Shown here: piece by piece, positions 1 to 64,000 of the stretch
Layout: the number at the start of each line of letters is the position of its first letter
How positions within the stretch are numbered: the stretch's first letter is position 1
Source of the DNA: a bacterium
GTDB taxonomy: Bacteria; SZUA-182; DTGQ01
Length of the DNA: 64,000 nt
Assembly: GCA_023512255.1 (NCBI GenBank)
Contig: JAILZY010000008.1
Location: forward strand, 3,508-67,507
Direction: 5' to 3'
The notes under the pieces: model-generated
The model's database searches: none
The model's input: only the letters and a program-made list of their open reading frames with translations
What the model was told of the DNA's origin: nothing
Translations under genes and position numbers: made by a program

Positions 1-143
1 AAAGTCAAGGCGAATGAGACAGAAAAATTATACAAATTCATTGACATTGATATAGTAATAATATATCATTTTTCCTCAAACTGGGGAAATAAACTTTGTC
101 AGATGGTAAAGCAGGAGATAGGTACCAGCAGGAGAATGGGTAA

Positions 144-1028
144 ATGATTGTCAGCATGACTGGATATGGCTGCGGAACAGCGCAAGGGGATGGGGTAAGC
201 GTTGCTGTGGAGGGTCGATCTCTCAATCACAGATTCTTTGATATCAATATAAAGCTACCCCCTTCTCTTAGCAGCCTGGAAAAAAAGATCCGAGACATAG
301 TCTCATCTTCCTTTCATCGAGGAAAGATCGATCTGTATGTTTGCCTGAATAAACAGAGCGAGGGGGCACAGTTAAAGATAAACTATGAAAATGCCACCCG
401 CTATTATCAGGCGCTACTTGGATTGTGCAATCATCTTGAAATCAGAGAAGAGGTCAGCTTATCCTCAATGACTCCCTTTATTCGGGATATAATTGAGGTT
501 CAGGAAGCTGGCTTAAACGGGGAGCAGGATGTTTACTGGCCGCTTGTCGAGAAGGCCGTTCGGCAGGCGATCGCTTCGATTCAGCAGATGAGGGAAGCTG
601 AAGGGAAGCTCTTGTGCGCTGATATTCAGCAGCGGCTTAGCTATATAGAAGCTATTATCAATTCGATCGGAGAAAAGACTTCGCTATTAGTCGGGGAATA
701 TAAAAATCAGCTATCAGCTCGAATTGCTGAGCATTTTCCCCAGCTCCCTATAGATCCTGGGCGGCTAGAGCAGGAGATCGCGCTGATAGCTGAAAAGCTT
801 GATATCACCGAAGAGTTGACCAGGATCAAAAGCCATTTTAATCAGATGAAGGAGTTTTTGGTCTCTGATGGTCAGATAGGCCGGAAATTGGATTTTTTGC
901 TCCAGGAAATTTATCGGGAAGTTAACACCTTATCGTATAAATCCAATAATGCTGAAATTTCTCAAAAAGTAGTTGAAATCAAAGGTGAGCTTGAAAAAAT
1001 TCGAGAGCAGATCCAAAATATAGAATAA
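144..1028 (+). CDS. yicC: YicC-family stress-induced protein
   Basis: 294 aa. N-terminal MTGYG...[11 protein letters not shown] motif and overall layout are typical of the YicC family (YicC_N + DUF1732). It sits in the conserved position upstream of remA-gmk-rpoZ. Confidence 0.8.
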
Positions 1029-1078
1029 TTTCATTTGGTTTAGGATGCTCTCGGCAACTTGAGGTATGGAGGAATTCG

Positions 1079-1339
1079 TTGAGTAGCAACAATCAGTTAA
1101 TTAATGTCGGTTTTGGAAACATTGTTTTTGCCTCACGGATCGTGGCTATAGCAATTCCCAATTCAGCACCGATGAAACGATTCAAGGAAGATGCCAGAGA
1201 GAGCGGAAAACTGATCGATGTTACCCATGGTCGGCGGACGCGATCTATTATTATCACTGATAGCGGCCATATTATTCTTTCAGCTGTACAGCCTGAGACT
1301 ATTTCGCAGAGGATCGGCCTAGAGGCATCAAGCTTATAG
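1079..1339 (+). CDS. remA: RemA/DUF370-family regulatory protein
   Basis: 86 aa. [10 protein letters not shown]...[38 protein letters not shown] aligns almost residue-for-residue with B. subtilis RemA as recalled. Conserved yicC-remA-gmk synteny. Confidence 0.85.
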
Positions 1340-1354
1340 CTGCCTATTCACCTT

Positions 1355-1978
1355 ATGGAATTGCATCTTAAAGACTATGAATCGTCTGTTTTTGTAATCT
1401 CAGCTCCCTCAGGCGTAGGAAAGACGACGCTGCGCAATATTCTGCTCTCTCGTCTCCAAAATCTTTACTATTCGATTTCCTGCACTACCCGTCCGCCCAG
1501 GTCTGGTGAGGTGAATGGCCGGGATTACTTTTTTGTATCACCTGAGGTTTTTCAGAAAAAAATCGAGGACCATACCCTGCTTGAGTGGGCCATGGTGCAC
1601 CGAAATTTGTACGGAACGCCAAAGGAGCCTATTATTGCTGCCCTGCAGGATAAAAAAGATGTCCTTTTGGATATTGACGTTCAAGGTGCACGGACCCTAC
1701 AGCAGAGGATTAAGGGAGTAATCACGATTTTTCTCCTCCCTCCCTCCTGGCAGGTACTTGAAGAAAGGTTACGGAGTAGAAAAACAGAAACGGATGAGGA
1801 GATAGAAAATCGACTCAGGACTGCCCGTGAAGAAATCAAGAGCTGCTGGGAGTATGATTACCTGATCGTAAATAATGATTTGGAAGAAGTGGTAGAGAAG
1901 GTGAAGGCTATCATGGTAGCGGAGCATTGCAGACCCGCAAAGATGAGGTCTTTTGTCCAGAAACTTTTATGCCCATAG
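1355..1978 (+). CDS. gmk: guanylate kinase
   Basis: 207 aa. P-loop SAPSGVGKTTL and the ISCTTRPPR..E.NG.DYFFVS guanylate-kinase signature. Confidence 0.9.
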   Translation: MELHLKDYESSVFVISAPSGVGKTTLRNILLSRLQNLYYSISCTTRPPRSGEVNGRDYFFVSPEVFQKKIEDHTLLEWAMVHRNLYGTPKEPIIAALQDKKDVLLDIDVQGARTLQQRIKGVITIFLLPPSWQVLEERLRSRKTETDEEIENRLRTAREEIKSCWEYDYLIVNNDLEEVVEKVKAIMVAEHCRPAKMRSFVQKLLCP

Positions 1979-2051
1979 ATTAACACTAATTAGACGAAAC
2001 AGGTAAAAAGCGATTTATTTTAAAAATATATATATACAGGGAGGCAAGAGA

Positions 2052-2405
2052 ATGACAGAATATCCTCAGCAAGGATCCAAATCCCAGATGAACTCAAGGT
2101 TTCAACTGGTAATTGCTGCGGCTAAGAGAAGCAAGCAGATTTTGGCTGAAGCCAAGACAAGAGGCTTGAGCCCAAATCAGGTGGCGTTGGTGAGGTCTAA
2201 ATTTACTAAACCTGTTACCTTGGCTTTGGAGGAACTTAAGGCAGGAAAGGTTCGTTATGTCTGGAATAAAGATGAACCTGCTGAAGCAAGAGGTGGGGGT
2301 GATGGGGTATCGCTGCCGCCTTATCAGGAAAAAACAAGTCCAGTGGATGAAGCTATGGAACCCTTGCGGTCTGAGAAAATGGAAATAACCGAAAGCAAAT
2401 GTTAA
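2052..2405 (+). CDS. rpoZ: DNA-directed RNA polymerase subunit omega, with a C-terminal extension
   Basis: N-terminal NSRFQLVIAAAKRSKQI matches the RpoZ core (NRFDLVLVAARRARQ in E. coli). Located between gmk and coaBC as in many bacteria. Confidence 0.75.
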   Translation: MTEYPQQGSKSQMNSRFQLVIAAAKRSKQILAEAKTRGLSPNQVALVRSKFTKPVTLALEELKAGKVRYVWNKDEPAEARGGGDGVSLPPYQEKTSPVDEAMEPLRSEKMEITESKC

Positions 2406-3610
2406 CTCAAAAAGAGATCGTTCTTGGGGTGGCCGGAAGTATTGCGGCCTATAAAGCGGCCGAGATCCTGAGAGGGCTTTGCCGTCTAGGGGCTCGAGTA
2501 ACTGTGGTCATGACCAGGAATGCTACCAAATTCGTTTCTCCCCTTACCTTTCAAACCCTTTCAGGCCAAAAGACCGTTTGTGGTCTCTTTGACCCGGTGG
2601 AAGAATTCAAGCCAGAGCATATTGCTTTGGCCCAGAAGGCTGATTTATTGCTGGTGGCTCCAGCTACAGCCAATGTGATCGGGAAATTCGCTGCCGGAAT
2701 TGCTGATGATTCCCTAACCTCACTTTTTCTATCAGTGCGCTCACCCATTATGCTTGCTCCGGCCATGAATCCGGCCATGTATGCTAACCCCTTCGTTCAG
2801 AGGAATCTTCGGATCCTGGCCGATGAGGGAGTGGTGATCATCGAACCAGAGGTAGGCGAAGTGGCCTGCGGAGAGAGTGGAAAGGGGAGGCTGGCTCCGA
2901 TTGAAGATATCATCAACCAAGTGGTAGAAATACTTAGCGGTAAGAGCCCCCTTCGTCAACGGAAAGTAGTAGTTACGGCTGGTCCTACCAGAGAGTATCT
3001 TGATCCCGTCAGATACCTCAGCAATGGCTCTTCGGGGAAGATGGGCTTCGCTCTGGCCAAGGCTGCCTTCAGACGGGGGGCCAAGGTTACTCTGATCAGC
3101 GGCCCGACATCTCTCCCCCGTCCCTCTGTCGGGATCGAGTATATTCCAGTAGTAACTGCCAGCGAGATGATGCAGGCCCTTGATGAGCATTTCTCCTCCT
3201 CTTCGGTCGTCATCATGGCGGCTGCGGTTTGCGACTTCAAACCCGTCTGCAGAGCCAGTCAGAAGATTAAAAAAAGTAGCTCATCACTCACCTCTATTGA
3301 ACTAGAAACTACCCCAGACATCTTAAAGCATTTAGGCCGGATGAAAAAAGATCAAATTCTGGTTGGATTTGCCGCTGAAACTGAAAATGTCGAGGCTAAT
3401 GCTTTGGCCAAATTACAGGAAAAGAATTTAGATCTTATCTGCAGCAATGATCTTACTCAAAAGGGGGCGGGTTTTGAAGGTGATACCAATATTGTAACCA
3501 TCATTGATGCACACCGAAAGCTCCTTCATCTTCCCTTGATGAGTAAAGAGAAAGTAGCGGAAAAAATTCTTGATAAGATAGAGCAGCTACTTATAGAAAG
3601 ATTTGGTTAA
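2399..3610 (+). CDS. coaBC: bifunctional phosphopantothenoylcysteine decarboxylase / phosphopantothenate-cysteine ligase
   Basis: 403 aa. N-terminal flavoprotein motif KEIVLGVAGSIAAYKA and a C-terminal DFP/CoaB domain. The start overlaps the rpoZ stop. Confidence 0.9.
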   Translation: MLTQKEIVLGVAGSIAAYKAAEILRGLCRLGARVTVVMTRNATKFVSPLTFQTLSGQKTVCGLFDPVEEFKPEHIALAQKADLLLVAPATANVIGKFAAGIADDSLTSLFLSVRSPIMLAPAMNPAMYANPFVQRNLRILADEGVVIIEPEVGEVACGESGKGRLAPIEDIINQVVEILSGKSPLRQRKVVVTAGPTREYLDPVRYLSNGSSGKMGFALAKAAFRRGAKVTLISGPTSLPRPSVGIEYIPVVTASEMMQALDEHFSSSSVVIMAAAVCDFKPVCRASQKIKKSSSSLTSIELETTPDILKHLGRMKKDQILVGFAAETENVEANALAKLQEKNLDLICSNDLTQKGAGFEGDTNIVTIIDAHRKLLHLPLMSKEKVAEKILDKIEQLLIERFG

Positions 3611-3708
3611 GCCGTTAAATCTAATCTTTTCTCCTCTTTGAAGTGGCCCTCCTGTTTTCGATCAAATAGAACTGAAGCAGATGACCGTGGTTAGATACCA
3701 TAATTAAA

Positions 3709-4599
3709 TTAAACCTGAGTTCTTCGCCCAGTGATATAATTTTCTAGCATCTTGTTAACCCGCTCAAGCTCATTTGATTTTTCTTTGGTTTCCTTCAAAA
3801 GCTCTTCGATTCTTTGCTCGGCCAATTTCCTCTCAGTAATATCTTTGAAAACAAGGCCAATACCTATCGTCTCACCACGATCATTTTTAATGTGGGAGAA
3901 GGAGGCTAGGACAAATTTCTTTTCCTGATTCTTAGTAAGAATTTCAAATTCAAGGTCCCGTTTGGAGGTGTTGCTCTTTATCATCTCCTGAAACTTCTCC
4001 CCACCGCAGGAGTGGAACAGATCGCCAAGGTCGATGTTAGATAGCTCATCCCGCGAATAGCCAGTGATTTTTGAGGAGGCGGGATTTGCAGACAGAATCC
4101 GAGCTTCTGGGTCTAGTATAATGATCCCATCGAGTGAGGTTTCAAATAAATTTCGGTACCGCTCTTCGGACTCACGAAGTTGGCTCTCAAGCTTAGCCTT
4201 CTCCTGTTCAAAAAGCAACCGCTGTAAATTTTCCTTGATTACATAAGGAATCCGCTCAACATAGTTATCTTTCTTGATCACGTAATCAAAGGCTCCCTCC
4301 TTCATGATCTGGACAGCAATATCCTCACTTCCATGAGCAGTGATGACAATAACCGGCAAATCAGGCCGTATTTTCTTGAGGGAGCGCAGGACGCTCAACC
4401 CATCCATTTCCGGCAGGGAATAGTCAAGAAGAACGATATCAAACTCATTTTCGTTCTTAATCAGATCCAGGCATTCCTCACCAGAGGAAACATGGGTAAA
4501 GAAGTACTGTAAATTGCTTTTATCTAAAACACGCTTGATCAGCTTAGCCTGAATTAAATCATCTTCTACCAATAATAACCGGGGATTTTGAATTTGCAT
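3709..4599 (-). CDS. response regulator (receiver + PAS domain)
   Basis: Receiver motifs LLLVEDD...DIVLLDYSLPEMDG...K followed by a PAS-like region. Last gene of a three-gene two-component operon. Confidence 0.75.
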   Translation of the reverse strand: MQIQNPRLLLVEDDLIQAKLIKRVLDKSNLQYFFTHVSSGEECLDLIKNENEFDIVLLDYSLPEMDGLSVLRSLKKIRPDLPVIVITAHGSEDIAVQIMKEGAFDYVIKKDNYVERIPYVIKENLQRLLFEQEKAKLESQLRESEERYRNLFETSLDGIIILDPEARILSANPASSKITGYSRDELSNIDLGDLFHSCGGEKFQEMIKSNTSKRDLEFEILTKNQEKKFVLASFSHIKNDRGETIGIGLVFKDITERKLAEQRIEELLKETKEKSNELERVNKMLENYITGRRTQV

Positions 4600-4613
4600 A
4601 GCTTACTCTCCCT

Positions 4614-5054
4614 TCATCGGTAAAGTATCTCGTTAACCATCAGCCAATAGTGCTCGATAGAGCGGATCTTCTGATTAAATTCCTCATAATCTAATGGCTT
4701 GATAACATAGCTATTGGCATGATACTCATAGCATTTTTCCAGGTCGGCCCGATTGCTGGATGTGGTCAGGATAACTACAGGGATATGCTGCAGCTGCGGC
4801 GATTGCTTAATTCGGCGCAAGATTTCAAGCCCATTGATTTTTGGCAGATTGATATCCATAAGGATCAGATGAGGATAGACAAACTCTTCGCTCATCAATT
4901 CGCTCCTCTGATCCATATTCTGATTGAAAAGGTAATTAAACACTTCTTCTCCATCTCTGGCCACGATTAACTGATTATTAAATCCACTCTTTTTTAAAGC
5001 TCTTTCCACCAATTTAATATGAATTGGATCATCCTCAACCAATAGAATATTCAT
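4614..5054 (-). CDS. single-domain response regulator (receiver only)
   Basis: 146 aa. ILLVEDDPIH...LILMDINLPKINGLEILRRIK. Confidence 0.75.
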   Translation of the reverse strand: MNILLVEDDPIHIKLVERALKKSGFNNQLIVARDGEEVFNYLFNQNMDQRSELMSEEFVYPHLILMDINLPKINGLEILRRIKQSPQLQHIPVVILTTSSNRADLEKCYEYHANSYVIKPLDYEEFNQKIRSIEHYWLMVNEILYR

Positions 5055-5106
5055 GTGATTGTAGAATCCTATCCTTCAGGGCAATAATCTTATGATTGAT
5101 CAGCGA

Positions 5107-6201
5107 TTATCCTAACTTTTTTATAGGAATAGAAAAATAGAATGTCGAGCCCTGCCCCTTTTCAGATTCAACCCAGACCCGACCTTTGTGGCCTTCAATA
5201 ATCCTCTTAACAATGGTTAATCCGACTCCAGTGCTATTGGGATCTTTAACCTCGTTAAGGGTCTGAAAAATATCGAAAATCTTTTGGTGATATTTTCGCT
5301 CGATGCCGATTCCATTGTCTTGAACGAAGAAGACATGATAGTCGTCTTTGATCGTATGGCCAATGGCAATCCGTGGATGCTCGTTATGCTCACCCATGAA
5401 TTTGATAGCATTATTTAACAGATTGACCAGAGCGAGCACAATCATTTCCTTATCACAGAAAATAATCGGCATATCCTCGTCAATAATGAGCTGAATTCCT
5501 TTTTCTTTCAAAGGTAATTTAAGCTTATCAATCGCTTCCTGGATGATTTTTTTAGCAGGCACATCCTCTCTGCGATTTTGGCCCCTGCCGATGCGGGAAA
5601 GATCTAGCAGATCGCGCACGAGCAAGCCCAGCCGATTGACACTGTTTTTGATGTCCAGGAGGAATTCTCTCCCCTGCTCATCCAACCGATCAGAGTAATC
5701 CTCCAGCAGAGCCCCAGCCAGGCCTTGAAGCGAGACAAGGGGAGATTTAAGATCATGTGAGACGGTATAAACAAAGTTTTCCAATTCGGTATTTTTGAGC
5801 TTCAGCTCCATGTTTCTGACTCGTAACTCCTCTTCAAGATTCATCCTTTTGGTTACATTGCGGACCAGGCTGATAATTGAGCTGGTTTTCTGCTCCGCTT
5901 CTTTTGTCTTCGGATGAGCAGGTACTGAGGTTATTTCGAGCCAGTTGCCGTATTTGTCTTTTTTAACTTGTTGAAATGAGGATTTCCCCTTTTTAAAAAT
6001 CTGCTCAATTGGACAATTTCCCTCCTCGCAGGGACAGTCGCGGTCGAAAAAGATCTCAAAACAATGCTTGCCTACCTGATCTCCATAGATATCAAGGAGC
6101 GGCTGGTTAAGAAATTCTATTTCCCATCTCTCATTGTGGGCGATAACCCCATCTCCAATACTCAACAGTACGTTGCTTAAGTCATAGTTTTCTAAGTTCA
6201 T
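5107..6201 (-). CDS. sensor histidine kinase (PAS + HisKA + HATPase_c)
   Basis: H-box SHDLKSPL; C-terminal N/G1/G2 ATPase motifs (NLLNNAIKF, DNGIGI, GTGLGL). Confidence 0.8.
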   Translation of the reverse strand: MNLENYDLSNVLLSIGDGVIAHNERWEIEFLNQPLLDIYGDQVGKHCFEIFFDRDCPCEEGNCPIEQIFKKGKSSFQQVKKDKYGNWLEITSVPAHPKTKEAEQKTSSIISLVRNVTKRMNLEEELRVRNMELKLKNTELENFVYTVSHDLKSPLVSLQGLAGALLEDYSDRLDEQGREFLLDIKNSVNRLGLLVRDLLDLSRIGRGQNRREDVPAKKIIQEAIDKLKLPLKEKGIQLIIDEDMPIIFCDKEMIVLALVNLLNNAIKFMGEHNEHPRIAIGHTIKDDYHVFFVQDNGIGIERKYHQKIFDIFQTLNEVKDPNSTGVGLTIVKRIIEGHKGRVWVESEKGQGSTFYFSIPIKKLG

Positions 6202-6302
6202 GGCGTTTCCCAGGAAAGCTGCTTTGAGGCTTTTTTTGTTGTTTTTTCATAGGCTGGGATTGACTTTCTCTTAATAAATTTTGTAAGTCTTGTACTTATC
6301 AG

Positions 6303-6452
6303 TCGCTTCGCCATACATTCTGGGGCGGCCTTGCGCTGGTTCCGATAAGAAGCCCGTAGATTAACACTTCGCCATACATTCCGAGGGCGGCCTGCCGACA
6401 AGATATTTAGCGTGAAAAATCTGGACGCTTCGGCCTACATTCTGGGGCGGCC
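6303..6452. repeat. three degenerate 27-28 nt direct repeats (CGCTTCGCCATACATTCTGGGGCGGCC) separated by unique ~32-35 nt spacers; CRISPR-like geometry
   Basis: Seen directly. Copies begin at 6304, 6366 and 6426. Copies 2 and 3 carry 2-3 substitutions or an indel relative to copy 1. No cas genes in the window. Confidence 0.5.
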
Positions 6453-6626
6453 AAACAGAAGCTATCTTTGAAAGAGCTATCTTATCATCACGCTCTACTT
6501 CTTATTAAATAATATTATGCAAAGAAAGGGTAAAGTCAAATAAATAATTATAAATTTATCTTGTTATTGGCTTGATAAGCTTTTGGTGGTCTTCTCTAGG
6601 CTTCTCCCCGAGAAGAGTTACTTTCT

Positions 6627-7643
6627 TTAGCCACCAAATCGCCGTGGCTGAGTATAGCGATCAATAAAGAGAGCAACAACGTTCATGTGGAGAATAGCCG
6701 TGCACATTCCCTCGACCCTAGTTCCATAATTTCTCACGAAAAAGGTGAAAATGCCGATCCCGATACCATAGATGATTTTACCCCGTTTAGTCACCGGACT
6801 GGTAACCCAATCCGTAGCCATAAAAAAAGCTCCCAGAATTAGCCCCCCGGCCAGGATTTGAAAAATAGGATCCTTACCAAAACCAATCGATAGAAGGGCG
6901 GTGGTGATCAGGATACTGCCCGGAATATAGAGGTCGATATGCTTCTTGTAAAGGAGGTAGGCGGCGCCGAGCAGCAGAGCCAGGGATGATCCGCCGATAA
7001 CGCCTCCGATATTGCCAATCAGCAAACTCTCATATCCTGACAGAGTGCTGAAGACCGGCGAGCCTGCCCGAGCGATAGCCAAGGGAGTCGCGGCTGTAAT
7101 TCCATCTATCCTTTTCCTCGCCAGCAGATCAGTAACAATTACTCCGTTTTCGAAAAATTTAGTGGTCAAAAGCTGGGTAAAGGAATGAGATTTCCACCAC
7201 AGAGGTTTAATATATTCTTCCAACAGCGGATGCCAGACGGTAAAGACAAACAGAAAGGTTCGGGCAAACAGAGCAGGATTGAAGATATTTTTCCCCAATC
7301 CTCCAAAGAGCTCCTTGGCCACAGCAATAGCCACTATCCCGCCAAGGGCGGCCAGCCACCAGGGAGTGGTAGGTGGCAGAGAAAGGGCCAGCAGCAGCCC
7401 GGTAACCACAGCACTCCCATCGTTTAGGCTAAAAGGCCGGTCAAGAACGGCTCTGACAAAGAACTCGGTCAAAACAGTTGATAAGATGCAGACAGCAGTT
7501 ACAAATAAGGCATTAAAGCCAAAAAAATAGATGGCGACGAGCAAAGTAGGAACAAGAGCGATGATGACGTCGCGCATGGCTTCAGAAATACCTTCAGAAG
7601 TTTTTATATGCGGAGGGGGGCTGACTATTAATGATTCCTTCAT
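6627..7643 (-). CDS. rnfD: RnfD/NqrB-family membrane subunit with covalent FMN site
   Basis: Polytopic membrane protein with the FMN-attachment motif TAATPL. The start was moved to the ATG at 7643, immediately after the rnfC stop; the track ORF extends further upstream, overlapping rnfC. Confidence 0.8.
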   Translation of the reverse strand: MKESLIVSPPPHIKTSEGISEAMRDVIIALVPTLLVAIYFFGFNALFVTAVCILSTVLTEFFVRAVLDRPFSLNDGSAVVTGLLLALSLPPTTPWWLAALGGIVAIAVAKELFGGLGKNIFNPALFARTFLFVFTVWHPLLEEYIKPLWWKSHSFTQLLTTKFFENGVIVTDLLARKRIDGITAATPLAIARAGSPVFSTLSGYESLLIGNIGGVIGGSSLALLLGAAYLLYKKHIDLYIPGSILITTALLSIGFGKDPIFQILAGGLILGAFFMATDWVTSPVTKRGKIIYGIGIGIFTFFVRNYGTRVEGMCTAILHMNVVALFIDRYTQPRRFGG

Positions 7644-7648
7644 GGAAT

Positions 7649-8992
7649 TTAACCTCTCACCATTGGTTTTTTCTTTTGAGCCATAATTTGGGCCTTGGCT
7701 TTTCTGATAAACTGAATCATCGGTCTGCGGGAAGGGCAGACAAAGGCGCACGATCCACACTCCATGCAATCTAAAACTCCGCATTCGTCCGCCTCGCGGT
7801 AGCGTTCATTTTCTGAATAATACCCAATCAGGTTCGGTAACAGGAACATGGGGCAGATATCGGCACATTTTCCGCATTTCAGGCATGGCCAATATTTATT
7901 AGGATCAGGAACCATGTGCCGGGGAAAGACCACGATTCCAGAAGTTCCCTTGACAATAGGGATATCGAGGTTGGCGATGGCAAAACCAGTCATTGGTCCG
8001 CCGACCACTACTTTCCCAGGGGGGCCATCTTTCCATCCGCCGCAGAAAGAGATCAGGTGGCTGATTGGAGTTCCCAGTTTGGCCAGTATGTTTTGAGGAT
8101 TCTGAAGACCTGGCCCAGTTACAGTCAGCACCCTCTCAATTAGCGGCTTGCCGAACCTGATGGCCTCATAAATAGCCAAAATGGTTCCTACGTTTTGAAC
8201 CACGGCTCCGACCTCGCTGGGAAGTTTGCGCAAAGGGACCTCCCGATTCAACACGGCCTTGATAAGTTGCTTCTCGCACCCTTGTGGGTACTTAGTTTCC
8301 AAAGCAACTACTTGGATATTCTGAAAGCCAGATGCTTCGATGCACTTTTGAACGGCCTCAATAGCATTTGACTTGTTGATTTCTATGCCGATATAGGCAG
8401 TCTGGGCTTCGATGGTCCGCAAGACCAGACTGACCCCCTTGAGAAAATCCTCCGTTCGCTCAAGAAGGATACGATGGTCACAGGTAAGGAAAGATTCACA
8501 CTCGCAGCCATTGATAACCAGGCTGTCAATTCGTTTATCCTTCGGAGGGGAGAGTTTGATAAAGGTAGGAAAGGCAGCCCCTCCCATGCCCACAATGCCG
8601 GCCTCTTTAACCAGGGATTTGATCTTCTCAATCGGCTCAGCCTCAGGATTGGGTATCTCCTGTAAGGGTATCGATTCCTGATTTTTATCAGGAATGATGG
8701 TAATGCTCATCATCTCAGCGCCGGTGAAGTGGGGATGCGGAGCGATAGATTCAACGATACCAGAAACACTTGCATGAATTGGGGCAGAAATGAAAGCCTC
8801 GGCTTCGGCGATCTTCTCCCCAGCCTTAACTTTTTGGCCGACCTTTACCAGAGGCTTGCAGGGTGCACCAATATGCTGACTTAAGGGAAGAATAATTCGC
8901 TCGGGCAAAGGGGCTCTGACAATGGCTTTGTTTTCTGTTTCATGTTTGTGATGCGGAGGATGAATACCTCCTTGAAAGGATGACAGTCGCAT
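7649..8992 (-). CDS. rnfC: RnfC-family subunit (NADH-binding, two 4Fe-4S ferredoxin motifs)
   Basis: N-terminal GGIHPP...PL.QHIGAP..P.VKVGQKV; SLBB/NuoF-like GMGGAAFPT; two CxxCxxCxxxCP clusters. Confidence 0.85.
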   Translation of the reverse strand: MRLSSFQGGIHPPHHKHETENKAIVRAPLPERIILPLSQHIGAPCKPLVKVGQKVKAGEKIAEAEAFISAPIHASVSGIVESIAPHPHFTGAEMMSITIIPDKNQESIPLQEIPNPEAEPIEKIKSLVKEAGIVGMGGAAFPTFIKLSPPKDKRIDSLVINGCECESFLTCDHRILLERTEDFLKGVSLVLRTIEAQTAYIGIEINKSNAIEAVQKCIEASGFQNIQVVALETKYPQGCEKQLIKAVLNREVPLRKLPSEVGAVVQNVGTILAIYEAIRFGKPLIERVLTVTGPGLQNPQNILAKLGTPISHLISFCGGWKDGPPGKVVVGGPMTGFAIANLDIPIVKGTSGIVVFPRHMVPDPNKYWPCLKCGKCADICPMFLLPNLIGYYSENERYREADECGVLDCMECGSCAFVCPSRRPMIQFIRKAKAQIMAQKKKPMVRG

Positions 8993-9067
8993 ATTTTTCC
9001 CTAATTGGTTTATTGGTTTATTAATAATAAAGAAAAGGAAAAGGTATTATTGTTTTGTCAGCTTCAC

Positions 9068-9814
9068 TTAAGCTGATTCTTCAACAACCTGAGGTTCGAC
9101 ATTGAAAAGAATCAGCTTAAATAATGGCCATCCCTCCATACAGGCAATATAGGCATGAATTGTCGTGAAGATAACATAGAACCACATGATAGCCGCATGG
9201 ACTCCAGTAAAAAATTGTTCGGCCAACTCAACGGACCCAAAATATGTGGCTACACCTGCCAAGAGAAATTTAGGCCATAGGATCAAAAACCCGGTTATGC
9301 CCTGAACGATCAGCATGATCCAGAAAAGGTTATATGACAGTTTTTGCAATGAGGCATATTTAGCGATATGAGGATAGTGATCCTCAAGGAAAAGATAATA
9401 TTTCAAAACTGCCGGCGTGTTGAGAATGTCCTTTTTCCCAAAGGCAAAATCCTGATAGGTTTTTCCCTTCCCATAGAAGGCATACCAGAATCTAACCAGA
9501 AAATTAACCAGTATAACTACCATCAAGCAATAGTGATGGATTTTCATCTGCATATGCTGCGGCTTTAGCCAGTCAAACCGCAAACATAGACCGGTAAAGG
9601 TGAGCCCCACGATGCATACAAGATGGATCCAGTGCATGAGCCTGATTGGCGCCTCGATATATTCAGTCTCTGTTATTGGTTTAAAATTCCCCTTAAGAAA
9701 ACGGTTTTGAAAGCGACCACTAAGGATATTGCCCAAGAAGTGAAGAAGAATGACAAGCAGTGAGAAAATATAGAGAGGAACTGCCACCCGATCAATGATA
9801 GGATATGCCACCAT
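9068..9814 (-). CDS. di-heme b-type cytochrome membrane subunit (Ni/Fe-hydrogenase / formate dehydrogenase gamma type)
   Basis: About 5 TM helices. Conserved His in TM segments (LLHFLGN, RLMHWIHLV..GLTFTGL, KIHHY, HAAIMW...HAYIA), as in HyaC/FdnI-type cytochrome b. Immediately upstream of rnfC in the same orientation. Confidence 0.5.
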   Translation of the reverse strand: MVAYPIIDRVAVPLYIFSLLVILLHFLGNILSGRFQNRFLKGNFKPITETEYIEAPIRLMHWIHLVCIVGLTFTGLCLRFDWLKPQHMQMKIHHYCLMVVILVNFLVRFWYAFYGKGKTYQDFAFGKKDILNTPAVLKYYLFLEDHYPHIAKYASLQKLSYNLFWIMLIVQGITGFLILWPKFLLAGVATYFGSVELAEQFFTGVHAAIMWFYVIFTTIHAYIACMEGWPLFKLILFNVEPQVVEESA

Positions 9815-10325
9815 GCCTCTTATACCTCCGAAAGTTTATCGTTTTTTTGATTTTAAATTTTTACCCATTATCACAAAAAAATAAGGGTAAGGCACAAAAT
9901 CCGTAAGGGTCGCTCGAGGCTATTAGATTTCTAAGGGGTGATAAACCGGAAGATGCCTTTTCATCTATAGCATAGAGATATTTTTGCTGTCAAGGGTAAA
10001 AAGTCAGTCTAAATGAGGGGAGGAGAATAAAATCTCAAAAAGGCACAATAAAATCTCTAAGAGAGCGAAAAGTGCGGGGAGTGGGGGGAAAATGGTAAGA
10101 GTCGCTTGAGGTTAATTGAAAAATAGTTTTGAAAAGTCGGCCATCCTCTGTCTGTCTCCATTTCTTTTTTCCGAAGCATACTTGCCAAGATCTCGATAAA
10201 ATCAGAGGAAATATTTACTGTATTTTAACTGCTTTTTAACTTTATTTTATCTCATTTTTTACGCTTTTGCCTTTACCATTTGTCGCTGCTTTCAACTTTA
10301 TTCACAAGATTAGGAGGCTACCCCG

Positions 10326-11405
10326 ATGTCAGCTCAAGCAAACTCTCTCGCTAAAAACTTTTCGATAAGCTTTCCCATGAGCCGCTACGTACTGTTTTTT
10401 ATATTTTTGATTTTTTCTTTTTTAATTCTCTCTCCCCTGGCCGTATCCAATCTTCAGGCAGCCACTCCCCCACCTCAACCTCGAAGTGGACCAGGAGGAT
10501 CCGATTACCCACATGCCGCGATTATCAGCTCGGTTCATGGTCAAGGTAATTTAAAGTACTACCTTTTCGAACCAGATGAGCCAAAACCAGAATCTGCACC
10601 GCTGGTCATTTTCGCGCATGGATGGGGCGGAATAAACCCAACCGATTATGGCAGTTGGATTAACCACCTGGTCAGAAGAGGAAATATCGTTATCTATCCC
10701 GTCTATCAAACGTATACTGATATGTTTACGGGATTCTCAAAATATACTGCCAATTGCATGACAGCCATAAAGGATGCCCTCAGAGAGCTTAAGAGGCCAG
10801 GGCATGTGGCCGCGGACCTTGACAAGGTGGCCACGGTGGGGCACTCTCTCGGGGGGCTTCTGGCAGTCAATATCGCTGCCTCCTGGGCAGCAGAGCAGGA
10901 TGGGGCACCTGCCGTCAAAGCAATAATGTCGGTTGAGCCGGGAGGTGTGCCTGCTTTGCCGCTTGAGGATTTATCCCTGATTGCCGCCGACACACTCCTG
11001 CTTACCGTAGTAGGTGATCAGGACCAGATTGCAGGTAGTAGAGATGCCCGGAAAATTTTTTACCGTACCTCTCAAATTCCGCCTCAGAATAAGGATTTTA
11101 TTACCCTGGTTTCAGATCAATATGGAGAGCCTGCCTTGATTGCTGATCATTTTGCCCCAACCTGTGAATTACCAATAGGGAGCAGTTTTCTACCCAGCTT
11201 GAGCGAGGTGTTTGGCAGCTTAAAATATGCAACTAACGCTCTTGACTTTTATGGTACATGGAAATTATTCGATGCCCTAACCGAGGCTGCCTTTTATGGG
11301 AAAAACCGTGAGTATGCCCTTGGCAATACCCCCCAGCAGCGCTTTATGGGTGAGTGGAGCGACGGCAGGCCGGTACAAGAGCTTGTAGTTACCGATCAGC
11401 CGTAA
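10326..11405 (+). CDS. secreted alpha/beta-fold hydrolase (esterase/lipase-like)
   Basis: N-terminal signal peptide/TM segment; nucleophile elbow GHSLGG; HGWGG oxyanion-region motif. Confidence 0.65.
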   Translation: MSAQANSLAKNFSISFPMSRYVLFFIFLIFSFLILSPLAVSNLQAATPPPQPRSGPGGSDYPHAAIISSVHGQGNLKYYLFEPDEPKPESAPLVIFAHGWGGINPTDYGSWINHLVRRGNIVIYPVYQTYTDMFTGFSKYTANCMTAIKDALRELKRPGHVAADLDKVATVGHSLGGLLAVNIAASWAAEQDGAPAVKAIMSVEPGGVPALPLEDLSLIAADTLLLTVVGDQDQIAGSRDARKIFYRTSQIPPQNKDFITLVSDQYGEPALIADHFAPTCELPIGSSFLPSLSEVFGSLKYATNALDFYGTWKLFDALTEAAFYGKNREYALGNTPQQRFMGEWSDGRPVQELVVTDQP

Positions 11406-11459
11406 AGATGAAGATCCTACTCTAAGATAGCGCTTTTTTGTTTTGAAGTCGAAAATAAA

Positions 11460-11488
11460 CCCCGGCTGATGCAGACTATCAGCCGGGG
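11460..11488 (+). terminator. stem-loop (11-bp perfect stem CCCCGGCTGAT, 7-nt loop) about 55 bp after the hydrolase stop
   Basis: Seen directly. A T-rich tract follows on the minus strand only, so rho-independent function on the plus strand is uncertain. Confidence 0.35.
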
Positions 11489-12054
11489 TGAAAACCTAGG
11501 GCATGTCTTTGCTTCCCTTGCCGGATCCATTTTCATAACCTTGCCTTAATACTACAACGAGACTCCCAGAACATATTTCCTGCTTGAAGTAGGAATTTAT
11601 GAGGATAACGCGCGAATTTTCTCCATCGCGGGACAGATGAAATGGCTGGTATAAGGAACAATGTCTCGTTGTAATACTAAACCATAGTCTTTAAATACTA
11701 AAGCATAGTCTTAAAGCAATAGGTAATGTACCCAATCATCGTAAAGTCTCCTAAATACGAGATTGGTAATTTTAGGCAGGAACTATACTTTCACCCTTTT
11801 AGGCGCTCGATCAGCCTCTCACTACTCAATAGAGAAAACCGCGTAGTATGAGTGAGCTGTATGTAATTTGTTTAATTAAGTTACCAAGCAAATAGTCTCT
11901 CTATTAACCTAATCTCTCGTATTAACCTGTCTCGGATTTTGTGAGCTGCGCATTTTGCCTTGAAAACAATTAAAATCTATAATAGCATTATAAGTTGATT
12001 ATTTTTATCTTTGGCGGATATTTCATGATTTTCTGAACATGGAGTGAAAGCCCC

Positions 12055-13146
12055 ATGCCTTCTTCCAAAATACCAGCGGAATTTCAGCTTATCGAGCGCA
12101 TCCAGGCTATGCTTGCTTCGGCGGCAGCCGAGAAGGGGGTTATCCTTGGCATTGGAGATGACTGCGCAGTGCTTGAGGGGGCAGAGGGGAAATATTTGCT
12201 GGTTACGACTGACATGCTGATTGAGGATGTTCACTTCAGTCGGGCCTTTTCCTCTCTTCATGAAATCGGGCAAAAGGCCATGATCGTAAATATCAGTGAT
12301 ATCGCCGCTATGGGCGGTGAGCCAAGGTTTGCTTTTATCTCCTTGGCTTTCCCCTCCTCATTCTCCTTGGAGGAGTTTGATCAGCTCTGGGAGGGCATGA
12401 TCGAGGTAGCTCGGAGATATTCTCTCCTGGTCTTAGGGGGGGATACGAACGCTAGCTTTCCTCAGCTAAATGATCACGGGTTAGTAATCAACATTACTCT
12501 GATTGGAGAGGTCCAGCCTTCTGAGCTGATCAGCCGGCAGGGGGCAGGAGAAGGAGATTTAATCTTGCTGACTGGACAGATCGGAGATTCTGCCGCTGGG
12601 CTTGATCTTTTAACCATGAGTGGGCGCTTTTCTGCTCAAGCGGCTTCAGGCTCTAAGCCTGAAGATATCTGCTGCTATCAGCAGGCGGTCCACAGGCACC
12701 GGGTTCCGGTTGTTCGGCTCTCCGAATCAAGGATTATCAGTCGGCACCATCTGGCCACAGCCATGATTGATGTCAGTGATGGAGTAGCCACGGATTTGCG
12801 GCACTTGCTTTGTCCCCGGCTAGGTGGGCAAAGGGAGATGGGCGAATTAGGAGCTATTCTTTGGCCTGAGAAAATCCCTGTCTCTGAGGCTGCGGCCAAA
12901 GTCGCCCGAATGCTTGGCAAAGAGCCCTTAACTTATGCCCTGTGCGGTGGAGAGGATTATGAGCTTCTCTTTACTGCCGCCCCTGATCAAGCCTATAAGG
13001 CTAAAGAACTGATTGAGCGGCAGACTTTAACTTCGGTCAGCATCATTGGTGAAATTACCGAAAAAGTCAAAGGTATTCATCTTATTTATGGGCAGGGGCA
13101 GATCGCTCCTTTCTTGGCTGCGGGATTTGATCATTTTAAAAGGTAA
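12055..13146 (+). CDS. thiL: thiamine-monophosphate kinase (PurM/AIR-synthase-related fold)
   Basis: N-terminal EFQLIERI...GIGDDCAVLEGAEGKYLLVTTDMLIEDVHF is the ThiL signature. Longer than typical ThiL (363 aa). Confidence 0.65.
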   Translation: MPSSKIPAEFQLIERIQAMLASAAAEKGVILGIGDDCAVLEGAEGKYLLVTTDMLIEDVHFSRAFSSLHEIGQKAMIVNISDIAAMGGEPRFAFISLAFPSSFSLEEFDQLWEGMIEVARRYSLLVLGGDTNASFPQLNDHGLVINITLIGEVQPSELISRQGAGEGDLILLTGQIGDSAAGLDLLTMSGRFSAQAASGSKPEDICCYQQAVHRHRVPVVRLSESRIISRHHLATAMIDVSDGVATDLRHLLCPRLGGQREMGELGAILWPEKIPVSEAAAKVARMLGKEPLTYALCGGEDYELLFTAAPDQAYKAKELIERQTLTSVSIIGEITEKVKGIHLIYGQGQIAPFLAAGFDHFKR

Positions 13147-13305
13147 GGCTGTATTATGCTTTTGAATTTTCGTCCCTTCTGCGCAGGCGCAGAATCCACA
13201 AGTACAAAAAGTCTAAAATTATAAGCTCGTATTTTAAAAGTATAAGTTTTAAAAGTATAAGCTGGTATTAATTGTCAAAATAACGTTAAGGAGAAAAATA
13301 ACCAT

Positions 13306-14154
13306 ATGGAAGATCTCAAAAAGCAGCTTCAGCAGGCTTCAGATTTCATTCAGGGGCAAACCAGCCTGACTCCCAAGATTGGCATTATCCTGGGCACTGG
13401 CATGGGAGCGCTGATAGATCGGCTGGATGAGGCTGTGGCCATCCCCTATGCTCGGATTCCGGGCTTTCCCTGCGGTGGAGAGTCAACTGATCGGGAGCGG
13501 CTAGCCCTTGGTAGGCTTGCTCAAAAGCCTGTTCTCATCCTCTCTAAGCGCTTTCATTATTATGAGGGGTATACTTCTCAGCAGATCTCGTTTCCAATTC
13601 GGCTCATGAAGCAGCTCGGTGTTCAGATCATGATCGTTTGTAATGCTGCCGGTGGGCTCAACCCCCTCCTCAAGGCCGCAGATCTGATGGTTATTGTAGA
13701 CCACATCAACCTCCTTGGAACCAGCCCCCTGATCGGTCCGAATCCCGATTGGCTAGGGGTTCGGTTTCCTGACATGAAAGATGCCTATGACCCAAAGCTC
13801 GTCAGCCTGGCAGAGCAAGTAGCTCTCGAGGAGAGGATCCCTTTAAGAAAAGGCGTTTATGTCGCCGTACACGGACCAAATCTTGAAACTCCCGCCGAAA
13901 CCAGGTTTCTTCGGGCCATCGGGGCTGATGCAGTGGGCATGTCTACGGTCCCCGAGGTCATTGTCGGCGTTCATGCGGGTTTGCGTATTCTTGGCTTTTC
14001 GATTATTACTAACATCAATTTGCCCGATGCTTTCCAGTCAATCAGCTTTGAGGAGGTTGTGGCTGTAGCGGCCAGGACAGAAGCTACTCTGAGGTATCTG
14101 ATCGAGAAGATCGTCGCCCGGATTGAAATTTCCCCTTCAGACTCAGCAGATTGA
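13306..14154 (+). CDS. purine nucleoside phosphorylase family I/II (PunA-like); candidate methylthioinosine phosphorylase
   Basis: Strong similarity to mammalian/bacterial trimeric PNP over RFHYYEGY...NAAGGLNP...HINL...RFPDM.DAYD...GP..ETPAE.R.L...GADAVGMSTVPEVIVA.H.GLR..GFS.ITN. Confidence 0.8.
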   Translation: MEDLKKQLQQASDFIQGQTSLTPKIGIILGTGMGALIDRLDEAVAIPYARIPGFPCGGESTDRERLALGRLAQKPVLILSKRFHYYEGYTSQQISFPIRLMKQLGVQIMIVCNAAGGLNPLLKAADLMVIVDHINLLGTSPLIGPNPDWLGVRFPDMKDAYDPKLVSLAEQVALEERIPLRKGVYVAVHGPNLETPAETRFLRAIGADAVGMSTVPEVIVGVHAGLRILGFSIITNINLPDAFQSISFEEVVAVAARTEATLRYLIEKIVARIEISPSDSAD

Positions 14155-14286
14155 TGAACCTTATGCCATAACTTTCACAAAATGTGTGAGTTAACATTCT
14201 GGAAGAATATAAAGCTTTTCAGATGTTCGCTCTGGATTCAGGATGAATGATGAGCAGGCAGATGAGAGAAGAAAAATAAAGGAGAA

Positions 14287-15645
14287 ATGATCATGACAGC
14301 AATTGAACCATCAGGTCGGCAGCCAAAGCAGTCTGATGTCCTAATCATTGGCAGATGGCTTCTGTCTATGTCTGGCCAGCCTGATCCCATCGAATATGGC
14401 GCCGTGGCTATTCAGGCCGACCGAATCATTGAGACGGGCCGGGCCGATGAGCTTGAGAAAAAATATCAGGCTAGAGAAGTCTTTCATCTTCCTCACCATT
14501 TAATCATGCCGGGTTTGGTCAATGCCCATACTCATGCAGCCATGACCCTTTTTCGGGGGCTAGCGGACGATCTTCCCCTGATGGATTGGCTGCAAGGATA
14601 TATCTTCCCAGCAGAGAGGAAGCTTTCCGACAGCTTGGTTTATGCTGGCACTCAGCTTGCTTGCCTTGAGATGCTGCTTTCTGGGACAACAACCTTTTGC
14701 GATATGTATCTTTTCGAAAAATCAGCCGCCCAGGCTGCCCGGGACATGAATATGCGAGCCGTTGTGGGTGAGGTTCTATATGATTTCCCCTCGCCTAACT
14801 ATGGTCCGCTGGAGGCCGGTTTTCGGTATACTGAAGAGCTGATTCAGCAGTGGCAGGGGGATTCGCTCATTTATCCGGCTGTAGAGCCCCATTCTCCTTA
14901 CACCTGCTCGCCCGATCTTCTAAAGAAGAGTAAAGAGTTGGCTGAAAAATATAATGTTTCTTTTATTATTCACTTGGCCGAAACTAGGCAAGAAGTTCGG
15001 CTAATTCAGGAGCGGTATGGGAAAAATCCGATTCAACATCTGGCATCTCTTGGAGTGTTGGATCATCAGGTGCTGGCCGATCATTGCATCTGGCTCGAGG
15101 AGCAGGATATCGAATTGCTCAAAGAGCGCAAAGTTAGGGTAGCTCATATGCCGGAGAGCAACATGAAGCTAGCCTCAGGCGTAGCTCCCGTCCCTCGGCT
15201 GCTTGATCAGGGAATCACGGTAGGGCTTGGCACTGATGGCTGTGCCAGCAACAATAACCTGGACCTTTTTCAGGAAATGGATATGGCCGCTAAGCTCCAC
15301 AAGGTCTTTACCGCAGATCCAACGGTCATGGGGGCTAAAACGGTGCTGGAGATGGCCACCATAGGAGGAGCCAGGGCCTTTGGTCTGGAGGATGAGATCG
15401 GCAGCCTGGAGCCGGGGAAAAAGGCAGATATTATCGCCGTTGATCTAAATCAACCTCATCTGGTTCCTCTCTACAATATTTACTCTCAACTGGTTTATGC
15501 GGCACGAGGAGCTGACGTCGATAGTGTCTGGATCAATGGGGAGCTGCTGGTCAAAGAGCGGCGGCCTGTCAAGGCTGACCTTGAGAGGATTCTGGCCCAG
15601 GCCAGAGAGTTAAAAGAGCAGGTGCTCAGGTTTTTAAACCAATGA
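14287..15645 (+). CDS. mtaD: amidohydrolase, MtaD-like 5'-methylthioadenosine/S-adenosylhomocysteine deaminase (TRZ/ATZ family)
   Basis: PGLVNAHTHAAMTLFRGLADDLPLMDWL and the metal-binding HxH, His and Asp positions. Confidence 0.7.
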   Translation: MIMTAIEPSGRQPKQSDVLIIGRWLLSMSGQPDPIEYGAVAIQADRIIETGRADELEKKYQAREVFHLPHHLIMPGLVNAHTHAAMTLFRGLADDLPLMDWLQGYIFPAERKLSDSLVYAGTQLACLEMLLSGTTTFCDMYLFEKSAAQAARDMNMRAVVGEVLYDFPSPNYGPLEAGFRYTEELIQQWQGDSLIYPAVEPHSPYTCSPDLLKKSKELAEKYNVSFIIHLAETRQEVRLIQERYGKNPIQHLASLGVLDHQVLADHCIWLEEQDIELLKERKVRVAHMPESNMKLASGVAPVPRLLDQGITVGLGTDGCASNNNLDLFQEMDMAAKLHKVFTADPTVMGAKTVLEMATIGGARAFGLEDEIGSLEPGKKADIIAVDLNQPHLVPLYNIYSQLVYAARGADVDSVWINGELLVKERRPVKADLERILAQARELKEQVLRFLNQ

Positions 15646-15689
15646 ACTTTTTTTGAGGAGAGGCGAAGCAGAAATCTGAGGAAAAGACA

Positions 15690-17012
15690 ATGCAGAAAGC
15701 AGACCTATTGATTTGCGGTGGGATAATACTGACCCTCGATGAGCAGGATTCGGTTATTGATCCAGGAGATATTGCCATCAGGGGAGATACTATTTTGGAC
15801 ATCGGGCCAAATCTGTCGGATAAATATCAAGCCTCCACCCTTCTTGAGGCCAAAGGCCATCTGGTTATGCCAGGGCTCATCAATGCTCATACCCATGCGG
15901 CTATGACCCTATTTCGTGGGCTGGCTGATGATCTTGCCTTGATGGATTGGTTGAAAAATTATATCTTTCCGGCTGAAGCTCGGTTTATGAGCCCAGAGCA
16001 TGTCTATCTTGGAACCATGCTAGCCTGTCTTGAAATGATAAAATCTGGCACTACTACCCTGAGCGATGCCTATTTCTTCGAGCCAGAGGCTGCCCGGGCA
16101 GCTAATGATGCCGGTCTTCGGGCTGTGGTGGCTCAAGGTATCATTGATTTTCCCTCTCCTGACGCTCCTGATCCCAAGGAGAGCTTGAGGCTGGCCGAAG
16201 AGTTTATCTGCCAATGGAAGTGGTCTGATCGGATCAGCCCAGCTATCTTTTGTCACTCGGCCTATACTTGTAGCCCTCAGACGATTCAGAAGGCCAAGAG
16301 GATGGCTGAGCGACATGCTGTCCCCTTTGGCCTTCATCTTGCCGAAACCCAGCAGGAGGTCCAGGAGATTGTACATCGGTACGGGAAGCGGCCAGTGCAG
16401 CATCTGGCTGATCTTGGGGTCCTGGATGAGACAGTTATGGCTATTCATTGTGTATGGCTTGATCAGCGGGAGATCGACCTGCTTCAAGAATTGCAGGTTA
16501 AGGTAGTGCATGTGCCAGAGAGCAACATGAAGCTGGCCTCTGGCATCGCCTCCATTCCTCGGTTGCTTGAGCGGGGAATCACTGTGGGGCTTGGCACTGA
16601 TGGCTGTGCCAGTAATAATGACCTTGATATGTTCAGGGAAATGGATACTGCGGCCAAGCTACACAAGGTTTTCAGCCAGGATCCGACCGCTCTCAAGGCT
16701 AGGCAACTCGTTCGCATGGCCACAAGGGAAGGGGCGGCGGTTTTGGGTCAAGGCCACAGGATCGGCTCGCTGGAAGTTGGCAAAAAGGCAGACCTGATTA
16801 TCCTCGACCTCCAAAAACCCCACCTTCTGCCAGTATACAATTTTTATTCTCACCTGGTTTATACTTTCAGTGGCGCTGATGTCGATAGCGTGATCGTCAA
16901 TGGAGCCCTGCTTATGCGGAACCGAAAGGTTTTGCACTTAGAGGAAGAAAAGCTCATTGAGCGCATCGTTGATCTGTCCAGACAGATTCAGGGACAGATG
17001 CGGGGAAGATGA
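15690..17012 (+). CDS. second MtaD-like deaminase (tandem paralog)
   Basis: PGLINAHTHAAMTLFRGLADDLALMDWL; same length class and motif layout as the upstream gene. Confidence 0.7.
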   Translation: MQKADLLICGGIILTLDEQDSVIDPGDIAIRGDTILDIGPNLSDKYQASTLLEAKGHLVMPGLINAHTHAAMTLFRGLADDLALMDWLKNYIFPAEARFMSPEHVYLGTMLACLEMIKSGTTTLSDAYFFEPEAARAANDAGLRAVVAQGIIDFPSPDAPDPKESLRLAEEFICQWKWSDRISPAIFCHSAYTCSPQTIQKAKRMAERHAVPFGLHLAETQQEVQEIVHRYGKRPVQHLADLGVLDETVMAIHCVWLDQREIDLLQELQVKVVHVPESNMKLASGIASIPRLLERGITVGLGTDGCASNNDLDMFREMDTAAKLHKVFSQDPTALKARQLVRMATREGAAVLGQGHRIGSLEVGKKADLIILDLQKPHLLPVYNFYSHLVYTFSGADVDSVIVNGALLMRNRKVLHLEEEKLIERIVDLSRQIQGQMRGR

Positions 17013-17270
17013 GCCAATAGTGGCGATGGTAGGTTGGAGGCTTTTATTCACCCTCACTAACACTAAAGCCTTCCCATCAAGGGGTAGGATGGGTATGAGG
17101 TTTGCCAATAAAAAATAGGGAACATTTAAAAAAATGACCATTTTGATTTGACAGCCTGATTTCAGGCTAGTTATACTTAATAATAAAGACTTTACTTATT
17201 ATATATTCATATTTTTGCATATTTATACTACTTTCTGTATATTTATACTATCTCTTATTAAAATTCGCTC

Positions 17271-17738
17271 TCATATATCAGACACCAGAGTGAGTCCTTT
17301 GTGGTGAAAGAATAATGAGTAAAAAAGGTTCATGAGTGTGGCAATAAAATCTTTAACATTCTGCAATGTCGAGTTTAAGATAAACATAGATCGTTCAAAA
17401 GCAGTCAAATTGCGATGATTACGCTGGAATTGAAATACCTTAGCATAATCAGGCAGGTATTCTTGGGATACCCCTCTGAAAGGGAGTATAAAGAGCAGCC
17501 AAGACAACCAAAGGCTCTCGGCACGGTTCTCATGTACATCTCCTCGAACATACTCTTTTTGGCTATGGTTGACCGTCTCGTGCTTATAGCCCGCTTTTCC
17601 CAAAAAGCTATAGCAAGAGGCAGTATCACTGTAAATGGTACTACCCTTTTCCACCCGCTTCTCAAAGGCCGCTCTCAAAGTCTCCTCTTTTACATCTGGG
17701 AGAACCTCTACCACTACTTCGCCTTGACGATTGGCCAT
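17271..17738 (-). CDS. IS1595-family transposase, C-terminal DDE part
   Basis: ISXO2-like DDE region in a different frame from the N-terminal piece. Combined length about 326 aa, equal to an intact IS1595 transposase. Confidence 0.6.
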   Translation of the reverse strand: MANRQGEVVVEVLPDVKEETLRAAFEKRVEKGSTIYSDTASCYSFLGKAGYKHETVNHSQKEYVRGDVHENRAESLWLSWLLFILPFRGVSQEYLPDYAKVFQFQRNHRNLTAFERSMFILNSTLQNVKDFIATLMNLFYSLFFHHKGLTLVSDI

Positions 17739-17786
17739 GCCCTTAATTACAGGGGAATCCTTCTGGGCCGATCCTCTTCCAGGCCC

Positions 17787-18302
17787 CTATTTCTTTCCTC
17801 TCCTGCGAGCAGGCCGATTCACGGCGATAGGATCATTCGCAGGACGACCAGCCTTATGCCCCGATGTCTGATAAATTTCATCCACTTCAATGACTCCGGA
17901 CAACCGTCTGTCTTGCTCCAATTTAATCTCCCGATTCCTTATGATCCGTACAGCTCTCAAGGCTGTGAGATAATTGCAGGGAATCTCTCGGGCAATCTGC
18001 AATGTTGTTTTCCCCAACTCTACCAGGTACATTACCAAAAACCAGGCAGACAAAGGAAGCTTGCTCTTTTCGAAGATAGTACCAGTACGGTCATTGAATT
18101 CTTTCCCACAACTATAGCAATGGTACCTATGGCACGCACTCTCCCAGGGAACAGTCCAGGGACCTGTCACCCCGCTCTGTCCACAGTATGGGCAGCGGAT
18201 AATCCCATCGGACCATCGATGGTTGCGAAGGACTCTGTAGCAGGCTCCTTCATCCAGCAAACTCTGAAATGTGTCTTTTCGACCGCAACACATGGCTTTC
18301 AT
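17787..18302 (-). CDS. IS1595-family transposase, N-terminal zinc-ribbon part
   Basis: CPYCG...CYSCGKEF zinc-ribbon transposase motif. Ends at a TAG, followed by a frame change into the DDE part. Confidence 0.65.
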   Translation of the reverse strand: MKAMCCGRKDTFQSLLDEGACYRVLRNHRWSDGIIRCPYCGQSGVTGPWTVPWESACHRYHCYSCGKEFNDRTGTIFEKSKLPLSAWFLVMYLVELGKTTLQIAREIPCNYLTALRAVRIIRNREIKLEQDRRLSGVIEVDEIYQTSGHKAGRPANDPIAVNRPARRRGKK

Positions 18303-18427
18303 AATTTATCAACTCCCTTTTCTATTTTATCACAGCGATGGCGTCTAATAAATTGAGAGCGATTTTTATACGAATCGACCTGGTACCCTATTTGGCATAA
18401 AATTAGGAGTAAAACAATGCGGCTTCG

Positions 18428-19213
18428 CTATCTCTGGGGCTTTGTTGTCTGCTTTCGCAGCATGAGCAGCTCATCGTCCAACCCGTGGCGGAGAAGATCG
18501 AGTCTGGATGACGCAGCCACGAGGCTTTCGGCGTGGACCGGCTTGATCCGGAACGGGAAGAGGCTCGGGCTGTCGATCAGATCTTTCAGCGGAGCCGAAC
18601 AGCTGGCCCGGGCGTGGAGGGACGCTTCGGCCAGCCAGGCGATCAGTCGGGAATCCTCAACAGCCAGCGTTGTCCCGGCAGAGTAAATGCCCTTTGCGCC
18701 GCTCTCCTGAAGCACGCCCCAGTCGAGGTACGAACGCAGCACGCGGCGGGCTGCTCGGGAAACGGTCTCCCGCTCGCCGTATTGCTCGCGAACCCTGCGC
18801 TGGACATGAGCCGCGGCAGCGGAGCCCTGAAGCCTCAGAAGACGGCCGGTCTGAGTGGCTACACACGACCAGAACGGGTAGACGGCCATGACCATCCCCC
18901 AGTGGATGGCTAGGCGCAAGTTATGAGGACTGAGGACTGAGTACTGAGTAGAAAGAAAGGCAAGACCGTCGTTTCGCAACGGAATGAGATCCTCTGGTGT
19001 AGTTACCCAAATCTTGCGCATGATAGAGATAATTTTATTACGATTACATCCCTTCGCCTGGCCGCCTATGGAAACCTTGTCCTTTAGTAGCTCTTGCAAG
19101 GCATCATTGATCGCAGCCTTGTCATTCCCTGCCAAGACCAGGTTGGCTGTCTGCTCAAGCCATTCCAGACGCACCCGCTGACTGAATCCGATATGGTTTC
19201 TCCTGTATGTCAT
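18428..19213 (-). CDS. hypothetical protein; candidate BrxA-like terminal gene of the BREX-like cluster
   Basis: Last gene in the same orientation, downstream of pglZ, as expected for brxA in BREX type 3. I cannot verify the DUF1819 fold by eye. Contains an in-frame partial heptad repeat (LSTQYSVLSPHNL). Confidence 0.3.
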   Translation of the reverse strand: MTYRRNHIGFSQRVRLEWLEQTANLVLAGNDKAAINDALQELLKDKVSIGGQAKGCNRNKIISIMRKIWVTTPEDLIPLRNDGLAFLSTQYSVLSPHNLRLAIHWGMVMAVYPFWSCVATQTGRLLRLQGSAAAAHVQRRVREQYGERETVSRAARRVLRSYLDWGVLQESGAKGIYSAGTTLAVEDSRLIAWLAEASLHARASCSAPLKDLIDSPSLFPFRIKPVHAESLVAASSRLDLLRHGLDDELLMLRKQTTKPQR

Positions 19214-19228
19214 TCAGAATTCCTCTTA

Positions 19229-19337
19229 CGGGTTACGAGTTATGGGTTACGAGTTACGAGTCATTAAACTCACAACTCACAACTCACAACTCTCAACTCG
19301 TAACTCATCATTACCCAGTCCTCATCACTCATCACTT
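19229..19337. repeat. palindromic array of heptanucleotide units (GTGAGTT / ACGAGTT / GGGTTAC, then GTGATGA GTGATGA GGACTG) in the pglZ-brxA intergenic spacer
   Basis: Seen directly. About 14 heptad units; the two halves are approximate reverse complements. Confidence 0.7.
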
Positions 19338-21428
19338 CCCCACGCCTCGCATCTCGATATGTACCAGAGGGACGATGAGTTCCTCGACTGAAACGCCGCC
19401 ATGGCTCACGATGCGCTGCTTTTCCTGGACAAACGTCTGCCGAGCGGGGGCCAGCAGGGCGAGGTAGTCCTCCGGGAGACCAACGGTTCCCCATTCCATC
19501 GCGGCGGGAAAGCGTTCCTTCACCTTGGCGCGTAGGGCCGCGTCGGGATAGATGCGGACCCGTTCGCCGCGCAGGTCTGCCACAGCCCCTTCGGATGGAC
19601 GACCGCAGCCTTCCGCCTCGATGTTGCCATGATCAGAGGTCAAATAAACAAGGAAGCCCCGATCCAAGAGCAGATCGAGGAGTGTGTTCAGATACGGCTG
19701 CTTGGCCCACTGGCGCACCTGGTTGTGCATCCCGGCGGTGCCCATTTCCATCCCATGCATGATCCTGTCGACCTTGTCCACGACCAGCCCGACGACCCTT
19801 GCCTTGGTATGAGAAAGCGCTTCGGAAACGCTTTCCAGGCCGCCGTCGCCCAGACCCTTGAGGTAGACGACCTCGTTTGGTGCGAGGCCCTGATCTGCCC
19901 AGAACTGCGCCCAAAGTGCTGGTTCCTTGTCCGTGGTCTGGATGCTGTTCGGGAAAAAGATGGGAGCCTTGCCGGCAAAAGTTGCCTGGCGTGAGACTGA
20001 GGTAAGCGAAGGAATCCAGGCAAAGACCGCCTGCTCCCGGAATCGCAGTCCGGGCTGCTTTGCGGCAAGTGCTTCGCGGATCACCAGCCATTGGTCCAGG
20101 GCAAGGCCGTCGATCACCAACAAAGCGAGCTTTGTTGGTGATCGCAGTGATGAGTGATGAGGACCGGGTAGTGAGTTGGCCAAAAAGAGCGGGATATGAT
20201 GAACCATGGCCGGCGGATTTGGAGGCAACTGGATAAGTCCTGCATATCGCCTCTGTATCCAAGATAGAAATCGCTGATCGACCCTTCGTGTAAGTGCATC
20301 GATACGATCATTCTGTCTTTCACTCAGTCCCCAGTCCTCATTACTCATTACTTTCAATTCCGCCCATCCGCGGGCAAAGTGGAGCCAGTCCGTGTGCTTC
20401 GCGTCCTTGGCCGGGATGGATGCCTCTAGGCTGTCGATGAGCTTGGCCAGACGACGGGACCTGTCCTCTGTGGGAGCCGCTCTAACGCCGATGCCTACCC
20501 AGGTTTTGGACAGGGTTTCCGCATACTCGTGTGGGACTGGATGCAGCACACCCTCGACGAACAGGTTGTCGATGTAGACCCGGATGTCATGGTGGTCGAA
20601 GGGAAGTTCGACAGGTCCCTTGATGGATAGACCGTAGGGCTTCTCTTCCTCACGAACGACTGCCTGTGCCGTGCCCGGCACGGCAGACAGGCCTGCCTGT
20701 TCCGAGGCTTCGGCAGGCCTGCCGGACGCCCCTTTGGCTGCCTCACGGTCAAGAAAGATCGGCCAGCGCTCTTGGAGGAACGCGAAGAAGGCTTCCCTGT
20801 CCGCCACCAGTGTCTCAAGTGGCCATTCGTCGAAGATGTTAGTCTGGCGCAGAAGCTGGATGAACCGCTCGTCGAGGATAGCAGGGATGCGTTGTCCGCG
20901 GTAGTGACGGCGCAGGAGTACCCGCAGGAGGTCCGATGGCTGTTTGATCAGCTCGGGAGCGATTTCAAAGACGTGCCGGAGGACGAACTCCTTGGTGGCG
21001 TTGTCGCTAAGCTGGCCAGGTGCATGTCGGATCGAAGCCTGATACAAGGCATCGAGATCTCCTCTGTCCAGGGCGCTCACAACCGGGCAGCTTAGGTTCG
21101 GAAAGATTTCGCCGAGGTTGAAGGAGAGTTTGCGACCGGCCTGGAGTAGATCATAGGGTAACCCGCTGAGGTCGCTTGCTTGGGAGCGCAATACCACAAC
21201 GAGGTCCGTGTGCTCCCCGCGGTCCCAGCGGGAGCGAAACTTCGATTCATAGGCGTAGCGGAACGCGATACGGTCTTCGAACGGGATCAGCTCAAAGCCA
21301 CGCTCGCGGATGCCTTCGAGAATGCCTTCTTCGAGGAGCAGTCCGTCCGGATCGGCCACTAGGGTGAGTCGAGCGACCTTCGGAGTGAATTCCTTCAGGA
21401 TTTGATCGCGCCAGCTACTCATGGCCAC
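19332..21428 (-). CDS. pglZ: PglZ-domain protein (alkaline-phosphatase superfamily; BREX/Pgl core component)
   Basis: PglZ signature LALLVIDGLALDQW...SLTSVSR...TSDHGN, about 700 aa. Confidence 0.8.
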   Translation of the reverse strand: MAMSSWRDQILKEFTPKVARLTLVADPDGLLLEEGILEGIRERGFELIPFEDRIAFRYAYESKFRSRWDRGEHTDLVVVLRSQASDLSGLPYDLLQAGRKLSFNLGEIFPNLSCPVVSALDRGDLDALYQASIRHAPGQLSDNATKEFVLRHVFEIAPELIKQPSDLLRVLLRRHYRGQRIPAILDERFIQLLRQTNIFDEWPLETLVADREAFFAFLQERWPIFLDREAAKGASGRPAEASEQAGLSAVPGTAQAVVREEEKPYGLSIKGPVELPFDHHDIRVYIDNLFVEGVLHPVPHEYAETLSKTWVGIGVRAAPTEDRSRRLAKLIDSLEASIPAKDAKHTDWLHFARGWAELKVMSNEDWGLSERQNDRIDALTRRVDQRFLSWIQRRYAGLIQLPPNPPAMVHHIPLFLANSLPGPHHSSLRSPTKLALLVIDGLALDQWLVIREALAAKQPGLRFREQAVFAWIPSLTSVSRQATFAGKAPIFFPNSIQTTDKEPALWAQFWADQGLAPNEVVYLKGLGDGGLESVSEALSHTKARVVGLVVDKVDRIMHGMEMGTAGMHNQVRQWAKQPYLNTLLDLLLDRGFLVYLTSDHGNIEAEGCGRPSEGAVADLRGERVRIYPDAALRAKVKERFPAAMEWGTVGLPEDYLALLAPARQTFVQEKQRIVSHGGVSVEELIVPLVHIEMRGVGK

Positions 21429-24369
21429 CGCCCTCCACCCGAATCACAACCAGCGGCACCATGTCGGGATAGGTGTGAGCCTTCTGATCGAGCTGCTCAT
21501 GGAAGCTCCGCTCCTCTTGGGTCAGGAGGTTCAGGCGATAGTTGCGGACCTGGGGCAGGCCAATTCGCTCGATGGTTTTGCGGCGTGCGGCAAAGGCGTA
21601 GTCTGCCTTCTCACGCTCGCGTGCGATGCGGCCCCGATGCTCTTGCAGGAGCGCTTCGTAGATAGGTTTCCCGTGTTCCTCTGCGGCGCTTTGCAGCTTT
21701 GCTAAAGAGGCTTGGGAGACCTTGGCGTCAAGGACGGACCGGACCTTTATGTTTGCTGCGAGGAGCTGATCCCACACGTGTCTGGCCGTCGGCATATAGA
21801 CCATGCCGTTGTCGGCCAAAAAGAGAGGCATGATCCGCCTGCGGCGGGTCTCCGGTCCTGGGCCCAAGGTCACGGGGCCGTCCCACCGACTCGCGACCCG
21901 CGACCCGTTACTCACAATCGAGATTTGCCACAAGGACCAGATGCCCTGGACCTCCCCGGAGAGACCGGGGATTGATACGATAGGAACCGGCTGGCCCGGC
22001 GCAAAGCGGGGAAGTCGCATGGCCAGTTCGCGAATCCTAGGCTCTTCAAGGGTAAGATGCCGGGCGGTCGGAAGCCTCTCGGCTTCCTTGCCGGTGAAGA
22101 CTACATTCTCGTAGGTCTCACCGTCGGGCCAGGTGAGGTTCCAGCTCTGGCGTCTTTTCTCGGCCTGGCCGCCGTGCGCCTTCAGGTAGCTCACGGTCAT
22201 ACGCTCGATCCAATGGGGCAAGGGGTGAGTCAGCAGCCGCTGGGCTTCGCCAGGCTCCAGATCCTCGGTCGCGCCAAGTACCGATGCGGTCGTGCGCGCC
22301 TCGCGAGCCTGCTCCTGCAAGCGGGCAATCACGCTCTCCACGGATTCCTCCACCTTTTCGGGGTTGAGGATCGCCTCGACATACATCTCGTCGAACATGT
22401 GGCTCGCCTGGGCCGAGTCAAGGACGTCGCCGGTCTTGTCAATGCCGAACTCCTCGAAGATGACGGCGAGCTTCTGCTCCAGTACTTCAAGGACCCGATG
22501 CTCAACCGATCCTTCGAGGACCAAGTTAACCGCACGCACCGTATGAGCTTGGCCGATACGATCCACCCGACCAATCCGCTGTTCGAGTCGCATCGGGTTC
22601 CAGGGGATGTCGTAGTTGATCACCACGTGGCAGAACTGGAGGTTCAAACCCTCCCCGCCGGCGTCGGTGGAGATGAGAATCCGGACATCCTTGGCGAATG
22701 CCTCCTGGGCCCGCTTACGCTCTTCCATGTCCATAGAGCCATTCAGGCAGACGACTGAAAACCCGCGCTCTGTTAGGAACCAACGCAACATCTCTTGGGT
22801 GGGAACGAACTCGGTGAACACCAGTACCTTAAGCTCAGGGTCGCTCTCCTCGGCCTGGAGGCGGTAGAGCCAGTCTAGCAGTGCCTCGGCCTTGGCGTCT
22901 GGTCCGATCTGCTCGCAGCGAGCCGCGGCCTCCAAGAGCATCTTTACCTCGGCGCGCTCGTTCTTGAGCGCCTTGAGGCGGGTGCGAAGCAACACCTCGA
23001 TCTGCTCCTGGCCGTCCAAGTCAGCCCATTCCTCTTCGGAGTTGAGGGGGAACAGGGTCAGTTGTTCCTGAGGTGCGGCGAGCGCCTCGAGCCGCCTTTC
23101 AAGCGTAATGCGGATAGCTCTTGTGCTGGAGACCACAAGGCGCTGCATCAGGATCATCAGAAAGCCGATATAGCTGCGTTTCTCCCGCATGGCCTGGTTG
23201 TAGCCTTCGCGTACGTATTCTGTGACCGCCTCGTAGAGGAGCTGCTGATCGCGGTGCCGCTCTTTCCATGAGACCGGAGCAAGCTGTGTGCGCCGCGGCT
23301 TGAACAGCGGGTTTCCCTCTACGTCAATGGCGCGGCGCTTTTCGGTGCGGATGACATGCGGTTGGACTCGCTCGCGGGTGACGCTGCTCGTGTCCGGGAA
23401 TTCCTGGGTGTCGATAAGGGAAACGAGCCGATGAAAGGCGTCGGTCTTGCCCTGGTGCGGGGTCGCCGAAAGCAGCAGGAGATATGGCGCGGACTCGGCC
23501 AGCCCCTGGCCCAGTTTGAAGCGGGCCACCTGGTCGGTGCTGCCGCCCAGACGGTGCGCTTCGTCCACGATGACCAGGTCCCAGCCGGCGGAGATCAGGT
23601 CCTCGAACCGTTCGCGGGCCGCCGCGCCGCCGCTTCCCGCCGCAGGTTTGACGGAATCCATGGGAACCACAATCTGATCTAATATCCGAAAAGGATTCTG
23701 TGCGTCTCGGCGGAGTACTGAGGACTGAGTGCTGAGGACTAAGCGGTTTTCTTCATACTCAGTCCTTAGTCCTCGTGCCTCAGTCCTGTGGATTGCCGAG
23801 ATGCGCTTCAAGGTGCGGTAGTCTTCCGTAAGAACTTGATGGAACCGTTCATTGAAGTGCATTGCCATCTCGGCAATCCACTGCGTGACCAGCCCCTTTG
23901 GGGCGATGACCAGCGTCCGCTTGACCAGTCCGCGAAGCTTAAGTTCCCGCATAATGAGCCCAGCCTCGATGGTCTTGCCCAGGCCGACCTCGTCCGCCAG
24001 GAGATAGCGCACCCGGTCGCTGCTAATGGCGCGGGATAAAGCATGGATCTGGTGAGGAAGCGGAATGACGGAGGACTCAATGGGTGCGAGCAGGACGTCC
24101 TGTGTCAGTGCATCTGCTACCCGCGCGGCCGCAGCAATGTAGGCGATATGGTCCGCCGAACCGGTACCTGCACTATCCAGTGGTTTAAGTCTGGAAGCCG
24201 CCGGGATGCGGACCACCGAGTCGCTCCCGGGCAGCCAGACATGGCAGGTCGTCTCGCCCCAGAGCGTCTGGACTTCGATGACCTGACAAAGCTGCCCGTG
24301 GTCCGGGGAATACAACCACGAATGAACACGAATGGACTCAAATAAGTTCATAGGACAAGTCTCTCCCAT
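21415..24369 (-). CDS. SNF2-family superfamily-2 helicase (BrxHII-like)
   Basis: Motif I LADEVGLGKTIEAGL; DEAH box IVDEAHRL; C-terminal helicase domain; 984 aa. Confidence 0.8.
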   Translation of the reverse strand: MGETCPMNLFESIRVHSWLYSPDHGQLCQVIEVQTLWGETTCHVWLPGSDSVVRIPAASRLKPLDSAGTGSADHIAYIAAAARVADALTQDVLLAPIESSVIPLPHQIHALSRAISSDRVRYLLADEVGLGKTIEAGLIMRELKLRGLVKRTLVIAPKGLVTQWIAEMAMHFNERFHQVLTEDYRTLKRISAIHRTEARGLRTEYEENRLVLSTQSSVLRRDAQNPFRILDQIVVPMDSVKPAAGSGGAAARERFEDLISAGWDLVIVDEAHRLGGSTDQVARFKLGQGLAESAPYLLLLSATPHQGKTDAFHRLVSLIDTQEFPDTSSVTRERVQPHVIRTEKRRAIDVEGNPLFKPRRTQLAPVSWKERHRDQQLLYEAVTEYVREGYNQAMREKRSYIGFLMILMQRLVVSSTRAIRITLERRLEALAAPQEQLTLFPLNSEEEWADLDGQEQIEVLLRTRLKALKNERAEVKMLLEAAARCEQIGPDAKAEALLDWLYRLQAEESDPELKVLVFTEFVPTQEMLRWFLTERGFSVVCLNGSMDMEERKRAQEAFAKDVRILISTDAGGEGLNLQFCHVVINYDIPWNPMRLEQRIGRVDRIGQAHTVRAVNLVLEGSVEHRVLEVLEQKLAVIFEEFGIDKTGDVLDSAQASHMFDEMYVEAILNPEKVEESVESVIARLQEQAREARTTASVLGATEDLEPGEAQRLLTHPLPHWIERMTVSYLKAHGGQAEKRRQSWNLTWPDGETYENVVFTGKEAERLPTARHLTLEEPRIRELAMRLPRFAPGQPVPIVSIPGLSGEVQGIWSLWQISIVSNGSRVASRWDGPVTLGPGPETRRRRIMPLFLADNGMVYMPTARHVWDQLLAANIKVRSVLDAKVSQASLAKLQSAAEEHGKPIYEALLQEHRGRIAREREKADYAFAARRKTIERIGLPQVRNYRLNLLTQEERSFHEQLDQKAHTYPDMVPLVVIRVEGGGHE
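23714..23790. repeat. ~77 bp imperfect-palindrome repeat element built from GAGGACT-type heptads, in-frame inside the helicase gene
   Basis: The 3' 30 nt are identical (one mismatch) to the copy at 28617-28696. Translated in-frame as RTEARGLRTEYEENRLVLSTQSSVL. Confidence 0.7.
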
Positions 24370-24731
24370 TCGAGTTTTGGCTTTTTGAAATTGAGGATAA
24401 GGCCGACTTTGAGCTGGGTAATCTTCAGGTAGTTGAGCATCTGGCCACGTTCAACATCCGTAATACGGTCAATCGTCTTGGCGTCGACCACGATCTTATC
24501 AAAGGCAATCAAATCGGGAATGTAATCGCCCACCTTGACACCTTTGTAAATTACATCGAAGCGCGGCTGCTGCTTGTAAGGGATTCCTCTCAGGCCAAAT
24601 TCAACAACGAGTGCATTTTCATACGGCTTTTCCAGCAACCCATGCCCAAGCGTATTGAACACCTCCATGGCGCAGCCAACGATCTGGAATACCTCATCTT
24701 TGAACAGTAATTTGTGTTCCTTCGTGTCCAT
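24348..24731 (-). CDS. GxxExxY-family small protein (PD-(D/E)xK nuclease-like fold)
   Basis: 127 aa. VGCAMEVFNTLG matches the GxxExxY motif, with downstream D/E-x-K-type residues. Overlaps the helicase start by 22 nt. Confidence 0.65.
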   Translation of the reverse strand: MDTKEHKLLFKDEVFQIVGCAMEVFNTLGHGLLEKPYENALVVEFGLRGIPYKQQPRFDVIYKGVKVGDYIPDLIAFDKIVVDAKTIDRITDVERGQMLNYLKITQLKVGLILNFKKPKLEWERLVL

Positions 24732-24740
24732 TCGTGGTTC

Positions 24741-25667
24741 TCACTCCTCCCCCGCTCGAGTAACCGCCTGGTCGTACCACATGAGGAGCTTGGGGTCTTT
24801 CTGGAGGACGTTCTCAGGAATTTTGCGGGCCACAGCGATGATGGTGGCATAGTCGCGCTCCTGCCATGCCTTCTTGAATCCGGCCCGGACCGCCTCAAGG
24901 CGGAAGACCTTCAGTTTCCGCTGGCTGGAAGCCAGCGCCACACTGGAAGCCAGCGCCACATATTCTTGAAATTCCTTGAGCAGGGACCGCTCGCGCAGCT
25001 TCTCCAGGTCGATGGCCTTGTTCGGGTCAGGCACATACCAGCGGTCCTTGGCTTCGCGAAGCAGTCTCGGGTCCTGAGTCTCGAGTCCCGAGTCTTCTGA
25101 TCCGTCACCCGCGACCCGCGACTCGCGACTGATCAACTCCCGCCATGTAGCACTCTGCTTCATCCACGAGACGATTTGTTTTGGAATAGGCCCCTTGCCG
25201 TCATAGCGCAAGAAGTTCTGCTCCAGCAGCTCGGAAAGCTCCAGCAGCCTCTCGTGCTTATGCCAGCCGCTGATCTCCTTGAGGAATTGGGGGTGCAGTT
25301 CCTGGAAGGTCTGTGGCTTCCGTGTGAGCTGCTGTTTGAGCCACTCGATGGCTGAGGCCTCATCCGTGACAAAGAGCGGAAGCTGCACAAAGAGCGGAAG
25401 CTGCACAAAGAGCGGAAGCTGCAGCAACTTTCGGACAGCCATCCGCTTTTTGTCATACTCAGCCACCTGCTCGGGCAGGAAGTACATCCCGTCCCGTTCT
25501 GGGAAACGCTGGGCCAGCCCAGCGTAAAACTCCCCAGCGGATATCGGAACCATCACCCCACGCTGCACATGAAAGGCCACCATGCGGTCAAAGAGTAGGT
25601 AATTCTGGCGCTCGGCGATGATTTCCAAGGTGGAGCCTGCATCTTGCAGGCTATCTTCTTGCTGCAC
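24741..25667 (-). CDS. hypothetical protein, possibly the frameshifted C-terminal portion of the PglX-like methyltransferase
   Basis: Follows methyltransferase piece 2 after 10 nt in another frame. The three pieces sum to about 1255 aa (PglX-like size). Contains two in-frame 18-bp tandem repeat arrays. Confidence 0.35.
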   Translation of the reverse strand: MQQEDSLQDAGSTLEIIAERQNYLLFDRMVAFHVQRGVMVPISAGEFYAGLAQRFPERDGMYFLPEQVAEYDKKRMAVRKLLQLPLFVQLPLFVQLPLFVTDEASAIEWLKQQLTRKPQTFQELHPQFLKEISGWHKHERLLELSELLEQNFLRYDGKGPIPKQIVSWMKQSATWRELISRESRVAGDGSEDSGLETQDPRLLREAKDRWYVPDPNKAIDLEKLRERSLLKEFQEYVALASSVALASSQRKLKVFRLEAVRAGFKKAWQERDYATIIAVARKIPENVLQKDPKLLMWYDQAVTRAGEE

Positions 25668-25677
25668 CGGCTGACTT

Positions 25678-26910
25678 TTATTTTTGTTTAGCCTGCTGGA
25701 AGCAGGCTCTACTTTGCTTAGCCTGCTGGAAGCAGAACTCAGCCTGCTGGAAGCAGGCTCTCACAAATACCGGCAGTTGCTTCAGGTGAGTGCGGACAAA
25801 GTCCCAAACGCCTTGCTCCGTCCCCGCTTCGAGCTTGAAGCGTTCCTCTAGGCCACCGTTTGGCTTGTAGCAGGAGATGATGAGGTCCTGTTTGACCGCG
25901 GATGCTGAAGTTACCTGCTTGAAAGAACCTTGCTGCTTGTCCAGCGTGCGCACATCAGCAATGACAAAGCACGCGGCCTGCAGGGCCTCCTGGATCGCGT
26001 TCCAGACCGCGTTCTTGGAGTTGTGAAATTCCACCGTCATCCAGTGGCCCGGCTTGAGCACCCGGTAGTATTCTTTGAAACATTCGGTCATGAGCTTCTG
26101 GTATTCTGGCAGCCCTTTGCCCTGGGCGGTGTTTTCGATGGCCTCAGGCTTGTTGTTGGTAAAAACCTTAAGCCACGCCTCCCAGAGGAAATTCAGCTCA
26201 GAATACATCAGGTTGCCACCAAAGGGTGGGTCGGTGAAGATGTAGTCGATGGATTCGCCTGGTATTGGGAATACTGAAGAATCACAACAACCAATGGATG
26301 CCACCTTGATCTCGCCAAACCGTGGAGCTTCATGTTTTATGAGTCTCTGCAATTTACCGGTAAGAATGTAACCGGAAGACACTTCTACCTGTTGCGAACC
26401 GACGTATAACGTGCCACTAAGATACCGGTTTACTTGCGAAAAATGAGTAGGGACATACCGCGATATTTTCGCGAATCCCAGCGCCGCATACTGTATGAAA
26501 AACAAGCTCAATTTGTGCCGTGCCTTAAATGCCTTATCATACATCCCCCCCAGCACCCACAGATTCCGTCTGGTATAGAAATGGTGCACATGGGTGATGC
26601 CGTGGGAAACTTTAGGTTGCTCCGTGTTATAGCCCTCCGGCATACGATCCGTCGGAAACCAATATGGTATTTCCATCTGCTCAATTTTTTCGATAAGTGC
26701 TAGATCGAAGGCGTCGGGCGTCTTTTCGAATCGCTGCTTTCCCACGCTATAGTTGATGAGCACCGGCACTTGTTTGGCTTGCCTGATGGTCTGATTAATA
26801 GCCTTATCAAATTTGGTAACCCAAGCCCGTTCCATTAGGCGTTTGGTGAGCAGGGTGCCGCAGTGGGGGCAGGGAAATTTGTCATGGATTTTGCCCGCTT
26901 CCTTATTCAC
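25678..26910 (-). CDS. DNA methyltransferase fragment (amino-methyltransferase catalytic motif DPPF), piece 2; in-frame continuation of 26920..28533 across a TAG
   Basis: Catalytic motif IV IFTDPPFGGN. Begins with a CPHCG half zinc ribbon. Starts at GTG three codons after the TAG of the upstream piece, in the same frame. Confidence 0.7.
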   Translation of the reverse strand: MNKEAGKIHDKFPCPHCGTLLTKRLMERAWVTKFDKAINQTIRQAKQVPVLINYSVGKQRFEKTPDAFDLALIEKIEQMEIPYWFPTDRMPEGYNTEQPKVSHGITHVHHFYTRRNLWVLGGMYDKAFKARHKLSLFFIQYAALGFAKISRYVPTHFSQVNRYLSGTLYVGSQQVEVSSGYILTGKLQRLIKHEAPRFGEIKVASIGCCDSSVFPIPGESIDYIFTDPPFGGNLMYSELNFLWEAWLKVFTNNKPEAIENTAQGKGLPEYQKLMTECFKEYYRVLKPGHWMTVEFHNSKNAVWNAIQEALQAACFVIADVRTLDKQQGSFKQVTSASAVKQDLIISCYKPNGGLEERFKLEAGTEQGVWDFVRTHLKQLPVFVRACFQQAEFCFQQAKQSRACFQQAKQK

Positions 26911-26919
26911 GGCAGCCTC

Positions 26920-28533
26920 CTAGAAGACTACCTCTTGGGTGCAGTTTGGGCAGACAAAGACATCGGACCAGACGGTATAGTTGATTTTTCCCAGTGGAGC
27001 CGGCTTCCAGCCGGCTGAAACCAATTCTTTTGCTACATACCGCCATTCATAATCCAGCGGCCGCCTTACCAGGCCAGCTTTGACCGGGTTATGGTTTACA
27101 TAAGCCAGTGTGGCCATCAGTTCTTTGCTATCGCGGATGATTCGATCATAGCTTTCCGTCTGCCATACTGTAGTCCCAGTTTTTTGCTCCAATTTATTCA
27201 CTTCATTGGCTGAATAGCTTTTAACACTGTGAAGAATCTCAGATAGATCCCAGGGTGCGTCTTTTTGTTTTTCGAGAGGTTTGGCCACGATATGAACATG
27301 ATCTGGCATAACCACCGCAGTGAACACCTTCCAGCGCTTTTGATCCCAGAATAAAATCGCATCCAGAACAATTTTCCTGGCTGGTTCACTGAGAACGCGC
27401 AGGTCGTGTGTTCTGAATGTAACAAAATAAGTGGCCCCGGGAACCTGGATGTGGGGTAGGTTATCTTTTCTGAAGGTTGATTCGTTTGTCTGAAATGGAT
27501 TGCAGGGCTCGAAGTTTATTGCTGATATAAGCCTGCTGGAAGCAGGCTCTACATGCAGGGTCTCATACATCCAGCCGCATTCGGCTTCCACTTCCTTCAG
27601 GATGCGCCTGGCTTCACGCTCAAAGGCCACGACATCCACCGGGGTGTTGTAGTTATAGGCGATGAAGGTGGCAGCAGGCGACAGGTCATTCAAGACAGCC
27701 CGCCGCGCGCCAAGTTTCGAAAATGGTTTCCAGATGGTTTTGCCGCTCTCTTCGGTTTCCTTCTGATAGATCACCCCGTCCTTATCCACCCGGTAGCCCA
27801 GCGCCTCGACCGCTGCTTTATCCCCGCACATCTGCGCTGCTACGCCGGTCATCCCTGTCCCGCAGAAGCCGTCGAAAACGATATCCCCAGGCTCGGTGTA
27901 ATGCAGGATGTAGCGCATTACGGCCTTGTGCGGCACCTTAGTGTGGTAGGAGTGGGCATTGTAGATCGGATCGTTCTTGCCCTCGCTCACATCCGCGGCA
28001 AAGGGCTCGCGGTGATAGGGTTTATCCACAAAGGCACACGAAGCCCCACCAAGAGATTTCTCTTGTTCGTACATCTTCGTGTCCTTCGTGGATTCCCAAT
28101 ACCTTACCATGTCGGCGATGAAGGGATTGGGGCAGGCGGTGTAGTAGGGTGGGTCGGATAGTGCCAGGATGTCCTCGTCGCTGCCGTGCGGGAAGCCGAC
28201 CTCGTCCTTGTAAAGGCTGAGGAGGTCTCGGGGCACGGGTCGTGAGTCGCGGGTCGATGATGCAGCGTGGGCGATGCGTCCTGCCAGGTAGCGGATTTGC
28301 TCGTCATTGCCCAGCAGCCAATGCTCGAGGGATTTCAGCCGCTGGTAAGTATCTTCGAGACTCGTAAAGGGGACGGAAAGCTTTTCTCGCATCTCCTGCA
28401 AGCCTGCTCGCAAAATGCCGAGAAAAGCTTTCTGCCGCTCTTCGTCGTTCGGGAACGTTAGCCCCAAGCAGGTCACGGGTTTATGGTGTTTGATTTCTGG
28501 TTTCTCGTTGTCGAATAGGATGTCCATGTTCAT
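26920..28533 (-). CDS. DNA methyltransferase N-terminal module fused in-frame to an IS200/IS605-type Y1 HUH transposase domain, piece 1
   Basis: Methyltransferase motifs SDPPYY (aa 127-132) and FDGFCGTGMTG (aa 220-230). Y1 transposase domain at aa ~362-495 with HUH motif PDHVHIV and catalytic-Tyr motif VWQTESYDRIIRD. C-terminal CPNC half zinc ribbon, then TAG. Confidence 0.75.
   Translation of the reverse strand: MNMDILFDNEKPEIKHHKPVTCLGLTFPNDEERQKAFLGILRAGLQEMREKLSVPFTSLEDTYQRLKSLEHWLLGNDEQIRYLAGRIAHAASSTRDSRPVPRDLLSLYKDEVGFPHGSDEDILALSDPPYYTACPNPFIADMVRYWESTKDTKMYEQEKSLGGASCAFVDKPYHREPFAADVSEGKNDPIYNAHSYHTKVPHKAVMRYILHYTEPGDIVFDGFCGTGMTGVAAQMCGDKAAVEALGYRVDKDGVIYQKETEESGKTIWKPFSKLGARRAVLNDLSPAATFIAYNYNTPVDVVAFEREARRILKEVEAECGWMYETLHVEPASSRLISAINFEPCNPFQTNESTFRKDNLPHIQVPGATYFVTFRTHDLRVLSEPARKIVLDAILFWDQKRWKVFTAVVMPDHVHIVAKPLEKQKDAPWDLSEILHSVKSYSANEVNKLEQKTGTTVWQTESYDRIIRDSKELMATLAYVNHNPVKAGLVRRPLDYEWRYVAKELVSAGWKPAPLGKINYTVWSDVFVCPNCTQEVVF
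27049..27450 (-). other. embedded IS200/IS605-family Y1 (HUH) transposase-like domain within the methyltransferase ORF
   Basis: GATYFVTFRT...PDHVHIV...TVWQTESYDRIIRD...HNPVKAGLV carries all hallmark motifs of TnpA(IS200)/RAYT. Confidence 0.7.
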
Positions 28534-29072
28534 TCCGTCCCTGGCGTAACAATTAAAAAATCGTGAACTGGATATCGTCTGTATTCTGGGTGATCCGGCG
28601 TCGCATAGACCAAATAGAGTGATGAGGACTGAGTGATTAGTGCTGAGTCTTCGGACGTCTCTGACTCAGTCCTCAGTCCTCGTGCCTCAGTCCTGATTTT
28701 GCCGCTCCAAGCCGCGACCACCGTCTTGTTCCGCGAGAGCCTCTGCAGAAGCCGCAACGGGTCCTGCTTGAGAGAGACATCGAAGAGGACCTCGATGTTG
28801 TCCAGCAAAACCACATCGGCTGCGGATGCGCCCACGATATCTGCAAGGAGGCGGGGCAACTGCAAGGCCCGCTGGCGCTCGGTGAGGTCGAGCATTCGCC
28901 GGGAAAGCTCGAGGTTGACGTTGACCAGAGGAGCCGCCGTGCGCTCATGGACATCCTGGAGAGCGGCGGTCTTGCCCGCACCAGCCGGGGCCACCAACAT
29001 GACAAGCCGGTGGTACAGCTCGGCAGCCTGGCCAATTCTCTTTATGACTCTATCGGCGAGTGGCTCCGCCAT
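28530..29072 (-). CDS. P-loop NTPase, BrxF-like (BREX type 3)
   Basis: Walker A LVAPAGAGKTAAL. Small size and first position in the cluster fit BrxF. The likely start is MAEPLADR at 29072; the track ORF extends to 29132. The C-terminus carries an in-frame repeat-element insertion. Confidence 0.5.
   Translation of the reverse strand: MAEPLADRVIKRIGQAAELYHRLVMLVAPAGAGKTAALQDVHERTAAPLVNVNLELSRRMLDLTERQRALQLPRLLADIVGASAADVVLLDNIEVLFDVSLKQDPLRLLQRLSRNKTVVAAWSGKIRTEARGLRTESETSEDSALITQSSSLYLVYATPDHPEYRRYPVHDFLIVTPGTE
28617..28696. repeat. second copy of the same palindromic heptad element, in-frame near the C-terminus of the BrxF-like gene
   Basis: Shares GATGAGGACTGAGTG...ACTCAGTCCTCAGTCCTCGTGCCTCAGTCCTG with the copy at 23714-23790. 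Encodes IRTEARGLRTESETSEDSALITQSSSL. Confidence 0.7.
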
Positions 29073-29097
29073 TAGCGATCTCTCTTCCCGAACCAAG

Positions 29098-29241
29098 CTA
29101 ATTCGCCCGCGTTTTTTCAAGCCAATGGTCAATGGCTCCTTTCTGGAAACGCCAGTGTCGGCCGATTCTCTGGGAGAGGATCTTGGCTTCCCGAACGAGC
29201 TTGTAGAGTGTTGACTTCGGCATTTTCAGGTAGGCGGCCAA
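29098..29241 (-). CDS. small excisionase/AlpA-family HTH DNA-binding protein
   Basis: Found by manual translation; not in the ORF track because under 60 aa. LSIEELAAYLKMPKSTLYKLVREAKILSQRIGRHWRFQKGAIDHWLE matches the excisionase-family HTH consensus. The start codon is uncertain: TTG at 29241 or ATG at 29223. Confidence 0.5.
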   Translation of the reverse strand: MAAYLKMPKSTLYKLVREAKILSQRIGRHWRFQKGAIDHWLEKTRAN

Positions 29242-30031
29242 CTCTTCGATGCTCAGTACATCACCTGGTTTTTTTCATCCATCAAGCGCATCTTTCTGGT
29301 CTTAACAAGCTCATCTTTCTGGTCTTAAGGCAAAGTTCGACCCAGCATGCCTCATATCAAGCTCATAATTTAAAGTTATTGGTAGTTGATGTCAAGCGCT
29401 TTTGAAGCGCAGAGGGGCCTAAACCCAACATTTGTGACACCAAGGGCACTAAGAGTTTAACCCTCTTCACCAAGATGTTCCCCATCTTTAAATTTGAAGG
29501 ACGATTTACTACCTCCTCCCTTAAACTTTAATAAATTATGAGAACATGGTTAATATTTAGTTTAACACTTTTTTCCGATAAAGTCTATTTTTCAAGGCAG
29601 ACATAAAAAGGGGGAGGAGCCGGAAAGAGGAGGGCTAGGCTTTGTGGTCATTACCTTTTTTGTTCATTACTCTTCCGGCTCTCTCCCAAGGGGAAGTAGG
29701 GAAGCGCTCCGTGCAGGGGAAAAGTTATTTGGGCAAGGGACGATCCTTGTGATCGTCCCATTTCAAGCGCACCCTGCAGGGGAAAAAAGAGCTATCTTTG
29801 ATCCTCATTTAAGAGGATCTTTGAGATGAGCGAGCTAATGTTATCTTATCCGAAATTATCATCCCCTCGGAATCCCCTGATGGTCCCGCACTGTGTGGGT
29901 GGACTGTGGCTTACTGCTTCCGGTGTCTGCTCTTAGGCCTAATATTCCTCCCTACCTAGAGATCCCGAGGGGTAGCATCTGAAATAACTATCGCTGCTCA
30001 TTATTCGGATTCTAAAAAATCCTCAACCCGG

Positions 30032-30391
30032 TCAATTTCGCAACTTCCGGCACCTGATTCGACAGCCAGGCATGACCATTGTCGGATTAGGTAAATCTCC
30101 CGCCAGATAAGCCGAGATGACCTCCTCCACATTTCCAGCAATGAAAGATATTATCTTGATCCCATATGCAGTCAGTAAATTGGCCAGGGGTTTGGAAATA
30201 GCTCCACAGAGCAGCGTTTCCACCCCCATCTCGGATAATCTGGCTGCCCTTCTTACCGGGTCATGCTCATCCAACCTCTGGCTACTTTTGGCAACAATAG
30301 TTCCGTTTTCGATATCTAAAAGGAGAATCTGCCGGGAGACATCAAACACCGGCGAAATCCTCCCATTCCAAATTGCTAAGGCTGTTCTCAT
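30032..30391 (-). CDS. dinitrogenase FeMo-cofactor-binding domain protein (NifX/NifB-C-terminal-like)
   Basis: MRTALAIWNGRISPVFD...LLCGAIS...GIKII matches the Nitro_FeMo-Co family. The track ORF extends upstream to 30568, but the domain starts at the Met near 30391. Confidence 0.6.
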   Translation of the reverse strand: MRTALAIWNGRISPVFDVSRQILLLDIENGTIVAKSSQRLDEHDPVRRAARLSEMGVETLLCGAISKPLANLLTAYGIKIISFIAGNVEEVISAYLAGDLPNPTMVMPGCRIRCRKLRN

Positions 30392-30648
30392 AGGGAACAT
30401 TTTTCTCCGATTTGATGCTTTCTTAATATGAGTAATAAGCATCCGATATGCCATCTGAGGAAGAATAAAGGTACAAGGAGAGATAAAGCAGTCAAATAAA
30501 CGACTTGTCGTTTTGGCAGATGGCAGCCGCCACCTTATTGAGTAGCAGAAAAGCAACTTTATAGACAAAATGAAGTCGCTTTTTTGCTCCTATTCCTACT
30601 AATGGCTGGGCAACCGTCTCTTGTCTGTTTTTTTCAGTCTGTTCTTTT

Positions 30649-32127
30649 TCAGCCGCGATAGCGTCCGTCTCTTTCAGGCAGGCTGATGCCAAGGGACTTG
30701 ATCTTGCGAAACAGGGTACTTTTGTGGATGCCGAGCTCCCGGGCTGTGGCCAGGCGGTTAAAGTGGTTTCGCTGGAGCGCTTGGCGAATTGTCTGAGCCT
30801 CTACTGCCCTGATGGCGGTAGCTATTTCACCACTCCTAGGAGGCAGCAGATCGCGGGCGACAAATTCATCCGGCAGGTGGCAAGGCTCGATCAGGCCCTG
30901 GTTACAGAGAACAAAGGCATATTCGATAATATTTTCCAGCTCCCGGATATTGCCAGGATAGTCATAGGCCATGAGAAAGGCCATAACCTGTGAGCTGACG
31001 CCGGAGATGGATTTGCCTTGCGTGCGGTTGAACCGAGATATGAAATGATCAACCAGAAGGGGAATATCCTCCTTGCGTTTTCGCAGAGGCGGAAGCTCCA
31101 TTCTGACCACGTTGATCCGATAGTACAAATCCTGGCGAAACAGTCCCTTTTTAACCTGGACCTCGAGATTGCGGTTAGTGGCGGCGATTATTCGCACATT
31201 GGCCTTGATGGATATGGTGCCGCCAAGCGGTTCATAGACTCTTTCCTGTAAAACCCGCAGCAGCCGAACCTGTAAGGCTGGGCTCACTTCGGCAATTTCA
31301 TCAAGAAACATGGTCCCACCTTCGGCCAGGGCAAATCGGCCTGGCTTATCCCTATCCGCACCAGTGAAAGCACCTGCCTTATAGCCAAAGAGCTCTGATT
31401 CCAGTAAGGTATCAGGCAGAGCCCCACAGTTTATGGCTATAAAGGGTTTGATAGCCCGCGGGCTGAGGTTATGCAAGGTGCGGGCTAGCAATTCCTTGCC
31501 TGTTCCGGTCTCACCCTGGATAAGTACAGTGCTGTCACTGGCAGCCACCTGGGGCAAGACATCGAATATGCGGCGCATTGAGGCGCTTCGGCTCACCAGA
31601 TCGCCTGCCTGAAAGCGGCCCTCAAGCTCTTTGCGAAGCTCCTCAACCAGGCTCAAATCACGAAAGGTTTCTGCTCCACCGATAACCTGTCCCTTTTCAT
31701 TTCGCAAAAGAGCCGTAGATAAACTGATGGGAATGCGCCTTCCCCGAGCATCGACAATAAAGGCAGATCTATTGATGATCGGCGCTCCTGTCTCTAGGGT
31801 ACAGCGCAAAGCGCAATCCACCTCACACATGCTGGAGCGAAAGACCTCAGAACATAGCCTGCCAATGGCTTCCCGGCGGTCAATGCCCATGATTTCCTCT
31901 GCAGCCCGATTAAAGGAGGTGATTCGCCACTCTCTGTCTACGGTAAATACACCGTCTGAAATACTTTCTAGGATGATTTTCGTCGGGTTGGAAGCAGAAA
32001 ATGGCAATCTTGGTTCATTATTCTCGGCTGTCTTTTTCATAATCTTATGATATTTGATATTTTTTAAAAATCTACACTTTTGCAGAACTCTCCCCATGCC
32101 TTGAACTTCTTGAAAATTATCTTTCAT
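30649..32127 (-). CDS. sigma-54-dependent transcriptional activator (PAS + AAA+ + HTH)
   Basis: GETGTGKELLARTLH Walker A; GAFTGA loop; C-terminal Fis-type HTH. The true start may be the Met at about 32040. Confidence 0.85.
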   Translation of the reverse strand: MKDNFQEVQGMGRVLQKCRFLKNIKYHKIMKKTAENNEPRLPFSASNPTKIILESISDGVFTVDREWRITSFNRAAEEIMGIDRREAIGRLCSEVFRSSMCEVDCALRCTLETGAPIINRSAFIVDARGRRIPISLSTALLRNEKGQVIGGAETFRDLSLVEELRKELEGRFQAGDLVSRSASMRRIFDVLPQVAASDSTVLIQGETGTGKELLARTLHNLSPRAIKPFIAINCGALPDTLLESELFGYKAGAFTGADRDKPGRFALAEGGTMFLDEIAEVSPALQVRLLRVLQERVYEPLGGTISIKANVRIIAATNRNLEVQVKKGLFRQDLYYRINVVRMELPPLRKRKEDIPLLVDHFISRFNRTQGKSISGVSSQVMAFLMAYDYPGNIRELENIIEYAFVLCNQGLIEPCHLPDEFVARDLLPPRSGEIATAIRAVEAQTIRQALQRNHFNRLATARELGIHKSTLFRKIKSLGISLPERDGRYRG

Positions 32128-32292
32128 ACCAAACCCACTAAAATCAAGGGTTCAGAGAAAAAGTGCAAAAGTATAGTAAAAATCTTTACGCTTTTATTTA
32201 TTAGCTACCATTGAGAGACATAACCCTAATAAGAGCCTAAACCCCTTCATCTGATATAGGGTTTATGGTGTCTGATATATAAGAGCGAATCT

Positions 32293-33228
32293 TTAAGCCC
32301 TAAAGAGAAAGAAACGCCGGATCTGTTTCCACAGTTTTTTCCTCCTGATCTCCCCGATAGCCTCTCGGGCTGCCCCCTCTCCCTCACGGATACATTCTTT
32401 GGCCCGGGAAAAGTCAGCCCAATTAACCTCACCCACCTTAGGGCAAATCAGGACATCAGCCTCCTTAAGTTGATGATTCCGAAGATAAAACAGGGTAATA
32501 TCATAGGAGCGTATAATCACCTCAAGACCGCTTTTGAGCGGCTTTAGAGGAGCTAAGCGGCTCTTGCCTACATTGCAGGCGATAACCAAATCCGCTCCCA
32601 GCCGTCGTGCCGCCTGGATGGGCACAAGGCTGACGCAGCCTCCATCAACCAGGATCTTGCCGTCAATGCAGACTGGCGGCATAACCGACGGTATGGCACA
32701 AGAGGCAGCCACAGCCTCTCTAATCAGCCCACGGCTCAGGATGGCCTCAGTACCTGAGCCGATATCAGTGGCTATCAGGTAGAGCGGGATACGACTCTCA
32801 TGAAATTTAGAGTCGCCAAAAAGATAGCGGCTGTTCTCACGGACAATATCAGGAGAAATAAACGACAGCCGAGTCAATGACCGACTCAAGAAAATACCCT
32901 TTTCCAGAAAACCAGTAGGGATAAGTGGCAAGAGCCACCTTCTGGACCGATTGCTATTTTCTTTGGCCTTATCCTGATGAAAAGAATCTATACGCAGTTT
33001 TCTAAACGGTTCACTCTCAAGGTACTCCAGGACCCTCTTCTCCAGTCTTTCAGCCCTTGGATCAAGAGCATAAAGCCCGCCGATAATGGCACCGATGCTG
33101 GTGCCAACAATCAGATCAACTTTAATCTTCTCTTCTTCCAGCACCTTGAGGACCCCGATATGGGCTAAGCCGCGGGCTGCTCCCCCTCCCAGGGCTAGTG
33201 CAATTTTTATTGCCATCGGTAAGCTCAC
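32293..33228 (-). CDS. patatin-like phospholipase
   Basis: Oxyanion GGGAARG; nucleophile GTSIG; DGG catalytic Asp motif. Confidence 0.8.
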   Translation of the reverse strand: MSLPMAIKIALALGGGAARGLAHIGVLKVLEEEKIKVDLIVGTSIGAIIGGLYALDPRAERLEKRVLEYLESEPFRKLRIDSFHQDKAKENSNRSRRWLLPLIPTGFLEKGIFLSRSLTRLSFISPDIVRENSRYLFGDSKFHESRIPLYLIATDIGSGTEAILSRGLIREAVAASCAIPSVMPPVCIDGKILVDGGCVSLVPIQAARRLGADLVIACNVGKSRLAPLKPLKSGLEVIIRSYDITLFYLRNHQLKEADVLICPKVGEVNWADFSRAKECIREGEGAAREAIGEIRRKKLWKQIRRFFLFRA

Positions 33229-33253
33229 GGTTGCGCTAGTATTCTGCTTGCGC

Positions 33254-33589
33254 TCAAATCGCCCTCTTCAGCTTTTTTTCCCGGTCAATACGGATTACCT
33301 GCTCCCGGACCACTTCGGGCGGTGAGCAGGATAAAAAGATTTTTAAACCAACTATCAAGGCAATAAGGTCATCAAATCCCCCGATCACGGGCAGGAGAAA
33401 ATCTGGCACCAAATCAATCGGGCTGATGATATAGAGGAAAATTCCGATCAAAAATAATTTTAGGTAAACAGGAACGCGACTGTCTAGAAAAAGACGAAAG
33501 AAGAGCTTGAGAAAATCGGGCACATGCCACAGGAGTCGAAAAAAGTGTAAAGGGTTTAGTAACTTCAAACCAAAGGGGTTTTCTAACAT
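33254..33589 (-). CDS. DUF1232/YkvA-family membrane protein
   Basis: DLVPDFLLPVIGGFDDLIALIVGLK motif. Confidence 0.55.
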   Translation of the reverse strand: MLENPFGLKLLNPLHFFRLLWHVPDFLKLFFRLFLDSRVPVYLKLFLIGIFLYIISPIDLVPDFLLPVIGGFDDLIALIVGLKIFLSCSPPEVVREQVIRIDREKKLKRAI

Positions 33590-33622
33590 CTTTTTTCCCT
33601 TCTCCCCTAAATCCTGCGAATT

Positions 33623-34966
33623 TTAACTGCCCTCATCAAGCTGACTGCCAATATATTGCCGTATCTCTTCTCTCCCTTCAAGATGGGGATAACTTTTCAG
33701 ATAAAGATTCCACCAGTGAGCAGCCTGCTCCCTTTGTCCTAACTTTTCATAGACCATGGCTAGAGCTGCCTGACATTCAGGATAATCAGGGTTGATGGCC
33801 AGTGCCTGGTTAAACTCCCCTACTGCCTCTTCGATATTCCCCTTCTCGGCATAAAGAGTTCCCAGATAGTAATGCAGATCCGCATAGTGAGGTTGGGCAG
33901 CAATGGCCCGATGCAGCGTGTCGATGCTTTGATCCAGCGCCCCTGTTTTCAGATAGGTCAGGGCCAGGCCGATCATGGCTTGAATATAGCCTGGGTTAAT
34001 CTTGAGAGCTTGCAAAAAGCTTTCAATAGCTTGCTGATTAAGTCTCTTTTTGGCATAATACATCCCAAGCCGATAGTGAAGATCAGCATAGTTTGGATTA
34101 AGTTGCACGGCCTTTTCGTAAAACAGAATGGTTTTGTAGATAACATCTTCTCCCTCGGCAAGTTTAACCGCAGGGCCAAATGGCCGGGCTATATCAATCG
34201 GTGGTGTGGCAAAAGCTCTTGAAAATTCATCAATTAAATTTTGACAACCGGTTTTTGGATTATTCTGCTGCCCGCTTTGGCAGTGTTGCTCAATGAGAGC
34301 GATCTTTTCCCTAGCATCAAAATAGTGGGGATTGATATCGAGCGCCTGCTGGAATTCCTCTTTAGCTAGATCTAACTGCTGCCAGAGGCCATAGAGGCAG
34401 CCAAGGAGGTAGTGGTAATCAGCATAGCGGGGATTGATTTCTATGGCCTTGCGGTAGCATTCTGCCGCCTCACTAAGCCGGTGAAGTTTAACATAGGTAA
34501 ATCCTAAAAGCGCAAGTGCCGCTGTATAGCTTGGATTTAGCTTTAGTGCTTGGCTAAGTTCCTCTTTCGCTCGGTCAAATTGTTCAAGAAAGCATAAACA
34601 AAGACCAAGATGATAGCGGATATCAGGATAGTGGCCACTGATTTTGGCAGCCGCGGCAAAATACTCTGCTGCCTGCTTATATATTCCCAGATGCTCGTAA
34701 GCGAACCCTAGCTGCAGATATGATTCTTTGAGATAAAAGAGAGAAAGGTTATAAAAAACACCTGCCTTTTGAGGCTGGGAAACAATCTTGCAGAATCCCT
34801 CAATCGCCTGCTCGAAATTTCCCTGCCTATAGTGCTCAACAGCCTTTGAATAGGTACTGTTGTGGCCAAGAAATGGGAGCTTGCCGATAATCTGATTCAT
34901 AGAGCAAACTATAGAGTATCTCAGCCCAAAAGTCAAGGGGAGGGGATTTTGGTTGGAATAAACCAT
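33623..34966 (-). CDS. tetratricopeptide (TPR) repeat protein
   Basis: Repeated A..Y/ALELNP..A.A..L TPR units throughout. Confidence 0.8.
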   Translation of the reverse strand: MVYSNQNPLPLTFGLRYSIVCSMNQIIGKLPFLGHNSTYSKAVEHYRQGNFEQAIEGFCKIVSQPQKAGVFYNLSLFYLKESYLQLGFAYEHLGIYKQAAEYFAAAAKISGHYPDIRYHLGLCLCFLEQFDRAKEELSQALKLNPSYTAALALLGFTYVKLHRLSEAAECYRKAIEINPRYADYHYLLGCLYGLWQQLDLAKEEFQQALDINPHYFDAREKIALIEQHCQSGQQNNPKTGCQNLIDEFSRAFATPPIDIARPFGPAVKLAEGEDVIYKTILFYEKAVQLNPNYADLHYRLGMYYAKKRLNQQAIESFLQALKINPGYIQAMIGLALTYLKTGALDQSIDTLHRAIAAQPHYADLHYYLGTLYAEKGNIEEAVGEFNQALAINPDYPECQAALAMVYEKLGQREQAAHWWNLYLKSYPHLEGREEIRQYIGSQLDEGS

Positions 34967-35281
34967 TTTAGTTGGAAGGAACCCTTATTCAATAAGGGTT
35001 CCAAACTATCCTCCTAAAACTTTAATATTAAAATACTAAAGTTTTAGGAAAGGGGTTAGCTAGGGGAAAACCCTTTTTCAAAAGGGTTTTCCCCTATAAG
35101 AAAACCCCTCTTCTATTATTAAACTTCTATTATTAAAATCAATATGTCTATGGCTAATTTAACATTGTCAAGTTATTTTACTTGATTTTTCCTCCCTTCA
35201 ATATCATTATAATAGAGAGATAACCTTTTCTGCTTAATTAGCCTCATAGCTATAACAATAAGAAATTTATGGGAGGTCAAG

Positions 35282-36952
35282 ATGAAAGAAATTCTTCCCT
35301 CTCTTTTATCTTCATTGGTGGCAGCCTCAGATAATTTTCGTCCGGCCCTGGCCGGGACCATGAGACAGATCGGCCAGTATCTAGCTTTAAATAGGATTTA
35401 TGTTGTTGCGCTTCAGCCTCAGGAAGATTCTCTGGGTATTTTACATGAGTGGGTCGCCCCAGGTCTCTCATCCTCCAGGCATCATAAGTGGTGGCAGACA
35501 AATTCGACAAGTTCTCTACCTGAGTGGATGAGCCCTTTGAGAAAAAATCAGCATATTGTCTTTCCGTGGGGAAAGGGTGGGGCTGAGCAGGCAGCGGGAA
35601 TTTATCCTTTCGGGGATTTAGGAATTCAGGCTATTTTGATCATCCCTTTGTGGGCTTTTAATCGATTTTTTGGTTTTATCAGTTTTGAGGATTTAACCAG
35701 CCCACGCGACTGGCGGTCTGAGGACATCGAGTCTCTGCGACTTTTAGCTGGAATCATCGGTCAGATAAAATTCGCCCAGCAGACCGAAGAGGAGCTACGG
35801 AAGACCAAAAATCAACTGGAGGCGGTATTTAACTGCATTGCCGATCCGCTCAATATTCAGGACCGCTCACTTACTATCTTGATGTGTAATCCGGCCAGAG
35901 CATCGCTCTATAACCTTCAGGTACAGGATATAGTCGGCAGAAAATGCTACGAGGCTTTCCAAAATCGGACCGAACCCTGTCTCTCCTGTGCGATTATTGA
36001 TGTTTTTCAGACTGGAAAGCCTGCCTATCGTTTGCGGTATAGGGAAGGCAATGAGCAGCGGTCAGCCTCCTGGGCTGAGGTTTTTGCTTTCCCGATCCGC
36101 AATGCCGAGGGCGAGGTGATTCAGGCGGTTGAGTTTTCCAGAGACATTACCCAGCGTAAGCAGGCCGAGGATGAAATCAGGAAGCTTTATGCAGAACTTG
36201 AACGGAAGGTGGAAGAGCGAACCGGACAGCTGCAGAAGATTCAGGAGGAGATGGTTCATAAGGAGAAATTAGCTGTTATCGGGCAGCTAATCGGCAGTGT
36301 AGGGCATGAGTTTCGCAGTTCCCTGACCATTTTGTCGGGTATATTATATCTTCTCAAAAATCGGGGCGAGAATGAAGATATTGAAGAATTCATTGATACC
36401 CTGGAAGAGGAAATCCACAAAATGAGCCGGTTCGTCGAGGACCTTCTGGATTTCTCCCGCACCTCACCCCCTCATTTTCAGCAGGTCGATTTGGAGAAGA
36501 TATTGCAAAAGTTGCTGCAAAAGATCAATATCCCCTCTAATATTCAGGTTATTATCGACTATCCGCAAGAGCTCCCCAAGGCCTTTGTCGATCCAGACCA
36601 CGCTGAGCAAATTTTCCACAACATTATCTCTAACGCTATTCAGGCTATGCCTTCGGGTGGCAAGCTAACGATCCGGGGAAGTTGTGAAGGCTCAAAGCTT
36701 ATGCTCTCCTTTACCGATACCGGCGTAGGTATATCTCCGATCAATATCCGCAAAATCTTTACTCCCCTTTTCACTACTAAGGCCAAGGGGACCGGACTGG
36801 GGCTGGCAATTGTCAATATGTTGATCAAGAAAAACAAGGGGACAGTTGCGGTTGAAAGTGTACCGAATCAGGGGACTACCTTTACCCTGTCTTTCCAAAT
36901 CTCTCCCGCAGCAGTGGAGAAAGAGCCGACCTCAGGGGGCAGCCTGGCATAA
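35282..36952 (+). CDS. sensor histidine kinase (GAF + PAS + HisKA + HATPase_c)
   Basis: H-box GSVGHEFRSSL; G1/G2 boxes DTGVGI and GTGLGL. Confidence 0.85.
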   Translation: MKEILPSLLSSLVAASDNFRPALAGTMRQIGQYLALNRIYVVALQPQEDSLGILHEWVAPGLSSSRHHKWWQTNSTSSLPEWMSPLRKNQHIVFPWGKGGAEQAAGIYPFGDLGIQAILIIPLWAFNRFFGFISFEDLTSPRDWRSEDIESLRLLAGIIGQIKFAQQTEEELRKTKNQLEAVFNCIADPLNIQDRSLTILMCNPARASLYNLQVQDIVGRKCYEAFQNRTEPCLSCAIIDVFQTGKPAYRLRYREGNEQRSASWAEVFAFPIRNAEGEVIQAVEFSRDITQRKQAEDEIRKLYAELERKVEERTGQLQKIQEEMVHKEKLAVIGQLIGSVGHEFRSSLTILSGILYLLKNRGENEDIEEFIDTLEEEIHKMSRFVEDLLDFSRTSPPHFQQVDLEKILQKLLQKINIPSNIQVIIDYPQELPKAFVDPDHAEQIFHNIISNAIQAMPSGGKLTIRGSCEGSKLMLSFTDTGVGISPINIRKIFTPLFTTKAKGTGLGLAIVNMLIKKNKGTVAVESVPNQGTTFTLSFQISPAAVEKEPTSGGSLA

Positions 36953-37009
36953 GGATCAGGGGCAGCCTGGCGTAAGGATAATGAAAGATTTTTTAAGAAG
37001 GATAGCCCC

Positions 37010-38653
37010 TCAGGTCATCTCTCCTAGCCAGAGCTCAAGCTTTTGGGGTGATTTTTTAAGTTTTTTGTTTTCTGCCGGCTTCTTTTCAGGCTGGGTGGTG
37101 TTTTCCCTATCTCTGCTGCCGTCATCATCTTTGACCTCTTCCTGTGTTTTCCCCTGACTGTTAGTGTTCTGGTTATTGTCTGTCCCTTCTGGTAACTTTT
37201 TATTCGGCCGCGGCCCCCTGCCTTGATGATTTTGGCTATCTTGATGATTCTGAGGACTTGGGCTATGTTCTTTATCCGTAATAATAGACTGTCCGGCAGT
37301 AACCAGCCGTGGAGTGAGGAGGACAACCAGCTCCTTCCTCTGGTTTTGGGTCGAGGATTTGGAAAAGAAAAGAGCCCCTAGGATTGGGATTTTTCCCAGC
37401 AGAGGGAGCCGCTCTCGAGCCTTTATCTCTGAATTGCGGATCAGTCCGCCGATAAAAACAGTCTCTCCTGCCTTAACCATAATCGAGGTGGTAACTGAGG
37501 TAGTAGTCTTTTGCGGCAATCCGCTACTTAGAGACCCGTCGCTTACCTCAGGGTGGATATCCATCAGGATGTTGCCATCTTCAGTTATATGGGGAGTCAA
37601 CTGGAGTTGAATACCGATATCCAGAAATTCAACGCTTTGCAGGGTACTGGTTTGGGTCGAGGTGGTTAGATAGTAGCCCAATTTGCCACCGATGAGAATC
37701 TGGGCCGGCTTTCCATCAAGGACCATGATGCGCGGCTTGGCCAGGGTTTTTACATTACCTTTTTTTTCTAGGGCATTCAGTTTGAGATAGAAATGGGGCC
37801 GGCTGATGCCAAAGAAGAATTGCGGAGAAGAATCTCCAGGTCGAGGTGGAGGAGAAAGCCACGATCCGGGCGAGTTGATCCTGCCCTCGGTATTTTCCCC
37901 CTGAGAGAAGGTAGCGCCCCAGTCGATCCCATAGGCCAGATCATCACTGAGGTTAATTTCCAGGATTTGGGCTTCGATTAGAGCCTGTTTGGGAGGAATA
38001 TCTAGCGACTGGATCAGGCGCTGGGCAGCTTTAAGTTCTTTCTCGGTGCCGTCAACCAGGAGCATTCCTTCCTGGGGATAGGCGCTGATTCTGGCCTGCT
38101 CCAAAGACCATTGAATCACCTTGGATAATTCCTTAAGATCAGCATAATTGATCCGAAAAACTCTGACTGATTTGGAAGCCTCTCTCTCCCCCTGGGGCTC
38201 TTCCTTCTGCTTGCTATTATTTTGAACATCCTGCTGGCTGCTACGGCTAGCCTTCTCTTGAGCTGCTTGCCCACCACTTCCACCCTCAGGGCTGAGAATA
38301 TACACTGAGCCCTCCTTGGTCCAGGTCAGTCCCATAATCCTGGCAATAGCCGTCAGGGTATCCTCAAGGCTTGCCCGTTTAAGATTCAAGCTAATTCGGC
38401 CGCTAACCTCAGGAGTGCTAATGATGTTAACATTATGCTTTATGGCCAGGGCCTTGAGCAAGGTATTGATATCCATATCCCGGATGTAGAGGGAAGATGA
38501 CTCTCCTCCATCGTCCGTGCCTTTTCCCTGCGGGGTTAAAGGTAGGCCTTCTTCAGCCTTGCTTGATCTGGTTACTATCATTAGAAAAAGACCAATGGTA
38601 AGCAGAATAAGACCTATGGTTCGTTTATTCATATCTGGCGATCGTGGACTCAT
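37010..38653 (-). CDS. pilQ: type IV pilus secretin
   Basis: Signal peptide, N0/secretin domains, C-terminal secretin motif (VLLTPRLV). Last gene of the pilMNOPQ run. Confidence 0.8.
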   Translation of the reverse strand: MSPRSPDMNKRTIGLILLTIGLFLMIVTRSSKAEEGLPLTPQGKGTDDGGESSSLYIRDMDINTLLKALAIKHNVNIISTPEVSGRISLNLKRASLEDTLTAIARIMGLTWTKEGSVYILSPEGGSGGQAAQEKASRSSQQDVQNNSKQKEEPQGEREASKSVRVFRINYADLKELSKVIQWSLEQARISAYPQEGMLLVDGTEKELKAAQRLIQSLDIPPKQALIEAQILEINLSDDLAYGIDWGATFSQGENTEGRINSPGSWLSPPPRPGDSSPQFFFGISRPHFYLKLNALEKKGNVKTLAKPRIMVLDGKPAQILIGGKLGYYLTTSTQTSTLQSVEFLDIGIQLQLTPHITEDGNILMDIHPEVSDGSLSSGLPQKTTTSVTTSIMVKAGETVFIGGLIRNSEIKARERLPLLGKIPILGALFFSKSSTQNQRKELVVLLTPRLVTAGQSIITDKEHSPSPQNHQDSQNHQGRGPRPNKKLPEGTDNNQNTNSQGKTQEEVKDDDGSRDRENTTQPEKKPAENKKLKKSPQKLELWLGEMT

Positions 38654-39252
38654 TCTTCCTCCTGATCGAGGGTCAGGATAATGTCCCGGCCGTTTTTTGA
38701 AAGCACTACCTCCTTGTCCCTTACCTCACGTAGTTGATAGCCCATTATGCTTTGGCCTGGCATCATGGGCTGATCGTTAATTACGGCCATTGGGGTTCCT
38801 CCGGTTAGGGTAGCCTCCAGTTTAAGTCTGGGGGGCTGTGGCCAGCTCAGGGCAGGCTCTTCGCTGTTTCGCTGCTTATTATTCTTTAGCGGGCCATCAC
38901 TTCTGGTGGCCGTAGCTGCTGCGGACTGCTGTCTATAGCTACTTGAGGATTGAAATTTGAAAATATCACGCTCAACCCTATCTGGCCATTCCTGATTAGC
39001 TTTAAGTATTTGGTCCAAGGGTGGGATAGAAAGCTCCTCGCTGATGATTCGGCTGATCTCAGAAAGCGACGCCCTGGCCCCTTTTGGCCCATCGGAGAAG
39101 GTTGCAGATTGGGTTTGCCTGTCCTGCTGAAGCTGCGTTTTCCAGGAAGCGACAATTCCTTTGATTTTCCCGTTAAAGAGCAGGACCACGAGCAAGATGG
39201 CCGTCAGGATAGTTAGCTTGATCCTGTCTGATTTTGATATTTTTGTGTCCAT
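38650..39252 (-). CDS. PilP-like pilus assembly protein
   Basis: Assigned by position between pilO and pilQ; N-terminal TM/lipoprotein-like segment. No strong motif. Confidence 0.4.
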   Translation of the reverse strand: MDTKISKSDRIKLTILTAILLVVLLFNGKIKGIVASWKTQLQQDRQTQSATFSDGPKGARASLSEISRIISEELSIPPLDQILKANQEWPDRVERDIFKFQSSSSYRQQSAAATATRSDGPLKNNKQRNSEEPALSWPQPPRLKLEATLTGGTPMAVINDQPMMPGQSIMGYQLREVRDKEVVLSKNGRDIILTLDQEEE

Positions 39253-39396
39253 GAGCTGAGATTTCTCCTTGTCTTTTCTGCTTCTTAGCCTTTTATTTTT
39301 TTAGCCTTTCACTTTATCTTTTACTTACCCTATATCTTTATATTTCATCTTATCTCTATATCTATCTCATCTCATAATCTCATTTTTCACTTCTCT

Positions 39397-40113
39397 TTAC
39401 CTCCCCTCTTCTACCTCATTAGATGAGGGCAGGGTGAGAAGATCAAATCGAACCTCTTCCAGGTATTTCTCCCCCGCCACCGGGGGCCGAGTATCATGGG
39501 CGGCAGGCAGGGAGAGTTCGGTAGAGTCGGTTTGGCTTATTATGGGTGGGAGAGCCTCGGTCTGCTGTAGCTGGTCAGGTTGAATTTGTGGCCGCGACTT
39601 AGTTTCTGTAGGTTGAGTAGGTTGAGATGCATCGGGTTGGGCTTCGATTTTAAGGGAATTTGCCTTCAGGCCAGGAGTAGATTTTTCAAACTTGGCCAGG
39701 AAGCGATAGAATGAGGGAAAATCGCCGCTTAGCCTGATTAGGAGTGAATTTTGCTGGCTCTGGCCAGCTTCTGGTTTTCCTTCAGGCTGCACTAGAGCAA
39801 CGGCAAGGCCGGCTTCTTCAGCTAGTCGGCTTAAGGTTTGCATCAGGTCCCAGAGGTGATCAGAGCAAGAGAATCTGGCCTCAAGTAATTTAATTTCCTG
39901 ACTGAGGCTAGCTTTTATCTGATTTAGCTGGTTCAACTTCGATTCCATGATTTCTGTCGAGGGACCAGCGCTCAGTGAAATCTCTTTGATCTCAGAGCGT
40001 AACCCACCGAGTTTGGCATTTATCGGCCTCTGAAACAGGAAGACATAGCCGATAATTATGAGCGCTCCTGTGGCGGCAAAGATAATATCAATCTGGCGTT
40101 GATTCAGTTGCAT
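39397..40113 (-). CDS. pilO: PilO-like pilus assembly protein
   Basis: Single N-terminal TM segment, coiled coil, position after pilN. Confidence 0.5.
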   Translation of the reverse strand: MQLNQRQIDIIFAATGALIIIGYVFLFQRPINAKLGGLRSEIKEISLSAGPSTEIMESKLNQLNQIKASLSQEIKLLEARFSCSDHLWDLMQTLSRLAEEAGLAVALVQPEGKPEAGQSQQNSLLIRLSGDFPSFYRFLAKFEKSTPGLKANSLKIEAQPDASQPTQPTETKSRPQIQPDQLQQTEALPPIISQTDSTELSLPAAHDTRPPVAGEKYLEEVRFDLLTLPSSNEVEEGR

Positions 40114-40747
40114 GGTATGCGCCTTTTTGGTAAAAAACTTTTTCAGCCCCTGCTTGGTTTTGTCCTGCCTGCTGCTTATAGATTAAGGCTATCTCGAAGC
40201 TGATCGAAGGGCTCTCCTGCTCATGGCCATCCGATCTGATCAGCCTGATTTGCTGAAAGGATTGGTTTTGCTGAAGATTTAGGAGAAAGGTGCTAAGGTT
40301 CTGGTAAGATCGGCTTATGCCAGATAATTTAAGGCTATAGTAATCTTGAATCTCTTTTTGTGGTGTGCTGACCATTTCTCTTTCGATTTGGAGGCTAGAG
40401 AGTCTGGTATGCGGATCGAGAGCCTCGGCTAGATTGAACAGAACCGGCGCAAGGCACTGGTTTTGTGATCTGCCGAGCAGGACCTGTCGCTTTTGTAAGA
40501 GCTCTTTGACCTCTTGATAGGCCAGAAGCAGCCTGCTCTCTATCTGCTTGGTCTGGCGAGTGCGTCGGCGAAGCGTATCGGCCTGGCTCTCTAGCCTCTT
40601 TAGATAGCCATAAAAAGATGTTCCCAGAAGACAGAAGCAGATAATCTGGCAAAGAAGCAGGATCGACCACTTCCTAATCCTTTGCCGGATCATTCTTTGG
40701 GTGAGGATCTCAGTTGGAATTAGGTTAATTTCATGAAAGCCGGGCAT
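40088..40747 (-). CDS. pilN: PilN-like pilus assembly protein
   Basis: N-terminal INLIP motif, TM segment, coiled coil. Confidence 0.6.
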   Translation of the reverse strand: MPGFHEINLIPTEILTQRMIRQRIRKWSILLLCQIICFCLLGTSFYGYLKRLESQADTLRRRTRQTKQIESRLLLAYQEVKELLQKRQVLLGRSQNQCLAPVLFNLAEALDPHTRLSSLQIEREMVSTPQKEIQDYYSLKLSGISRSYQNLSTFLLNLQQNQSFQQIRLIRSDGHEQESPSISFEIALIYKQQAGQNQAGAEKVFYQKGAYHATESTPD

Positions 40748-41876
40748 GGGTCAAAAGGTCCTCGTGAAGGATGAGCGGCTGGCTGGGCACACCCTCCCTG
40801 ATGCCGCGCAGGGCAAGGCCCAGAGCGACATCGAAAAAGGTGTTAGAGTAAGTTGATTCTCCGATTGGTGCTATGCTAGGTAAGGCCATGACCTGAATTC
40901 CGGTCCTCTGGTGAATAAATCGGTCTAAGAAGCGGATTTTGGCTCCCTCACCGAGCAGGATTGCTCGGTCAATTACCCGCTGTTGGATGAGGGAAACACA
41001 ATATGAGAGGACTTTTTGGATTTCCTGGCAGAGTTCTTCCAGAATCGGACTGAGTACCTCATAGATCACCTGGCCAAGCTCACCTTCATCTAAAAAGGAG
41101 CCGGTGGCTCTCCCCCGGTCTAACCTAGTCGACTTTCCCGGATCTACTCCAATTGTGTGGAGAATTCGATCCACTTTTTCCCCAGTCAGTCCCAATATTT
41201 TTCCCATTCGTGCTCTGATAGCACCTGTCCCCCAGGCTATCTCCCGTACCACCAAAATCTGCTCATCTACCACTGTTAGGAACATGGTACAGTTTTCTTC
41301 TACAGATAAGATGAACTGATCCGGCAGGCGCTCTCCCTGCCGGGCCCATTTGACTGCTCGAAACAGCGCACAGTAGCGGGGTTCGATGACCGAAGGATCA
41401 AGCCCCACCTCTCTTAGCAGATCGAGGCAGCTTATTATATCCTCCCTTCTGCTGGCTATCAGCAGGGCGGCTTTTGCTGACCTTTGCTCACTGAGGGGAA
41501 GATTGAGGTAATCAATAACCCCCTTCTCAAGGGGAAAAGAAAGGTAGTTGTTGGCTTCCCGAAGAATAGCCTGATCCATATCCTCCCCTTCCTTGAGCGA
41601 GAATCGAATCGGGATAGTGGTAACCATATGATTCGGCAAGGCAGCGATAGTCTGCTTTCCTTTAAATTTCCCTTTGGCTAAAAGCTTTCTCAGCGCGCTG
41701 CTAAGCCCTGCCCCATCTTGGCCGCCAATTTTCTCAGCCGGTGGGGCAACTTCAGCCTGGGCAGCCTCCTGGATTGAGAGAGTCCCTTTTTGCCATTTTA
41801 GTTGCAGAAGTTTTATTCTGTCTGGGACAATGTCAAGGCCGATGGCTGAATAGGTAGCTCTTGCGCCTATCATCAA
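40731..41876 (-). CDS. pilM: type IV pilus assembly ATPase-like protein PilM (actin fold)
   Basis: SAIGLDIVPDRIKLLQL N-terminus and FtsA/actin-like fold motifs. Confidence 0.75.
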   Translation of the reverse strand: MMIGARATYSAIGLDIVPDRIKLLQLKWQKGTLSIQEAAQAEVAPPAEKIGGQDGAGLSSALRKLLAKGKFKGKQTIAALPNHMVTTIPIRFSLKEGEDMDQAILREANNYLSFPLEKGVIDYLNLPLSEQRSAKAALLIASRREDIISCLDLLREVGLDPSVIEPRYCALFRAVKWARQGERLPDQFILSVEENCTMFLTVVDEQILVVREIAWGTGAIRARMGKILGLTGEKVDRILHTIGVDPGKSTRLDRGRATGSFLDEGELGQVIYEVLSPILEELCQEIQKVLSYCVSLIQQRVIDRAILLGEGAKIRFLDRFIHQRTGIQVMALPSIAPIGESTYSNTFFDVALGLALRGIREGVPSQPLILHEDLLTHARLS

Positions 41877-42847
41877 GGCCTCCTTGAGTCTAGGTAGTAG
41901 ATGACTAATTTGGGCCGAAGGGTAGGGTTGTCCGAATAGCTGCTGCTGCGGAATTTATATTCATTATTTCCTGCCCGGATATCTGTCTCCAAGATAAGGC
42001 CATAGTTTTGGGCTGGATATTTCAGCCAGAAGCGAACCAGGTTTGTGGTTCGCCACCTTTGCCAGCCTAGAGTAGTAAAGATTTTGCTATCTTCATAGCT
42101 TGGATCGAAAGCACCGCCAGGGGCTGACCAGGCAAGGTGCAGATTTTTATTTCGTTCTTTCCAGGTTGTTGCAGAGGGCAGCCAATCTTGGATAATCCGG
42201 TGAATCCGATAGATATCAGGGATAAAACCTTCCTTTGGTATCTGATAAAGATACATTGAGAAAAAGCTTGACACGATCTTGGCATCAGGCGGGAGTGAGC
42301 ATTTGCTGAAGTTGAACCGAGCCAGGGTGCGACATCTTTTCCCCCCACCTTCCTCGCTGTCTAGGAGGAGCTCACTCTTGTCGTCAAAAACAGTATCCGG
42401 CTCCCCCTTTTTAATGTAGGTATCAGCCTCTTTAGTATCGCTGGTATAGGGCGGCTGGATCACCAGCCAATGAACGGTTCTGCGGGCGCTGGATTTGGCC
42501 CCGCCAACCACAGACTGGCTGTCGATCACTATTTTTCGCCCAAGCGTATCCTCGGAAAAAGAAACCGTGTAGGAGCCGTCCCCCAAGGGAAGATCAGCCA
42601 TTTGTACTCTCCAGTCCGGGTTATTCTCAAGCCGCCACAGCCCATGAGCAAGGCCAGCTTCGGCCAAATACCGAGCCTTCAATTTCTGGATTCGGTTGAA
42701 GGCCGCTTTTGTCTGAACGCCCCTAGTTTGGGCTAGAAAAAAGCAGATAAGCTCAAGGATAAGAACAGTGGTCATGACCATGACCAGAGCAAAGCCGGAT
42801 TGATTTTTTAATCTTGATTCACGGACAAAGAGGTTTTCTTTCCTCAC
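41873..42847 (-). CDS. PilX-like pilus assembly protein (PilX_N-type N-terminus)
   Basis: N-terminal SGFALVMVMTTVLILE hydrophobic segment typical of the PilX_N domain. Confidence 0.45.
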   Translation of the reverse strand: MRKENLFVRESRLKNQSGFALVMVMTTVLILELICFFLAQTRGVQTKAAFNRIQKLKARYLAEAGLAHGLWRLENNPDWRVQMADLPLGDGSYTVSFSEDTLGRKIVIDSQSVVGGAKSSARRTVHWLVIQPPYTSDTKEADTYIKKGEPDTVFDDKSELLLDSEEGGGKRCRTLARFNFSKCSLPPDAKIVSSFFSMYLYQIPKEGFIPDIYRIHRIIQDWLPSATTWKERNKNLHLAWSAPGGAFDPSYEDSKIFTTLGWQRWRTTNLVRFWLKYPAQNYGLILETDIRAGNNEYKFRSSSYSDNPTLRPKLVIYYLDSRRP

Positions 42848-43710
42848 CTGCCGATACCCTTGAGATAGATGCTGGCTCTCATAACGACCTCCTCCCCATC
42901 GGGAGTTAATACCCCGAGGACCAGGCTGAAACCAGAAGCGCCGCTGCCTGATTCCGCGCGGGTAACCTGAAAGGTGTTTACTCGCTCCAGGATAATCTCA
43001 GGCTGTCCGCCAGTATAATACCTTTCCGTTAAATTCCCGTTGGGATCAAGATAATAGACCCAATACTCAACCGGATCCTCATCAATCAGGCCATCCTCAT
43101 CATCATCTTTGAAATCACCTTCATCAATTAACCCATCGCCATCATCATCCTTACCAGCTATCCCTGGATAACCGTCATTGTTTATATCTGCGCGCCAATC
43201 CTCATCAATGAAGCCATCGCCGTCATTGTCCAATCCATCTATCCAATCCTCATCTACCCGCAGCCAACACATAAGCCAAAATCCATCCTCATCATCGTCC
43301 CTGGCAGTAGTCTCATCAATGCGGCCATCAGCATCATCGTCGATGCCCAAAATTCCCGCTGCGCCATCAGCAGTAATCTCCACCCCTGGATCCTCATCGA
43401 TTAGGTCATCTCCATCGGTGTCGATCATAGCTGAAAAGGCCAATACCTGCTGAGGCTGATTTGAGCCTACACTCTTTAGCGGCAGCAGGATGCGGTTTGA
43501 TGATCTTGCCCGACTCAAGATATGGTCCATCGCCCAGCAGACACTGTGCATGGCTTCACTTTGATGCCGGCTGTAATCCCATGATTCTAAGGCTGTGGCC
43601 AGAACCCTTGAAGTTACCCCGGCCAGAAGCGACATAATGCTCATGGCCACAAGCAGCTCAAGCAAGGTCAGACCGGCATTTTTTTCCCACCTGCGCACCT
43701 GGCGACACAT
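42844..43710 (-). CDS. prepilin-type minor pilin with Asp-rich calcium-binding-like repeats (PilW/PilY1-like)
   Basis: Prepilin N-terminal motif GLTLLELLVAMSI, followed by about 7 DxDxDGxIDED repeats. Confidence 0.6.
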   Translation of the reverse strand: MCRQVRRWEKNAGLTLLELLVAMSIMSLLAGVTSRVLATALESWDYSRHQSEAMHSVCWAMDHILSRARSSNRILLPLKSVGSNQPQQVLAFSAMIDTDGDDLIDEDPGVEITADGAAGILGIDDDADGRIDETTARDDDEDGFWLMCWLRVDEDWIDGLDNDGDGFIDEDWRADINNDGYPGIAGKDDDGDGLIDEGDFKDDDEDGLIDEDPVEYWVYYLDPNGNLTERYYTGGQPEIILERVNTFQVTRAESGSGASGFSLVLGVLTPDGEEVVMRASIYLKGIGR

Positions 43711-43720
43711 AATTAAAGCC

Positions 43721-44098
43721 TTAGAGCGCCCTAAATCTTAGGGTCTCAAGCTGGATATCTCCTGCCTTGAGCCGGATATACTTTAAGTCTGGCTCCCCAA
43801 TCGAGTCTCCATCTCCATCATAGAGGGAAACCGTTACCTGCCAGGGGATATTCACCCCCAAAATCTCAGTGCCGCTGGCATTGGCCATAAGATCAAACTC
43901 CTGGGCTAGGATCTCCTCCATCTTAGCCTGGGCAAGATAGCATTGGCTAGCGAGCCGCTGGCCATCAAAGCCGATATTCAGGCTCCCAGAAAGGCTCTGA
44001 GCTATTGGGATCATAGCCAGGGAGAGAATGGTCATGGCCAAAACCACCTCAAGGAGTGAAAACCCCTGCTGATGCTGATATAGATACTGGTTGTTCAT
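43721..44098 (-). CDS. prepilin-type minor pilin (PilV-like)
   Basis: GFSLLEVVLAMTILSL class III signal-peptide motif. Confidence 0.6.
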   Translation of the reverse strand: MNNQYLYQHQQGFSLLEVVLAMTILSLAMIPIAQSLSGSLNIGFDGQRLASQCYLAQAKMEEILAQEFDLMANASGTEILGVNIPWQVTVSLYDGDGDSIGEPDLKYIRLKAGDIQLETLRFRAL

Positions 44099-44199
44099 CT
44101 TATGAATATCATCATAATAAATATCAATAACATCAATAAGATCATAAGCATCAATAATGTTTATAAATAATGCCTAGCATAATTGTATATTGCCTGGGG

Positions 44200-44778
44200 C
44201 TATTCAACCCTTAGCCTGCCGATCCGACTAATGACAATAGTCTGAGCGGATGAGGCTCCGGCCAGGGTAATTCGGCCTTGCTGGTTTGGCTCTCCAAGGG
44301 AATTGAATTCTACCCACGAGTTTCCTCCGAAATTAGCCTCAGTCAGCTTGGCATCGTGAGATAACTCCTCCTGATCAATGGTGATCAGGTAGGGTTTTTG
44401 GGTTAAAGGATTCCTGAGCACATTATTGGGATCAATAATCGGCTGCCCTTGCGAATCATACCCTATGGCCCGGTAGCAGGTAACCTTCTGGCGTCCTTCG
44501 GTCAGATCACAAAAGAGGCCTAAGGTGGTATTTTGGTTGATAGCCTGCTGCTGGACCCAGGCCAAAGCCATGAAGATCTCACTGGCCTTTTTTTCTAATG
44601 CCATCTGAAACATGGCTCCTGAAAATTGTGGCCCTACCGCTGACAGCAAAATAGCCAGGATGAACAATACCCAAAGGAGCTCCAAGAGGGTAAAGCCGCA
44701 AGATCCGCAAGTCAGTGTAGGCGATCCACGATAAATCGTAACTTTTGCCAAAGCAGGAATCCACTTTCTTGTAAGCAT
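44200..44778 (-). CDS. GspH/FimT-family minor pilin
   Basis: GFTLLELLWVLFILAILL prepilin motif. Confidence 0.55.
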   Translation of the reverse strand: MLTRKWIPALAKVTIYRGSPTLTCGSCGFTLLELLWVLFILAILLSAVGPQFSGAMFQMALEKKASEIFMALAWVQQQAINQNTTLGLFCDLTEGRQKVTCYRAIGYDSQGQPIIDPNNVLRNPLTQKPYLITIDQEELSHDAKLTEANFGGNSWVEFNSLGEPNQQGRITLAGASSAQTIVISRIGRLRVE

Positions 44779-44821
44779 TACTTGTATGCATTAAATAAGG
44801 GTTACACCCTTACACCCACTC

Positions 44822-45337
44822 TCAATATTGGTCATAGTCGGGATGATTGGCAATGAACTCACCAGTCTTGGCTACATATTTCCAGCCGGCAGCATTTGGA
44901 TCTTCAGCCGCTGAAACCTTACCAATTTCTGAGATATTTTTATCAATCTCAACCTGATCTGCTTTGGCTTCGTTCTGAGGAATCGGATTTTTGGGAAATC
45001 CCTGCTTGAGATAAGGACCATATTTATGAGTTTCATCCTTGGTGTTGCTTATATTTCCGCTCTGATCCGTGTACTTTAGAAGAGCGGCTGTAAAATTATT
45101 GGGATCGGGATAGGTGCTGTTATGCTGGACATAGTAGAGCTCCAGGGCTCCCCGGATGCTGTTTAGATTTGATTTTAAGGCCGATACCTTGGCATCTTGG
45201 GATGAAGATGAAAATTGAGGGATGACCACCGCAGCTAAGATCCCAAGAATAATAACCACCATCAACAGCTCAATCAGGGTAAAGCCATTATCATTTAACC
45301 AAAATCTTTTCCCCAAGGGTTTGTGGTTTCTCATCAT
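44822..45337 (-). CDS. pilA: type IV major pilin
   Basis: GFTLIELLMVVIILGILAAVVIPQF, the canonical type IVa pilin N-terminus. Confidence 0.8.
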   Translation of the reverse strand: MMRNHKPLGKRFWLNDNGFTLIELLMVVIILGILAAVVIPQFSSSSQDAKVSALKSNLNSIRGALELYYVQHNSTYPDPNNFTAALLKYTDQSGNISNTKDETHKYGPYLKQGFPKNPIPQNEAKADQVEIDKNISEIGKVSAAEDPNAAGWKYVAKTGEFIANHPDYDQY

Positions 45338-45437
45338 AGTATCTTCTCCTTAAAAATTAATTTGACAGGTTTTATCGAATCATTTTTCTATGCCTTGACT
45401 TTTCTCTTAATCCAGCAAGCTAAATATCACCCCCTTG

Positions 45438-46580
45438 CTAATGGGCTCCGCTCGACAGGCGAAAGATCGGGATAATAATTGATAAAACAATGATGCCGAC
45501 CAAAACTCCCATAAAGATGATGATCACTGGCTCAAGGATGCCACAGAATGACTCCATCCCTTTCCGAAACTCCTGACTATAATGCTCTCCGAGGCGAATA
45601 ATAACCTGGTTCAGACTGCCGGTTTCCTCTCCAGTCTGGATCATTTCCTTGACGGCCGCAGGCAGAAATGACTGCTTTCGGAAAGGAGGAGAAAACCCCT
45701 TTCCTTTTTCTACACTTTCGATCAACTCCTGAATGAAGTTGCGGTATAGGGCATTTCGGACCAGGGACCTGGTGATCAAAAGTCCGTCAAGAAGCGGCAC
45801 TCCAGCGCTCATTAGAAATCCCAGGGTTGACAGAAAATGAGAGGTATAGAACTGGATCAGCATCCGGTTAACAATAGGGATATTCATTTGCTGTCGTTCA
45901 AAAAAGGCCACTGCCTTATGATTCTTTCCCAAGGCTCTGATCCCAAAAGCCAAGGCTGCTAGCCCCAGGAAGATGAGATACCAGTAATTTTTCAGCAAAT
46001 GACTCAATCCCATGAGCAGACGGGTACTCCAGGGCAAAAGAGCTTCCTTCCCCTCTAGGAATATGGCCAGTTTGGGAAAAACATAGGCAATGACAAAAAA
46101 GACGACTAAAATGGAGAAGGCCGTCAGAATTATGGGATAGGTCAGGGCCTTTCGGATCGCACTGATATACTCTTCTCGCTGTCGATAGTAGTCGGCTAGC
46201 TGTTTCATCATCTGCTTGAGCAGACCGCCGCTTTCTCCAGCCCTGATCATACTGATAAAGAGAGGGGAGAAGACCTTGGGATATTTCCCCAGCGCCTCAG
46301 AAAAGAGCTGGCCTGATTCGATCTGCTCCAGAACTTTTTCAATGATCTCTTTGAAGTAAGGATTTTGAATCTGAGGAACCATGACCCCGAGAGCACGATT
46401 TAAGGGATTGCCTGTCTCCAGCATGAGCGACATTTGAGAAGTAAACAGCATCAGTTCTTTCCCCTTTACCCGCCTGCTCCAGGAGAGCGAGGAAAACAGG
46501 TCTTTAGGTTTTTGTGAGCTTTTCTCTTTGATTTTCAGCTTTGGTTGACTGATGCTTACCGCCATAGAATCAATCCCCAA
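45438..46580 (-). CDS. pilC: type IV pilus platform protein PilC (GspF family)
   Basis: Two GspF repeats; three TM segments. Confidence 0.85.
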   Translation of the reverse strand: MGIDSMAVSISQPKLKIKEKSSQKPKDLFSSLSWSRRVKGKELMLFTSQMSLMLETGNPLNRALGVMVPQIQNPYFKEIIEKVLEQIESGQLFSEALGKYPKVFSPLFISMIRAGESGGLLKQMMKQLADYYRQREEYISAIRKALTYPIILTAFSILVVFFVIAYVFPKLAIFLEGKEALLPWSTRLLMGLSHLLKNYWYLIFLGLAALAFGIRALGKNHKAVAFFERQQMNIPIVNRMLIQFYTSHFLSTLGFLMSAGVPLLDGLLITRSLVRNALYRNFIQELIESVEKGKGFSPPFRKQSFLPAAVKEMIQTGEETGSLNQVIIRLGEHYSQEFRKGMESFCGILEPVIIIFMGVLVGIIVLSIIIPIFRLSSGAH

Positions 46581-48285
46581 TCAATACTGCCCGGTTGACC
46601 TCTTCAATCGTGCTGATTCCCTCTTTGACTTTCTTTAAGCCTTCATCCTTCAGCGTTCGCTCTCCCTTTTTGACCATCAACTCCCGAAACTGGTTAATTC
46701 CGGCATTCTCAAGGATGAGACGCTGATAATCAGCATCAATTTCAAGGAGCTCGTATATGCCTATCCGTCCCTTATAGCCTGAATCGTAGCAGGCAGGACA
46801 GCCTTCGCCTTTTGCCAATTGTAGATTCTTCTCTTCTTCCCAGCCGAGTGAGGCGAGAATATTCTTGTGGGGATAGTAGAGGGTTCGACATTCAGGACAG
46901 ACCTTGCGAATCAACCTTTGGGCTAAAACCGCAGTCAGGGATGAGGAGATAAGACAGGATTCAATACCCATATTTAACAGCCTGGTAATGGCTCCTGGGC
47001 TATCATTGGTGTGGAGAGTTGACAAGACCAGATGTCCGGTTAGCGAGGCCTGGATGGCGATTTCAGCCGTCTCCCGATCTCTGATTTCCCCAACCATGAT
47101 GATGTCTGGATCCTGCCGCAGGGTGTGCTTCAGGATGCGGGCAAAGGTTAGGTTAATGGCCTCATTGGTCTGGTTTTGGTTGATAATCTCCATATGATAT
47201 TCAACCGGATCTTCAATGGTAACGATATTTTTTTCCATGGTGTTGAGAAAGTTAAGCGCAGAATACAAGGTGGTGGTCTTGCCACTGCCTGTTGGTCCGG
47301 TAACCAGGATCAGGCCAAAGGTGTTTTTGAGTATTTTTTTGAATCGTCTGAGCTGATCGGGATCAAAACCAAGTTGATTGATATCCAGAATAGCTCTCTT
47401 GCGATCCAGAATTCGCAGGACCACCTTCTCCCCCAAAATACCCGGAAGTGAGGAGAAGCGAAGGTCGATCATCCTGCCTTCGGCCTTGATCTGAATACGG
47501 CCATCTTGCGGCTGTCTGCGTTCGGCAATATCCAGATTGGCCATGATCTTCAGCCGGGAGATGACGGCTGGAAAAAGATCAGCCCGTGGAGTCATTACCT
47601 GATATAGTACGCCGTCGATCCGGTAGCGTACCCGAAACTTGTTTCGGTCCGGCTCAAGGTGAATATCACTGGCTCCATCCTGAACTGCCTTGAGGATGAT
47701 CATGTTAACCAGGTTGATGATCGGGCTGTCCTCGGCCTGAGCCGAGATGCTCTGATAATCCTTGTCCAGGGGGTTTTCCACAAGCTGTAGGTCAGCCTCT
47801 TCAAGATCAGCCAGAAAGTCATCCACCTGAACATGCTCCCGCTCCTGATAATACTCATCGATCGCGGCCAGAATATCATCAGCTCGGCAAACTACCGGAT
47901 TGATTTGACAGCCGGTCATCTTGGCTAGGGTGTCAAAAACGAAAATGGCCTGCGGATCAGCCGTAGCCACAGTGAGTGTGTTTTTGACCTTGAACATAGG
48001 GATAACCTGGTAAAGTCTGGCCTTATCCTGCGGGATGATATTAACAATCTTGGTATCAATGAGCCCCTTGCGCAGCCAGACATGGGGTATGCCAAGCTGC
48101 TCGCTGAGGATCGTATCCAGTGCTTCTTCGGAAATGAGCTTCTTTTCAAGGAGTATCCGGCCAAGCCTCTTGCCGGTCTCTTTTTGGATCCTCAAGGCAT
48201 CATCCAGTTGATCTTTACTGATTAATCCGGCTTCAACCAGACATTCTCCAAGCTTTTTTCTTCGCAGCCCATTGATTGCCCTCAT
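46570..48285 (-). CDS. pilB: type IV pilus assembly ATPase PilB (GspE family)
   Basis: T2SSE N-terminal domain, Walker A GPTGSGKTTT, Asp/His boxes, tetracysteine motif. Confidence 0.9.
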   Translation of the reverse strand: MRAINGLRRKKLGECLVEAGLISKDQLDDALRIQKETGKRLGRILLEKKLISEEALDTILSEQLGIPHVWLRKGLIDTKIVNIIPQDKARLYQVIPMFKVKNTLTVATADPQAIFVFDTLAKMTGCQINPVVCRADDILAAIDEYYQEREHVQVDDFLADLEEADLQLVENPLDKDYQSISAQAEDSPIINLVNMIILKAVQDGASDIHLEPDRNKFRVRYRIDGVLYQVMTPRADLFPAVISRLKIMANLDIAERRQPQDGRIQIKAEGRMIDLRFSSLPGILGEKVVLRILDRKRAILDINQLGFDPDQLRRFKKILKNTFGLILVTGPTGSGKTTTLYSALNFLNTMEKNIVTIEDPVEYHMEIINQNQTNEAINLTFARILKHTLRQDPDIIMVGEIRDRETAEIAIQASLTGHLVLSTLHTNDSPGAITRLLNMGIESCLISSSLTAVLAQRLIRKVCPECRTLYYPHKNILASLGWEEEKNLQLAKGEGCPACYDSGYKGRIGIYELLEIDADYQRLILENAGINQFRELMVKKGERTLKDEGLKKVKEGISTIEEVNRAVLIGD

Positions 48286-48617
48286 AGGAAACTCCGGTAC
48301 GCCTTTTCCTGATCAGAGAAGATTTCAAAGGTATTACTCATCCTGGTAGCCAAAAGGATATCCATGACCAGTGGGCTAGCCTGAGCCAGTTTTAAGCTGC
48401 CGTTTACCTTGCGAAACTTCATGAGAGCATCCCATAAGAGCTCAAGCCCAGCACTATCAATAAGAGGAACCTCTTTTAAATCAATGAGTACCCGGATATC
48501 ACCGCTATTGAGGCACCGCTCCAGCCTCTCTCTCAGGAGGCCGGTGTGCTCCTCGACCAGAGGCCCGACTAGAGAGAGAATGGAAATCAGGCCCAACTTG
48601 GTTTCTTTAATTTTCAT
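48282..48617 (-). CDS. STAS-domain anti-sigma-factor antagonist
   Basis: 111 aa STAS fold with LIDSAGLELL. Confidence 0.65.
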   Translation of the reverse strand: MKIKETKLGLISILSLVGPLVEEHTGLLRERLERCLNSGDIRVLIDLKEVPLIDSAGLELLWDALMKFRKVNGSLKLAQASPLVMDILLATRMSNTFEIFSDQEKAYRSFL

Positions 48618-50233
48618 CCTACTCCCCCTCCTTCTGGTTGTCGCTCCAGTTTCAGCAACTCTTCCTTATGGGATTCGGCCACCTCCAAAAATACCCGGAC
48701 AATATCTGGATCGAGTTGTGTTCCTGCGACTCTTTTGATTTCAGCCACAGCTTCTTGATGAGAGCGGCCCTGCCGGTAGGCCCGATCACTGGTGATAGCA
48801 TCATAGGTATCACCAACAGCAATGATGCGGGCACTCAAAGGGATATCCTTCCCTTTTAGCCCCTGGGGGTAGCCGTGCCCATCATACCGCTCCTGGTGGA
48901 AGCGCACACCGTCCAAAGATGACTGAAATCCCTGAATAGGCTTGAGGATAACGTAGCCTCGTTCGGGATGTTTCTTAATCTCGGCATATTCTTCATCGGT
49001 CAGCTTGCCCGGTTTGGTCAGAATTTTTTCTGGAATGCCGATCTTGCCGATGTCGTGAAGAATAGAGGCCCAGTTGAGACTTTCTTTGACCGCGGGGGGC
49101 AGATTCATATGCTCGGCGATAAGCATCGAGATATGGTTGACCCGCTCGGAGTGCCCACGGGTGTACATATCCTTGGCCTCTATAGCCGAGACAAGACACT
49201 TGACTACGTTCACCAGAAACGTCTTCAGATTATGATAAAGCTCGGTATTGCTAAGCAGGATGGAAATAACTTCAGCCATGGATTGAAGAAGCCGCACGTC
49301 GCTGGCCGTAAACTTCTTCCCTCGCGGCTCATCATGCAGGAAGAAAGCCCCAAGGACTCCCTGGCGAAGGCTGTTCATATTTACCGGAACGGCTATTAGA
49401 CTCACCGCGGCAGGATAGGGGAAATGGGCCTTTAAGAGCCAGCAGCTGTTAATCTGGTCGCAGATAATAAAATCATCATTGGCCAGACTGCTCAGAAGAT
49501 CATTTCCTAAGCGCTCAAGGTGGCTTCTGGCGCCGCCATTATTTTCCCAGCTTTCAAAACATCCACTCATAGTCAAGATGTTTTTGCCGGGAAGGCTGAT
49601 AAAACTATGATCAACCTCAAGGGTATCGCTAATTTTATCAATAATTAACTGGATGCTCTCATCTGATTCCTGAACCCCCCTAAGCCACTGTCCCACATCA
49701 TAAAATAGGTTCAGCTCCTCATATCGGCTGGCCAGCTCTTCCGAAAGGCTCATGATCTCAAGCTGAGTGAGGCATTCTTTGGCGATCATGTCTGCCAGAT
49801 GCTGATAAATCTTCAAATCCAGATCCTTAGCTTGCTTATACTTGGCCAGCTTTAGGCTGTCTCCTCCTGCTCGTGAGCCTGCGCCCGCATCTTGCCGACG
49901 GCAGCCAAGCAGAACCCCTATCAAGGAGTCATCTTTCAGAATCGGCACTGCGGTCAGATGGTGGCTTTGATCAAGACTGATTTGCTGTATCCTCCCCTGG
50001 CTTAGTTCCCTCTGGAGAAGATCGCGATATTCTTGATCGCTAAGCATAGGGATCTGCGACTTAGGGCAGGATAAGACAACCTCTCCTTTAGAGTTTCGTA
50101 ACTCAAGATCTTGGTTTAAGAATTTTTGTCCGCGTTTTAGCAGGCTAAATAGGGGCGCAAAATCGAGTCGAGAAAATATTTCTTCGGATAATCGGAGCCT
50201 TTCCATAATGTGCTCAGCCGCAATATTGGTCAA
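48614..50233 (-). CDS. GAF-domain HD-GYP phosphodiesterase
   Basis: HD...HDIGKIGIPEKIL...G.L.DEEYAEIKKHP...GY signature. Confidence 0.8.
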   Translation of the reverse strand: MTNIAAEHIMERLRLSEEIFSRLDFAPLFSLLKRGQKFLNQDLELRNSKGEVVLSCPKSQIPMLSDQEYRDLLQRELSQGRIQQISLDQSHHLTAVPILKDDSLIGVLLGCRRQDAGAGSRAGGDSLKLAKYKQAKDLDLKIYQHLADMIAKECLTQLEIMSLSEELASRYEELNLFYDVGQWLRGVQESDESIQLIIDKISDTLEVDHSFISLPGKNILTMSGCFESWENNGGARSHLERLGNDLLSSLANDDFIICDQINSCWLLKAHFPYPAAVSLIAVPVNMNSLRQGVLGAFFLHDEPRGKKFTASDVRLLQSMAEVISILLSNTELYHNLKTFLVNVVKCLVSAIEAKDMYTRGHSERVNHISMLIAEHMNLPPAVKESLNWASILHDIGKIGIPEKILTKPGKLTDEEYAEIKKHPERGYVILKPIQGFQSSLDGVRFHQERYDGHGYPQGLKGKDIPLSARIIAVGDTYDAITSDRAYRQGRSHQEAVAEIKRVAGTQLDPDIVRVFLEVAESHKEELLKLERQPEGGGVG

Positions 50234-50588
50234 TGATTTTCAGCAGTTCCTTAGGGCTAAATGGTTTTTCGAGAAATACGGTCTTATCCAGCGATTGAGC
50301 CCAATCACGGTCAGCCTTGTCAACGCTTGAGGTAATGACAATAGTCAGAAACCCTTGCTCTTGTTTGAAGGGAATGGCTCGCAGGCAAAGCTCCTTGCCG
50401 CCCAATTTAGGCATATTGACATCGCTGATTACAACATCGGGTCTCATGGCCTCGATCTTCTGGAGAGCCTCAAGGCCATTAGAGGCAGTAATCACCTCAT
50501 AGCCTGCATTAGCAAGCTTCAGTTTTACTACCCGAATGACATAAGGCTCATCATCAACAATCAGCACTTTTTTCTTTTCCGCTCCCAT
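50214..50588 (-). CDS. response regulator receiver protein
   Basis: VLIVDDEPYV...DVVISDVNMPKLGG. Confidence 0.75.
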   Translation of the reverse strand: MGAEKKKVLIVDDEPYVIRVVKLKLANAGYEVITASNGLEALQKIEAMRPDVVISDVNMPKLGGKELCLRAIPFKQEQGFLTIVITSSVDKADRDWAQSLDKTVFLEKPFSPKELLKIIDQYCG

Positions 50589-50610
50589 CTCAAGCTCCTC
50601 TCTTCCCCTT

Positions 50611-52518
50611 TCAAATATAAACCTCTTCCTTGGGCAGGATGATGGTAAAAGAGCTGCCGCTTCCCCATTTACTCTCCACCTTGATGTCGCCTTTATGTAA
50701 TTGCACTATATTCATAGCCAAAGATAGGCCTAAGCCATTTCCCTGCTCTTTCTTGATTTCTTCTTTGCTTGACCGGAAGAACTTATCAAAGATATGGTTG
50801 AGCTCATCTTCAGGAATTCCGTAGCCTGAATCAGTAACCCTAATCAGAACGCTCTCCTCCTCAACGATTCCCTGCAAGGTAACTTTGCCCATGGCCGGAG
50901 TATACTTGATAGCATTGGTCAGGAGGTTTAAGATAGCTACCTCGATTAGGTCCTTATCCAAGAGCAGATTAGGCATTTTATCAGCCAGATCCATCGTAAA
51001 GTCGATCCCTTTATTCAAGGCTTGAGCCCGCACGGTCTGATAGCAATCCCGTAGCAGTTTATCCACCTTGATAAGCGTTCGGTTGATCTTCAGGCATCCC
51101 ATCTCGATCTTTGATATGTTGAGCAGGTTATTGATCAGCCGCGACAGACGGATAGCCTCCTCGTTGATACTATTGAAAAATTCCCGTTTGGTTTGCTCAT
51201 CATTTACCTCCCCCTCAAGGAGCATCTCACTATAAGATACCAAGGTATTGAGCGGAGTCTTGAGCTCATGGGCCACATGATTTACAAATTCATACTTTGA
51301 CAGCTCTGACTGCTTTTGCGAGGTGATATCGCTGATCATCCAGAGAAAGCCTAGCGGGCTATCCTCTCCATTTAGCAGATATGAGCAGGTGTGGTGAAAT
51401 ATGGCCAGATTGCTCCCTTCGTTTTTTTGGATTTCCACAGAATCATGGCCATAGATATTCCCCTTATCATAAAACCTGGTAAAAACCGGAACCAGGTCTG
51501 GCTCATGGTCATGGAGAAAATCTTTCCAGGGCTTGCCTAGGTAATCCTGGAGCTCCTCCCTCAAGAAGTGGCCAGCAAGCTTGTTAGCCAAAATGGTTCT
51601 GCCGGTAGTATCAATGACAATAATCCCTATATTCAGGTTATCGAGAATAGCCCTCAGCCTGATCTTTTCATAGAGCAGGACCTTGTTTGATATTTCTAGC
51701 TCAGCATTAATCTCCTCCTGCCTGCGGCTTCTCATGTTTTGGGTTGAGAGCACATGATTAAGCTGCTGGGCTATTTGCCCGATCTCGCCACGGAAAGAAA
51801 TCTCTATTTTCGGAAATTCCTCCTCTCCCGTGATTATCCGCTTCAGTTGGCAGTTTATTTGGTGCAGTGGAGAAAAAAGCCTCTTTAGCAGATAATAGAA
51901 GAGAAATACCAGCCCGAAAATCGAAAGAGCAATCCCGCCAAAAAGAAAGCCTATCTCCTGGTTAAAGTGTATATAATCAGATAAGGCCAGCCCGATTTTG
52001 ACCAGGCCAGCTCTCTTCCCCTCACGGTAAATCGGCTTTGAGAATTCGTAGATAACCTCGCCGTTTTGGTTTTCAAGGCGCTTTTGAGTCAGCAGGTGTT
52101 CAGCCTGCTGATTATTCTCTGCCTTGAATTTGCAGCCCTCTTCGGGCATCTGTCTGCCGAGACGAACAAGAGTCTCCCCTTCGGCATCTTCAGCCAGACA
52201 GTAAACTATTCCCTTCTCCCTGACCACATAGTCGAGCAGATTAAGGTTGCGCTTTTGGGTCTCCATTTGAAACTCATGTTGAATGAGATCAGCGATCAGG
52301 CTGCACAGGCTAAAGCCATCTTTGACCAAGCGCCTCTCTCCAGCTCTTTTTTCATAGGAATAGAATGAAAACAGGATCAGCAAGATCGCAATGGCCGCAA
52401 TACCAATGATCAGTAAGCCTAGCCGATTGAAGATATTCGAACTATCCCAAGTTTTCTTTTCCTCATCCTGAAACTTGCCGGAAATCTCCTGCTGTTGTTT
52501 TCTTTTTTGGATAATCAT
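50611..52518 (-). CDS. sensor histidine kinase (TM, HAMP, PAS, HisKA, HATPase_c)
   Basis: H-box VAHELKTPLNTL; GYGIP and GNGLGL ATPase boxes. Confidence 0.85.
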   Translation of the reverse strand: MIIQKRKQQQEISGKFQDEEKKTWDSSNIFNRLGLLIIGIAAIAILLILFSFYSYEKRAGERRLVKDGFSLCSLIADLIQHEFQMETQKRNLNLLDYVVREKGIVYCLAEDAEGETLVRLGRQMPEEGCKFKAENNQQAEHLLTQKRLENQNGEVIYEFSKPIYREGKRAGLVKIGLALSDYIHFNQEIGFLFGGIALSIFGLVFLFYYLLKRLFSPLHQINCQLKRIITGEEEFPKIEISFRGEIGQIAQQLNHVLSTQNMRSRRQEEINAELEISNKVLLYEKIRLRAILDNLNIGIIVIDTTGRTILANKLAGHFLREELQDYLGKPWKDFLHDHEPDLVPVFTRFYDKGNIYGHDSVEIQKNEGSNLAIFHHTCSYLLNGEDSPLGFLWMISDITSQKQSELSKYEFVNHVAHELKTPLNTLVSYSEMLLEGEVNDEQTKREFFNSINEEAIRLSRLINNLLNISKIEMGCLKINRTLIKVDKLLRDCYQTVRAQALNKGIDFTMDLADKMPNLLLDKDLIEVAILNLLTNAIKYTPAMGKVTLQGIVEEESVLIRVTDSGYGIPEDELNHIFDKFFRSSKEEIKKEQGNGLGLSLAMNIVQLHKGDIKVESKWGSGSSFTIILPKEEVYI

Positions 52519-52784
52519 TATAATTTACTATTAAATTTCCTATATAAATATAATAAATAAATAAAAATAAGCGGGGATAATTTATGCCCTGTGAGCCTGA
52601 AAAGTACAGGCTTACCAAAATTCCCTACTTGGTGGTATTTATTTAGCTATCATGTATTATTTAGCTATCATATTGTAATTAATAACTATTGATGCTGATC
52701 AGTAAGTAGAGCTGCCTTTTGTTTTTTTATCGGTGAAATAAATCCTGTCTATCGGGAAGGTCAGGGCTTGAACAGCAGAGGTCT

Positions 52785-53549
52785 CTACCTGATCATTATT
52801 CCCCTGATCCAGGCAGAGTAGGCTAGAGTGAAGAGGGCGCAGTTACCTAAGATATGGATGATGATCGGGGTCAGGAGATTCTCAGAGGATTCAAAGGCTA
52901 GGGTAAAGATTAGGCCGCCGATAAACTGAGTAGCTGGAATACCCCGGACATTGTGGAGCAGAGCAAACAGCAGAGAGACTCCCAAGATAGCCCACAGAGG
53001 AGAGAGCTTTCGGCGAAGAGAGTTATACAGACAGCCAACAAAGAAGGAATCCTCAACCATCGGAGCAAAGGTCCCCCCGACCAAAAGGAGCAGCCAAAAG
53101 GAGAAGGGATAAGGAGAGAAAATTAGGAGTTGGCCGAAATTGACCCGAAAGGCAAAGAAGGCGACAGCCCAGATGAGCATAACCGTCAGGCCAAAGACAA
53201 AGCTCCAGGTGAGCCCTGTGCGTATTCCACGCCGCCACTCTTTCGGTCTGATCCCAATGGCTGATATCCCGTATCCGGACCGAAAGGCAAAGAGCAGAAT
53301 GAGACCAAGGTCAATGAGCCTAAGTAGAGCCGTGAGCCAGAGTTCCTCATCCCAGAGTGCCTTACCATTGGCTGCCACCAGCAGAAGGCGAGAGAAGAGG
53401 CGGCTGCCCCCGATTTCGACCAAAACGATCAGAACAAGGAGGCACAAAGCAGAAGGGATAGACAGGGCTGGCCGCAGGCAGCCAGCTTTGCTTGAGCAGC
53501 CCGGCTCTTGGCAAAGCGGCTCTTGATCTGCCTTTTGGCTGATCATCAT
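52785..53549 (-). CDS. CPBP-family (CAAX) intramembrane metalloprotease
   Basis: Polytopic; EE..WR/FR and FALLHN motifs. Confidence 0.6.
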   Translation of the reverse strand: MMISQKADQEPLCQEPGCSSKAGCLRPALSIPSALCLLVLIVLVEIGGSRLFSRLLLVAANGKALWDEELWLTALLRLIDLGLILLFAFRSGYGISAIGIRPKEWRRGIRTGLTWSFVFGLTVMLIWAVAFFAFRVNFGQLLIFSPYPFSFWLLLLVGGTFAPMVEDSFFVGCLYNSLRRKLSPLWAILGVSLLFALLHNVRGIPATQFIGGLIFTLAFESSENLLTPIIIHILGNCALFTLAYSAWIRGIMIR

Positions 53550-55177
53550 TGCTGCCAGCCTTTTTCTTTGAGCGCACAGTAAACCTTCATCTTTAGATAC
53601 CAGGGCCGGTCAGTGCGCAGGATATCGAGCAGAAGATCTTTGGCTCGCTGGCCAGGATACTTACTAACAGACTCAGCAGCCGTGTAGACGACATTGATGT
53701 TTGAATCCTCAAGGAGTGAAAGCAGGAGGGAAAAAGCCCACTCTTCTTCTGAGCTTGCCAGTTTGTCAAGTAGTTTGGCCGCCAATCTCCGCACTACCGG
53801 ATTCTTGTCTCTGGCCAGGTTAGCGATATCCTCCTGGTGAGCACGGCAGCTTTGGGCATCGAGTGTGTCATTGAGCCGCTTGAGAGCGCCGATCCTATCA
53901 CCCGACTCTCGTGCTCTAGCTATTTGCCACAATCCAAAACGGGACTCAGGGAGCCTAGATTTTACCTTAAAGCGGGCATTGATCGCCAGGAACAGCGTCA
54001 GGATGATCCCCAGGGCAAGGACAGTTTCTTTCAGCCTCCCTAACTTGATCTCGGCCAGTAAAAGCGCTTGCCTGATTAACCATATACAGCCGACAAACAG
54101 GAAAAAAGCAGCGGCCAGAGGGAGAATGAAAAATAGGCCTATCCCGCACCCTGTTCGCAGCAGCAGATAGGTATCTGCAGCTAGGCTATACTTTTCGAGA
54201 TGTTTTGATGGCTCTTTTATAAATTCCTGCCAAGAGATACGGTAGATGGGATTGGCCTGGCGCATCCAGCTATTTTTCACGGGCTGCTCTTTGCTCCAGT
54301 AAAACAGAATTTCATCCTGGGCCTGGCTGTAGCTAAGTGCGGCCTGCAAACGGCCATTTAATTCACTTGGGACCGCAAACCAGTCCTGCGCTCTCAAGGC
54401 TGACTGTATGGCCAAGAGCCGCTCCCTGGGGAATCGTTCATGATCTATCGCTATAGCATTCTGGAGTCGGTAGCAGAGTGGTTGAACCAGGCGAGCCGGA
54501 TAAAGGGTATAGCGATAGTAGAAGTCATCAATTTGGCGCCCTACCCTGCTTGGTAGCAGAATTCGGTCTCGGATGTCAATAAAATCAAGTTGCCGAAAGG
54601 TTACCCAAAGGAGTATGGAAAAGATCACAAAGAGAAATCCATATCTGCCAACATCGGATAGCCTAATCCTAGCCTTGGCCAGCAGAGGAAAAGAGAGCGC
54701 GTAGATAGTCAGGGGAAAGAGGAGAAGAAAAATGAGGACCTTATTGTCCGTGCCTCTTCCCTGCCAGATCAAGATGGCAGACATAATAACGATAGGAAGG
54801 AGCCGTAGGTAGTGGTGCCATCTTTTTCGGTATAGAGAGAAAATCCACAGGATGAGCCCCCAGAAGAATCCGCAGCCAAGCCCGATTGACAGGGCAAAGA
54901 AAATACCACCAGCCAGATAGGTGGATTTGGCTGTCATCTCCTGATACAGAAAGCGGCCTGGGATAGCTAAATACCCAAGACGGGCGATCGACTCTTGCTC
55001 GGTCATGAGCTGATGATTGCTGGCCGCAACTAGCACTGTCCCCAGGAGCTGCCCTCCTAGGATGCCAAGCAGGGTAGAGAGAAGGAGAAAAAGAACTACT
55101 CTGGCCGCACTCTTGGGATTTTCTTTTTCTTCCCTGCACTCAGCCTTAGTTATTTCATTGCACTTAGCCTCGTCCAT
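53546..55177 (-). CDS. polytopic membrane protein with C-terminal HEAT repeats
   Basis: 10 or more TM helices followed by HEAT-like repeats (DKNPVVRRLAAKLL). Confidence 0.45.
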   Translation of the reverse strand: MDEAKCNEITKAECREEKENPKSAARVVLFLLLSTLLGILGGQLLGTVLVAASNHQLMTEQESIARLGYLAIPGRFLYQEMTAKSTYLAGGIFFALSIGLGCGFFWGLILWIFSLYRKRWHHYLRLLPIVIMSAILIWQGRGTDNKVLIFLLLFPLTIYALSFPLLAKARIRLSDVGRYGFLFVIFSILLWVTFRQLDFIDIRDRILLPSRVGRQIDDFYYRYTLYPARLVQPLCYRLQNAIAIDHERFPRERLLAIQSALRAQDWFAVPSELNGRLQAALSYSQAQDEILFYWSKEQPVKNSWMRQANPIYRISWQEFIKEPSKHLEKYSLAADTYLLLRTGCGIGLFFILPLAAAFFLFVGCIWLIRQALLLAEIKLGRLKETVLALGIILTLFLAINARFKVKSRLPESRFGLWQIARARESGDRIGALKRLNDTLDAQSCRAHQEDIANLARDKNPVVRRLAAKLLDKLASSEEEWAFSLLLSLLEDSNINVVYTAAESVSKYPGQRAKDLLLDILRTDRPWYLKMKVYCALKEKGWQQ

Positions 55178-55275
55178 AGAGAACCTTACCTTGTTGTTGG
55201 GAGACCCTTGCTGACTAAAGATGCCAGCCCAGAGATGCCCCCTACTTCATTTTTTTGTTCATATTTCTTCGCTTA

Positions 55276-56298
55276 TCACAGCCCATCCTTCCTCTTTAGG
55301 CCGAAATGCTCATAGGCCAAGACTGTAGCCACTCGACCTCGGGGAGTTTTCTGCAGATACCCCTCCTGGAGAAGGTATGGCTCATAGACATCCTCAATAG
55401 TGTCCTTTTCCTCATTGATTACCGCTGACAGGGTTTCAAGACCAACCGGTCCGCCGTCAAATTTTTCAATGATCGAAAGCAGGAGCAGTCGGTCCATTTT
55501 ATCAAACCCAGCCTTATCTATTTCGAGCATCTCAAGGGCCTGATCAGCAATTTCCCGACTGATCCGGCCATCGGCCTTGACCTGGGCAAAGTCTCGGACC
55601 CGCTTGAGGATCCGATTGGCAATTCGTGGGGTGCCCCGGGATCGTCTGGCGATTTCCATCGCTCCATCAGGATCGATCTGAATGTTTAAAATTCTTGCTG
55701 ACCGCAGGACAATAGCCTGTAGCTCTGCCGGAGAGTAAAACTCAAGGCGGCTGATAACTCCAAAGCGATCTCGCAAGGGGGAGGTAAGCAGTCCAGCTCG
55801 GGTAGTGGCCGCCACCAAGGTAAATCGGGGAAGGTCAATCTTGATTGATCGGGCGCTCGGTCCCTGGCCAATGATAATGTCCAGTTTGAAATCTTCCATA
55901 GCTGGATAGAGAATCTCTTCCACTGCGGCCGGAAGCCGGTGAATCTCATCAATGAACAGGACATCAAGATCTTTGAGATTGGTCAAAATCGCGGCTAGAT
56001 CTCCGGGCCGCTCGATCACTGGCCCAGATGTTGTCCGCAGGTTAGTGCCCATTTCGCGGGAGATGATGTAGGCAAGTGAGGTCTTGCCCATGCCGGGTGG
56101 CCCGTAGAAAAGACAATGGTCGAGGGCTTCAGAGCGCCTTTTGGCTGCCTGAATAAAGACCTGAAGGTTTCCCTTGACCCGCTCCTGCCCTAGATATTCC
56201 TGAAAGTTTTGAGGCCGAAGGCTGAGATCAAGAGATAGGTCCTCGCCGCGCAGCTCCGCGCTGATGATTCGTTTTTCAATCTCTTTGGTGTTTATCAT
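55276..56298 (-). CDS. ruvB: Holliday junction branch-migration ATPase RuvB
   Basis: LRPQ.F.EYLGQE; Walker [12 protein letters not shown]. Confidence 0.95.
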
Positions 56299-56321
56299 AA
56301 AAATTTATCCCATTTGGAGTA

Positions 56322-56984
56322 TTACCCAGCTAGTCTGTTGAGCGCCTTCTTGATTAGCTCTTCGATCGAAAGCTGCTCTCCAGCGCCAAAGATGACCTGA
56401 TTGACGGCCCGCTCGGCCTGTAGCCGGCTGTATCCCAGGCTGATCAGGGCCTCGACGGCATCGCTGGCTACCCTGTCGCTATCCGATAGCCACACCTCGG
56501 GCTGCTTAGCCTCTTCCCCTTCTGTGGTCTGCTTTTGGCCTGTCGATCCAGCAGCCGTTATGGAGTTAGCATCCTCTCTTTTTGGGAATACCTTGTCTTT
56601 TAACTCCAGAATAAGCCTTCGGGCAGTCTTATCACCGATACCAGGAACAGACCGCACTCTAGCTACATCTTGGGACAGGATGGCTAATCGCAGTTCTTCA
56701 GCAGAGATATGAGAGAGGATATTTCTGGCCAATCTAGGGCCGATCTTGCTCACCCCTAGCATCAGCTCAAAAAGCTCTTTTTCCTCAATCGAGCAGAAGC
56801 CGAATAACTGCCATGAGCTGTCACGGATCACAGTGGAAATAAACAATCTGACCTCTTTCCCCACCTCGGGCAGTTGGTAGAAGGTGGACAGGGGGATGAA
56901 CACCAGGTAGCCGACGCCGTGGATATCAATGACGATCTGCTCGCTGCTTTTGGTCTTGAGCTCTCCGTGCAGATAGGCGATCAT
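56322..56984 (-). CDS. ruvA: Holliday junction DNA-binding protein RuvA
   Basis: MIAYLHGEL...GVGY.V N-terminus; HhH motifs. Confidence 0.9.
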   Translation of the reverse strand: MIAYLHGELKTKSSEQIVIDIHGVGYLVFIPLSTFYQLPEVGKEVRLFISTVIRDSSWQLFGFCSIEEKELFELMLGVSKIGPRLARNILSHISAEELRLAILSQDVARVRSVPGIGDKTARRLILELKDKVFPKREDANSITAAGSTGQKQTTEGEEAKQPEVWLSDSDRVASDAVEALISLGYSRLQAERAVNQVIFGAGEQLSIEELIKKALNRLAG

Positions 56985-57535
56985 GGATCATAAGCCTTTT
57001 TTGATGGGTCTTTTGGTATCTTGCCCGCCTCGCCCTGGAGGGCAAGATTTGAAAGCAGCCGCCGCAGGCCCAATGAGTGGCAGTGACATACAGCGACGGC
57101 CAGAGCATCCGAGGCATCATTGTGAACTTTCAGCTCCTTGAGGTTGAGGAGGGTCTGAACCATCCGCCTGACCTGATCCTTGGTTGCCCTTCCATAGCCA
57201 ACAATAGCTTCCTTGACCTGCAAGGCAGTGTATTCATATATGGCCACTTGGCACCTTGTGGCTACATATATAGCTACTCCTCTCGCCTCACCCAGCTTCA
57301 GAGCCAGCCGTGGGCTGGTGGCTATAAAAATATCTTCGACCGCGGCTTCAGAAGGTTGATATTTTTCAATCAGCTCTTGTAGCGAATTGCCAATTTTTTT
57401 CAAACGCTCGGCAAAATTGGTTTTCGATGAAGTAGTGATAATACCAGCCTCACAGAGAGACAACTCTTGGCTTTGGCTGTCGATTACTGCATAGCCGGTA
57501 TGGGCAATACCCGGGTCAATGCCCATAATCCGCAT
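56981..57535 (-). CDS. ruvC: crossover junction endodeoxyribonuclease RuvC
   Basis: MRIMGIDPG..HTGYAV. Confidence 0.9.
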   Translation of the reverse strand: MRIMGIDPGIAHTGYAVIDSQSQELSLCEAGIITTSSKTNFAERLKKIGNSLQELIEKYQPSEAAVEDIFIATSPRLALKLGEARGVAIYVATRCQVAIYEYTALQVKEAIVGYGRATKDQVRRMVQTLLNLKELKVHNDASDALAVAVCHCHSLGLRRLLSNLALQGEAGKIPKDPSKKAYDP

Positions 57536-57600
57536 CTTTTGTCATTTCCTTGAAGCCCTAAGGGCTTTTTCAAGCTTCTCCCGCCTCATCTTGATGAGGC

Positions 57601-58350
57601 CTATTCGCCAAGCCGCTCCATGATCTCATTCGGGATGTCGAAGTTGGCAAAGACGTGCTGCACATCATCATGCTCTTCTAACTGTTCCATAAGCTTGATC
57701 ATCTGCTCGGCTGATTTGCCTTCTAGTCTAACCGTAGTTTTAGGAATCCGACTGACTTCAGCGCTCGCGATCTCAATCCCCTGCTTTTCGATCTCCTCCC
57801 GCACCGTGTGCAGATCTTCCGGCAGGGTGATGATTTCAAACACGTCGTCATTTCGCCTCATGTCTTCGGCTCCGGCATTCAAGGCGATTTCCATCAGCTT
57901 GTCTTCATCAGCCTTGTCCGCATCGACCACGATCAGGCCCTTTTTGTCAAACATCCAAGCCACACAGCCACTTTCGCCGAGGTTGCCGTTATGCTTTGAG
58001 AAAATATGGCGCATTTCCGCTACCGTACGGTTTTTGTTATCAGTCATGGTCTCAAGTATCATCGCCACTCCGCCTGGGCCATACCCCTCGTAGGTAACTT
58101 CCTCGTAAGTTACTCCGGGGAGCTCTCCGGTGCCTTTCTTAATGGCCCGGATAACGTTCTCCTGAGGCATATTCACGGCTTTGGCATTAGCAATGGCTGC
58201 CCGCAGCCGGGGATTGCCTGCCGGATCCCCGCCTCCCATTCTCGCGGCGACGGTAATTTCCTTGATGACCGCCGTAAATGCTTTGCCCTTTTTGGCATCA
58301 AGGGCAGCTTTTTTATGTTTGATTGAGCTCCATTTTGAATGTCCTGACAT
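57601..58350 (-). CDS. yebC: YebC/PmpR-family transcriptional regulator
   Basis: [17 protein letters not shown]-terminus. Confidence 0.9.
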
Positions 58351-58377
58351 CGATGATTTCTCCTCCTTAAGAAGTAG

Positions 58378-60474
58378 TTATCGCTCTTCAGTTTCTTTCT
58401 CTTTTTTGGCTTCAGCGACGATCTTATCTATAAGATGAGCGGGCACTTCATCATAGTGAGAAAACTCCATGGTAAAGCTCCCGCGGCCTCCGGTCATTGA
58501 AATAAGATCTGGGGCATATTTTAGCATTTCAGCCATAGGCACTTCCGCCCGAATGATTTGATAGCGTCCTTTGGTATCGATGCCCTGGATTCGTCCCCGC
58601 CGCGAATTAAGATCTCCCATGATATCACCCATCGACTCTTCTGGAACAACTACAGACACCTTCATGATCGGCTCAAGAAGCGTGGGCTTACATTCCATAA
58701 ATCCCTTCTTGAAGCCCATCGAGGCCGCAATCTTAAAAGCCATTTCCGAAGAGTCTACGGCGTGAAAGGAGCCGTCATAGAGAGTTACCTTGACGTCCGT
58801 AACCGGATAGCCGGCCAGTATCCCCTCTTCCATAGCTCCTAAAATTCCCTTTTCCACAGCTGGAATATACTGCTTGGGGATAACCCCTCCTACAATCTTA
58901 TCGACAAATTCAAACCCTCCGCCCTTGGGGAGAGGCTCGATTTCGAGCCAGGTATCGCCGTACTGGCCTCTTCCTCCTGACTGTCTCTTGTATTTACCCT
59001 GCACTTTAGTTGAGCCCTTGATGGTTTCCTTGTAGGGAATCTTGGGCGTTTTGAGGATGACCTCGGTCCCGAACTTTCTCTTCATTCGGTCAACGATCAC
59101 CTCGACATGGATCTGGCCCATACCGGAGATAATAAATTCCTTGGTCTGAGGATCGCGCGACACCTGCAAGGTCGGATCCTCTTCCTTCAGCCGCTGGAGC
59201 GCATTGCTGACCTTGTCCTCGTCTCCCTTGGCCTTGGGCTCAATGGCAAAAGAGATAATCGGGGAGGGAAAGACAAGGGGCGGAAAGATAATCGGGTCTT
59301 GCTCAGCGCTCAAGGTATCACCAGTAGAGGTTTCCTTCAGTTTAACGAAAGCGGCAATATCTCCTGCCTTGACTCGATCGTAGTTTTGGTGACTTTTCCC
59401 CATCAGAGCAAAGATCTGGCCGACCTTTTCCTTGCATTCTCTAGTCGTGTTATAGACGATCGAGTCTGAACTTAAAGATCCAGAAAAGACCCGAAAGAGC
59501 GTCAATTTACCTGAGTAGGGGTCTGCAATGGTTTTAAATACAAAAGCAGAAAAAGGCTCATCCTCTCTGGCCGTGCGCACAACCTCCTCTCCAGCCTTGT
59601 TCTTCCCAACCACTGGCGGCCGGTCAGCAGGAGAGGGAAGAAAGTCAACAATCATATCCATCAGAGGCTGAACCCCGATATTTTTAAGCGCTGAACCACA
59701 CAGAACCGGGCTGAATTTCATACTCTGAATCCCCTTGCGAAGGCCTGCTTGCAGCTCCTCACGACTTAGTTCCTCTCCCTCGAGGTATTTTTTCAAAAGG
59801 CTGTCATCTGCCTCAGCAATAGTTTCAATCATTTTTTGGCGAAACTCTTCTACCCGCTTCTCCTGATCCGCGGGGATAGCTACTTCCTGGTATTCACCGC
59901 TATCGTCCCCTTTATAAATGTACGCCTTCTGATTGAAAAGATCAATAATACCTGCAAAATTTTGCTCCGAGCCGATCGGAAGATGTAAAACCAAGGGATT
60001 CATCTCAAGGGCGCTGGGCAGGTCTTCTACCGTGCGGTAGAAGTCAGCTCGCTCACGGTCCAGCTTATTGATAAACACTAGGACAGGGATTTTCAATTCC
60101 CTGGCCTGCGACCAGAAATTTTCCGTCTGCACCTTTACTCCGGAAACAGCACTGATGACCAGGATGCCTCCGTCGATTACCCTCAGGGCTCCTTTGGCAT
60201 CGCCAATGAAGTTGATATCCCCAGGGATATCTATGATATTGATTTTATGTTTTTTCCACTCAGCGTAGGCCACGCTGGCATTAATGGTTAATTTCCTTGA
60301 GATTTCATCAGGCTCATAGTCCAGGTTGGATGATCCATCATCGACCTTGCCTAGTCTGTTCACCATCTTGGCATCAAAGAGCATAGCCTCGGCTAGCGAG
60401 GTTTTCCCCTCACCCCCATGAGACAGCAATCCTATGTTCCTTAACTTATCAATCTGGTATTCTTTAACACTCAT
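58378..60474 (-). CDS. elongation factor G family GTPase (EF-G paralog)
   Basis: GTPase G1-G4 motifs plus EF-G domains II-V. The G1 motif GLLSHGGEGKTS diverges from canonical EF-G. Confidence 0.75.
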   Translation of the reverse strand: MSVKEYQIDKLRNIGLLSHGGEGKTSLAEAMLFDAKMVNRLGKVDDGSSNLDYEPDEISRKLTINASVAYAEWKKHKINIIDIPGDINFIGDAKGALRVIDGGILVISAVSGVKVQTENFWSQARELKIPVLVFINKLDRERADFYRTVEDLPSALEMNPLVLHLPIGSEQNFAGIIDLFNQKAYIYKGDDSGEYQEVAIPADQEKRVEEFRQKMIETIAEADDSLLKKYLEGEELSREELQAGLRKGIQSMKFSPVLCGSALKNIGVQPLMDMIVDFLPSPADRPPVVGKNKAGEEVVRTAREDEPFSAFVFKTIADPYSGKLTLFRVFSGSLSSDSIVYNTTRECKEKVGQIFALMGKSHQNYDRVKAGDIAAFVKLKETSTGDTLSAEQDPIIFPPLVFPSPIISFAIEPKAKGDEDKVSNALQRLKEEDPTLQVSRDPQTKEFIISGMGQIHVEVIVDRMKRKFGTEVILKTPKIPYKETIKGSTKVQGKYKRQSGGRGQYGDTWLEIEPLPKGGGFEFVDKIVGGVIPKQYIPAVEKGILGAMEEGILAGYPVTDVKVTLYDGSFHAVDSSEMAFKIAASMGFKKGFMECKPTLLEPIMKVSVVVPEESMGDIMGDLNSRRGRIQGIDTKGRYQIIRAEVPMAEMLKYAPDLISMTGGRGSFTMEFSHYDEVPAHLIDKIVAEAKKEKETEER

Positions 60475-60653
60475 TGAAAAATCTCCTTAATCAAAGTGTG
60501 GATGCTCACCAACCTATGCTTTTTGGCTCATTTCCCCATAGGCCTGATTCCGCTAAGGTAACAGAAAAAAAACTTACTGTCAAGCAATGATACATTCGTT
60601 ATGACAAATACATACCAGAGTTATCCTCAAGTTTTCTCACTTGCCTAATCCTT

Positions 60654-61433
60654 TTAATTCTCCTTCCGTGAGAGCTCCTGCAATCTTTTTACCTCCAAGG
60701 GCGTAAGAAGCCGCCACTGTCCTGGCTGCAACCCTTCGAGACTCAAAAAAGCAAATCGGGTACGTTTTAATTTCAACACAGGATGGCCAAGAGCCTCAAA
60801 TATTCTCCTGACCTCTCTATTTTTCCCTTCATGGAGGACGACTGACAGCCAACTATTTTTTGAGGTAGTCTTAATTAGGGAGACAGAGTCAACCCTCAGG
60901 TGTTCCTGACCAAGATGGATACCCTCTTTTTTCAGCCGGCTGACAGCCTCTTTTTCCTCAATGATTCCCTTTACCTTGACCAGATAGCCCTTGGGAATCT
61001 CGTGGCTGGGATGAGTCAGGGCATGGGCCAATTCGCCATCATTTGTCAGGAGGATCAGCCCTTCGGTATTATAGTCCAGTCTGCCGACCGGAAAGACTCT
61101 CTGGGGCAAGGGTGGCAGGAGATTCATGATCGTAGGCCGACCTTCCTCATCATGGAGAGAGGTAATAAACCGCCGCGGTTTATAGAGTAGAATATAGACC
61201 TTGGCTATCTTCGCCGGGGGAGGAAGTCGCTTACCCTTGTAGGAGATAACATCCTTCTGAGGGTTTACTTTGGTCCCAAGCTCAGTTACCACTTTACCGT
61301 TGACCCGCACCTCACCCTCAAGAATCAGTCGCTCGCACTGCCGACGCGAGCCAAGACCAGCCTGAGCTAATACTTTCTGTAGCCTTACGGTATTGCTGAT
61401 GGGAGTCATCTTTTCTGTGCCAAGGAAGGCCAT
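60654..61433 (-). CDS. rluB: RsuA/RluB-family 23S rRNA pseudouridine synthase
   Basis: S4 domain RLQKVLAQAGLGSRR; catalytic GRLD. Confidence 0.8.
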   Translation of the reverse strand: MAFLGTEKMTPISNTVRLQKVLAQAGLGSRRQCERLILEGEVRVNGKVVTELGTKVNPQKDVISYKGKRLPPPAKIAKVYILLYKPRRFITSLHDEEGRPTIMNLLPPLPQRVFPVGRLDYNTEGLILLTNDGELAHALTHPSHEIPKGYLVKVKGIIEEKEAVSRLKKEGIHLGQEHLRVDSVSLIKTTSKNSWLSVVLHEGKNREVRRIFEALGHPVLKLKRTRFAFLSLEGLQPGQWRLLTPLEVKRLQELSRKEN

Positions 61434-61458
61434 CTCTATCCTGTGTGGGAATCTTGGC

Positions 61459-62022
61459 TCATTGCTCTTCTATAACTTGGTTGACTTCATGAAGCGGCGG
61501 CAGATCGGAAAGATCGCGCAGCCCAAAATGAGCCAGAAAATCTTCGGTGGTACAATAAAGAATAGGGCGGCCTGGGACGTTTTTCCTTCCCCCCATTTTG
61601 ATCAATCGCGCTTGCAGGAGACTTCGAATTACCCCACCACTTTCAACCCCACGGATAGCTTCAATCTCAACCTTAGTGATCGGCTGCTTGTAGGCGATGA
61701 TCGACAGGGTTTCAAGAGCTGGTTTTGAGATTTTTTTGCTTCTTGAGTGCGTGAGGAGTCTTTGAACATACTCCTCGTACTGCTTCTTGGTGCACATTTG
61801 GAACCCATTTGCAATTTCAATAACTTGAATTCCTCTCTGCTCCGCCTTATACTCCTCCATCAGCTCATACACGATGGTCCTGATCTCCCCTTCTTCCAGC
61901 TCCGGAATGACCTCTTCGATCTTTTTCACCGTCAGGGGCTTATCCTGGGTAAATAATAGGGATTCAATAATAGGTTTTGTTTTCTCTTTACTGATCATCG
62001 AATACTGCTCGATACTGCCCAA
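61459..62022 (-). CDS. scpB: segregation and condensation protein B
   Basis: Two winged-helix ScpB repeats. Confidence 0.85.
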   Translation of the reverse strand: MGSIEQYSMISKEKTKPIIESLLFTQDKPLTVKKIEEVIPELEEGEIRTIVYELMEEYKAEQRGIQVIEIANGFQMCTKKQYEEYVQRLLTHSRSKKISKPALETLSIIAYKQPITKVEIEAIRGVESGGVIRSLLQARLIKMGGRKNVPGRPILYCTTEDFLAHFGLRDLSDLPPLHEVNQVIEEQ

Positions 62023-62567
62023 TCTCCATAAAAAATTACAGAGTTATATTAACATAAAATACTAATTTGTTCAATAATCTCCCATTCCTGATGGATGTTT
62101 CACTACCGGACACTTTTTATTGTCATGCCAGCGAAAGTGATAATCCATAGTATAATTGCAGCAACCCTCTGGATTCACGCTCACGCGAGAATGACATGAA
62201 ATGCCTGCACTTAGGAAGGCATATACAAAACCGGAAGATAAAATGTGTCCGGTAGCAAGATAGATGTTTGCTATCTTTTGGGTGAGACTTCTCCATGCCG
62301 CTTTCTTCCTCATCCCCTTGATGAGGGAGGCTTTAGCGGAGGGTGAATAAAAGCCTCCCCCTTCCCATCGCCCCCTCCTTAAGAGGTGGGGAAGTGTAGG
62401 GACATCTGTGCATCCCTAAAATGGGAAAGGATTTAAGGAAATGGGAAAATAGAATTTTTGTCAGCCTCATGAGCAAAAGGGCTTAAATTATCAATAGCTT
62501 GATCAATAGATTGCGATTGCCGCGCAGAACCGGTTAGTCTCATAAGCAAGAAGTTAAAACTCTCTTT

Positions 62568-63863
62568 TCAGGCCGCTCTGCTTTTAGGTAAAGAGCGGCT
62601 TAGAGCCCGCTGGCCAATGTCTTTGCGGTAGTGCATTCCCTCAAAGCTGATTTTGGCTACCGCAGCATAGGCCCGCGAGATAGATTCGGCAATTGTCTCA
62701 CCCAGGGCGCTTACCCCAAGAACCCTTCCTCCGCTGGTCAGGAGCCTCCCCTCCTGCCGAGTGGTTCCCGCATGAAAGAGAACCACTCCATCTACCCTGG
62801 CCGCCTCTTCTAGCCCTATGATTTCTTTCCCGCTCTGATAGGAGTCAGGATAGCCTGCCGAGGCCAGGACTACACAGGTTGAGGCCTCCTGCCGCCAGTC
62901 TAGGCGCACCTCATGGAGTCTGGTTTGAAGCACCTTTTGAATCACCAATACCAAGTCAGTCTCAAGCCGCCTGATAATAGTCTGGGTTTCAGGATCGCCA
63001 AATCGGGCGTTAAATTCAAGGAGCATGGGTTCATTGTCCTGAATCATTAAGCCCGCATAGAGGACCCCGCGATAAGTGATCCCAAGCCGAGCCAGCCCCT
63101 CAATTGCCGGCGCCATGATCTTGGTCATGATTTTCTGCTGCATCTGCTCAGAAATGACCGGTGCCGGAGAGTAGGCCCCCATACCCCCAGTATTCGGCCC
63201 CCGATCGCCATCATAGACGGTCTTATGGTCTTGGGAAGAGGCCAGGGGAATAATTGATTGCCCATCAGTAAAGGCAAGAAAAGAAGCCTCTTCTCCAGAT
63301 AGGTACTCTTCGATGATAATCTGCTTCCCTGCCTGCCCAAAGACCTGCTTGACCATGATAAGTTCAATGGCTTTTAGAGCCTCCTCGGGCTGCTGACAAA
63401 TCACTACTCCTTTGCCAGCCGCAAGGCCATCGGCTTTGATTACCAAAGGCCGCCCAATGTGCCGTACATACTCTTTGGCTTTTTGGGGATCGGAAAATAC
63501 CTCATAGGAGGCCGTAGGAATATTATTTTCCTTCATCAGCCTCTTAGCAAAAACCTTACTTGATTCAATGGCCACTGCCTCACGGCATGGACCAAAGACA
63601 GCCAATCCCTGAGCTTCAAACTCATCAACAATTCCGAGGGAAAGAGGCAATTCCGGGCCGACAATAGTCAGATCAATTCCCTTTTCCCTGGCCAGCCTGC
63701 TCAGTCCAGCGATATCGGATACCTGAAGCGGGATACATTCGGCGATCTCCGCTATGCCTGCATTGCCCGGTGCGGCATAGATTGCTGACACTTCCCTGTT
63801 TTGATGAATTTTCCAGGCCAGGGCATGTTCCCTGCCTCCTCCTCCCACTATTAATATCTTCAT
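62568..63863 (-). CDS. purD: phosphoribosylamine-glycine ligase
   Basis: MKILIVGGGGREHALAWK N-terminus; ATP-grasp fold. Confidence 0.9.
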   Translation of the reverse strand: MKILIVGGGGREHALAWKIHQNREVSAIYAAPGNAGIAEIAECIPLQVSDIAGLSRLAREKGIDLTIVGPELPLSLGIVDEFEAQGLAVFGPCREAVAIESSKVFAKRLMKENNIPTASYEVFSDPQKAKEYVRHIGRPLVIKADGLAAGKGVVICQQPEEALKAIELIMVKQVFGQAGKQIIIEEYLSGEEASFLAFTDGQSIIPLASSQDHKTVYDGDRGPNTGGMGAYSPAPVISEQMQQKIMTKIMAPAIEGLARLGITYRGVLYAGLMIQDNEPMLLEFNARFGDPETQTIIRRLETDLVLVIQKVLQTRLHEVRLDWRQEASTCVVLASAGYPDSYQSGKEIIGLEEAARVDGVVLFHAGTTRQEGRLLTSGGRVLGVSALGETIAESISRAYAAVAKISFEGMHYRKDIGQRALSRSLPKSRAA

Positions 63864-64000
63864 AAGGCCCTCACAAATCTCCTTGTTTGTCTTTATTTTT
63901 GTCTTTACTACTGTGGCATTATTGTTGCTATTGTGCTTGTCTTTACTACTATGGATGCTATACTACTATGGATGCTATGGCATTATTGATGGATGCTATG

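What the first reader, a model, noticed from the sequence alone, without database searches (positions are those of the whole stretch)
20112..20165. Perfect 14-bp palindrome plus heptad repeat inside the pglZ coding sequence
GATCACCAACAAAG-CGAG-CTTTGTTGGTGATC (20112-20143) is a perfect 14-bp stem with a 4-nt loop. It is followed by GCAGTGATGAGTGATGAGGAC (the same GTGATGA/GGACT heptads as the intergenic array). It is translated in-frame as PGPHHSSLRSPTKLA immediately before the conserved LLVIDGL motif. A 14-bp perfect palindrome is very unlikely by chance in 64 kb. It looks like another in-frame insertion of the element family, possibly at a domain boundary of PglZ. A related motif, GAGTAATGAGGACTGGGGACTGAGTGA, at 20322-20353 encodes MSNEDWGLSE.
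Basis: seen in the sequence. Interest (0 to 1): 0.55.

Follow-up and report, generated by a model that had tools for sequence, protein, structure and literature searches.

The report
Self-complementary linker insert in BREX-3 PglZ
A real 34-base palindrome inside a phage-defence gene (pglZ) consists of the codons of a conserved protein strand plus an inverted copy of those codons sitting in an inserted linker; it is inherited by a whole sub-lineage of this defence island and is most likely a by-product of DNA copying errors, not a new machine.

Summary
The palindrome is real and longer than reported: two 16-nt arms (20111-20126 and 20129-20144) with a 2-nt spacer. Shuffled sequence gives at most 11. 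It lies in a type 3 BREX pglZ gene on the minus strand, directly before the first strand of the PglZ phosphatase domain.

One arm is the conserved ALLVID codons. The other arm encodes RSPTK and is part of a 5-6 residue insertion that most PglZ homologues (668 aa, "group A") lack. A sub-lineage ("group B", about 25 distinct sequences) shares the insert.

In group B the two arms change together. There are three different perfect 16-nt versions and one perfect 12-nt version. About half of the lineages have let the hairpin decay while the gene stays intact.

The palindrome is unique in the window. The adjacent heptads belong to a 24-nt motif with three copies around pglZ. Period-7 repeats are confined to this GC-rich island.

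Best reading: an in-frame heptad motif plus an inverted copy of the neighbouring codons, made and kept perfect by template switching. Protein function is probably unaffected.

A selected mRNA or DNA hairpin is not excluded.

The parts
19332..21428 (-). pglZ of a type 3 BREX system (698 codons from GTG). It is intact and the alkaline-phosphatase-like motifs are conserved.
   Evidence: PADLOC PDLC02558 E = 2e-299. NCBIfam BREX_PglZ_3, 849 bits. Pfam PglZ domain at residues 433-606. Alignment A1.
20129..20144 (-). Upstream (5') palindrome arm on the coding strand, CGATCACCAACAAAGC. It encodes RSPTK(L). This is the linker-insert arm that group A lacks.
   Evidence: insert LRSPT mapped to 20133-20147.
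20127..20128 (-). 2-nt spacer, the 2nd and 3rd bases of the Leu codon CTC. It is TC, TA or TT in relatives.
20111..20126 (-). Downstream (3') palindrome arm on the coding strand, GCTTTGTTGGTGATCG. These are the codons of A-L-L-V-I-D, the first strand of the PglZ domain with its conserved Asp.
   Evidence: PorX alignment.
20147..20170 (+). Copy 2 of the 24-nt heptad motif (GTGATGAGTGATGAGGACCGGGTA). It is read on the opposite strand as ...LPGPHHSS...
20171..20327 (-). Divergent middle segment of pglZ, about residues 368-419, lying between the two inverted heptad motifs. It is only 38-50% identical to group A, against 85-98% elsewhere. Synonymous divergence within group B is about 1.4.
20328..20351 (-). 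Copy 1 of the 24-nt heptad motif (GTAATGAGTAATGAGGACTGGGGA), encoding VMSNEDWG. It is an inverted repeat of copy 2.
19312..19335 (-). Copy 3 of the 24-nt heptad motif. It carries the pglZ stop codon and opens the intergenic heptad array.
19226..19311 (-). Intergenic heptad array between pglZ and brxA. (TTACGAG)n faces (AACTCAC / CTCGTAA)n, which forms a hairpin.
   Evidence: (I2).

Best explanation
The feature is a composite, in-frame, replication-derived insertion in the permissive linker just before the PglZ phosphatase domain. An ancestor of one BREX-3 sub-lineage acquired it.

Step 1 (shown). A copy of an island-specific 24-nt heptad motif occupies the linker. It sits in the one orientation and frame that stays open, and it encodes SLxSPHHSS.

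Step 2 (shown as sequence, inferred as mechanism). The next 16 nt are the reverse complement of the codons that follow them (ALLVID), which gives the peptide RSPTK. This is what an intramolecular template switch produces: the nascent strand folds back and copies itself.

Step 3 (inferred). With a 2-nt spacer the repeat stays a hotspot for quasi-palindrome correction. A tolerated change in the constrained arm (synonymous, or conservative such as Leu/Val) is copied into the unconstrained linker arm. Different lineages therefore carry different but internally perfect palindromes. Where correction has not happened, the repeat decays.

The hairpin can form in single-stranded DNA and in the mRNA. 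Nothing shows that the cell uses it. The protein simply tolerates a few extra linker residues.
For: - One arm is native and the other is inserted. Group A reads ...CGC ACC GCC AAG ATC GCA CTG ATC GTG GTG GAT. Group B reads ...CGA TCA CCA ACA AAG CTC GCT TTG TTG GTG ATC GAC.
- Complementarity is arm-specific in different lineages:
  - CGATCACCAACAAAGC / GCTTTGTTGGTGATCG (window, L091; also L081-83, where the spacer TA extends the palindrome to 17+17)
  - CGATCACCAGCAAAGC / GCTTTGCTGGTGATCG (L085, L086, L090)
  - CACGACCAAAGC / GCTTTGGTCGTG (L001, L002)
  - CAATCA... / ...TGATTG (L098)
- In each single-pair case the change in the domain arm is synonymous (Leu TTG/CTG, Ile ATC/ATT, Ala GCT/GCC). 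The partner change alters a linker residue (Thr/Ala, Arg/Gln, Lys/Arg).
- Pair counts: 86-92% of cells are paired, against 25-57% when partners are slid. Four pairs show changes on both sides. 0/500 shuffles reach the observed pairing.
- Symmetry is at DNA level. The loop-closing bases are complementary too, and L081-83 carry a perfect 34-nt palindrome. There is no excess of sense-strand G.U over antisense-type mismatches, 12 against 9.
- The hairpin is dispensable:
  - Energies in group B run from -26 down to about -9 kcal/mol, against a group A baseline of -10.3 +/- 3.7.
  - L096 and L110-113 lack the hairpin.
  - Most homologues lack the insert.
  - All of these have intact genes.
- A second inverted repeat in the same island is sharpened relative to group A in the same way: 28376-28389 / 28419-28432 is a perfect 14 nt, against 6 nt.
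- Published work shows that template switching preferentially turns imperfect inverted repeats into perfect ones in Proteobacteria. It also homogenises arms inside coding DNA with multi-residue replacements (PMC5941160, PMC8604942, PMC7202029).
Against: - No tool here can observe a template switch. The mechanism is inferred from the pattern.
- Selection for a hairpin would give the same compensatory pattern.
- The covariation statistics are moderate: 5/500 and 7/500 shuffles reach the observed double changes and score. The tool warns that related sequences can reach such values without any structure.
- Hairpin haplotypes are scattered on a tree built from the flanks, so recombination prevents counting independent events.
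- The heptad motifs and the palindrome have 2.5-4 times lower synonymous divergence than the segment between them. The predicted fold of the whole 276-nt module is unusually stable, z = -6.5. Both would also fit a conserved nucleotide-level function.
- The model does not explain why period-7 repeats accumulate in this island lineage.
Confidence: 0.5

Rival explanations
1. Selected nucleic-acid structure. The 15-bp hairpin, together with the adjacent long-range helix formed by the two inverted 24-nt heptad motifs, is a functional element of the pglZ mRNA or of single-stranded DNA. It could be an RNase III or other processing site, a translational pause at the domain boundary, or an element that sets the PglZ dose within the operon.
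For: - Compensatory changes on four pairs, and three distinct perfect versions.
- The 276-nt RNA folds into exactly this two-helix architecture: -111 kcal/mol, z = -6.5.
- The heptad helix is paired in 86% of cells across 25 sequences.
- dS in the heptads and palindrome is 0.32-0.59, against 1.4 in the enclosed segment.
Against: - There is no Rfam match and no terminator or promoter at the site.
- The long-range helix shows conservation but almost no covariation, with one double change.
- The low dS is shared by the ordinary flanks, 0.2-0.7.
- Roughly half of the group B lineages have hairpins no more stable than the group A background, and their genes are intact.
- There is no strand bias in wobble-type mismatches.
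- Perfect DNA symmetry, including the loop-closing bases, is more than an RNA hairpin needs.
Confidence: 0.22
2. Insertion of a small non-autonomous palindromic mobile element, in the manner of Rickettsia palindromic elements or REPINs. The REP-associated tyrosine transposase embedded in pglXI of the same island might mobilise it. On this reading the palindrome is the end of the element.
For: - The heptad motif has three copies around pglZ.
- A related heptad hairpin of about 75 nt is inserted in frame in both brxHII (23713-23787) and brxF (28617-28694). The two copies share an identical 20-mer and the same peptide, RTEARGLRTE.
- Heptad-coded inserts show presence/absence mosaics at four or more sites of BrxHII among related islands.
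- A RAYT domain (NF047646, 99.3 bits) sits in pglXI.
Against: - The palindrome arms occur only once in the window.
- One arm is the native conserved coding sequence, so it cannot have arrived with an element.
- There are no target-site duplications and no GTAG or CGTC tag.
- L051 has the RAYT but no heptads.
- The hairpin actually associated with the RAYT is a different sequence, GCCTGC-TGGAA-GCAGGC.
- A peptide search for the RTEARGLRTE element found nothing elsewhere.
Confidence: 0.13
3. Recombination module. The inverted heptad motifs and the palindrome are conserved anchors. They allow the divergent middle segment of pglZ to be inverted as an ON/OFF switch, or to be exchanged between islands.
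For: - There is a sharp mosaic: residues 361-440 are 38-50% identical to group A, against 85-98% elsewhere.
- The middle segment has dS of about 1.4 between more homogeneous borders.
- Tree discordance suggests recombination.
- An inversion between the motifs would introduce two stop codons and then return to frame.
Against: - None of the fetched loci that match PglZ shows the inverted arrangement.
- None of the ORFs scanned in or beside the island matched a recombinase or invertase family.
- Programmed inversions known in BREX affect pglX of type 1 systems and come with a recombinase (PMC9881135).
- There is no spare cassette or template repeat in the window.
Confidence: 0.06
4. Chance, codon constraint or an assembly artefact.
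For: None beyond the fact that the window comes from a metagenome-assembled genome.
Against: - Shuffles never exceed 11 nt.
- The same palindrome is present in many independent assemblies.
- Group A encodes a near-identical strand (IALIVVD) with no palindrome.
Confidence: 0.01

Closest known systems
Quasi-palindrome (inverted-repeat) template-switch mutations and arm homogenisation (E. coli thyA/lacZ hotspots; surveys in Proteobacteria and yeast: PMC7202029, PMC5941160, PMC8604942)
   Same: - A short-spacer inverted repeat inside coding DNA.
- One arm is ancestral and the other is its reverse complement.
- The arms change in concert, giving clustered amino-acid replacements.
- Perfect repeats persist longer than independent drift would allow.
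   Different: - Here the event created or extended an insertion in a linker, rather than only converting existing bases.
- It sits next to a heptad motif.
- It is traced across a horizontally mobile defence island rather than within one species.
- The mechanism is inferred, not observed.
Rickettsia palindromic elements (RPEs) and other MITEs inserted in frame (review PMC10969869)
   Same: - Short hairpin-forming repeats lie inside genes without breaking the frame and add a tolerated peptide.
- There are several copies in different genes of the island (brxHII, brxF, brxA, pglZ, pglXI).
   Different: - RPEs are about 100-150 bp dispersed copies of defined families across a genome.
- Here the units are 24-80 nt, built from period-7 repeats, and confined to one island.
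- The palindrome in question is single-copy and half native sequence.
REP/REPIN sequences with their RAYT transposase (PMC3116915, PMC3733652)
   Same: - The island holds a RAYT domain (NF047646).
- It also holds a 17-nt hairpin repeated four times, three of them exact, one of them at the RAYT junction.
- Small palindromes are abundant.
   Different: - REPs are extragenic, multi-copy and carry a GTAG or CGTC tag.
- The pglZ palindrome is intragenic, single-copy and untagged, and it does not resemble the RAYT-linked hairpin.
- The RAYT also occurs without heptads (L051).
Heptanucleotide tandem repeats of bacteria (cyanobacterial STRR such as CCCCAGT, from my own knowledge; TAACTGA repeats of Beggiatoaceae, PMC4679880)
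   Same: - Period-7 units occur, including (GGGGACT)n, which equals the complement of CCCCAGT in another register.
- Arrays often face their complement and form hairpins.
   Different: - The known repeats are mostly intergenic and genome-wide.
- Here they are largely intragenic, in frame, restricted to a BREX-3 island carried by anaerobes, and inherited with it.
Simple-sequence-repeat phase variation and programmed inversions in defence genes (pglX of BREX/Pgl; PMC9881135)
   Same: Repeats lie inside genes of a BREX system. A unit of 7 would shift the frame if its copy number changed.
   Different: - Copy number at this site is constant across about 25 sequences and the frame is always open.
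- No invertase is present and no inverted variants were found.

Membership tests
Template-switch (quasi-palindrome) product | Inverted repeat with a short spacer, able to form a hairpin in a single strand | tested here: met
   16-nt arms with a 2-nt spacer. ssDNA -17.6 kcal/mol, z = -7.6.
Template-switch (quasi-palindrome) product | One arm is orthologous to the ancestral sequence; the other differs from the ancestral state and equals the reverse complement of the first | tested here: met
   Comparison with group A and with L110-type sequences.
Template-switch (quasi-palindrome) product | Concerted (homogenising) changes of both arms in related lineages | tested here: met
   Three perfect 16-nt variants and one perfect 12-nt variant. 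Four pairs show changes on both sides. Independent events cannot be counted because of recombination.
Template-switch (quasi-palindrome) product | Elevated, exonuclease-sensitive conversion rate at the site | not testable with these tools
   This needs a genetic reversion assay.
In-frame palindromic mobile element (RPE/MITE-like) | Several near-identical copies at unrelated sites | tested here: not met
   The palindrome arm is found only at 20112-20125 and 20130-20143 and has no hit in viral contigs; a 601-base stretch of pglZ around it has no match in plasmids. The neighbouring 24-nt heptad motif does meet this feature, with three copies.
In-frame palindromic mobile element (RPE/MITE-like) | Insertion relative to orthologues without loss of the reading frame | tested here: met
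   +5-6 residues against 668-aa homologues, with the ORF intact.
In-frame palindromic mobile element (RPE/MITE-like) | Both ends of the element are foreign to the target gene (terminal repeats or target-site duplication) | tested here: not met
   The downstream arm is the conserved ALLVID coding sequence.
REP/REPIN mobilised by a RAYT | RAYT gene in the vicinity | tested here: met
   NF047646 REP_Tyr_transpos, 99.3 bits (cut-off 80), in the ORF 26920-28533.
REP/REPIN mobilised by a RAYT | Multi-copy palindrome related to the repeats that flank the RAYT | tested here: not met
   The RAYT-linked hairpin is GCCTGCTGGAAGCAGGC. The pglZ palindrome has no similarity to it and no further copies.
REP/REPIN mobilised by a RAYT | Heptad motif and palindrome co-occur with the RAYT across islands | tested here: inconclusive
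   L007 has both. L051 has the RAYT but no heptads. Most group B loci do not reach pglXI.
Curated structured RNA family | Match to an Rfam covariance model | tested here: not met
   Only two sub-threshold miRNA-model hits, both on the intergenic heptad array.
Contingency locus (repeat-number phase variation) | Repeat copy number varies among close relatives and switches the frame | tested here: not met
   The same number of units and an open frame in all aligned group B sequences. Variation is by substitution.
Programmed inversion switch | Site-specific recombinase nearby, and both orientations found | tested here: not met
   No recombinase family matched among the scanned island and flanking ORFs. 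Only one orientation in all loci.
Diversity-generating retroelement target | Template repeat and reverse transcriptase; hairpin downstream of the variable region | tested here: not met
   There is no second copy of the variable segment in the window, and no reverse-transcriptase family among the ORFs scanned.

The most novel reading that the evidence does not exclude
The two inverted 24-nt heptad motifs and the abutting palindrome may form a conserved, structured border module around an anciently diverged segment of about 50 codons in PglZ. On this reading a sub-lineage of BREX-3 islands uses nucleotide-level hairpins inside its genes. They would either exchange or protect a variable, possibly phage-interacting, PglZ segment, or tune PglZ dosage through mRNA processing. 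That would be a cis-element class not described for BREX.
Probability: 0.12. Interest if true: 0.7.

Novelty: new variant of a known kind. Interest (0 to 1): 0.38.

Why it matters
As a stand-alone palindrome this is a textbook-style example of how inverted-repeat template switching can write new residues into a protein linker and keep a perfect hairpin alive in coding DNA. That is useful as an illustration but not surprising.

The context is more interesting. One horizontally spread lineage of type 3 BREX islands carries period-7 motifs and small hairpins in frame in most of its genes. Its sister lineage, more than 85% identical in protein outside the divergent segment, has none. The lineage also carries a REP-associated transposase domain fused into the methyltransferase.

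If any of these hairpins is functional, it would point to cis-regulation or cassette exchange inside BREX genes. If not, it shows how much selfish or mutational clutter a defence operon tolerates.

Tried and rejected
- **RNAalifold consensus** on the 108-column alignment did not return the hairpin. Gappy distant rows dominated, so I tested the structure explicitly instead.
- **AlphaFold model** of PglZ from a 22-sequence alignment was unusable (mean pLDDT 44.7). The domain boundary therefore rests on Pfam coordinates and the PorX alignment.
- **Strand test.** The hairpin has 12 sense-type G.U against 9 antisense-type A.C mismatches, which is not informative.
- **Inversion switch.** No locus has an inverted middle segment. 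Inversion would give stop codons. No recombinase is present.
- **DGR.** There is no template repeat.
- **Promoter or terminator** at the palindrome: none.
- **Rfam:** nothing relevant.
- **Palindrome, the 20-mer of the heptad hairpin, or a 601-base stretch of pglZ in viral contigs or plasmids:** no hits.
- **Peptide search** for the RTEARGLRTE heptad element: the first query was too short. A 43-aa query found no protein sharing enough words.
- **Link between the RAYT and the heptads:** weakened by L051, which has the RAYT without heptads.
- **Source contig look-up** gave only a 2.7-kb Logan contig and no taxonomy.
Full report
**The observation**

The window reads CGATCACCAACAAAGC-GA-GCTTTGTTGGTGATCG at 20111-20144. 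The repeat finder reports 16-nt arms, 100% complementary, with 2 nt between them (I6).

In 20 dinucleotide-preserving shuffles of the 64-kb window, the longest perfect inverted repeat with a spacer of 8 or less was 8-11 nt. The strand folds into a 15-bp stem with a tetraloop:
- as RNA, -29 kcal/mol for the 81-nt piece that holds the hairpin, z = -4.35
- as DNA, -17.6 kcal/mol for a 56-nt piece, z = -7.6

The following GCAGTGATGAGTGATGAGGAC and the motif at 20322-20353 are as described. The translation ...NSLPGPHHSSLRSPTKLALLVIDGL... is correct for the minus strand.

**Context**

The ORF 19332-21428 (-) is a type 3 BREX PglZ (PADLOC E = 2e-299; NCBIfam BREX_PglZ_3, 849 bits).

It sits in an island at about 18.4-29.1 kb. 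The island holds BrxA, PglZ, BrxHII, a PglXI split into three ORFs, and BrxF. Its G+C is 51-61% in 2-kb bins, peaking at 59-61% over pglZ and brxHII. The flanks are mostly 42-50%.

Period-7 repeats are confined to the island:
- 58 period-7 hits inside against 3 outside
- GAGGACT at 1.12 per kb against 0.04 per kb

**Homologues**

BREX-3 PglZ is extraordinarily conserved across phyla. It is 80% or more identical in Syntrophus, Dehalococcoides, Synergistota and Hydrogenedentes.

Most homologues are 668 aa and read FLARQMGEDRxxKIALIVVDGL here (group A). A minority (group B) read FLANSLLSPHHSSLRSPxKLALLVIDGL, and upstream VMSNEDWGLSE. Against Syntrophus buswellii the window has +5 residues (LRSPT) at 20133-20147.

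The Pfam PglZ domain begins at residue 433, the K of KLALLVIDG. In the alignment to the solved PorX PglZ domain the insert precedes the first strand...KVFFILIDN. The insertion and its domain-boundary position are therefore real.

**Anatomy of the palindrome**

On the coding strand the sequence is CGA TCA CCA ACA AAG CTC GCT TTG TTG GTG ATC GAC.
- The downstream arm (20111-20126) is the codons of A-L-L-V-I-D, the conserved strand with the metal-binding Asp.
- The upstream arm (20129-20144) is their reverse complement. Read in frame it gives R-S-P-T-K.

The arm sequence occurs nowhere else in the window. It has no match in IMG/VR contigs, and a 601-base stretch of pglZ around it has no match in plasmids. 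The palindrome is therefore not a copy of a dispersed element. Half of it is the gene itself.

**Evolution of the palindrome**

I collected 74 metagenomic loci with a group B-specific peptide profile, plus four group B loci from GTDB genomes. This gave about 25 distinct sequences.

The palindrome is shared and its arms change together:

| Loci | Upstream arm / downstream arm | Note |
|---|---|---|
| window, L091 | ...AACAAAGC / GCTTTGTT... | perfect 16 nt |
| L081-83 | same arms, spacer TA | perfect 34-nt palindrome |
| L085, L086, L090 | ...AGCAAAGC / GCTTTGCT... | Thr to Ala paired with a synonymous Leu change |
| L098 | CAATCA... / ...TGATTG | Arg to Gln paired with synonymous Ile |
| L001, L002 | CACGACCAAAGC / GCTTTGGTCGTG | shorter, perfect 12 nt |

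Explicit pair counting gives the following:
- 86-92% of cells are paired, against 25-57% for slid partners.
- Four pairs have changes on both sides.
- 0/500 shuffles reach the observed pairing.
- 5-14/500 reach the number of double changes.

The tool's own caveat about related sequences applies, so I treat this as moderate evidence. It is strengthened by the qualitatively distinct perfect variants.

There is also evidence against an essential role:
- Hairpin energies in group B range from -26 to about -9 kcal/mol. The group A background for the same 42-nt frame is -10.3 +/- 3.7.
- Several lineages (L007, L093, L102) have decayed to background, and L096 and L110-113 lack the hairpin. All have intact genes.
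- Sense-type G.U and antisense-type A.C mismatches are equally common, 12 against 9. Nothing therefore points to the mRNA strand in particular.

**The heptads**

The 24-mer GTGATGAGTGATGAGGACTGGGTA has three copies:
- at the pglZ stop codon (19312-19335, -)
- next to the palindrome (20147-20170, +)
- upstream (20328-20351, -)

Copies 1 and 2 are inverted repeats that enclose about 157 nt. A 276-nt RNA is predicted to pair them and to place the palindrome hairpin right beside that helix (-111 kcal/mol, z = -6.5). Across group B this helix is 86% paired but shows only one double change.

Related heptad hairpins of about 75 nt lie in frame in brxHII (23713-23787) and brxF (28617-28694). They share an identical 20-mer and the peptide RTEARGLRTE.

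Group B islands carry many such arrays. Group A islands carry none (L004; L051 also lacks them), and neither does the host flank sampled in L001. Among group B islands, heptad-coded inserts in BrxHII show a presence/absence mosaic at four or more sites.

The heptad part of the finding is thus a member of a genuine, island-specific repeat family.

**Mosaic structure**

The window's PglZ is 85-98% identical to group A everywhere except residues about 361-440, where it is 38-50% identical. That stretch is bounded by heptad copy 1 and by the palindrome.

Within group B, synonymous divergence varies by region:

| Region | dS |
|---|---|
| enclosed segment | about 1.4 |
| heptad motifs | 0.32-0.46 |
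| palindrome | 0.59 |
| ordinary flanks | 0.2-0.7 |

The enclosed segment is therefore the outlier. It is old and partly hypervariable. The heptads and palindrome share the divergence level of the recombining backbone. A tree of the flanks does not sort the hairpin variants, which indicates recombination.

**Mechanism**

I commit to a composite origin.
1. A heptad motif copy occupies the linker. This is shown.
2. The next 16 nt are an inverted copy of the downstream codons. The sequence is shown. A fold-back template switch is inferred.
3. Continued quasi-palindrome correction copies tolerated changes (synonymous or conservative) of the constrained arm into the free linker arm. This is inferred.

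Several observations fit this model:
- DNA-level symmetry
- arm-specific perfection
- synonymous changes on one side with amino-acid changes on the other
- decay in some lineages
- dispensability of the hairpin
- a second case in the same island, where the inverted repeat at 28376-28389 / 28419-28432 is a perfect 14 nt against 6 nt in group A

Published surveys report exactly this behaviour of inverted repeats (PMC5941160, PMC8604942, PMC7202029).

A selected hairpin remains a serious rival. A mobile-element origin of the palindrome itself is unlikely. Inversion, DGR, terminator or promoter, and artefact explanations failed their tests.

**Comparison with known systems and verdict**

It works like a quasi-palindrome template-switch product placed next to an in-frame repeat insertion of the RPE kind. 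It is not a member of the RPE/MITE or REP/REPIN families, because it is single-copy and half native sequence. It has no Rfam family. It does not behave as a contingency repeat.

The finding is real and explained in outline. On its own it is of modest interest. The heptad- and hairpin-laden BREX-3 sub-lineage around it is the part worth a further look.

Noticed in passing
window 26990-27545 (within ORF 26920-28533, -): A REP-associated tyrosine transposase (RAYT) domain is inserted in frame inside the BREX-3 methyltransferase PglXI, between ...WMYETLHV and GKINYTVWSDVF... (NF047646, 99.3 bits, cut-off 80; HUH and Tyr motifs present). The same in-frame insert occurs in L007 (67% identity) and L051 (50%).
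   Followed up: partly
window 25635-25651, 25691-25707, 25742-25758, 27531-27547: A 17-nt REP-like hairpin, GCCTGC-TGGAA-GCAGGC, occurs three times exactly plus one variant, all inside pglXI. 0.09 copies are expected by chance. One copy lies exactly at the 5' junction of the RAYT domain (peptide EPASSRL), and the same holds in L007 and L051.
   Followed up: partly
window 24741-28533: PglXI is split into three ORFs. The first junction reads ...GTC TTC TAG GAGGCTGCC GTG..., that is, a stop, a Shine-Dalgarno-like GGAGG and a GTG start. This looks like a genuine split rather than an error. The third ORF is in another frame, and REP-like hairpins flank that junction.
   Followed up: partly
window 23713-23787 (brxHII) and 28617-28694 (brxF): Two copies of a heptad hairpin element of about 75 nt are inserted in frame in two different genes. 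They share the 20-mer AGTCCTCGTGCCTCAGTCCT and the peptide RTEARGLRTE. The 20-mer is also present in L089 and L091. Group A orthologues lack it.
   Followed up: partly
window 20658-20720 (pglZ residues 237-257): A 21-residue in-frame insert, RPAEASEQAGLSAVPGTAQAV, is encoded by GC-rich hairpins (GGCCTGCC...GGCAGGCC). Similar PAEASAQAG-type peptides sit at three different positions of PglZ in other homologues (P0010, P0013, P0015, P0100). This suggests a second small element that inserts in frame.
   Followed up: partly
window 28376-28389 / 28419-28432 (pglXI N-terminus): A perfect 14-nt inverted repeat, both arms coding (QKAFLG / REKLS), lies around a 7-residue insert. Group A has only a 6-nt repeat here. 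It looks like another inverted repeat sharpened in this lineage.
   Followed up: partly
window 25369-25423 and 24925-24960: There are in-frame 18-nt tandem duplications in the PglXI C-terminal ORF: QLPLFV three times and VALASS twice. A related 17-mer (2 mismatches) lies in inverted orientation at 26994-27010, next to the 3' end of the RAYT domain.
   Followed up: no
window 20111-20352; pglZ residues about 361-440: There is a sharp mosaic. This stretch is 38-50% identical to group A PglZ, against 85-98% elsewhere. Its core has dS of about 1.4 among group B sequences. Residues about 366-380 are hypervariable at all codon positions.
   Followed up: partly
window 29133-30648: No BrxC/PglY-sized ORF lies between brxF and the neighbouring sigma-54-type activator gene. 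The island appears to lack the BREX ATPase and may be incomplete.
   Followed up: no
window 24710-24736; L086 4472-4498 / 4891-4919; L094 4547-4573 / 4968-4994; L007 7893-7920 / 9958-9987: Decamer tandem repeats (CGCGAATAAA-like) occur as inverted pairs upstream of pglZ in several group B islands. Only one array is seen in the window. They may be protein-binding iterons.
   Followed up: no
window 19312-19336: The pglZ stop codon lies inside a heptad motif (GGA AAG TGA TGA GTG ATG AGG...). In this orientation the motif has stop codons in two of its three frames. In some homologues heptads also supply an N-terminal extension (MTTDSSLITQSSSPRAE).
   Followed up: no
whole PglZ family: BREX-3 PglZ proteins are 80% or more identical across very distant phyla (Syntrophus, Dehalococcoides, Synergistota, Hydrogenedentes, Acidobacteriota, Planctomycetota). 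This implies recent and wide horizontal spread of this island among anaerobes.
   Followed up: no

What the first reader, a model, noticed from the sequence alone, without database searches (positions are those of the whole stretch)
23714..23790. Heptad-based palindromic repeat element inserted in-frame into the helicase gene, with a near-identical copy in the BrxF-like gene
An ~77-bp imperfect palindrome made of GAGGACT / CAGTCCT heptads (GTACTGAGGACTGAGTGCTGAGGACTAAG...ACTCAGTCCTTAGTCCTCGTGCCTCAGTCCTG) lies inside the SNF2 helicase ORF. It is translated without stops as HRTEARGLRTEYEENRLVLSTQSSVL. A second copy at 28617-28696 shares the terminal 30 nt (one mismatch) and encodes IRTEARGLRTESETSEDSALITQSSSL inside the P-loop gene. 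A partial copy at 18923-18952 encodes LSTQYSVLSPHNL in the brxA-like gene. Mobile palindromic elements that insert in-frame into ORFs and are tolerated are known from Rickettsia (RPEs); a similar phenomenon concentrated in a defense island is unusual. It may mark recombination or diversification sites.
Basis: seen in the sequence. Interest (0 to 1): 0.8.

Follow-up and report, generated by a model that had tools for sequence, protein, structure and literature searches.

The report
In-frame heptad-repeat hairpins in BREX genes
Several genes of a horizontally acquired, decaying BREX type 3 phage-defence island carry small hairpin-forming inserts built from 7-base repeats that stay in the reading frame; they were inherited with the island rather than inserted in this genome, and they belong to a repeat class found in many bacterial phyla.

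Summary
Imperfect palindromes of GAGGACT/AGTCCTC-type heptads lie in frame in BrxHI (23713-23788) and BrxF (28617-28696), and a one-armed array lies in BrxA (18924-18950). They share a 32-mer with one mismatch.

The RPE-like reading is only partly right.
- "Clean" orthologues lack the inserts: Syntrophus buswellii has none, and 69 of 120 BrxF clusters lack it.
- The same inserts sit at the same sites in BREX-3 islands of other hosts, so they came in with the island. The island's proteins are 83-91% identical to those copies, while the host EF-G is about 60% identical to any named taxon.
- Copies share only the heptad arms. The loops are unrelated and there is no target-site duplication, so this is not a classical MITE.
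- (GAGGACT)n-loop-(AGTCCTC)n units occur in many phyla, mostly between genes, with a fixed polarity (32 to 2).
- Similar inverted heptad arrays bracket small four-helix-bundle (S23p/IVS-type) and GxxExxY genes.
- In every helicase-site copy read, the one heptad that would give TGA is altered, which indicates selection for an open frame.
- The arrays coincide with the edges of divergent, mosaic cassettes.

The closest known class is the STRR heptanucleotide repeats of cyanobacteria. I rate it a new variant of a known kind, of moderate interest.

The parts
23713..23788 (-). Heptad palindrome in frame in BrxHI (aa about 194-219). In gene sense: 5' arm CAGGACT GAGGCAC GAGGACT AAGGACT GAGT, loop about 13 nt, 3' arm TTAGTCC TCAGCAC TCAGTCC TCAGTAC.
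28617..28696 (-). Heptad palindrome in frame in BREX-3 BrxF. 84 nt stand where the clean orthologue has 15 nt. It encodes a loop predicted to be disordered.
18924..18950 (-). One-armed heptad array (ACTCAGT ACTCAGT CCTCAGT CCTCAT in gene sense) in BrxA, a net +5 aa relative to L125.
20130..20360 (-). Two inverted heptad arms (gene sense: AAGTAATGAGTAATGAGGACTGGGGACTGAGTG ... CTCACTACCCGGTCCTCATCACTCATCACTG) bracketing about 150 nt of PglZ coding sequence that is a divergent allele.
21856..21912 (-). G+C-rich heptad insert (GGGTCGC GGGTCGC GAGTCGG ...) in frame near the C-terminal end of BrxHI, encoding NGSRVASRWDGPVTLGPG. Present in L002 and L004, absent in L001 and L125.
25063..25133 (-). G+C-rich heptad palindrome (AGTCGCG/GGGTCGC ... 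GACTCGG/GACTCGA) in the C-terminal PglX fragment; 14 extra aa (ISRESRVAGDGSED).
28224..28256 (-). Degenerate G+C-rich heptad run inside a 52-aa insertion of the N-terminal PglX fragment.
19226..19336 (.). Heptad palindrome between brxA and pglZ (TTACGAG-type and AACTCAC-type arrays); folds at -39.9 kcal/mol.
24314..24740 (-). GxxExxY (PDDEXK_3) mini-gene 24348-24731, bracketed by the inverted repeat GAACCACGAATGGACACGAA (24721-24740) and TCCATTCGTGTTCATTCGTGGTT (24314-24336). Its TGA overlaps the BrxHI ATG (ATGA at 24348-24351).
18428..29072 (-). Host locus: BREX type 3 island with BrxF 28530-29072, PglX in three pieces 24741-28533, GxxExxY gene, BrxHI 21415-24351, PglZ 19332-21428 and BrxA 18428-19213. 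BrxC is absent. G+C is 55-61% against about 45-50% in the flanks.

Best explanation
The elements are hairpin-forming arrays of 7-bp repeats, (GAGGACT-like)n - loop - (AGTCCTC-like)n. They belong to the same general class as the STRR heptanucleotide repeats of cyanobacteria.

Shown:
- They were not inserted in this genome. They are older insertions or replacements in one sub-lineage of a BREX type 3 island and arrived with that island by horizontal transfer.
- The island is now decaying in this host: BrxC is lost and PglX is broken.
- They sit in variable or disordered loops of the proteins.
- Only versions that keep the frame open are seen.

Inferred:
- The arrays are essentially selfish or neutral DNA. 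They grow and are homogenised by slippage or hairpin-templated copying.
- They move between islands by homologous recombination together with flanking sequence. That is why they now mark the edges of mosaic cassettes.
- They are related to stem-plus-ORF mini-elements of the 23S-rRNA-IVS type, whose loop carries a four-helix-bundle (S23p) or GxxExxY gene.
- They add a tolerated loop to the protein and have no required protein function.
For: 1. Clean orthologues exist. The S. buswellii island L125 has no period-7 array at all, even at a lowered threshold. Its BrxF is 158 aa, like 68 of the 120 listed clusters. Against L125, window BrxF is 91% identical, with 84 nt in place of 15 nt.

2. The inserts are inherited. 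The same helicase-site palindrome is in L001, L002 and 8 metagenome contigs. The same BrxF insert is in 51 of 120 clusters, including Desulfoglaeba, Desulfosoma and Syntrophobacteraceae.

3. The island is foreign. BREX proteins are 83-91% identical across phyla, while the window's EF-G is about 60% identical to any named taxon. G+C is 55-61% against about 47%.

4. It is not a transposing copy. Loops are unrelated even within one genome, and no duplication flanks the BrxF insert.

5. The frame is under selection. A pure (GAGGACT)3 gives TGA in every frame of the sense strand. In all 7 distinct helicase-site sequences the second heptad is altered in five different ways (GAGGCAC, GAGGGAA, GAGGGCC, GAGGGGA, GAGGTAC), each removing the TGA. 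The other heptads stay canonical.

6. The insert is tolerated as a loop. In the AF2 model of BrxF the insert is the only segment with pLDDT below 50 (residues 130-152) and has no secondary structure.

7. The class is widespread. At least 120 genome loci in many phyla hold it, with polarity 32 convergent to 2 divergent. Most lie at ORF edges. A few are in frame in ordinary genes: a sensor kinase in L016, aspartate kinase in L052, a beta-lactamase-like gene in L117.

8. There is a link to mini-genes. Most four-helix-bundle genes examined have heptad arrays on both sides, mostly inverted (L001 9621, L002 12997, L099, L123; L136-L138 from an independent viral-contig sample). L108 has an array upstream only, and L001 6281 and L134 are weak. 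GxxExxY genes are bracketed by a different inverted repeat.

9. The islands are mosaic. Residues diagnostic for insert carriers are confined to helicase aa 156-243. DNA identity is about 90% except in cassettes at the arrays. The PglZ and helicase N-terminal cassettes end at arrays.
Against: - How the arrays arise and spread is not shown. No enzyme is identified.
- The fixed polarity and the recurrence of the same heptad across phyla are not explained by slippage alone. They hint at a dedicated machinery or a common mobile ancestor.
- The arms are better conserved at the DNA level than neutral loop-coding sequence should be. Hairpin stability is kept in 6 of 7 diverged BrxF inserts, z = -2.4 to -6.4. 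In L141 both arms switched flavour together. All three could mean selection on the structure, which is rival 2.
- The rest of the source genome could not be scanned, so copies outside the island cannot be excluded.
- The STRR relation rests on my recollection of the STRR1 sequence (CCCCAGT).
Confidence: 0.62

Rival explanations
1. RPE/MITE-like mobile element: a non-autonomous palindromic transposable element recently inserted several copies in frame into the genes of this island, in this genome.
For: It is palindromic and in frame, absent from clean orthologues, and the two copies share a near-identical 32-mer. Some genomes hold many dispersed copies of the same arm type; Blastocatellia SSF51 has them on at least 9 contigs.
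Against: Loops are unrelated between copies. There is no target-site duplication, and 15 nt were replaced rather than interrupted. The same inserts lie at the same sites in islands of other hosts. No copy lies outside the island in 64 kb. No cognate transposase was found; the RAYT in the island goes with a different REP hairpin.
Confidence: 0.08
2. Selected nucleic-acid structures: the hairpins are kept because they act on the DNA or the operon mRNA. They could be RNase III-type processing or stability sites, as in 23S rRNA IVS stems, or frame-preserving portable homology that lets diverged BREX islands swap modules.
For: Arm DNA is conserved beyond what a disordered loop needs. Hairpin z-scores are -2.4 to -6.4 in 6 of 7 BrxF orthologues, against 0.0 at the empty site. 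Both arms changed flavour together in L141. Arrays lie at cassette edges in PglZ and the helicase. The PglZ cassette is as close to other PglZ lineages (55-68%) as to the array-less allele of its own lineage (51%). IVS stems are cut by RNase III (PMC4990558).
Against: RNAalifold gives no covariation support: the covariation term is +1.55, with 3 compensatory pairs and many broken ones. The most diverged BrxF insert has lost the hairpin (z = -0.6). Many BREX-3 islands do without any array. Most genomic copies are intergenic, with no common context.
Confidence: 0.22
3. Phase-variation switch: slippage by one 7-nt unit shifts the frame and turns BREX genes on and off.
For: The unit length is not a multiple of three. 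Defence and modification genes are often phase-variable through simple repeats (general knowledge).
Against: The arrays are short (3-5 units) and imperfect, which disfavours slippage. The BrxF insert keeps almost the same length (about 23 aa) in 51 diverged clusters. No frame-shifted variant at an array was seen among the loci read. The window's PglX is broken by a nonsense codon and a REP cluster, not at a heptad array.
Confidence: 0.05
4. Ordinary native protein segment: the palindrome is a by-product of a low-complexity peptide and has no meaning at the DNA level.
For: The segment is conserved in many BrxF orthologues.
Against: The same heptads occur in non-coding DNA, as hairpins, in many phyla. 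Within the island they occur in an intergenic spacer and in unrelated proteins. Variation in the arms is confined to heptad-type variants rather than synonymous changes.
Confidence: 0.03

Closest known systems
STRR, the short tandemly repeated repetitive heptanucleotide sequences of heterocyst-forming cyanobacteria. They are also reported inside the RNase P RNA gene (Vioque 1997; title seen in the reference lists).
   Same: Tandem 7-nt units. The unit GGGGACT at window 20322-20336 is, from memory, the reverse complement of STRR1 (CCCCAGT), and GAGGACT differs from it by one base. Both are dispersed, occur inside functional genes and are tolerated there.
   Different: Here they occur outside cyanobacteria, in many phyla. 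They are organised as inverted pairs with a fixed polarity, lie in frame in protein genes of a mobile defence island, and are linked to S23p/GxxExxY mini-genes. I could not read the primary STRR papers.
Rickettsia palindromic elements (RPEs)
   Same: Palindromic DNA inserted in frame into unrelated protein genes and tolerated there (review PMC10969869).
   Different: RPEs are families of about 150 bp with a conserved full-length sequence and encoded peptide. Here only the heptad arms are shared, the loops are unrelated, and the copies are inherited with a transferred island.
23S rRNA intervening sequences (IVS) carrying an S23p ORF
   Same: A long stem made of terminal inverted repeats with a four-helix-bundle ORF in the loop, regarded as a selfish element (PMC4990558). 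The same architecture is seen in L001, L002, L099, L123 and L136-L138.
   Different: These sit in protein-coding operons rather than rRNA. The stems are built of heptads. The two elements of the finding have no ORF in the loop.
REP/BIME elements with RAYT transposases
   Same: Small dispersed palindromes. A genuine REP-RAYT-REP unit lies in the same island.
   Different: The REP here is a single 17-nt hairpin (GCCTGCTTCCAGCAGGC) with no heptad periodicity, and one of its clusters breaks the frame of pglX. The heptad elements have no associated RAYT.
MITEs
   Same: Terminal inverted repeats, small size, non-coding origin, and occasional in-frame fusions.
   Different: No target-site duplication, no conserved interior, and no identifiable parent IS.

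Membership tests
Rickettsia palindromic elements (RPE) | Palindromic element inserted in frame in protein-coding genes | tested here: met
Rickettsia palindromic elements (RPE) | Copies of one family share a conserved full-length sequence and encoded peptide (about 100-150 bp) | tested here: not met
   Only the arms are shared. Loops differ between the two window copies and among orthologues and genomes.
MITE | Terminal inverted repeats | tested here: met
MITE | Target-site duplication flanking the insertion | tested here: not met
   At the junction of window BrxF against L125, 15 nt are replaced and there is no direct repeat.
MITE | Conserved internal sequence among copies and a related autonomous element | tested here: not met
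   Loops are unrelated. No matching transposase was found in the window or the loci.
STRR heptanucleotide repeats | Tandem arrays of a 7-nt unit | tested here: met
   TRF period-7 arrays; phased GAG pattern, 6 found against 0.01 expected
STRR heptanucleotide repeats | Unit sequence of the described STRR families (STRR1 CCCCAGT, from memory) | tested here: inconclusive
   AGTCCCC/GGGGACT is present once at 20322-20336. The main unit GAGGACT differs by 1 nt. The reference sequences are recalled, not read.
STRR heptanucleotide repeats | Host is a (heterocyst-forming) cyanobacterium | tested here: not met
   The host's EF-G is nearest to unclassified bacteria. The arrays occur in Acidobacteriota, Chloroflexota, Desulfobacterota, Nitrospirota and others, as well as cyanobacteria.
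23S rRNA IVS-type element | Stem of inverted repeats enclosing an S23p (four-helix-bundle) ORF | tested here: not met
   The two elements of the finding have loops of 13-30 nt with no ORF. The architecture is met by neighbouring elements in related loci.
23S rRNA IVS-type element | Excision of the stem from the transcript by RNase III | not testable with these tools
   Needs RNA end mapping.
REP/RAYT | Short G+C-rich hairpin repeated in the genome, with a cognate RAYT gene flanked by REPs | tested here: not met
   For the heptad elements no RAYT is associated. The island's RAYT (NF047646, 99 bits) is flanked by a different hairpin.
Phase-variable simple sequence repeat | Perfect tandem tract whose unit number varies between close relatives and shifts the frame | tested here: not met
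   The tracts are imperfect. The BrxF insert length is nearly constant in 51 clusters, and no frame-shifted array was seen.
BREX type 3 (host locus) | BrxF, BrxC, PglXI, BrxHI/HII, PglZ and BrxA in one operon | tested here: not met
   All are present except BrxC (tblastn finds nothing). PglX is interrupted. The locus is a decayed member.

The most novel reading that the evidence does not exclude
Inverted heptad arrays are produced or recognised by a dedicated machinery tied to the small four-helix-bundle (S23p/Avd-like) and GxxExxY nuclease mini-genes. They act as frame-preserving, portable recombination joints that let BREX (and other) gene modules be exchanged between diverged islands across phyla. 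This would be a cassette-shuffling system for defence genes that has not been described.
Probability: 0.15. Interest if true: 0.85.

Novelty: new variant of a known kind. Interest (0 to 1): 0.55.

Why it matters
If the descriptive picture holds, three things follow.

1. STRR-like heptad hairpins are not a cyanobacterial peculiarity. They are a cross-phylum class of small repeat that can live inside protein genes, as RPEs do in Rickettsia.

2. They travel with mobile defence islands and mark where those islands are mosaic. That is useful for reconstructing how BREX modules are exchanged.

3. The recurrent bracketing of S23p/IVS-type and GxxExxY mini-genes by such arrays links three poorly understood things: STRR-type repeats, rRNA intervening sequences, and the small 'orphan' genes that litter restriction and BREX operons. 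This makes the old question of how IVS-type elements move testable.

For annotation there is a practical point. Peptides such as RTEARGLRTE and LSPQSSVLSP in proteins are signatures of these DNA repeats, not of protein motifs.

Tried and rejected
- Rfam search of 17-31 kb at E <= 1 gave only two chance miRNA-like hits on the intergenic heptad hairpin, far below the gathering scores.
- RNAalifold on 7 BrxF insert orthologues gave no covariation support. The shifting heptad register makes a single consensus structure a poor model.
- Literature: nothing found for GAGGACTGAGGACT or AGTCCTCAGTCCTC apart from two unrelated primer hits. 'GxxExxY' appears only in a paper classifying reverse transcriptases. 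One search on 'heptameric' was wasted on protein heptamers. Elhai 2008 (small dispersed repeats) and Vioque 1997 are not held.
- A viral-contig scan with a single IVP protein found nothing. The same scan with an alignment found 5 loci.
- The exact helicase protein P0001 is not in the contig index, so the source contig beyond the window could not be fetched.
- The idea that loops at the helicase site sometimes carry a cargo ORF was checked on 8 metagenome contigs. None does.
- A search for the donor lineage of the PglZ cassette in the 50% representative library gave only fragments with the same arm-bracketed allele and distant PglZ at 42-63% identity. No clear donor was found.
- tRNA scan of the window: no genes, so there is no obvious integration site for the island.
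Full report
**1. The observation**

On the + strand, 23713-23788 reads GAGTACT GAGGACT GAGTGCT GAGGACT AAG - 14 nt - CTCAGTC CTTAGTC CTCGTGC CTCAGTC CT. The arms at 23714-23743 and 23758-23787 are 73-89% complementary, depending on the register. Either strand folds about 4 SD better than dinucleotide shuffles.

It lies in the minus-strand ORF 21415-24369 and is read through as HRTEARGLRTEYEENRLVLSTQSSVL. A second palindrome at 28617-28696 is read as IRTEARGLRTESETSEDSALITQSSSL. The two share a 32-mer with one difference, where none is expected by chance. At 18924-18950 there is a one-armed array, LSTQYSVLSPHNL.

The genes are a BREX type 3 set on the minus strand: BrxF, PglXI in three ORFs, a GxxExxY/PDDEXK_3 mini-gene, BrxHI, PglZ and BrxA.

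**2. More of the same in the island, and nothing outside it**

TRF finds period-7 arrays almost only between 18.9 and 28.7 kb. They comprise:
- an intergenic heptad palindrome at 19226-19336;
- two inverted arms in pglZ, at 20130-20175 and 20322-20355;
- G+C-rich heptad inserts in brxHI (21856-21912) and in pglX (25063-25133, 28224-28256).

The phased pattern GAG-N4-GAG-N4-GAG-N4-GAG occurs 6 times against 0.01 expected, always in the island. The island has 55-61% G+C against about 45-50% around it.

**3. The inserts are absent from clean orthologues**

The BREX-3 island of Syntrophus buswellii (L125) has no period-7 array at all. Against it the window proteins are 82-91% identical for BrxF, BrxHI, PglZ and BrxA. 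The length differences fall on the repeat elements.

In BrxF, 84 nt of heptad palindrome stand where L125 has 15 nt (IDGEHM). The flanks are about 93% identical at the DNA level, and there is no target-site duplication. Among 120 BrxF clusters, 69 lack the insert and 51 have it. Most helicase orthologues have a shorter loop at the site. An AlphaFold model of BrxF puts the insert in the only segment with pLDDT below 50 (residues 130-152), with no secondary structure.

**4. The inserts were not made in this genome**

The helicase-site palindrome, with the same arms and a different loop, is present in islands L001 and L002 and in 8 metagenome contigs. A further island, L004, has a G+C-rich heptad palindrome at the same site.

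The BrxF insert is shared by Desulfoglaeba, Desulfosoma, Syntrophobacteraceae and Dissulfuribacterales copies. The helicase is 83-87% identical in Synergistaceae, Dehalococcoidales and Syntrophus. By contrast, the window's EF-G is only about 60% identical to any named taxon.

So the island is a recent import and the elements came with it. In this host the island is decaying:
- BrxC is missing.
- pglX carries an in-frame REP-RAYT-REP insertion at 26992-27558 (RAYT NF047646, 99 bits).
- pglX also has a TAG at 26920-26922.
- A frame-shifting triple REP cluster lies at 25690-25770.

**5. They are not a classical mobile element**

The hits lie in Acidobacteriota, Chloroflexota, Desulfobacterota, Nitrospirota, Gemmatimonadota, Planctomycetota, Proteobacteria and cyanobacteria. 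Only one of these loci is a BREX-3 island.

Typical units are (GAGGACT)3-5, then a loop of 12-425 nt, then (AGTCCTC)3-5. The loops are unrelated even within one genome. The polarity is almost fixed: 32 pairs run GAGGACT...AGTCCTC against 2 the other way.

Most units lie at the ends of open frames, that is, between genes. A few are in frame in ordinary genes: a sensor kinase receiver domain (L016), an aspartate kinase linker (L052) and a beta-lactamase-like protein (L117). Shared arms, unrelated loops and no duplication do not fit an RPE or a MITE.

**6. Selection for an open frame**

Because of the palindrome's symmetry, the sense strand of any gene reads (GAGGACT)n first. A pure run gives TGA in all three frames within 21 nt. 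The complementary arm (CTCAGTCCTCAGTCC = LSPQSSV) is open in all frames.

In all seven distinct helicase-site sequences the second heptad of the 5' arm is altered, in five different ways: GAGGCAC, GAGGGAA, GAGGGCC, GAGGGGA and GAGGTAC. Each removes the TGA, while the neighbouring heptads remain canonical. BrxF copies do the same (GAC CGA or GCA CGA).

This explains the odd 'CGTGCC' shared by the two window copies, and so much of their apparent near-identity. It also shows that the genes were under purifying selection after the arrays appeared.

**7. Link to hairpin-enclosed mini-genes**

In L001 a four-helix-bundle gene (TIGR02436, PF05635) sits between GTAGGACTGAGCTTAAAGGACTGAGGACTGAGT and CTTCAGTCCTCAACCCTTAGTCCTCAGTCCTCC. 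The helicase start codon lies in the right arm and overlaps the mini-gene's stop.

Similar bracketing by heptad arrays of various flavours, mostly inverted, is seen for other such genes. It holds in L001, L002, L099 and L123, and in 3 of 4 loci from an independent viral-contig sample, where the mini-gene splits a methyltransferase-like gene. L108 has an array upstream only.

The window's GxxExxY gene (24348-24731) is bracketed by a 20-nt inverted repeat, and its TGA overlaps the BrxHI ATG.

This is the architecture of 23S rRNA intervening sequences: a long terminal stem with an S23p ORF in the loop, cut by RNase III (PMC4990558). PF05635 proteins are also homologues of the DGR protein Avd (PMC10053308). 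The short palindromes of the finding look like cargo-less relatives of these units. That is an inference. No orthologue with cargo at these two sites was found.

**8. Arrays and mosaic cassettes**

Helicase genes of five islands are about 90% identical at the DNA level, with three exceptions:
- the first about 270 nt;
- a tract of about 300 nt around the palindrome;
- the second heptad insert.

Residues diagnostic for carriers of the palindrome are confined to aa 156-243. The presence or absence of each element is combined differently in each island.

In PglZ, the two inverted arms bracket a segment of about 75 aa. The window and L002 share this segment at 82% identity. Its 49-aa loop is only 51% identical to the array-less allele of L001, L004 and L125, and identity resumes immediately outside both arms. 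The enclosed segment is as close to distant PglZ lineages (55-68%) as to the other allele.

The divergent helicase N-terminal domain of L001 and L002 likewise ends at an array. So the arrays coincide with recombination boundaries. Three causes remain open:
- the arrays provide portable homology that promotes the exchange;
- they act as a heterology that blocks homogenisation;
- they are left at the junctions as filler.

**9. Is the hairpin itself selected?**

Six of seven diverged BrxF inserts still fold better than shuffles (z = -2.4 to -6.4). The most diverged one does not (z = -0.6), and the empty site gives 0.0. In L141 both arms have switched to the GTGATGAGT/ACTCATCAC flavour. RNAalifold, however, finds no net covariation. 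The evidence is mixed. I keep 'selected structure' as the main rival.

**10. Comparison with known classes, and verdict**

The closest described class is the STRR heptanucleotide repeats of cyanobacteria, which also occur inside the RNase P RNA gene (Vioque 1997, title). From memory STRR1 is CCCCAGT, whose complement GGGGACT occurs in the pglZ arm and differs from GAGGACT by one base.

In their effect on proteins the elements resemble RPEs (PMC10969869), but they fail the tests for RPE, MITE and REP membership. I found no paper describing GAGGACT-type inverted arrays, their cross-phylum spread, their bracketing of S23p/GxxExxY genes, or their accumulation in BREX-3. The searchable library is incomplete, though.

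Verdict:
- It is a new variant of a known kind, of moderate interest.

Noticed in passing
window 26992-27558 (minus strand), hairpins at 27531-27547 and 26999-27015: A complete REP-associated tyrosine transposase (NF047646, 99 bits against a cut-off of 80) is inserted in pglX, between PglX residues about 219 and 226. It is flanked by REP-like hairpins (GCCTGCTTCCAGCAGGC and GCCGGCTTCCAGCCGGC) and is in the same frame as PglX on both sides, with no stop.
   Followed up: partly
window 25690-25770 and 26920-26922: Three tandem REP hairpins (GCCTGCTTCCAGCAGGC) between PglX residues 631 and 638 bring a TAA and a frame shift. A separate in-frame TAG interrupts pglX at 26920-26922. All copies of this REP in the 64-kb window lie inside the island (9 matches against 0.29 expected).
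   Followed up: yes
window 28533-29132 and the whole window: brxC is missing: brxF is followed directly by pglX, and tblastn with L125 BrxC finds nothing in the window. All related islands read (L001, L002, L004, L125, L139, L140, L142) have BrxC. The BREX-3 system here is probably not functional.
   Followed up: yes
window 20658-20720 (minus strand, pglZ): A 21-aa in-frame insert unique to the window (RPAEASEQAGLSAVPGTAQAV). It is made of two adjacent G+C-rich hairpins (GGCCTGCC...GGCAGGCC and CTGCCGTGCC...GGCACGGCAG) with no heptad period. The surrounding 81 nt (20650-20730) fold at -46 kcal/mol.
   Followed up: partly
window 25369-25423 and 24925-24960 (minus strand, C-terminal pglX fragment): Perfect in-frame 18-nt tandem duplications: 3.1 copies encoding QLPLFV repeats, and 2 copies encoding VALASS-type repeats. 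Both are absent from L125.
   Followed up: no
window 58378-60474 against 18428-29072: EF-G is about 60% identical to the nearest named taxa (Syntrophorhabdaceae, Nitrospinota, NC10) and 85-99% identical only to unclassified 'bacterium' MAGs. The host is a poorly described lineage. The BREX genes are 83-91% identical to copies in several phyla.
   Followed up: partly
L001 9480-10230; L002 9500-10210: A four-helix-bundle mini-gene with heptad arms sits between an orphan 27-aa helicase N-terminal fragment and a full but divergent helicase N-terminal domain. The new helicase start codon lies inside the right arm (ATGA overlap). This suggests that insertion or replacement brought flanking sequence with it, as in homing.
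   Followed up: partly
L136, L137, L138 (viral contigs), around 480-1080: Four-helix-bundle genes split methyltransferase-like ORFs and are flanked by inverted heptad arrays of other flavours (TAGTGGT/ACCACTA and CAGTTGC/GCAACTG).
   Followed up: partly
L016 6077-6099; L052 1812-1834; L117 2146-2182: GAGGACT-type arrays lie in frame inside ordinary genes of other phyla: a hybrid sensor kinase receiver domain (Nitrospiraceae), an aspartate kinase linker (Coleofasciculus) and a beta-lactamase-like protein (Syntrophobacteraceae).
   Followed up: no
L005-L124 (120 genome loci): Paired arrays have a nearly fixed polarity: 32 pairs run 5'-(GAGGACT)n...(AGTCCTC)n-3' and 2 the reverse. Hairpin stability alone does not explain this.
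   Followed up: partly
window 30032-30568 and 30649-32127: Next to the island lie a dinitrogenase FeMo-cofactor-binding-family protein and a sigma-54 activator with a PAS domain. No tRNA or integrase marks the island's border in the window.
   Followed up: no

What the first reader, a model, noticed from the sequence alone, without database searches (positions are those of the whole stretch)
26905..26925. Single in-frame TAG splits the methyltransferase exactly through a Cys4 zinc ribbon
ORF 26920..28533 ends ...VFVCPNCTQEVVF-TAG. Three codons later (EAA), in the same frame, GTG-NKEAGKIHDKFPCPHCG begins ORF 25678..26910. The CPNC and CPHC halves of a C-x2-C-x22-C-x2-C zinc ribbon therefore lie on opposite sides of the stop, which implies one ancestral ~950-aa protein. 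TAG is a genuine stop elsewhere (for example gmk), so global recoding is unlikely. Options are a recent nonsense mutation (inactivated defense gene), a sequencing error, or programmed readthrough that splits the methyltransferase module from a downstream DPPF-containing module.
Basis: seen in the sequence. Interest (0 to 1): 0.55.

Follow-up and report, generated by a model that had tools for sequence, protein, structure and literature searches.

The report
Amber mutation in decaying BREX methyltransferase
The in-frame TAG is a one-base (G to A) change of a conserved tryptophan codon in the methyltransferase gene of a horizontally acquired, already crippled BREX phage-defence island, so it is an ordinary pseudogene; the same gene also carries an unusual in-frame REP/RAYT transposase cassette.

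Summary
On the minus strand, ...VFVCPNCTQEVVF-TAG(26922..26920)-EAA-GTG-NKEAGKIHDKFPCPHCG splits a Cys4 zinc finger.

The gene is pglXI (brxXI), the methyltransferase of a type 3 BREX defence system. In about 115 of 120 homolog clusters the stop position is Trp, and all nine related loci with DNA read TGG there. The TAG is therefore a TGG>TAG transition at window base 26921.

The intact protein is about 1,050-1,200 aa, not 950, and the gene carries a second lesion. A 136-nt cluster of REP hairpins (25626..25761) brings in a TAA and a frameshift that cuts off the C-terminal 308 aa (24741..25667).

The essential brxC gene is missing from the locus. The whole 12-kb, GC-rich island (17266..29603) is absent from relatives that are 96-97% identical.

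TAG ends housekeeping genes such as gmk and yebC. No relative has a stop at this position, and no unusual RNA structure follows it. A recent nonsense mutation in a decaying defence gene is strongly favoured. Readthrough and recoding are not supported. A base-call error remains possible but unlikely.

Side finding: pglXI contains an in-frame REP-RAYT-REP cassette that is conserved across phyla, and its hairpins are translated and have spread within the gene.

The parts
26920..26922 (-). In-frame amber codon TAG replacing the conserved Trp codon TGG. The mutated base is 26921 (A on the coding strand, T on the + strand).
   Evidence: Trp in about 115/120 homolog clusters. TGG in 9/9 related loci.
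26920..28533 (-). pglXI/brxXI fragment 1 (537 aa): N-terminal segment, motif I (FDGFCGTG), the nested RAYT cassette, and the first half (CPNC) of the zinc finger.
   Evidence: Pfam N6_N4_Mtase plus Y1_Tnp. PADLOC PglXI E=5.6e-120.
26994..27552 (-). In-frame REP-RAYT-REP cassette. The 5' REP is GGAGCCTGC-TTCCA-GCAGGCT (27530..27548, translated EPASSRL). The RAYT domain has HUH (MPDHVHIV) and Tyr (AYVNHNPVKAG) motifs. The 3' inverted REP is AGCCGGC-TGGAA-GCCGGCTCC (26997..27018, translated AGWKPAP).
   Evidence: (inverted repeat I3).
26908..26921 (-). AGGAGG (26921..26916), a 5-nt spacer, then GTG (26910..26908): a Shine-Dalgarno-like start context directly after the stop. It is a by-product of the conserved W-E-A-A-V codons.
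   Evidence: The relative L005 reads TGGGAGGCGGCGGTG at the same place.
25678..26910 (-). pglXI fragment 2 (410 aa): second half (CPHC) of the zinc finger, the TRD and motif IV (TDPPF). It ends in REP-derived residues and TAA at 25680..25678.
25626..25761 (-). Second lesion: a 136-nt REP cluster replaces about 18 nt of the linker that encodes SKDGKA in homologs. It holds two full and one partial copy of the TTCCA-loop hairpin, plus one inverted copy with an ATCTT loop. It introduces the TAA and a +1 frameshift.
   Evidence: (family D1).
24741..25667 (-). pglXI fragment 3 (308 aa, frame -3): the C-terminal HTH region of PglXI, now out of frame with fragment 2.
   Evidence: tblastn frame change. 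PADLOC PglXI profile 658-918/919, E=4.4e-128. PMC12839542 for the domain.
25369..25423 (-). Perfect 18-bp x3 in-frame tandem duplication (LPLFVQ x3) inside fragment 3.
24914..24960 (-). REP-like hairpin GCTGGC-TTCCA-GCCAGC with an 18-bp in-frame duplication (VALASS x2).
   Evidence: (I2). L002 and L010 have the same hairpin at the same site.
28530..29132 (-). brxF. Its TGA overlaps the pglXI ATG (ATGA), where relatives have the 1,245-aa brxC. It carries a 66-nt in-frame insert of heptamer repeats.
   Evidence: PADLOC BrxF E=5e-71..
29098..29241 (-). Excisionase-family HTH gene at the head of the island.
   Evidence: NCBIfam TIGR01764.
24348..24731 (-). PDDEXK_3 (GxxExxY) gene flanked by 30-nt inverted repeats (24314..24343 and 24710..24739), inserted between pglXI and brxHII.
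   Evidence: I1.
21415..24369 (-). brxHII SNF2-type helicase, intact ORF.
19332..21428 (-). pglZ, intact ORF.
   Evidence: PADLOC PglZ E=2.1e-299.
18428..19213 (-). brxA, intact ORF.
   Evidence: PADLOC BrxA E=1.1e-99.
17271..18302 (-). IS1595-family transposase at the island edge, itself split by an in-frame TAG at 17787..17789.
   Evidence: The position is Arg in the 84%-identical P0242.
17266..29603 (.). Strain-specific, GC-rich (55-61% in the 18-26 kb core, against 42-52% in the rest of the window) island that holds the BREX remnant. It is absent from relatives that are 96-97% identical.

Best explanation
The TAG is a spontaneous nonsense mutation: TGG (Trp) to TAG, a G>A change at window base 26921 on the coding strand. 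It lies in pglXI/brxXI, the N6-adenine methyltransferase of a type 3 BREX phage-defence system.

The stop falls in the four-cysteine zinc finger at the apex of the target-recognition domain (TRD). That domain is inserted between motif I and motif IV of the single catalytic domain. Translation therefore ends after 537 aa, and the product lacks the DPPF catalytic motif. The gene is non-functional (inferred).

This is one of several signs of decay in a recently acquired island:
- A REP-hairpin cluster 1.2 kb downstream adds a TAA and a frameshift that detaches the C-terminal HTH region.
- The core gene brxC is missing.
- The adjacent IS1595 transposase also carries an in-frame stop.

Shown: the ancestral codon, the second lesion, the absence of brxC, and the accessory status of the island. 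Inferred: that the base is real rather than a consensus error, and that no functional enzyme is made.
For: - The position is Trp in about 115 of the 120 best homolog clusters (FW[ED]AAVDK). The rest have Ser or Arg, and none has a stop. The codon is TGG in all 9 related loci with DNA. The relative closest in the TRD, L005, reads TTC TGG GAG GCG GCG GTG.
- Homologs of 1,048-1,196 aa align continuously from 28518 to 25762 in one frame across the TAG, then in another frame from 25625 to 24744. The gap holds a 136-nt REP cluster with TAA.
- Motif I and motif IV of one N6_N4_Mtase domain lie on opposite sides of the stop. The architecture matches the published BrxXI description: a TRD insert with a 4-Cys Zn finger and C-terminal HTHs (PMC12839542).
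- The locus is type 3 BREX: BrxF, PglXI, BrxHII, PglZ and BrxA. BrxC gives no tblastn hit anywhere in the window, whereas L002, L003 and L005 all have BrxF-BrxC-PglXI.
- TAG ends 7 of 43 long ORFs, including gmk and yebC, at the ends of their family profiles.
- The Logan assembly of SRR15214128 is 100% identical over 25464..27871, including both lesions.
- The window protein departs from the consensus at 8 of 357 columns that are at least 97% conserved. Homologs average 2.6. Five of the eight are G>A changes by the genetic code, including the stop. This fits relaxed selection and AT-biased mutation of a GC-rich import.
- The island 17266..29603 is absent from 96-97% identical relatives.
- The NCBI protein accessions that flank the gene leave no number free for any pglXI fragment. 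This fits a pseudogene call by the annotator (inference).
Against: - No reads were available. If SRR15214128 is the read set behind the MAG, the two assemblies are not independent.
- Apart from the two lesions, the 3.7-kb reading frame is well kept, and brxF, brxHII, pglZ and brxA are intact ORFs. Decay must therefore be recent, or some parts are still under selection.
- A strong Shine-Dalgarno-like AGGAGG and a GTG sit directly after the stop. A second polypeptide could be made by termination-reinitiation.
- The nearest homolog is only 83-88% identical in the TRD part. No sister allele shows the pre-mutation state directly.
- brxC could be encoded elsewhere in the genome.
Confidence: 0.82

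Rival explanations
1. Consensus or base-call error in the metagenome assembly: the true codon is TGG and the gene is not interrupted at this point.
For: The source is a MAG contig. The difference from the ancestral state is a single base. No reads could be inspected.
Against: A second assembler (Logan, SRR15214128) gives the identical 2,408 nt. Substitution errors in short-read consensus are rare (general knowledge). The gene would still be broken by the REP cluster, TAA and frameshift at 25626..25761, which is present in both assemblies. The neighbouring IS1595 gene also carries a stop.
Confidence: 0.08
2. A tolerated or functional split. Ribosomes that terminate at TAG reinitiate at GTG 26910, using the AGGAGG at 26921..26916. 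The two polypeptides reassemble around the shared zinc site into an active methyltransferase. Alternatively, low-level near-cognate readthrough gives some full-length protein.
For: There is a perfect SD-like hexamer with a 5-nt spacer before the GTG. Both halves keep their catalytic motifs and all four cysteines. Natural and engineered split methyltransferases exist (my own knowledge, not tested here).
Against: The SD-like sequence and the GTG are already present in intact relatives as W-E-A-A-V codons (TGGGAGGCGGCGGTG in L005), so they were not selected for a split. No homolog among 120 clusters and 9 loci is split here. The 4th base is G and there is no downstream structure (z = +0.65). The C-terminal HTH region is separately cut off with no SD before its GTG. 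brxC is missing.
Confidence: 0.06
3. TAG is decoded as a sense codon in this organism, either through an amber suppressor tRNA or a reassigned code. The gene would then be read through as a matter of course.
For: Two in-frame TAGs lie within 10 kb of each other, in pglXI and in the IS1595 transposase.
Against: TAG terminates gmk, yebC, brxA, brxHII and others where the homologous profiles end. The two interrupted positions correspond to different residues, Trp and Arg. Both lie in accessory genes of a foreign island. No tRNA gene is present in the window, which does not speak for the rest of the genome.
Confidence: 0.01
4. A programmed on/off (phase-variation) switch of the BREX methyltransferase, as proposed for disrupted pglX genes.
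For: pglX genes are often found disrupted, and this has been read as phase variation (PMC9122589 citing Goldfarb 2015).
Against: There is no simple-sequence repeat, invertible segment or duplicated cassette at the site. A point nonsense mutation reverts only at the base-substitution rate. The second lesion is a 136-nt insertion.
Confidence: 0.03

Closest known systems
BrxXI / PglXI methyltransferase of type 3 BREX (Goldfarb et al. 2015; domain description in PMC12839542, NAR 2026)
   Same: It has an N6_N4 methyltransferase core, with a large TRD inserted between motif I and motif IV, a conserved 4-Cys Zn finger, and a C-terminal HTH region of about 300 aa. Its operon neighbours are BrxF, BrxHII, PglZ and BrxA.
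   Different: The reading frame is broken twice: by the TAG in the Zn finger and by the REP cluster with a frameshift before the HTH region. brxC is missing. The gene carries a 188-aa RAYT cassette just upstream of the Zn finger, which the published architecture does not mention.
Disrupted or phase-variable pglX genes in BREX/Pgl systems (S. coelicolor Pgl; survey remark cited in PMC9122589)
   Same: A BREX methyltransferase gene is found in an interrupted state, and the methyltransferase is the component most often disrupted.
   Different: Known switches use a G-tract or inversions. Here there is a plain base substitution plus a repeat-element insertion, with no reversible mechanism.
REP / RAYT systems (E. 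coli TnpA-REP, PDB 4ER8; REPINs of Pseudomonas)
   Same: The domain is a Y1 HUH type with HUH and Tyr motifs, and its only PDB hit is 4ER8. It is flanked by inverted GC-rich hairpins with a conserved 5' tetranucleotide. The hairpin stems covary. Free-standing relatives carry the same hairpins (L007, L008).
   Different: Classical RAYTs are free-standing single-copy genes, and their REPs are extragenic. Here the RAYT has no start or stop of its own. It is read in frame as part of PglXI, and its REPs lie almost only inside the host gene's coding sequence and are translated.
Naturally split DNA methyltransferases (for example M.AquI; from memory, not tested)
   Same: Catalytic motifs are distributed over two adjacent ORFs.
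   Different: In those enzymes the split is conserved and each part has its own evolved start. Here the split is unique to this sequence and derives from a single-base change.

Membership tests
Type 3 BREX system | BrxF (inactive STAND NTPase) | tested here: met
   PADLOC BrxF E=5e-71. 59% identical to BrxF of L002 over the full length.
Type 3 BREX system | BrxC/PglY ATPase (universal BREX core gene) | tested here: not met
   No tblastn hit of three BrxC proteins anywhere in the 64-kb window. The brxF stop overlaps the pglXI start. Relatives have BrxC between the two.
Type 3 BREX system | PglZ, BrxHII helicase and BrxA | tested here: met
   PADLOC: PglZ 2.1e-299 and BrxA 1.1e-99, BrxH 1503 bits. 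Pfam: SNF2-rel_dom plus Helicase_C.
BrxXI/PglXI methyltransferase | Motif I (FxGxG) and motif IV (DPPF/Y) of one N6_N4 methyltransferase domain | tested here: met
   Both motifs are present, but on different ORFs: profile positions 159-205 in ORF1 and 1-106 in ORF2.
BrxXI/PglXI methyltransferase | TRD insert with a conserved 4-Cys zinc finger | tested here: met
   CPNC...CPHC aligns with CPEC-x23-CPHC of homologs. The feature is described in PMC12839542.
BrxXI/PglXI methyltransferase | One uninterrupted ORF of about 1,000-1,200 aa including the C-terminal HTH region | tested here: not met
   TAG at 26920..26922. TAA plus frameshift at 25626..25761.
RAYT (REP-associated tyrosine transposase, Y1 HUH) | Y1_Tnp domain with HUH motif and catalytic Tyr motif | tested here: met
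   Pfam PF01797 scores 27.1 bits against a cut-off of 23. MPDHVHIV and AYVNHNPVKAG align with the HUH and Tyr regions of 4ER8. Both motifs are invariant in 7 embedded copies.
RAYT (REP-associated tyrosine transposase, Y1 HUH) | Flanked by REP hairpins in inverted orientation | tested here: met
   Inverted repeat I3, with arms 26994..27023 and 27523..27552. The same pair is present in L002, L003, L007 and L010-L016.
RAYT (REP-associated tyrosine transposase, Y1 HUH) | Free-standing gene with dispersed extragenic REPs | tested here: not met
   The domain is embedded in frame in pglXI. All 7 REP or REP-like copies in the window lie inside pglXI (six full copies; partial copy at 25721..25737). In relatives, 36 lie inside pglXI and 2 outside. 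The genome-wide count is not testable here.
RAYT (REP-associated tyrosine transposase, Y1 HUH) | Cleavage and joining activity on REP single strands | not testable with these tools
   Needs biochemistry.
Programmed stop-codon readthrough / recoding site | Stop codon conserved at the site in relatives | tested here: not met
   Trp/TGG in homologs. No stop in 120 clusters or 9 loci.
Programmed stop-codon readthrough / recoding site | Stimulatory context or structure downstream | tested here: not met
   The context is TAG-G. The MFE of the 126 nt from the stop is no better than shuffles (z = +0.65).
Programmed stop-codon readthrough / recoding site | Suppressor tRNA or reassigned TAG | tested here: inconclusive
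   No tRNA gene in the window. TAG terminates gmk and yebC. The rest of the genome was not seen.
Phase-variable defence gene | Hypermutable repeat or invertible segment at the switch site | tested here: not met
   No repeat at 26905..26925.

The most novel reading that the evidence does not exclude
The novel element is the RAYT cassette, not the TAG. A REP-RAYT-REP cassette lives in frame inside the BREX type 3 methyltransferase gene, in lineages from several phyla. It has no start or stop codon of its own, so it can only be expressed as a domain of PglXI. Its hairpins are kept at the DNA level with compensatory stem changes while being translated as EPASSRL and AGWKPAP. Daughter REPs have spread almost only within the host gene: 36 inside against 2 outside in nine loci, and all 7 in the window.

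The most novel reading is that the embedded RAYT is catalytically active and mobilises REPs locally. That would make it either an intein-like selfish tenant or a co-opted single-strand DNA-hairpin module of the defence enzyme. On this reading, the disruptive REP cluster at 25626..25761 is collateral damage from its own activity.
Probability: 0.4. Interest if true: 0.65.

Novelty: new member of a known kind. Interest (0 to 1): 0.27.

Why it matters
For the finding as given, little changes. It is one more defence-gene pseudogene, and it should be annotated as one three-piece pseudogene rather than as three proteins. It should not be counted as recoding or as a new split enzyme. It also shows how fast an imported BREX island is dismantled: brxC is lost, and pglXI has been hit twice.

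The context matters more. A RAYT that survives only as an in-frame domain of a defence methyltransferase, with REP hairpins living as coding sequence, is not part of the published picture of RAYTs or of BrxXI. Intact relatives such as P0001 and L010 offer a tractable test of whether RAYTs act in cis on neighbouring hairpins.

Tried and rejected
- Exact-pattern scan of JGI metagenome contigs for the 26-nt site, with N at the mutated base, to find a TGG allele: no hit.
- Scan of GTDB species-representative genomes with the RAYT region. The source genome is not among them (best match 83%), so there is no sister allele.
- Exact-sequence look-up of the window's proteins. Only ORF2 was found, in a single 2.4-kb Logan contig. 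ORF1, ORF3 and brxH were not found.
- Hopping to 96-99% identical strains through flanking genes, to read their pglXI. They lack the whole island, so they give no orthologous codon.
- Global TAG recoding and a suppressor: rejected on stop usage and on the different ancestral residues at the two in-frame TAGs.
- A readthrough-stimulating RNA structure: none.
- The second RAYT-only protein search did not return the long PglXI fusions. This is a limit of the word index, so it cannot be used to count fusions.
- The apparent frameshift in L014 at the same linker turned out to be a run of N in that record, not a lesion.
- Literature searches for RAYT-methyltransferase fusions and for the run or accession numbers found nothing relevant.
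Full report
**Observation.** On the minus strand the window reads ...GTC TTC TAG GAG GCT GCC GTG AAT AAG..., with the TAG at 26922..26920. ORF 26920..28533 (537 aa) ends ...VFVCPNCTQEVVF. After EAA, the GTG at 26910 opens ORF 25678..26910 (410 aa, VNKEAGKIHDKFPCPHCG...) in the same frame. The description is therefore correct. Only three places in the 64-kb window join two open stretches of at least 150 codons across a single stop. One of these is a chance neighbour pair (EF-G and YebC), and the other two are interrupted genes.

**What the gene is.** Pfam places the C-terminal part of the N6_N4_Mtase profile (motif I, FDGFCGTG) in ORF1, and the N-terminal part (motif IV, TDPPF) in ORF2. The stop therefore cuts through one catalytic domain, not between two modules.

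PADLOC identifies all three consecutive ORFs (26920..28533, 25678..26910 and 24741..25667) as successive parts of PglXI. The neighbours are BrxF, BrxH, PglZ and BrxA. This is a type 3 BREX locus.

The published architecture of this enzyme (BrxXI) has three elements: a TRD of about 250 aa inserted into the Rossmann fold, a conserved four-cysteine Zn finger at the TRD apex, and about 280-300 C-terminal residues that form HTH domains (PMC12839542). The TAG lies inside that Zn finger. The third ORF is the HTH region.

**Ancestral state.** A search with the read-through sequence returned full-length proteins of about 1,000-1,200 aa. In about 115 of the best 120 clusters the residue at the stop position is Trp (consensus CPECTxEVVF-W-EAAVDKEAGKV). 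The rest have Ser or Arg, and none ends there. In nine related loci for which DNA was fetched, the codon is TGG every time. L005, the closest relative in this part (83-88% aa identity), reads TTC TGG GAG GCG GCG GTG. The TAG is therefore TGG>TAG, one G>A transition at base 26921.

**More lesions and the state of the locus.** tblastn with intact homologs runs in one frame from 28518 to 25762, straight through the TAG. It then jumps to another frame for 25625..24744.

Homologs have six residues (SKDGKA) between these two stretches. The window instead has 136 nt holding two full and one partial copy of the hairpin AGCCTGC-TTCCA-GCAGGCT and one inverted copy with loop ATCTT. This insert brings in a TAA (25680..25678) and a +1 shift.

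Two perfect 18-bp in-frame tandem duplications lie further downstream.

BrxC/PglY is a universal BREX core gene. It sits between brxF and pglXI in L002, L003 and L005, but it has no match anywhere in the window. Here the brxF stop overlaps the pglXI start (ATGA).

The IS1595 transposase at the island edge carries its own in-frame TAG at 17787..17789. An 84%-identical homolog has Arg at that position.

At 357 alignment columns that are at least 97% conserved, the window protein deviates 8 times, against a mean of 2.6 for homologs. Five of the eight are G>A changes by the genetic code (W538*, D543N, V549I, R830H, E1214K). This fits relaxed constraint and AT-biased mutation of a GC-rich import.

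**The island.** GC content is 55-61% across 18-26 kb, against 42-52% in the rest of the window. Strains with 96-97% nucleotide identity share the flanks up to about 17,265 and from 29,604 onward. They lack everything in between, and in them the two flanks lie on different contigs. The BREX remnant is thus strain-specific accessory DNA at a rearrangement point. Less likely, it sits at a chimeric join in the MAG contig.

The window comes from an NCBI MAG labelled only 'bacterium'. Its EF-G is about 60% identical to those of Syntrophorhabdaceae, Nitrospinota and NC10. Six NCBI protein accession numbers fall between the GxxExxY gene and the TPR gene, and they match the six non-pglXI genes there. 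The annotator therefore probably treated pglXI as a pseudogene (inference).

**Alternatives.**
- *Error.* I could not see reads. The Logan assembly of SRR15214128 is identical over 25464..27871, including the TAG and the REP cluster. The two assemblies may share reads.
- *Recoding.* TAG ends 7 of 43 long ORFs, including gmk and yebC, exactly where their family profiles end. The two in-frame TAGs replace different residues.
- *Programmed readthrough.* No relative has a stop, the next base is G, and the downstream 126 nt fold no better than shuffles (z = +0.65).
- *Split enzyme by reinitiation.* AGGAGG, five bases and then GTG follow the stop, which could support reinitiation. The same bases occur in intact relatives as the codons for W-E-A-A-V, so this context is a by-product. 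The C-terminal region is separately detached with no ribosome-binding site. I give this option about 6%.

**The nested cassette (outside the finding, but the most unusual thing here).** ORF1 contains a Y1_Tnp/RAYT domain. Its HUH motif (MPDHVHIV) and Tyr motif (AYVNHNPVKAG) are intact, and its only PDB match is E. coli TnpA-REP, 4ER8.

The domain is bounded by 30-nt inverted repeats, 26994..27023 and 27523..27552. These are two REP hairpins in opposite orientation. They are read in frame as EPASSRL and AGWKPAP.

Thirteen of the 120 best PglXI clusters carry the same insert at the same point, between CGWMYETLH and GKINYTVWS. Other homologs have a short loop there, for example TDGKTK. Seven species-representative genomes also carry it. 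Their labels are Deltaproteobacteria, Desulfobacteraceae, Chloroflexota, Chlorobiaceae, Eubacteriales, and a short contig binned as Thermococci.

The hairpin DNA is identical in the window, L002 and L003, while adjacent codons differ at synonymous sites. Over 50 copies collected from 12 sequences, 48 have 6/6 stem pairs, built from eight different stem sequences. This count is subject to some ascertainment bias: the search pattern fixes four of the six stem pairs. By chance, only about one in seven of the hits passing the filter would pair at both free positions.

Across nine relatives' loci, 36 such hairpins lie inside pglXI (29 kb) and 2 lie outside (81 kb). Most of those genes remain single open frames. 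The linker hit in the window also carries a REP array in L014.

Free-standing RAYTs with the same hairpins exist in non-BREX contexts (L007, L008). The L007 copy carries a PglXI-like remnant downstream (NYTV*SDMF).

I found no description of this arrangement in the BrxXI paper or in literature searches.

**Verdict.** The finding itself is an ordinary recent nonsense mutation in a decaying, horizontally acquired BREX type 3 methyltransferase gene. It scores low on interest and is a new member of a known kind. The in-frame REP/RAYT cassette deserves its own follow-up.

Noticed in passing
window 26994..27552 (minus); also L002, L003, L010-L016: A REP-RAYT-REP cassette is read in frame as part of PglXI. 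It has HUH and Tyr motifs. The flanking inverted hairpins are translated as EPASSRL and AGWKPAP and are conserved at the DNA level with compensatory stem changes. It is present in 13/120 homolog clusters and in 7 representative genomes of several phyla.
   Followed up: yes
window 25626..25761, 24914..24960; L010 6896 and 8510; L013 6302-6931; L014 7971-8393; L015 5287-5503: Daughter REP hairpins lie almost only inside pglXI coding sequence (36 inside against 2 outside in nine loci), usually in frame. The linker before the C-terminal HTH region is a repeated target.
   Followed up: partly
L007 6001..6760: A free-standing RAYT with the same REPs sits among housekeeping genes. It is followed by a PglXI-like remnant (NYTV*SDMF..., similar at the DNA level to the window's INYTVWSDVFVCP). 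This suggests the copy derives from a pglXI-embedded cassette.
   Followed up: partly
window 17271..18302 (TAG at 17787..17789): The IS1595-family transposase is split by a second in-frame TAG. The 84%-identical homolog P0242 has Arg there (KK-R-GPGRG).
   Followed up: yes
window 28530..28533: brxC/pglY is absent. The brxF stop overlaps the pglXI start (ATGA), at the point where relatives carry a 3.7-kb brxC gene. This looks like a clean deletion.
   Followed up: partly
window 17266..29603: The whole IS1595 plus BREX segment is missing in 96-97% identical strains. Their corresponding flanks lie on different contigs with other neighbours. This indicates either a rearrangement at the island or a chimeric MAG contig.
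   Followed up: partly
window 24314..24739; L002 15227..15514: A PDDEXK_3 (GxxExxY) gene flanked by 30-nt inverted repeats is inserted between pglXI and brxHII. In L002 a 23S_rRNA_IVP-family gene occupies the equivalent spot.
   Followed up: no
window 18924..28694 (for example 19226..19336, 23713..23740, 25063..25129, 28617..28694): Imperfect heptanucleotide tandem repeats occur almost only inside the island. They include a 66-nt in-frame insert in brxF, with opposed AGGACTG / CAGTCCT runs, and intergenic arrays between brxA and pglZ. L002 has a few in brxH.
   Followed up: partly
window 25369..25423 and 24925..24960: Perfect 18-bp in-frame tandem duplications (LPLFVQ x3, VALASS x2) in the C-terminal part of pglXI. 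The second one duplicates half of a REP-like hairpin.
   Followed up: no
window pglXI residues 538, 543, 549, 830, 1214 (joined numbering): Five of eight departures from near-invariant residues are G>A changes on the coding strand, including the stop. This points to a directional mutation bias in this GC-rich import.
   Followed up: partly
L012 5622..6600: Another RAYT-positive pglXI, in Deltaproteobacteria bacterium TL4, has an internal deletion from the zinc finger to the C-terminal region. This is a second, independent pglXI pseudogene.
   Followed up: no
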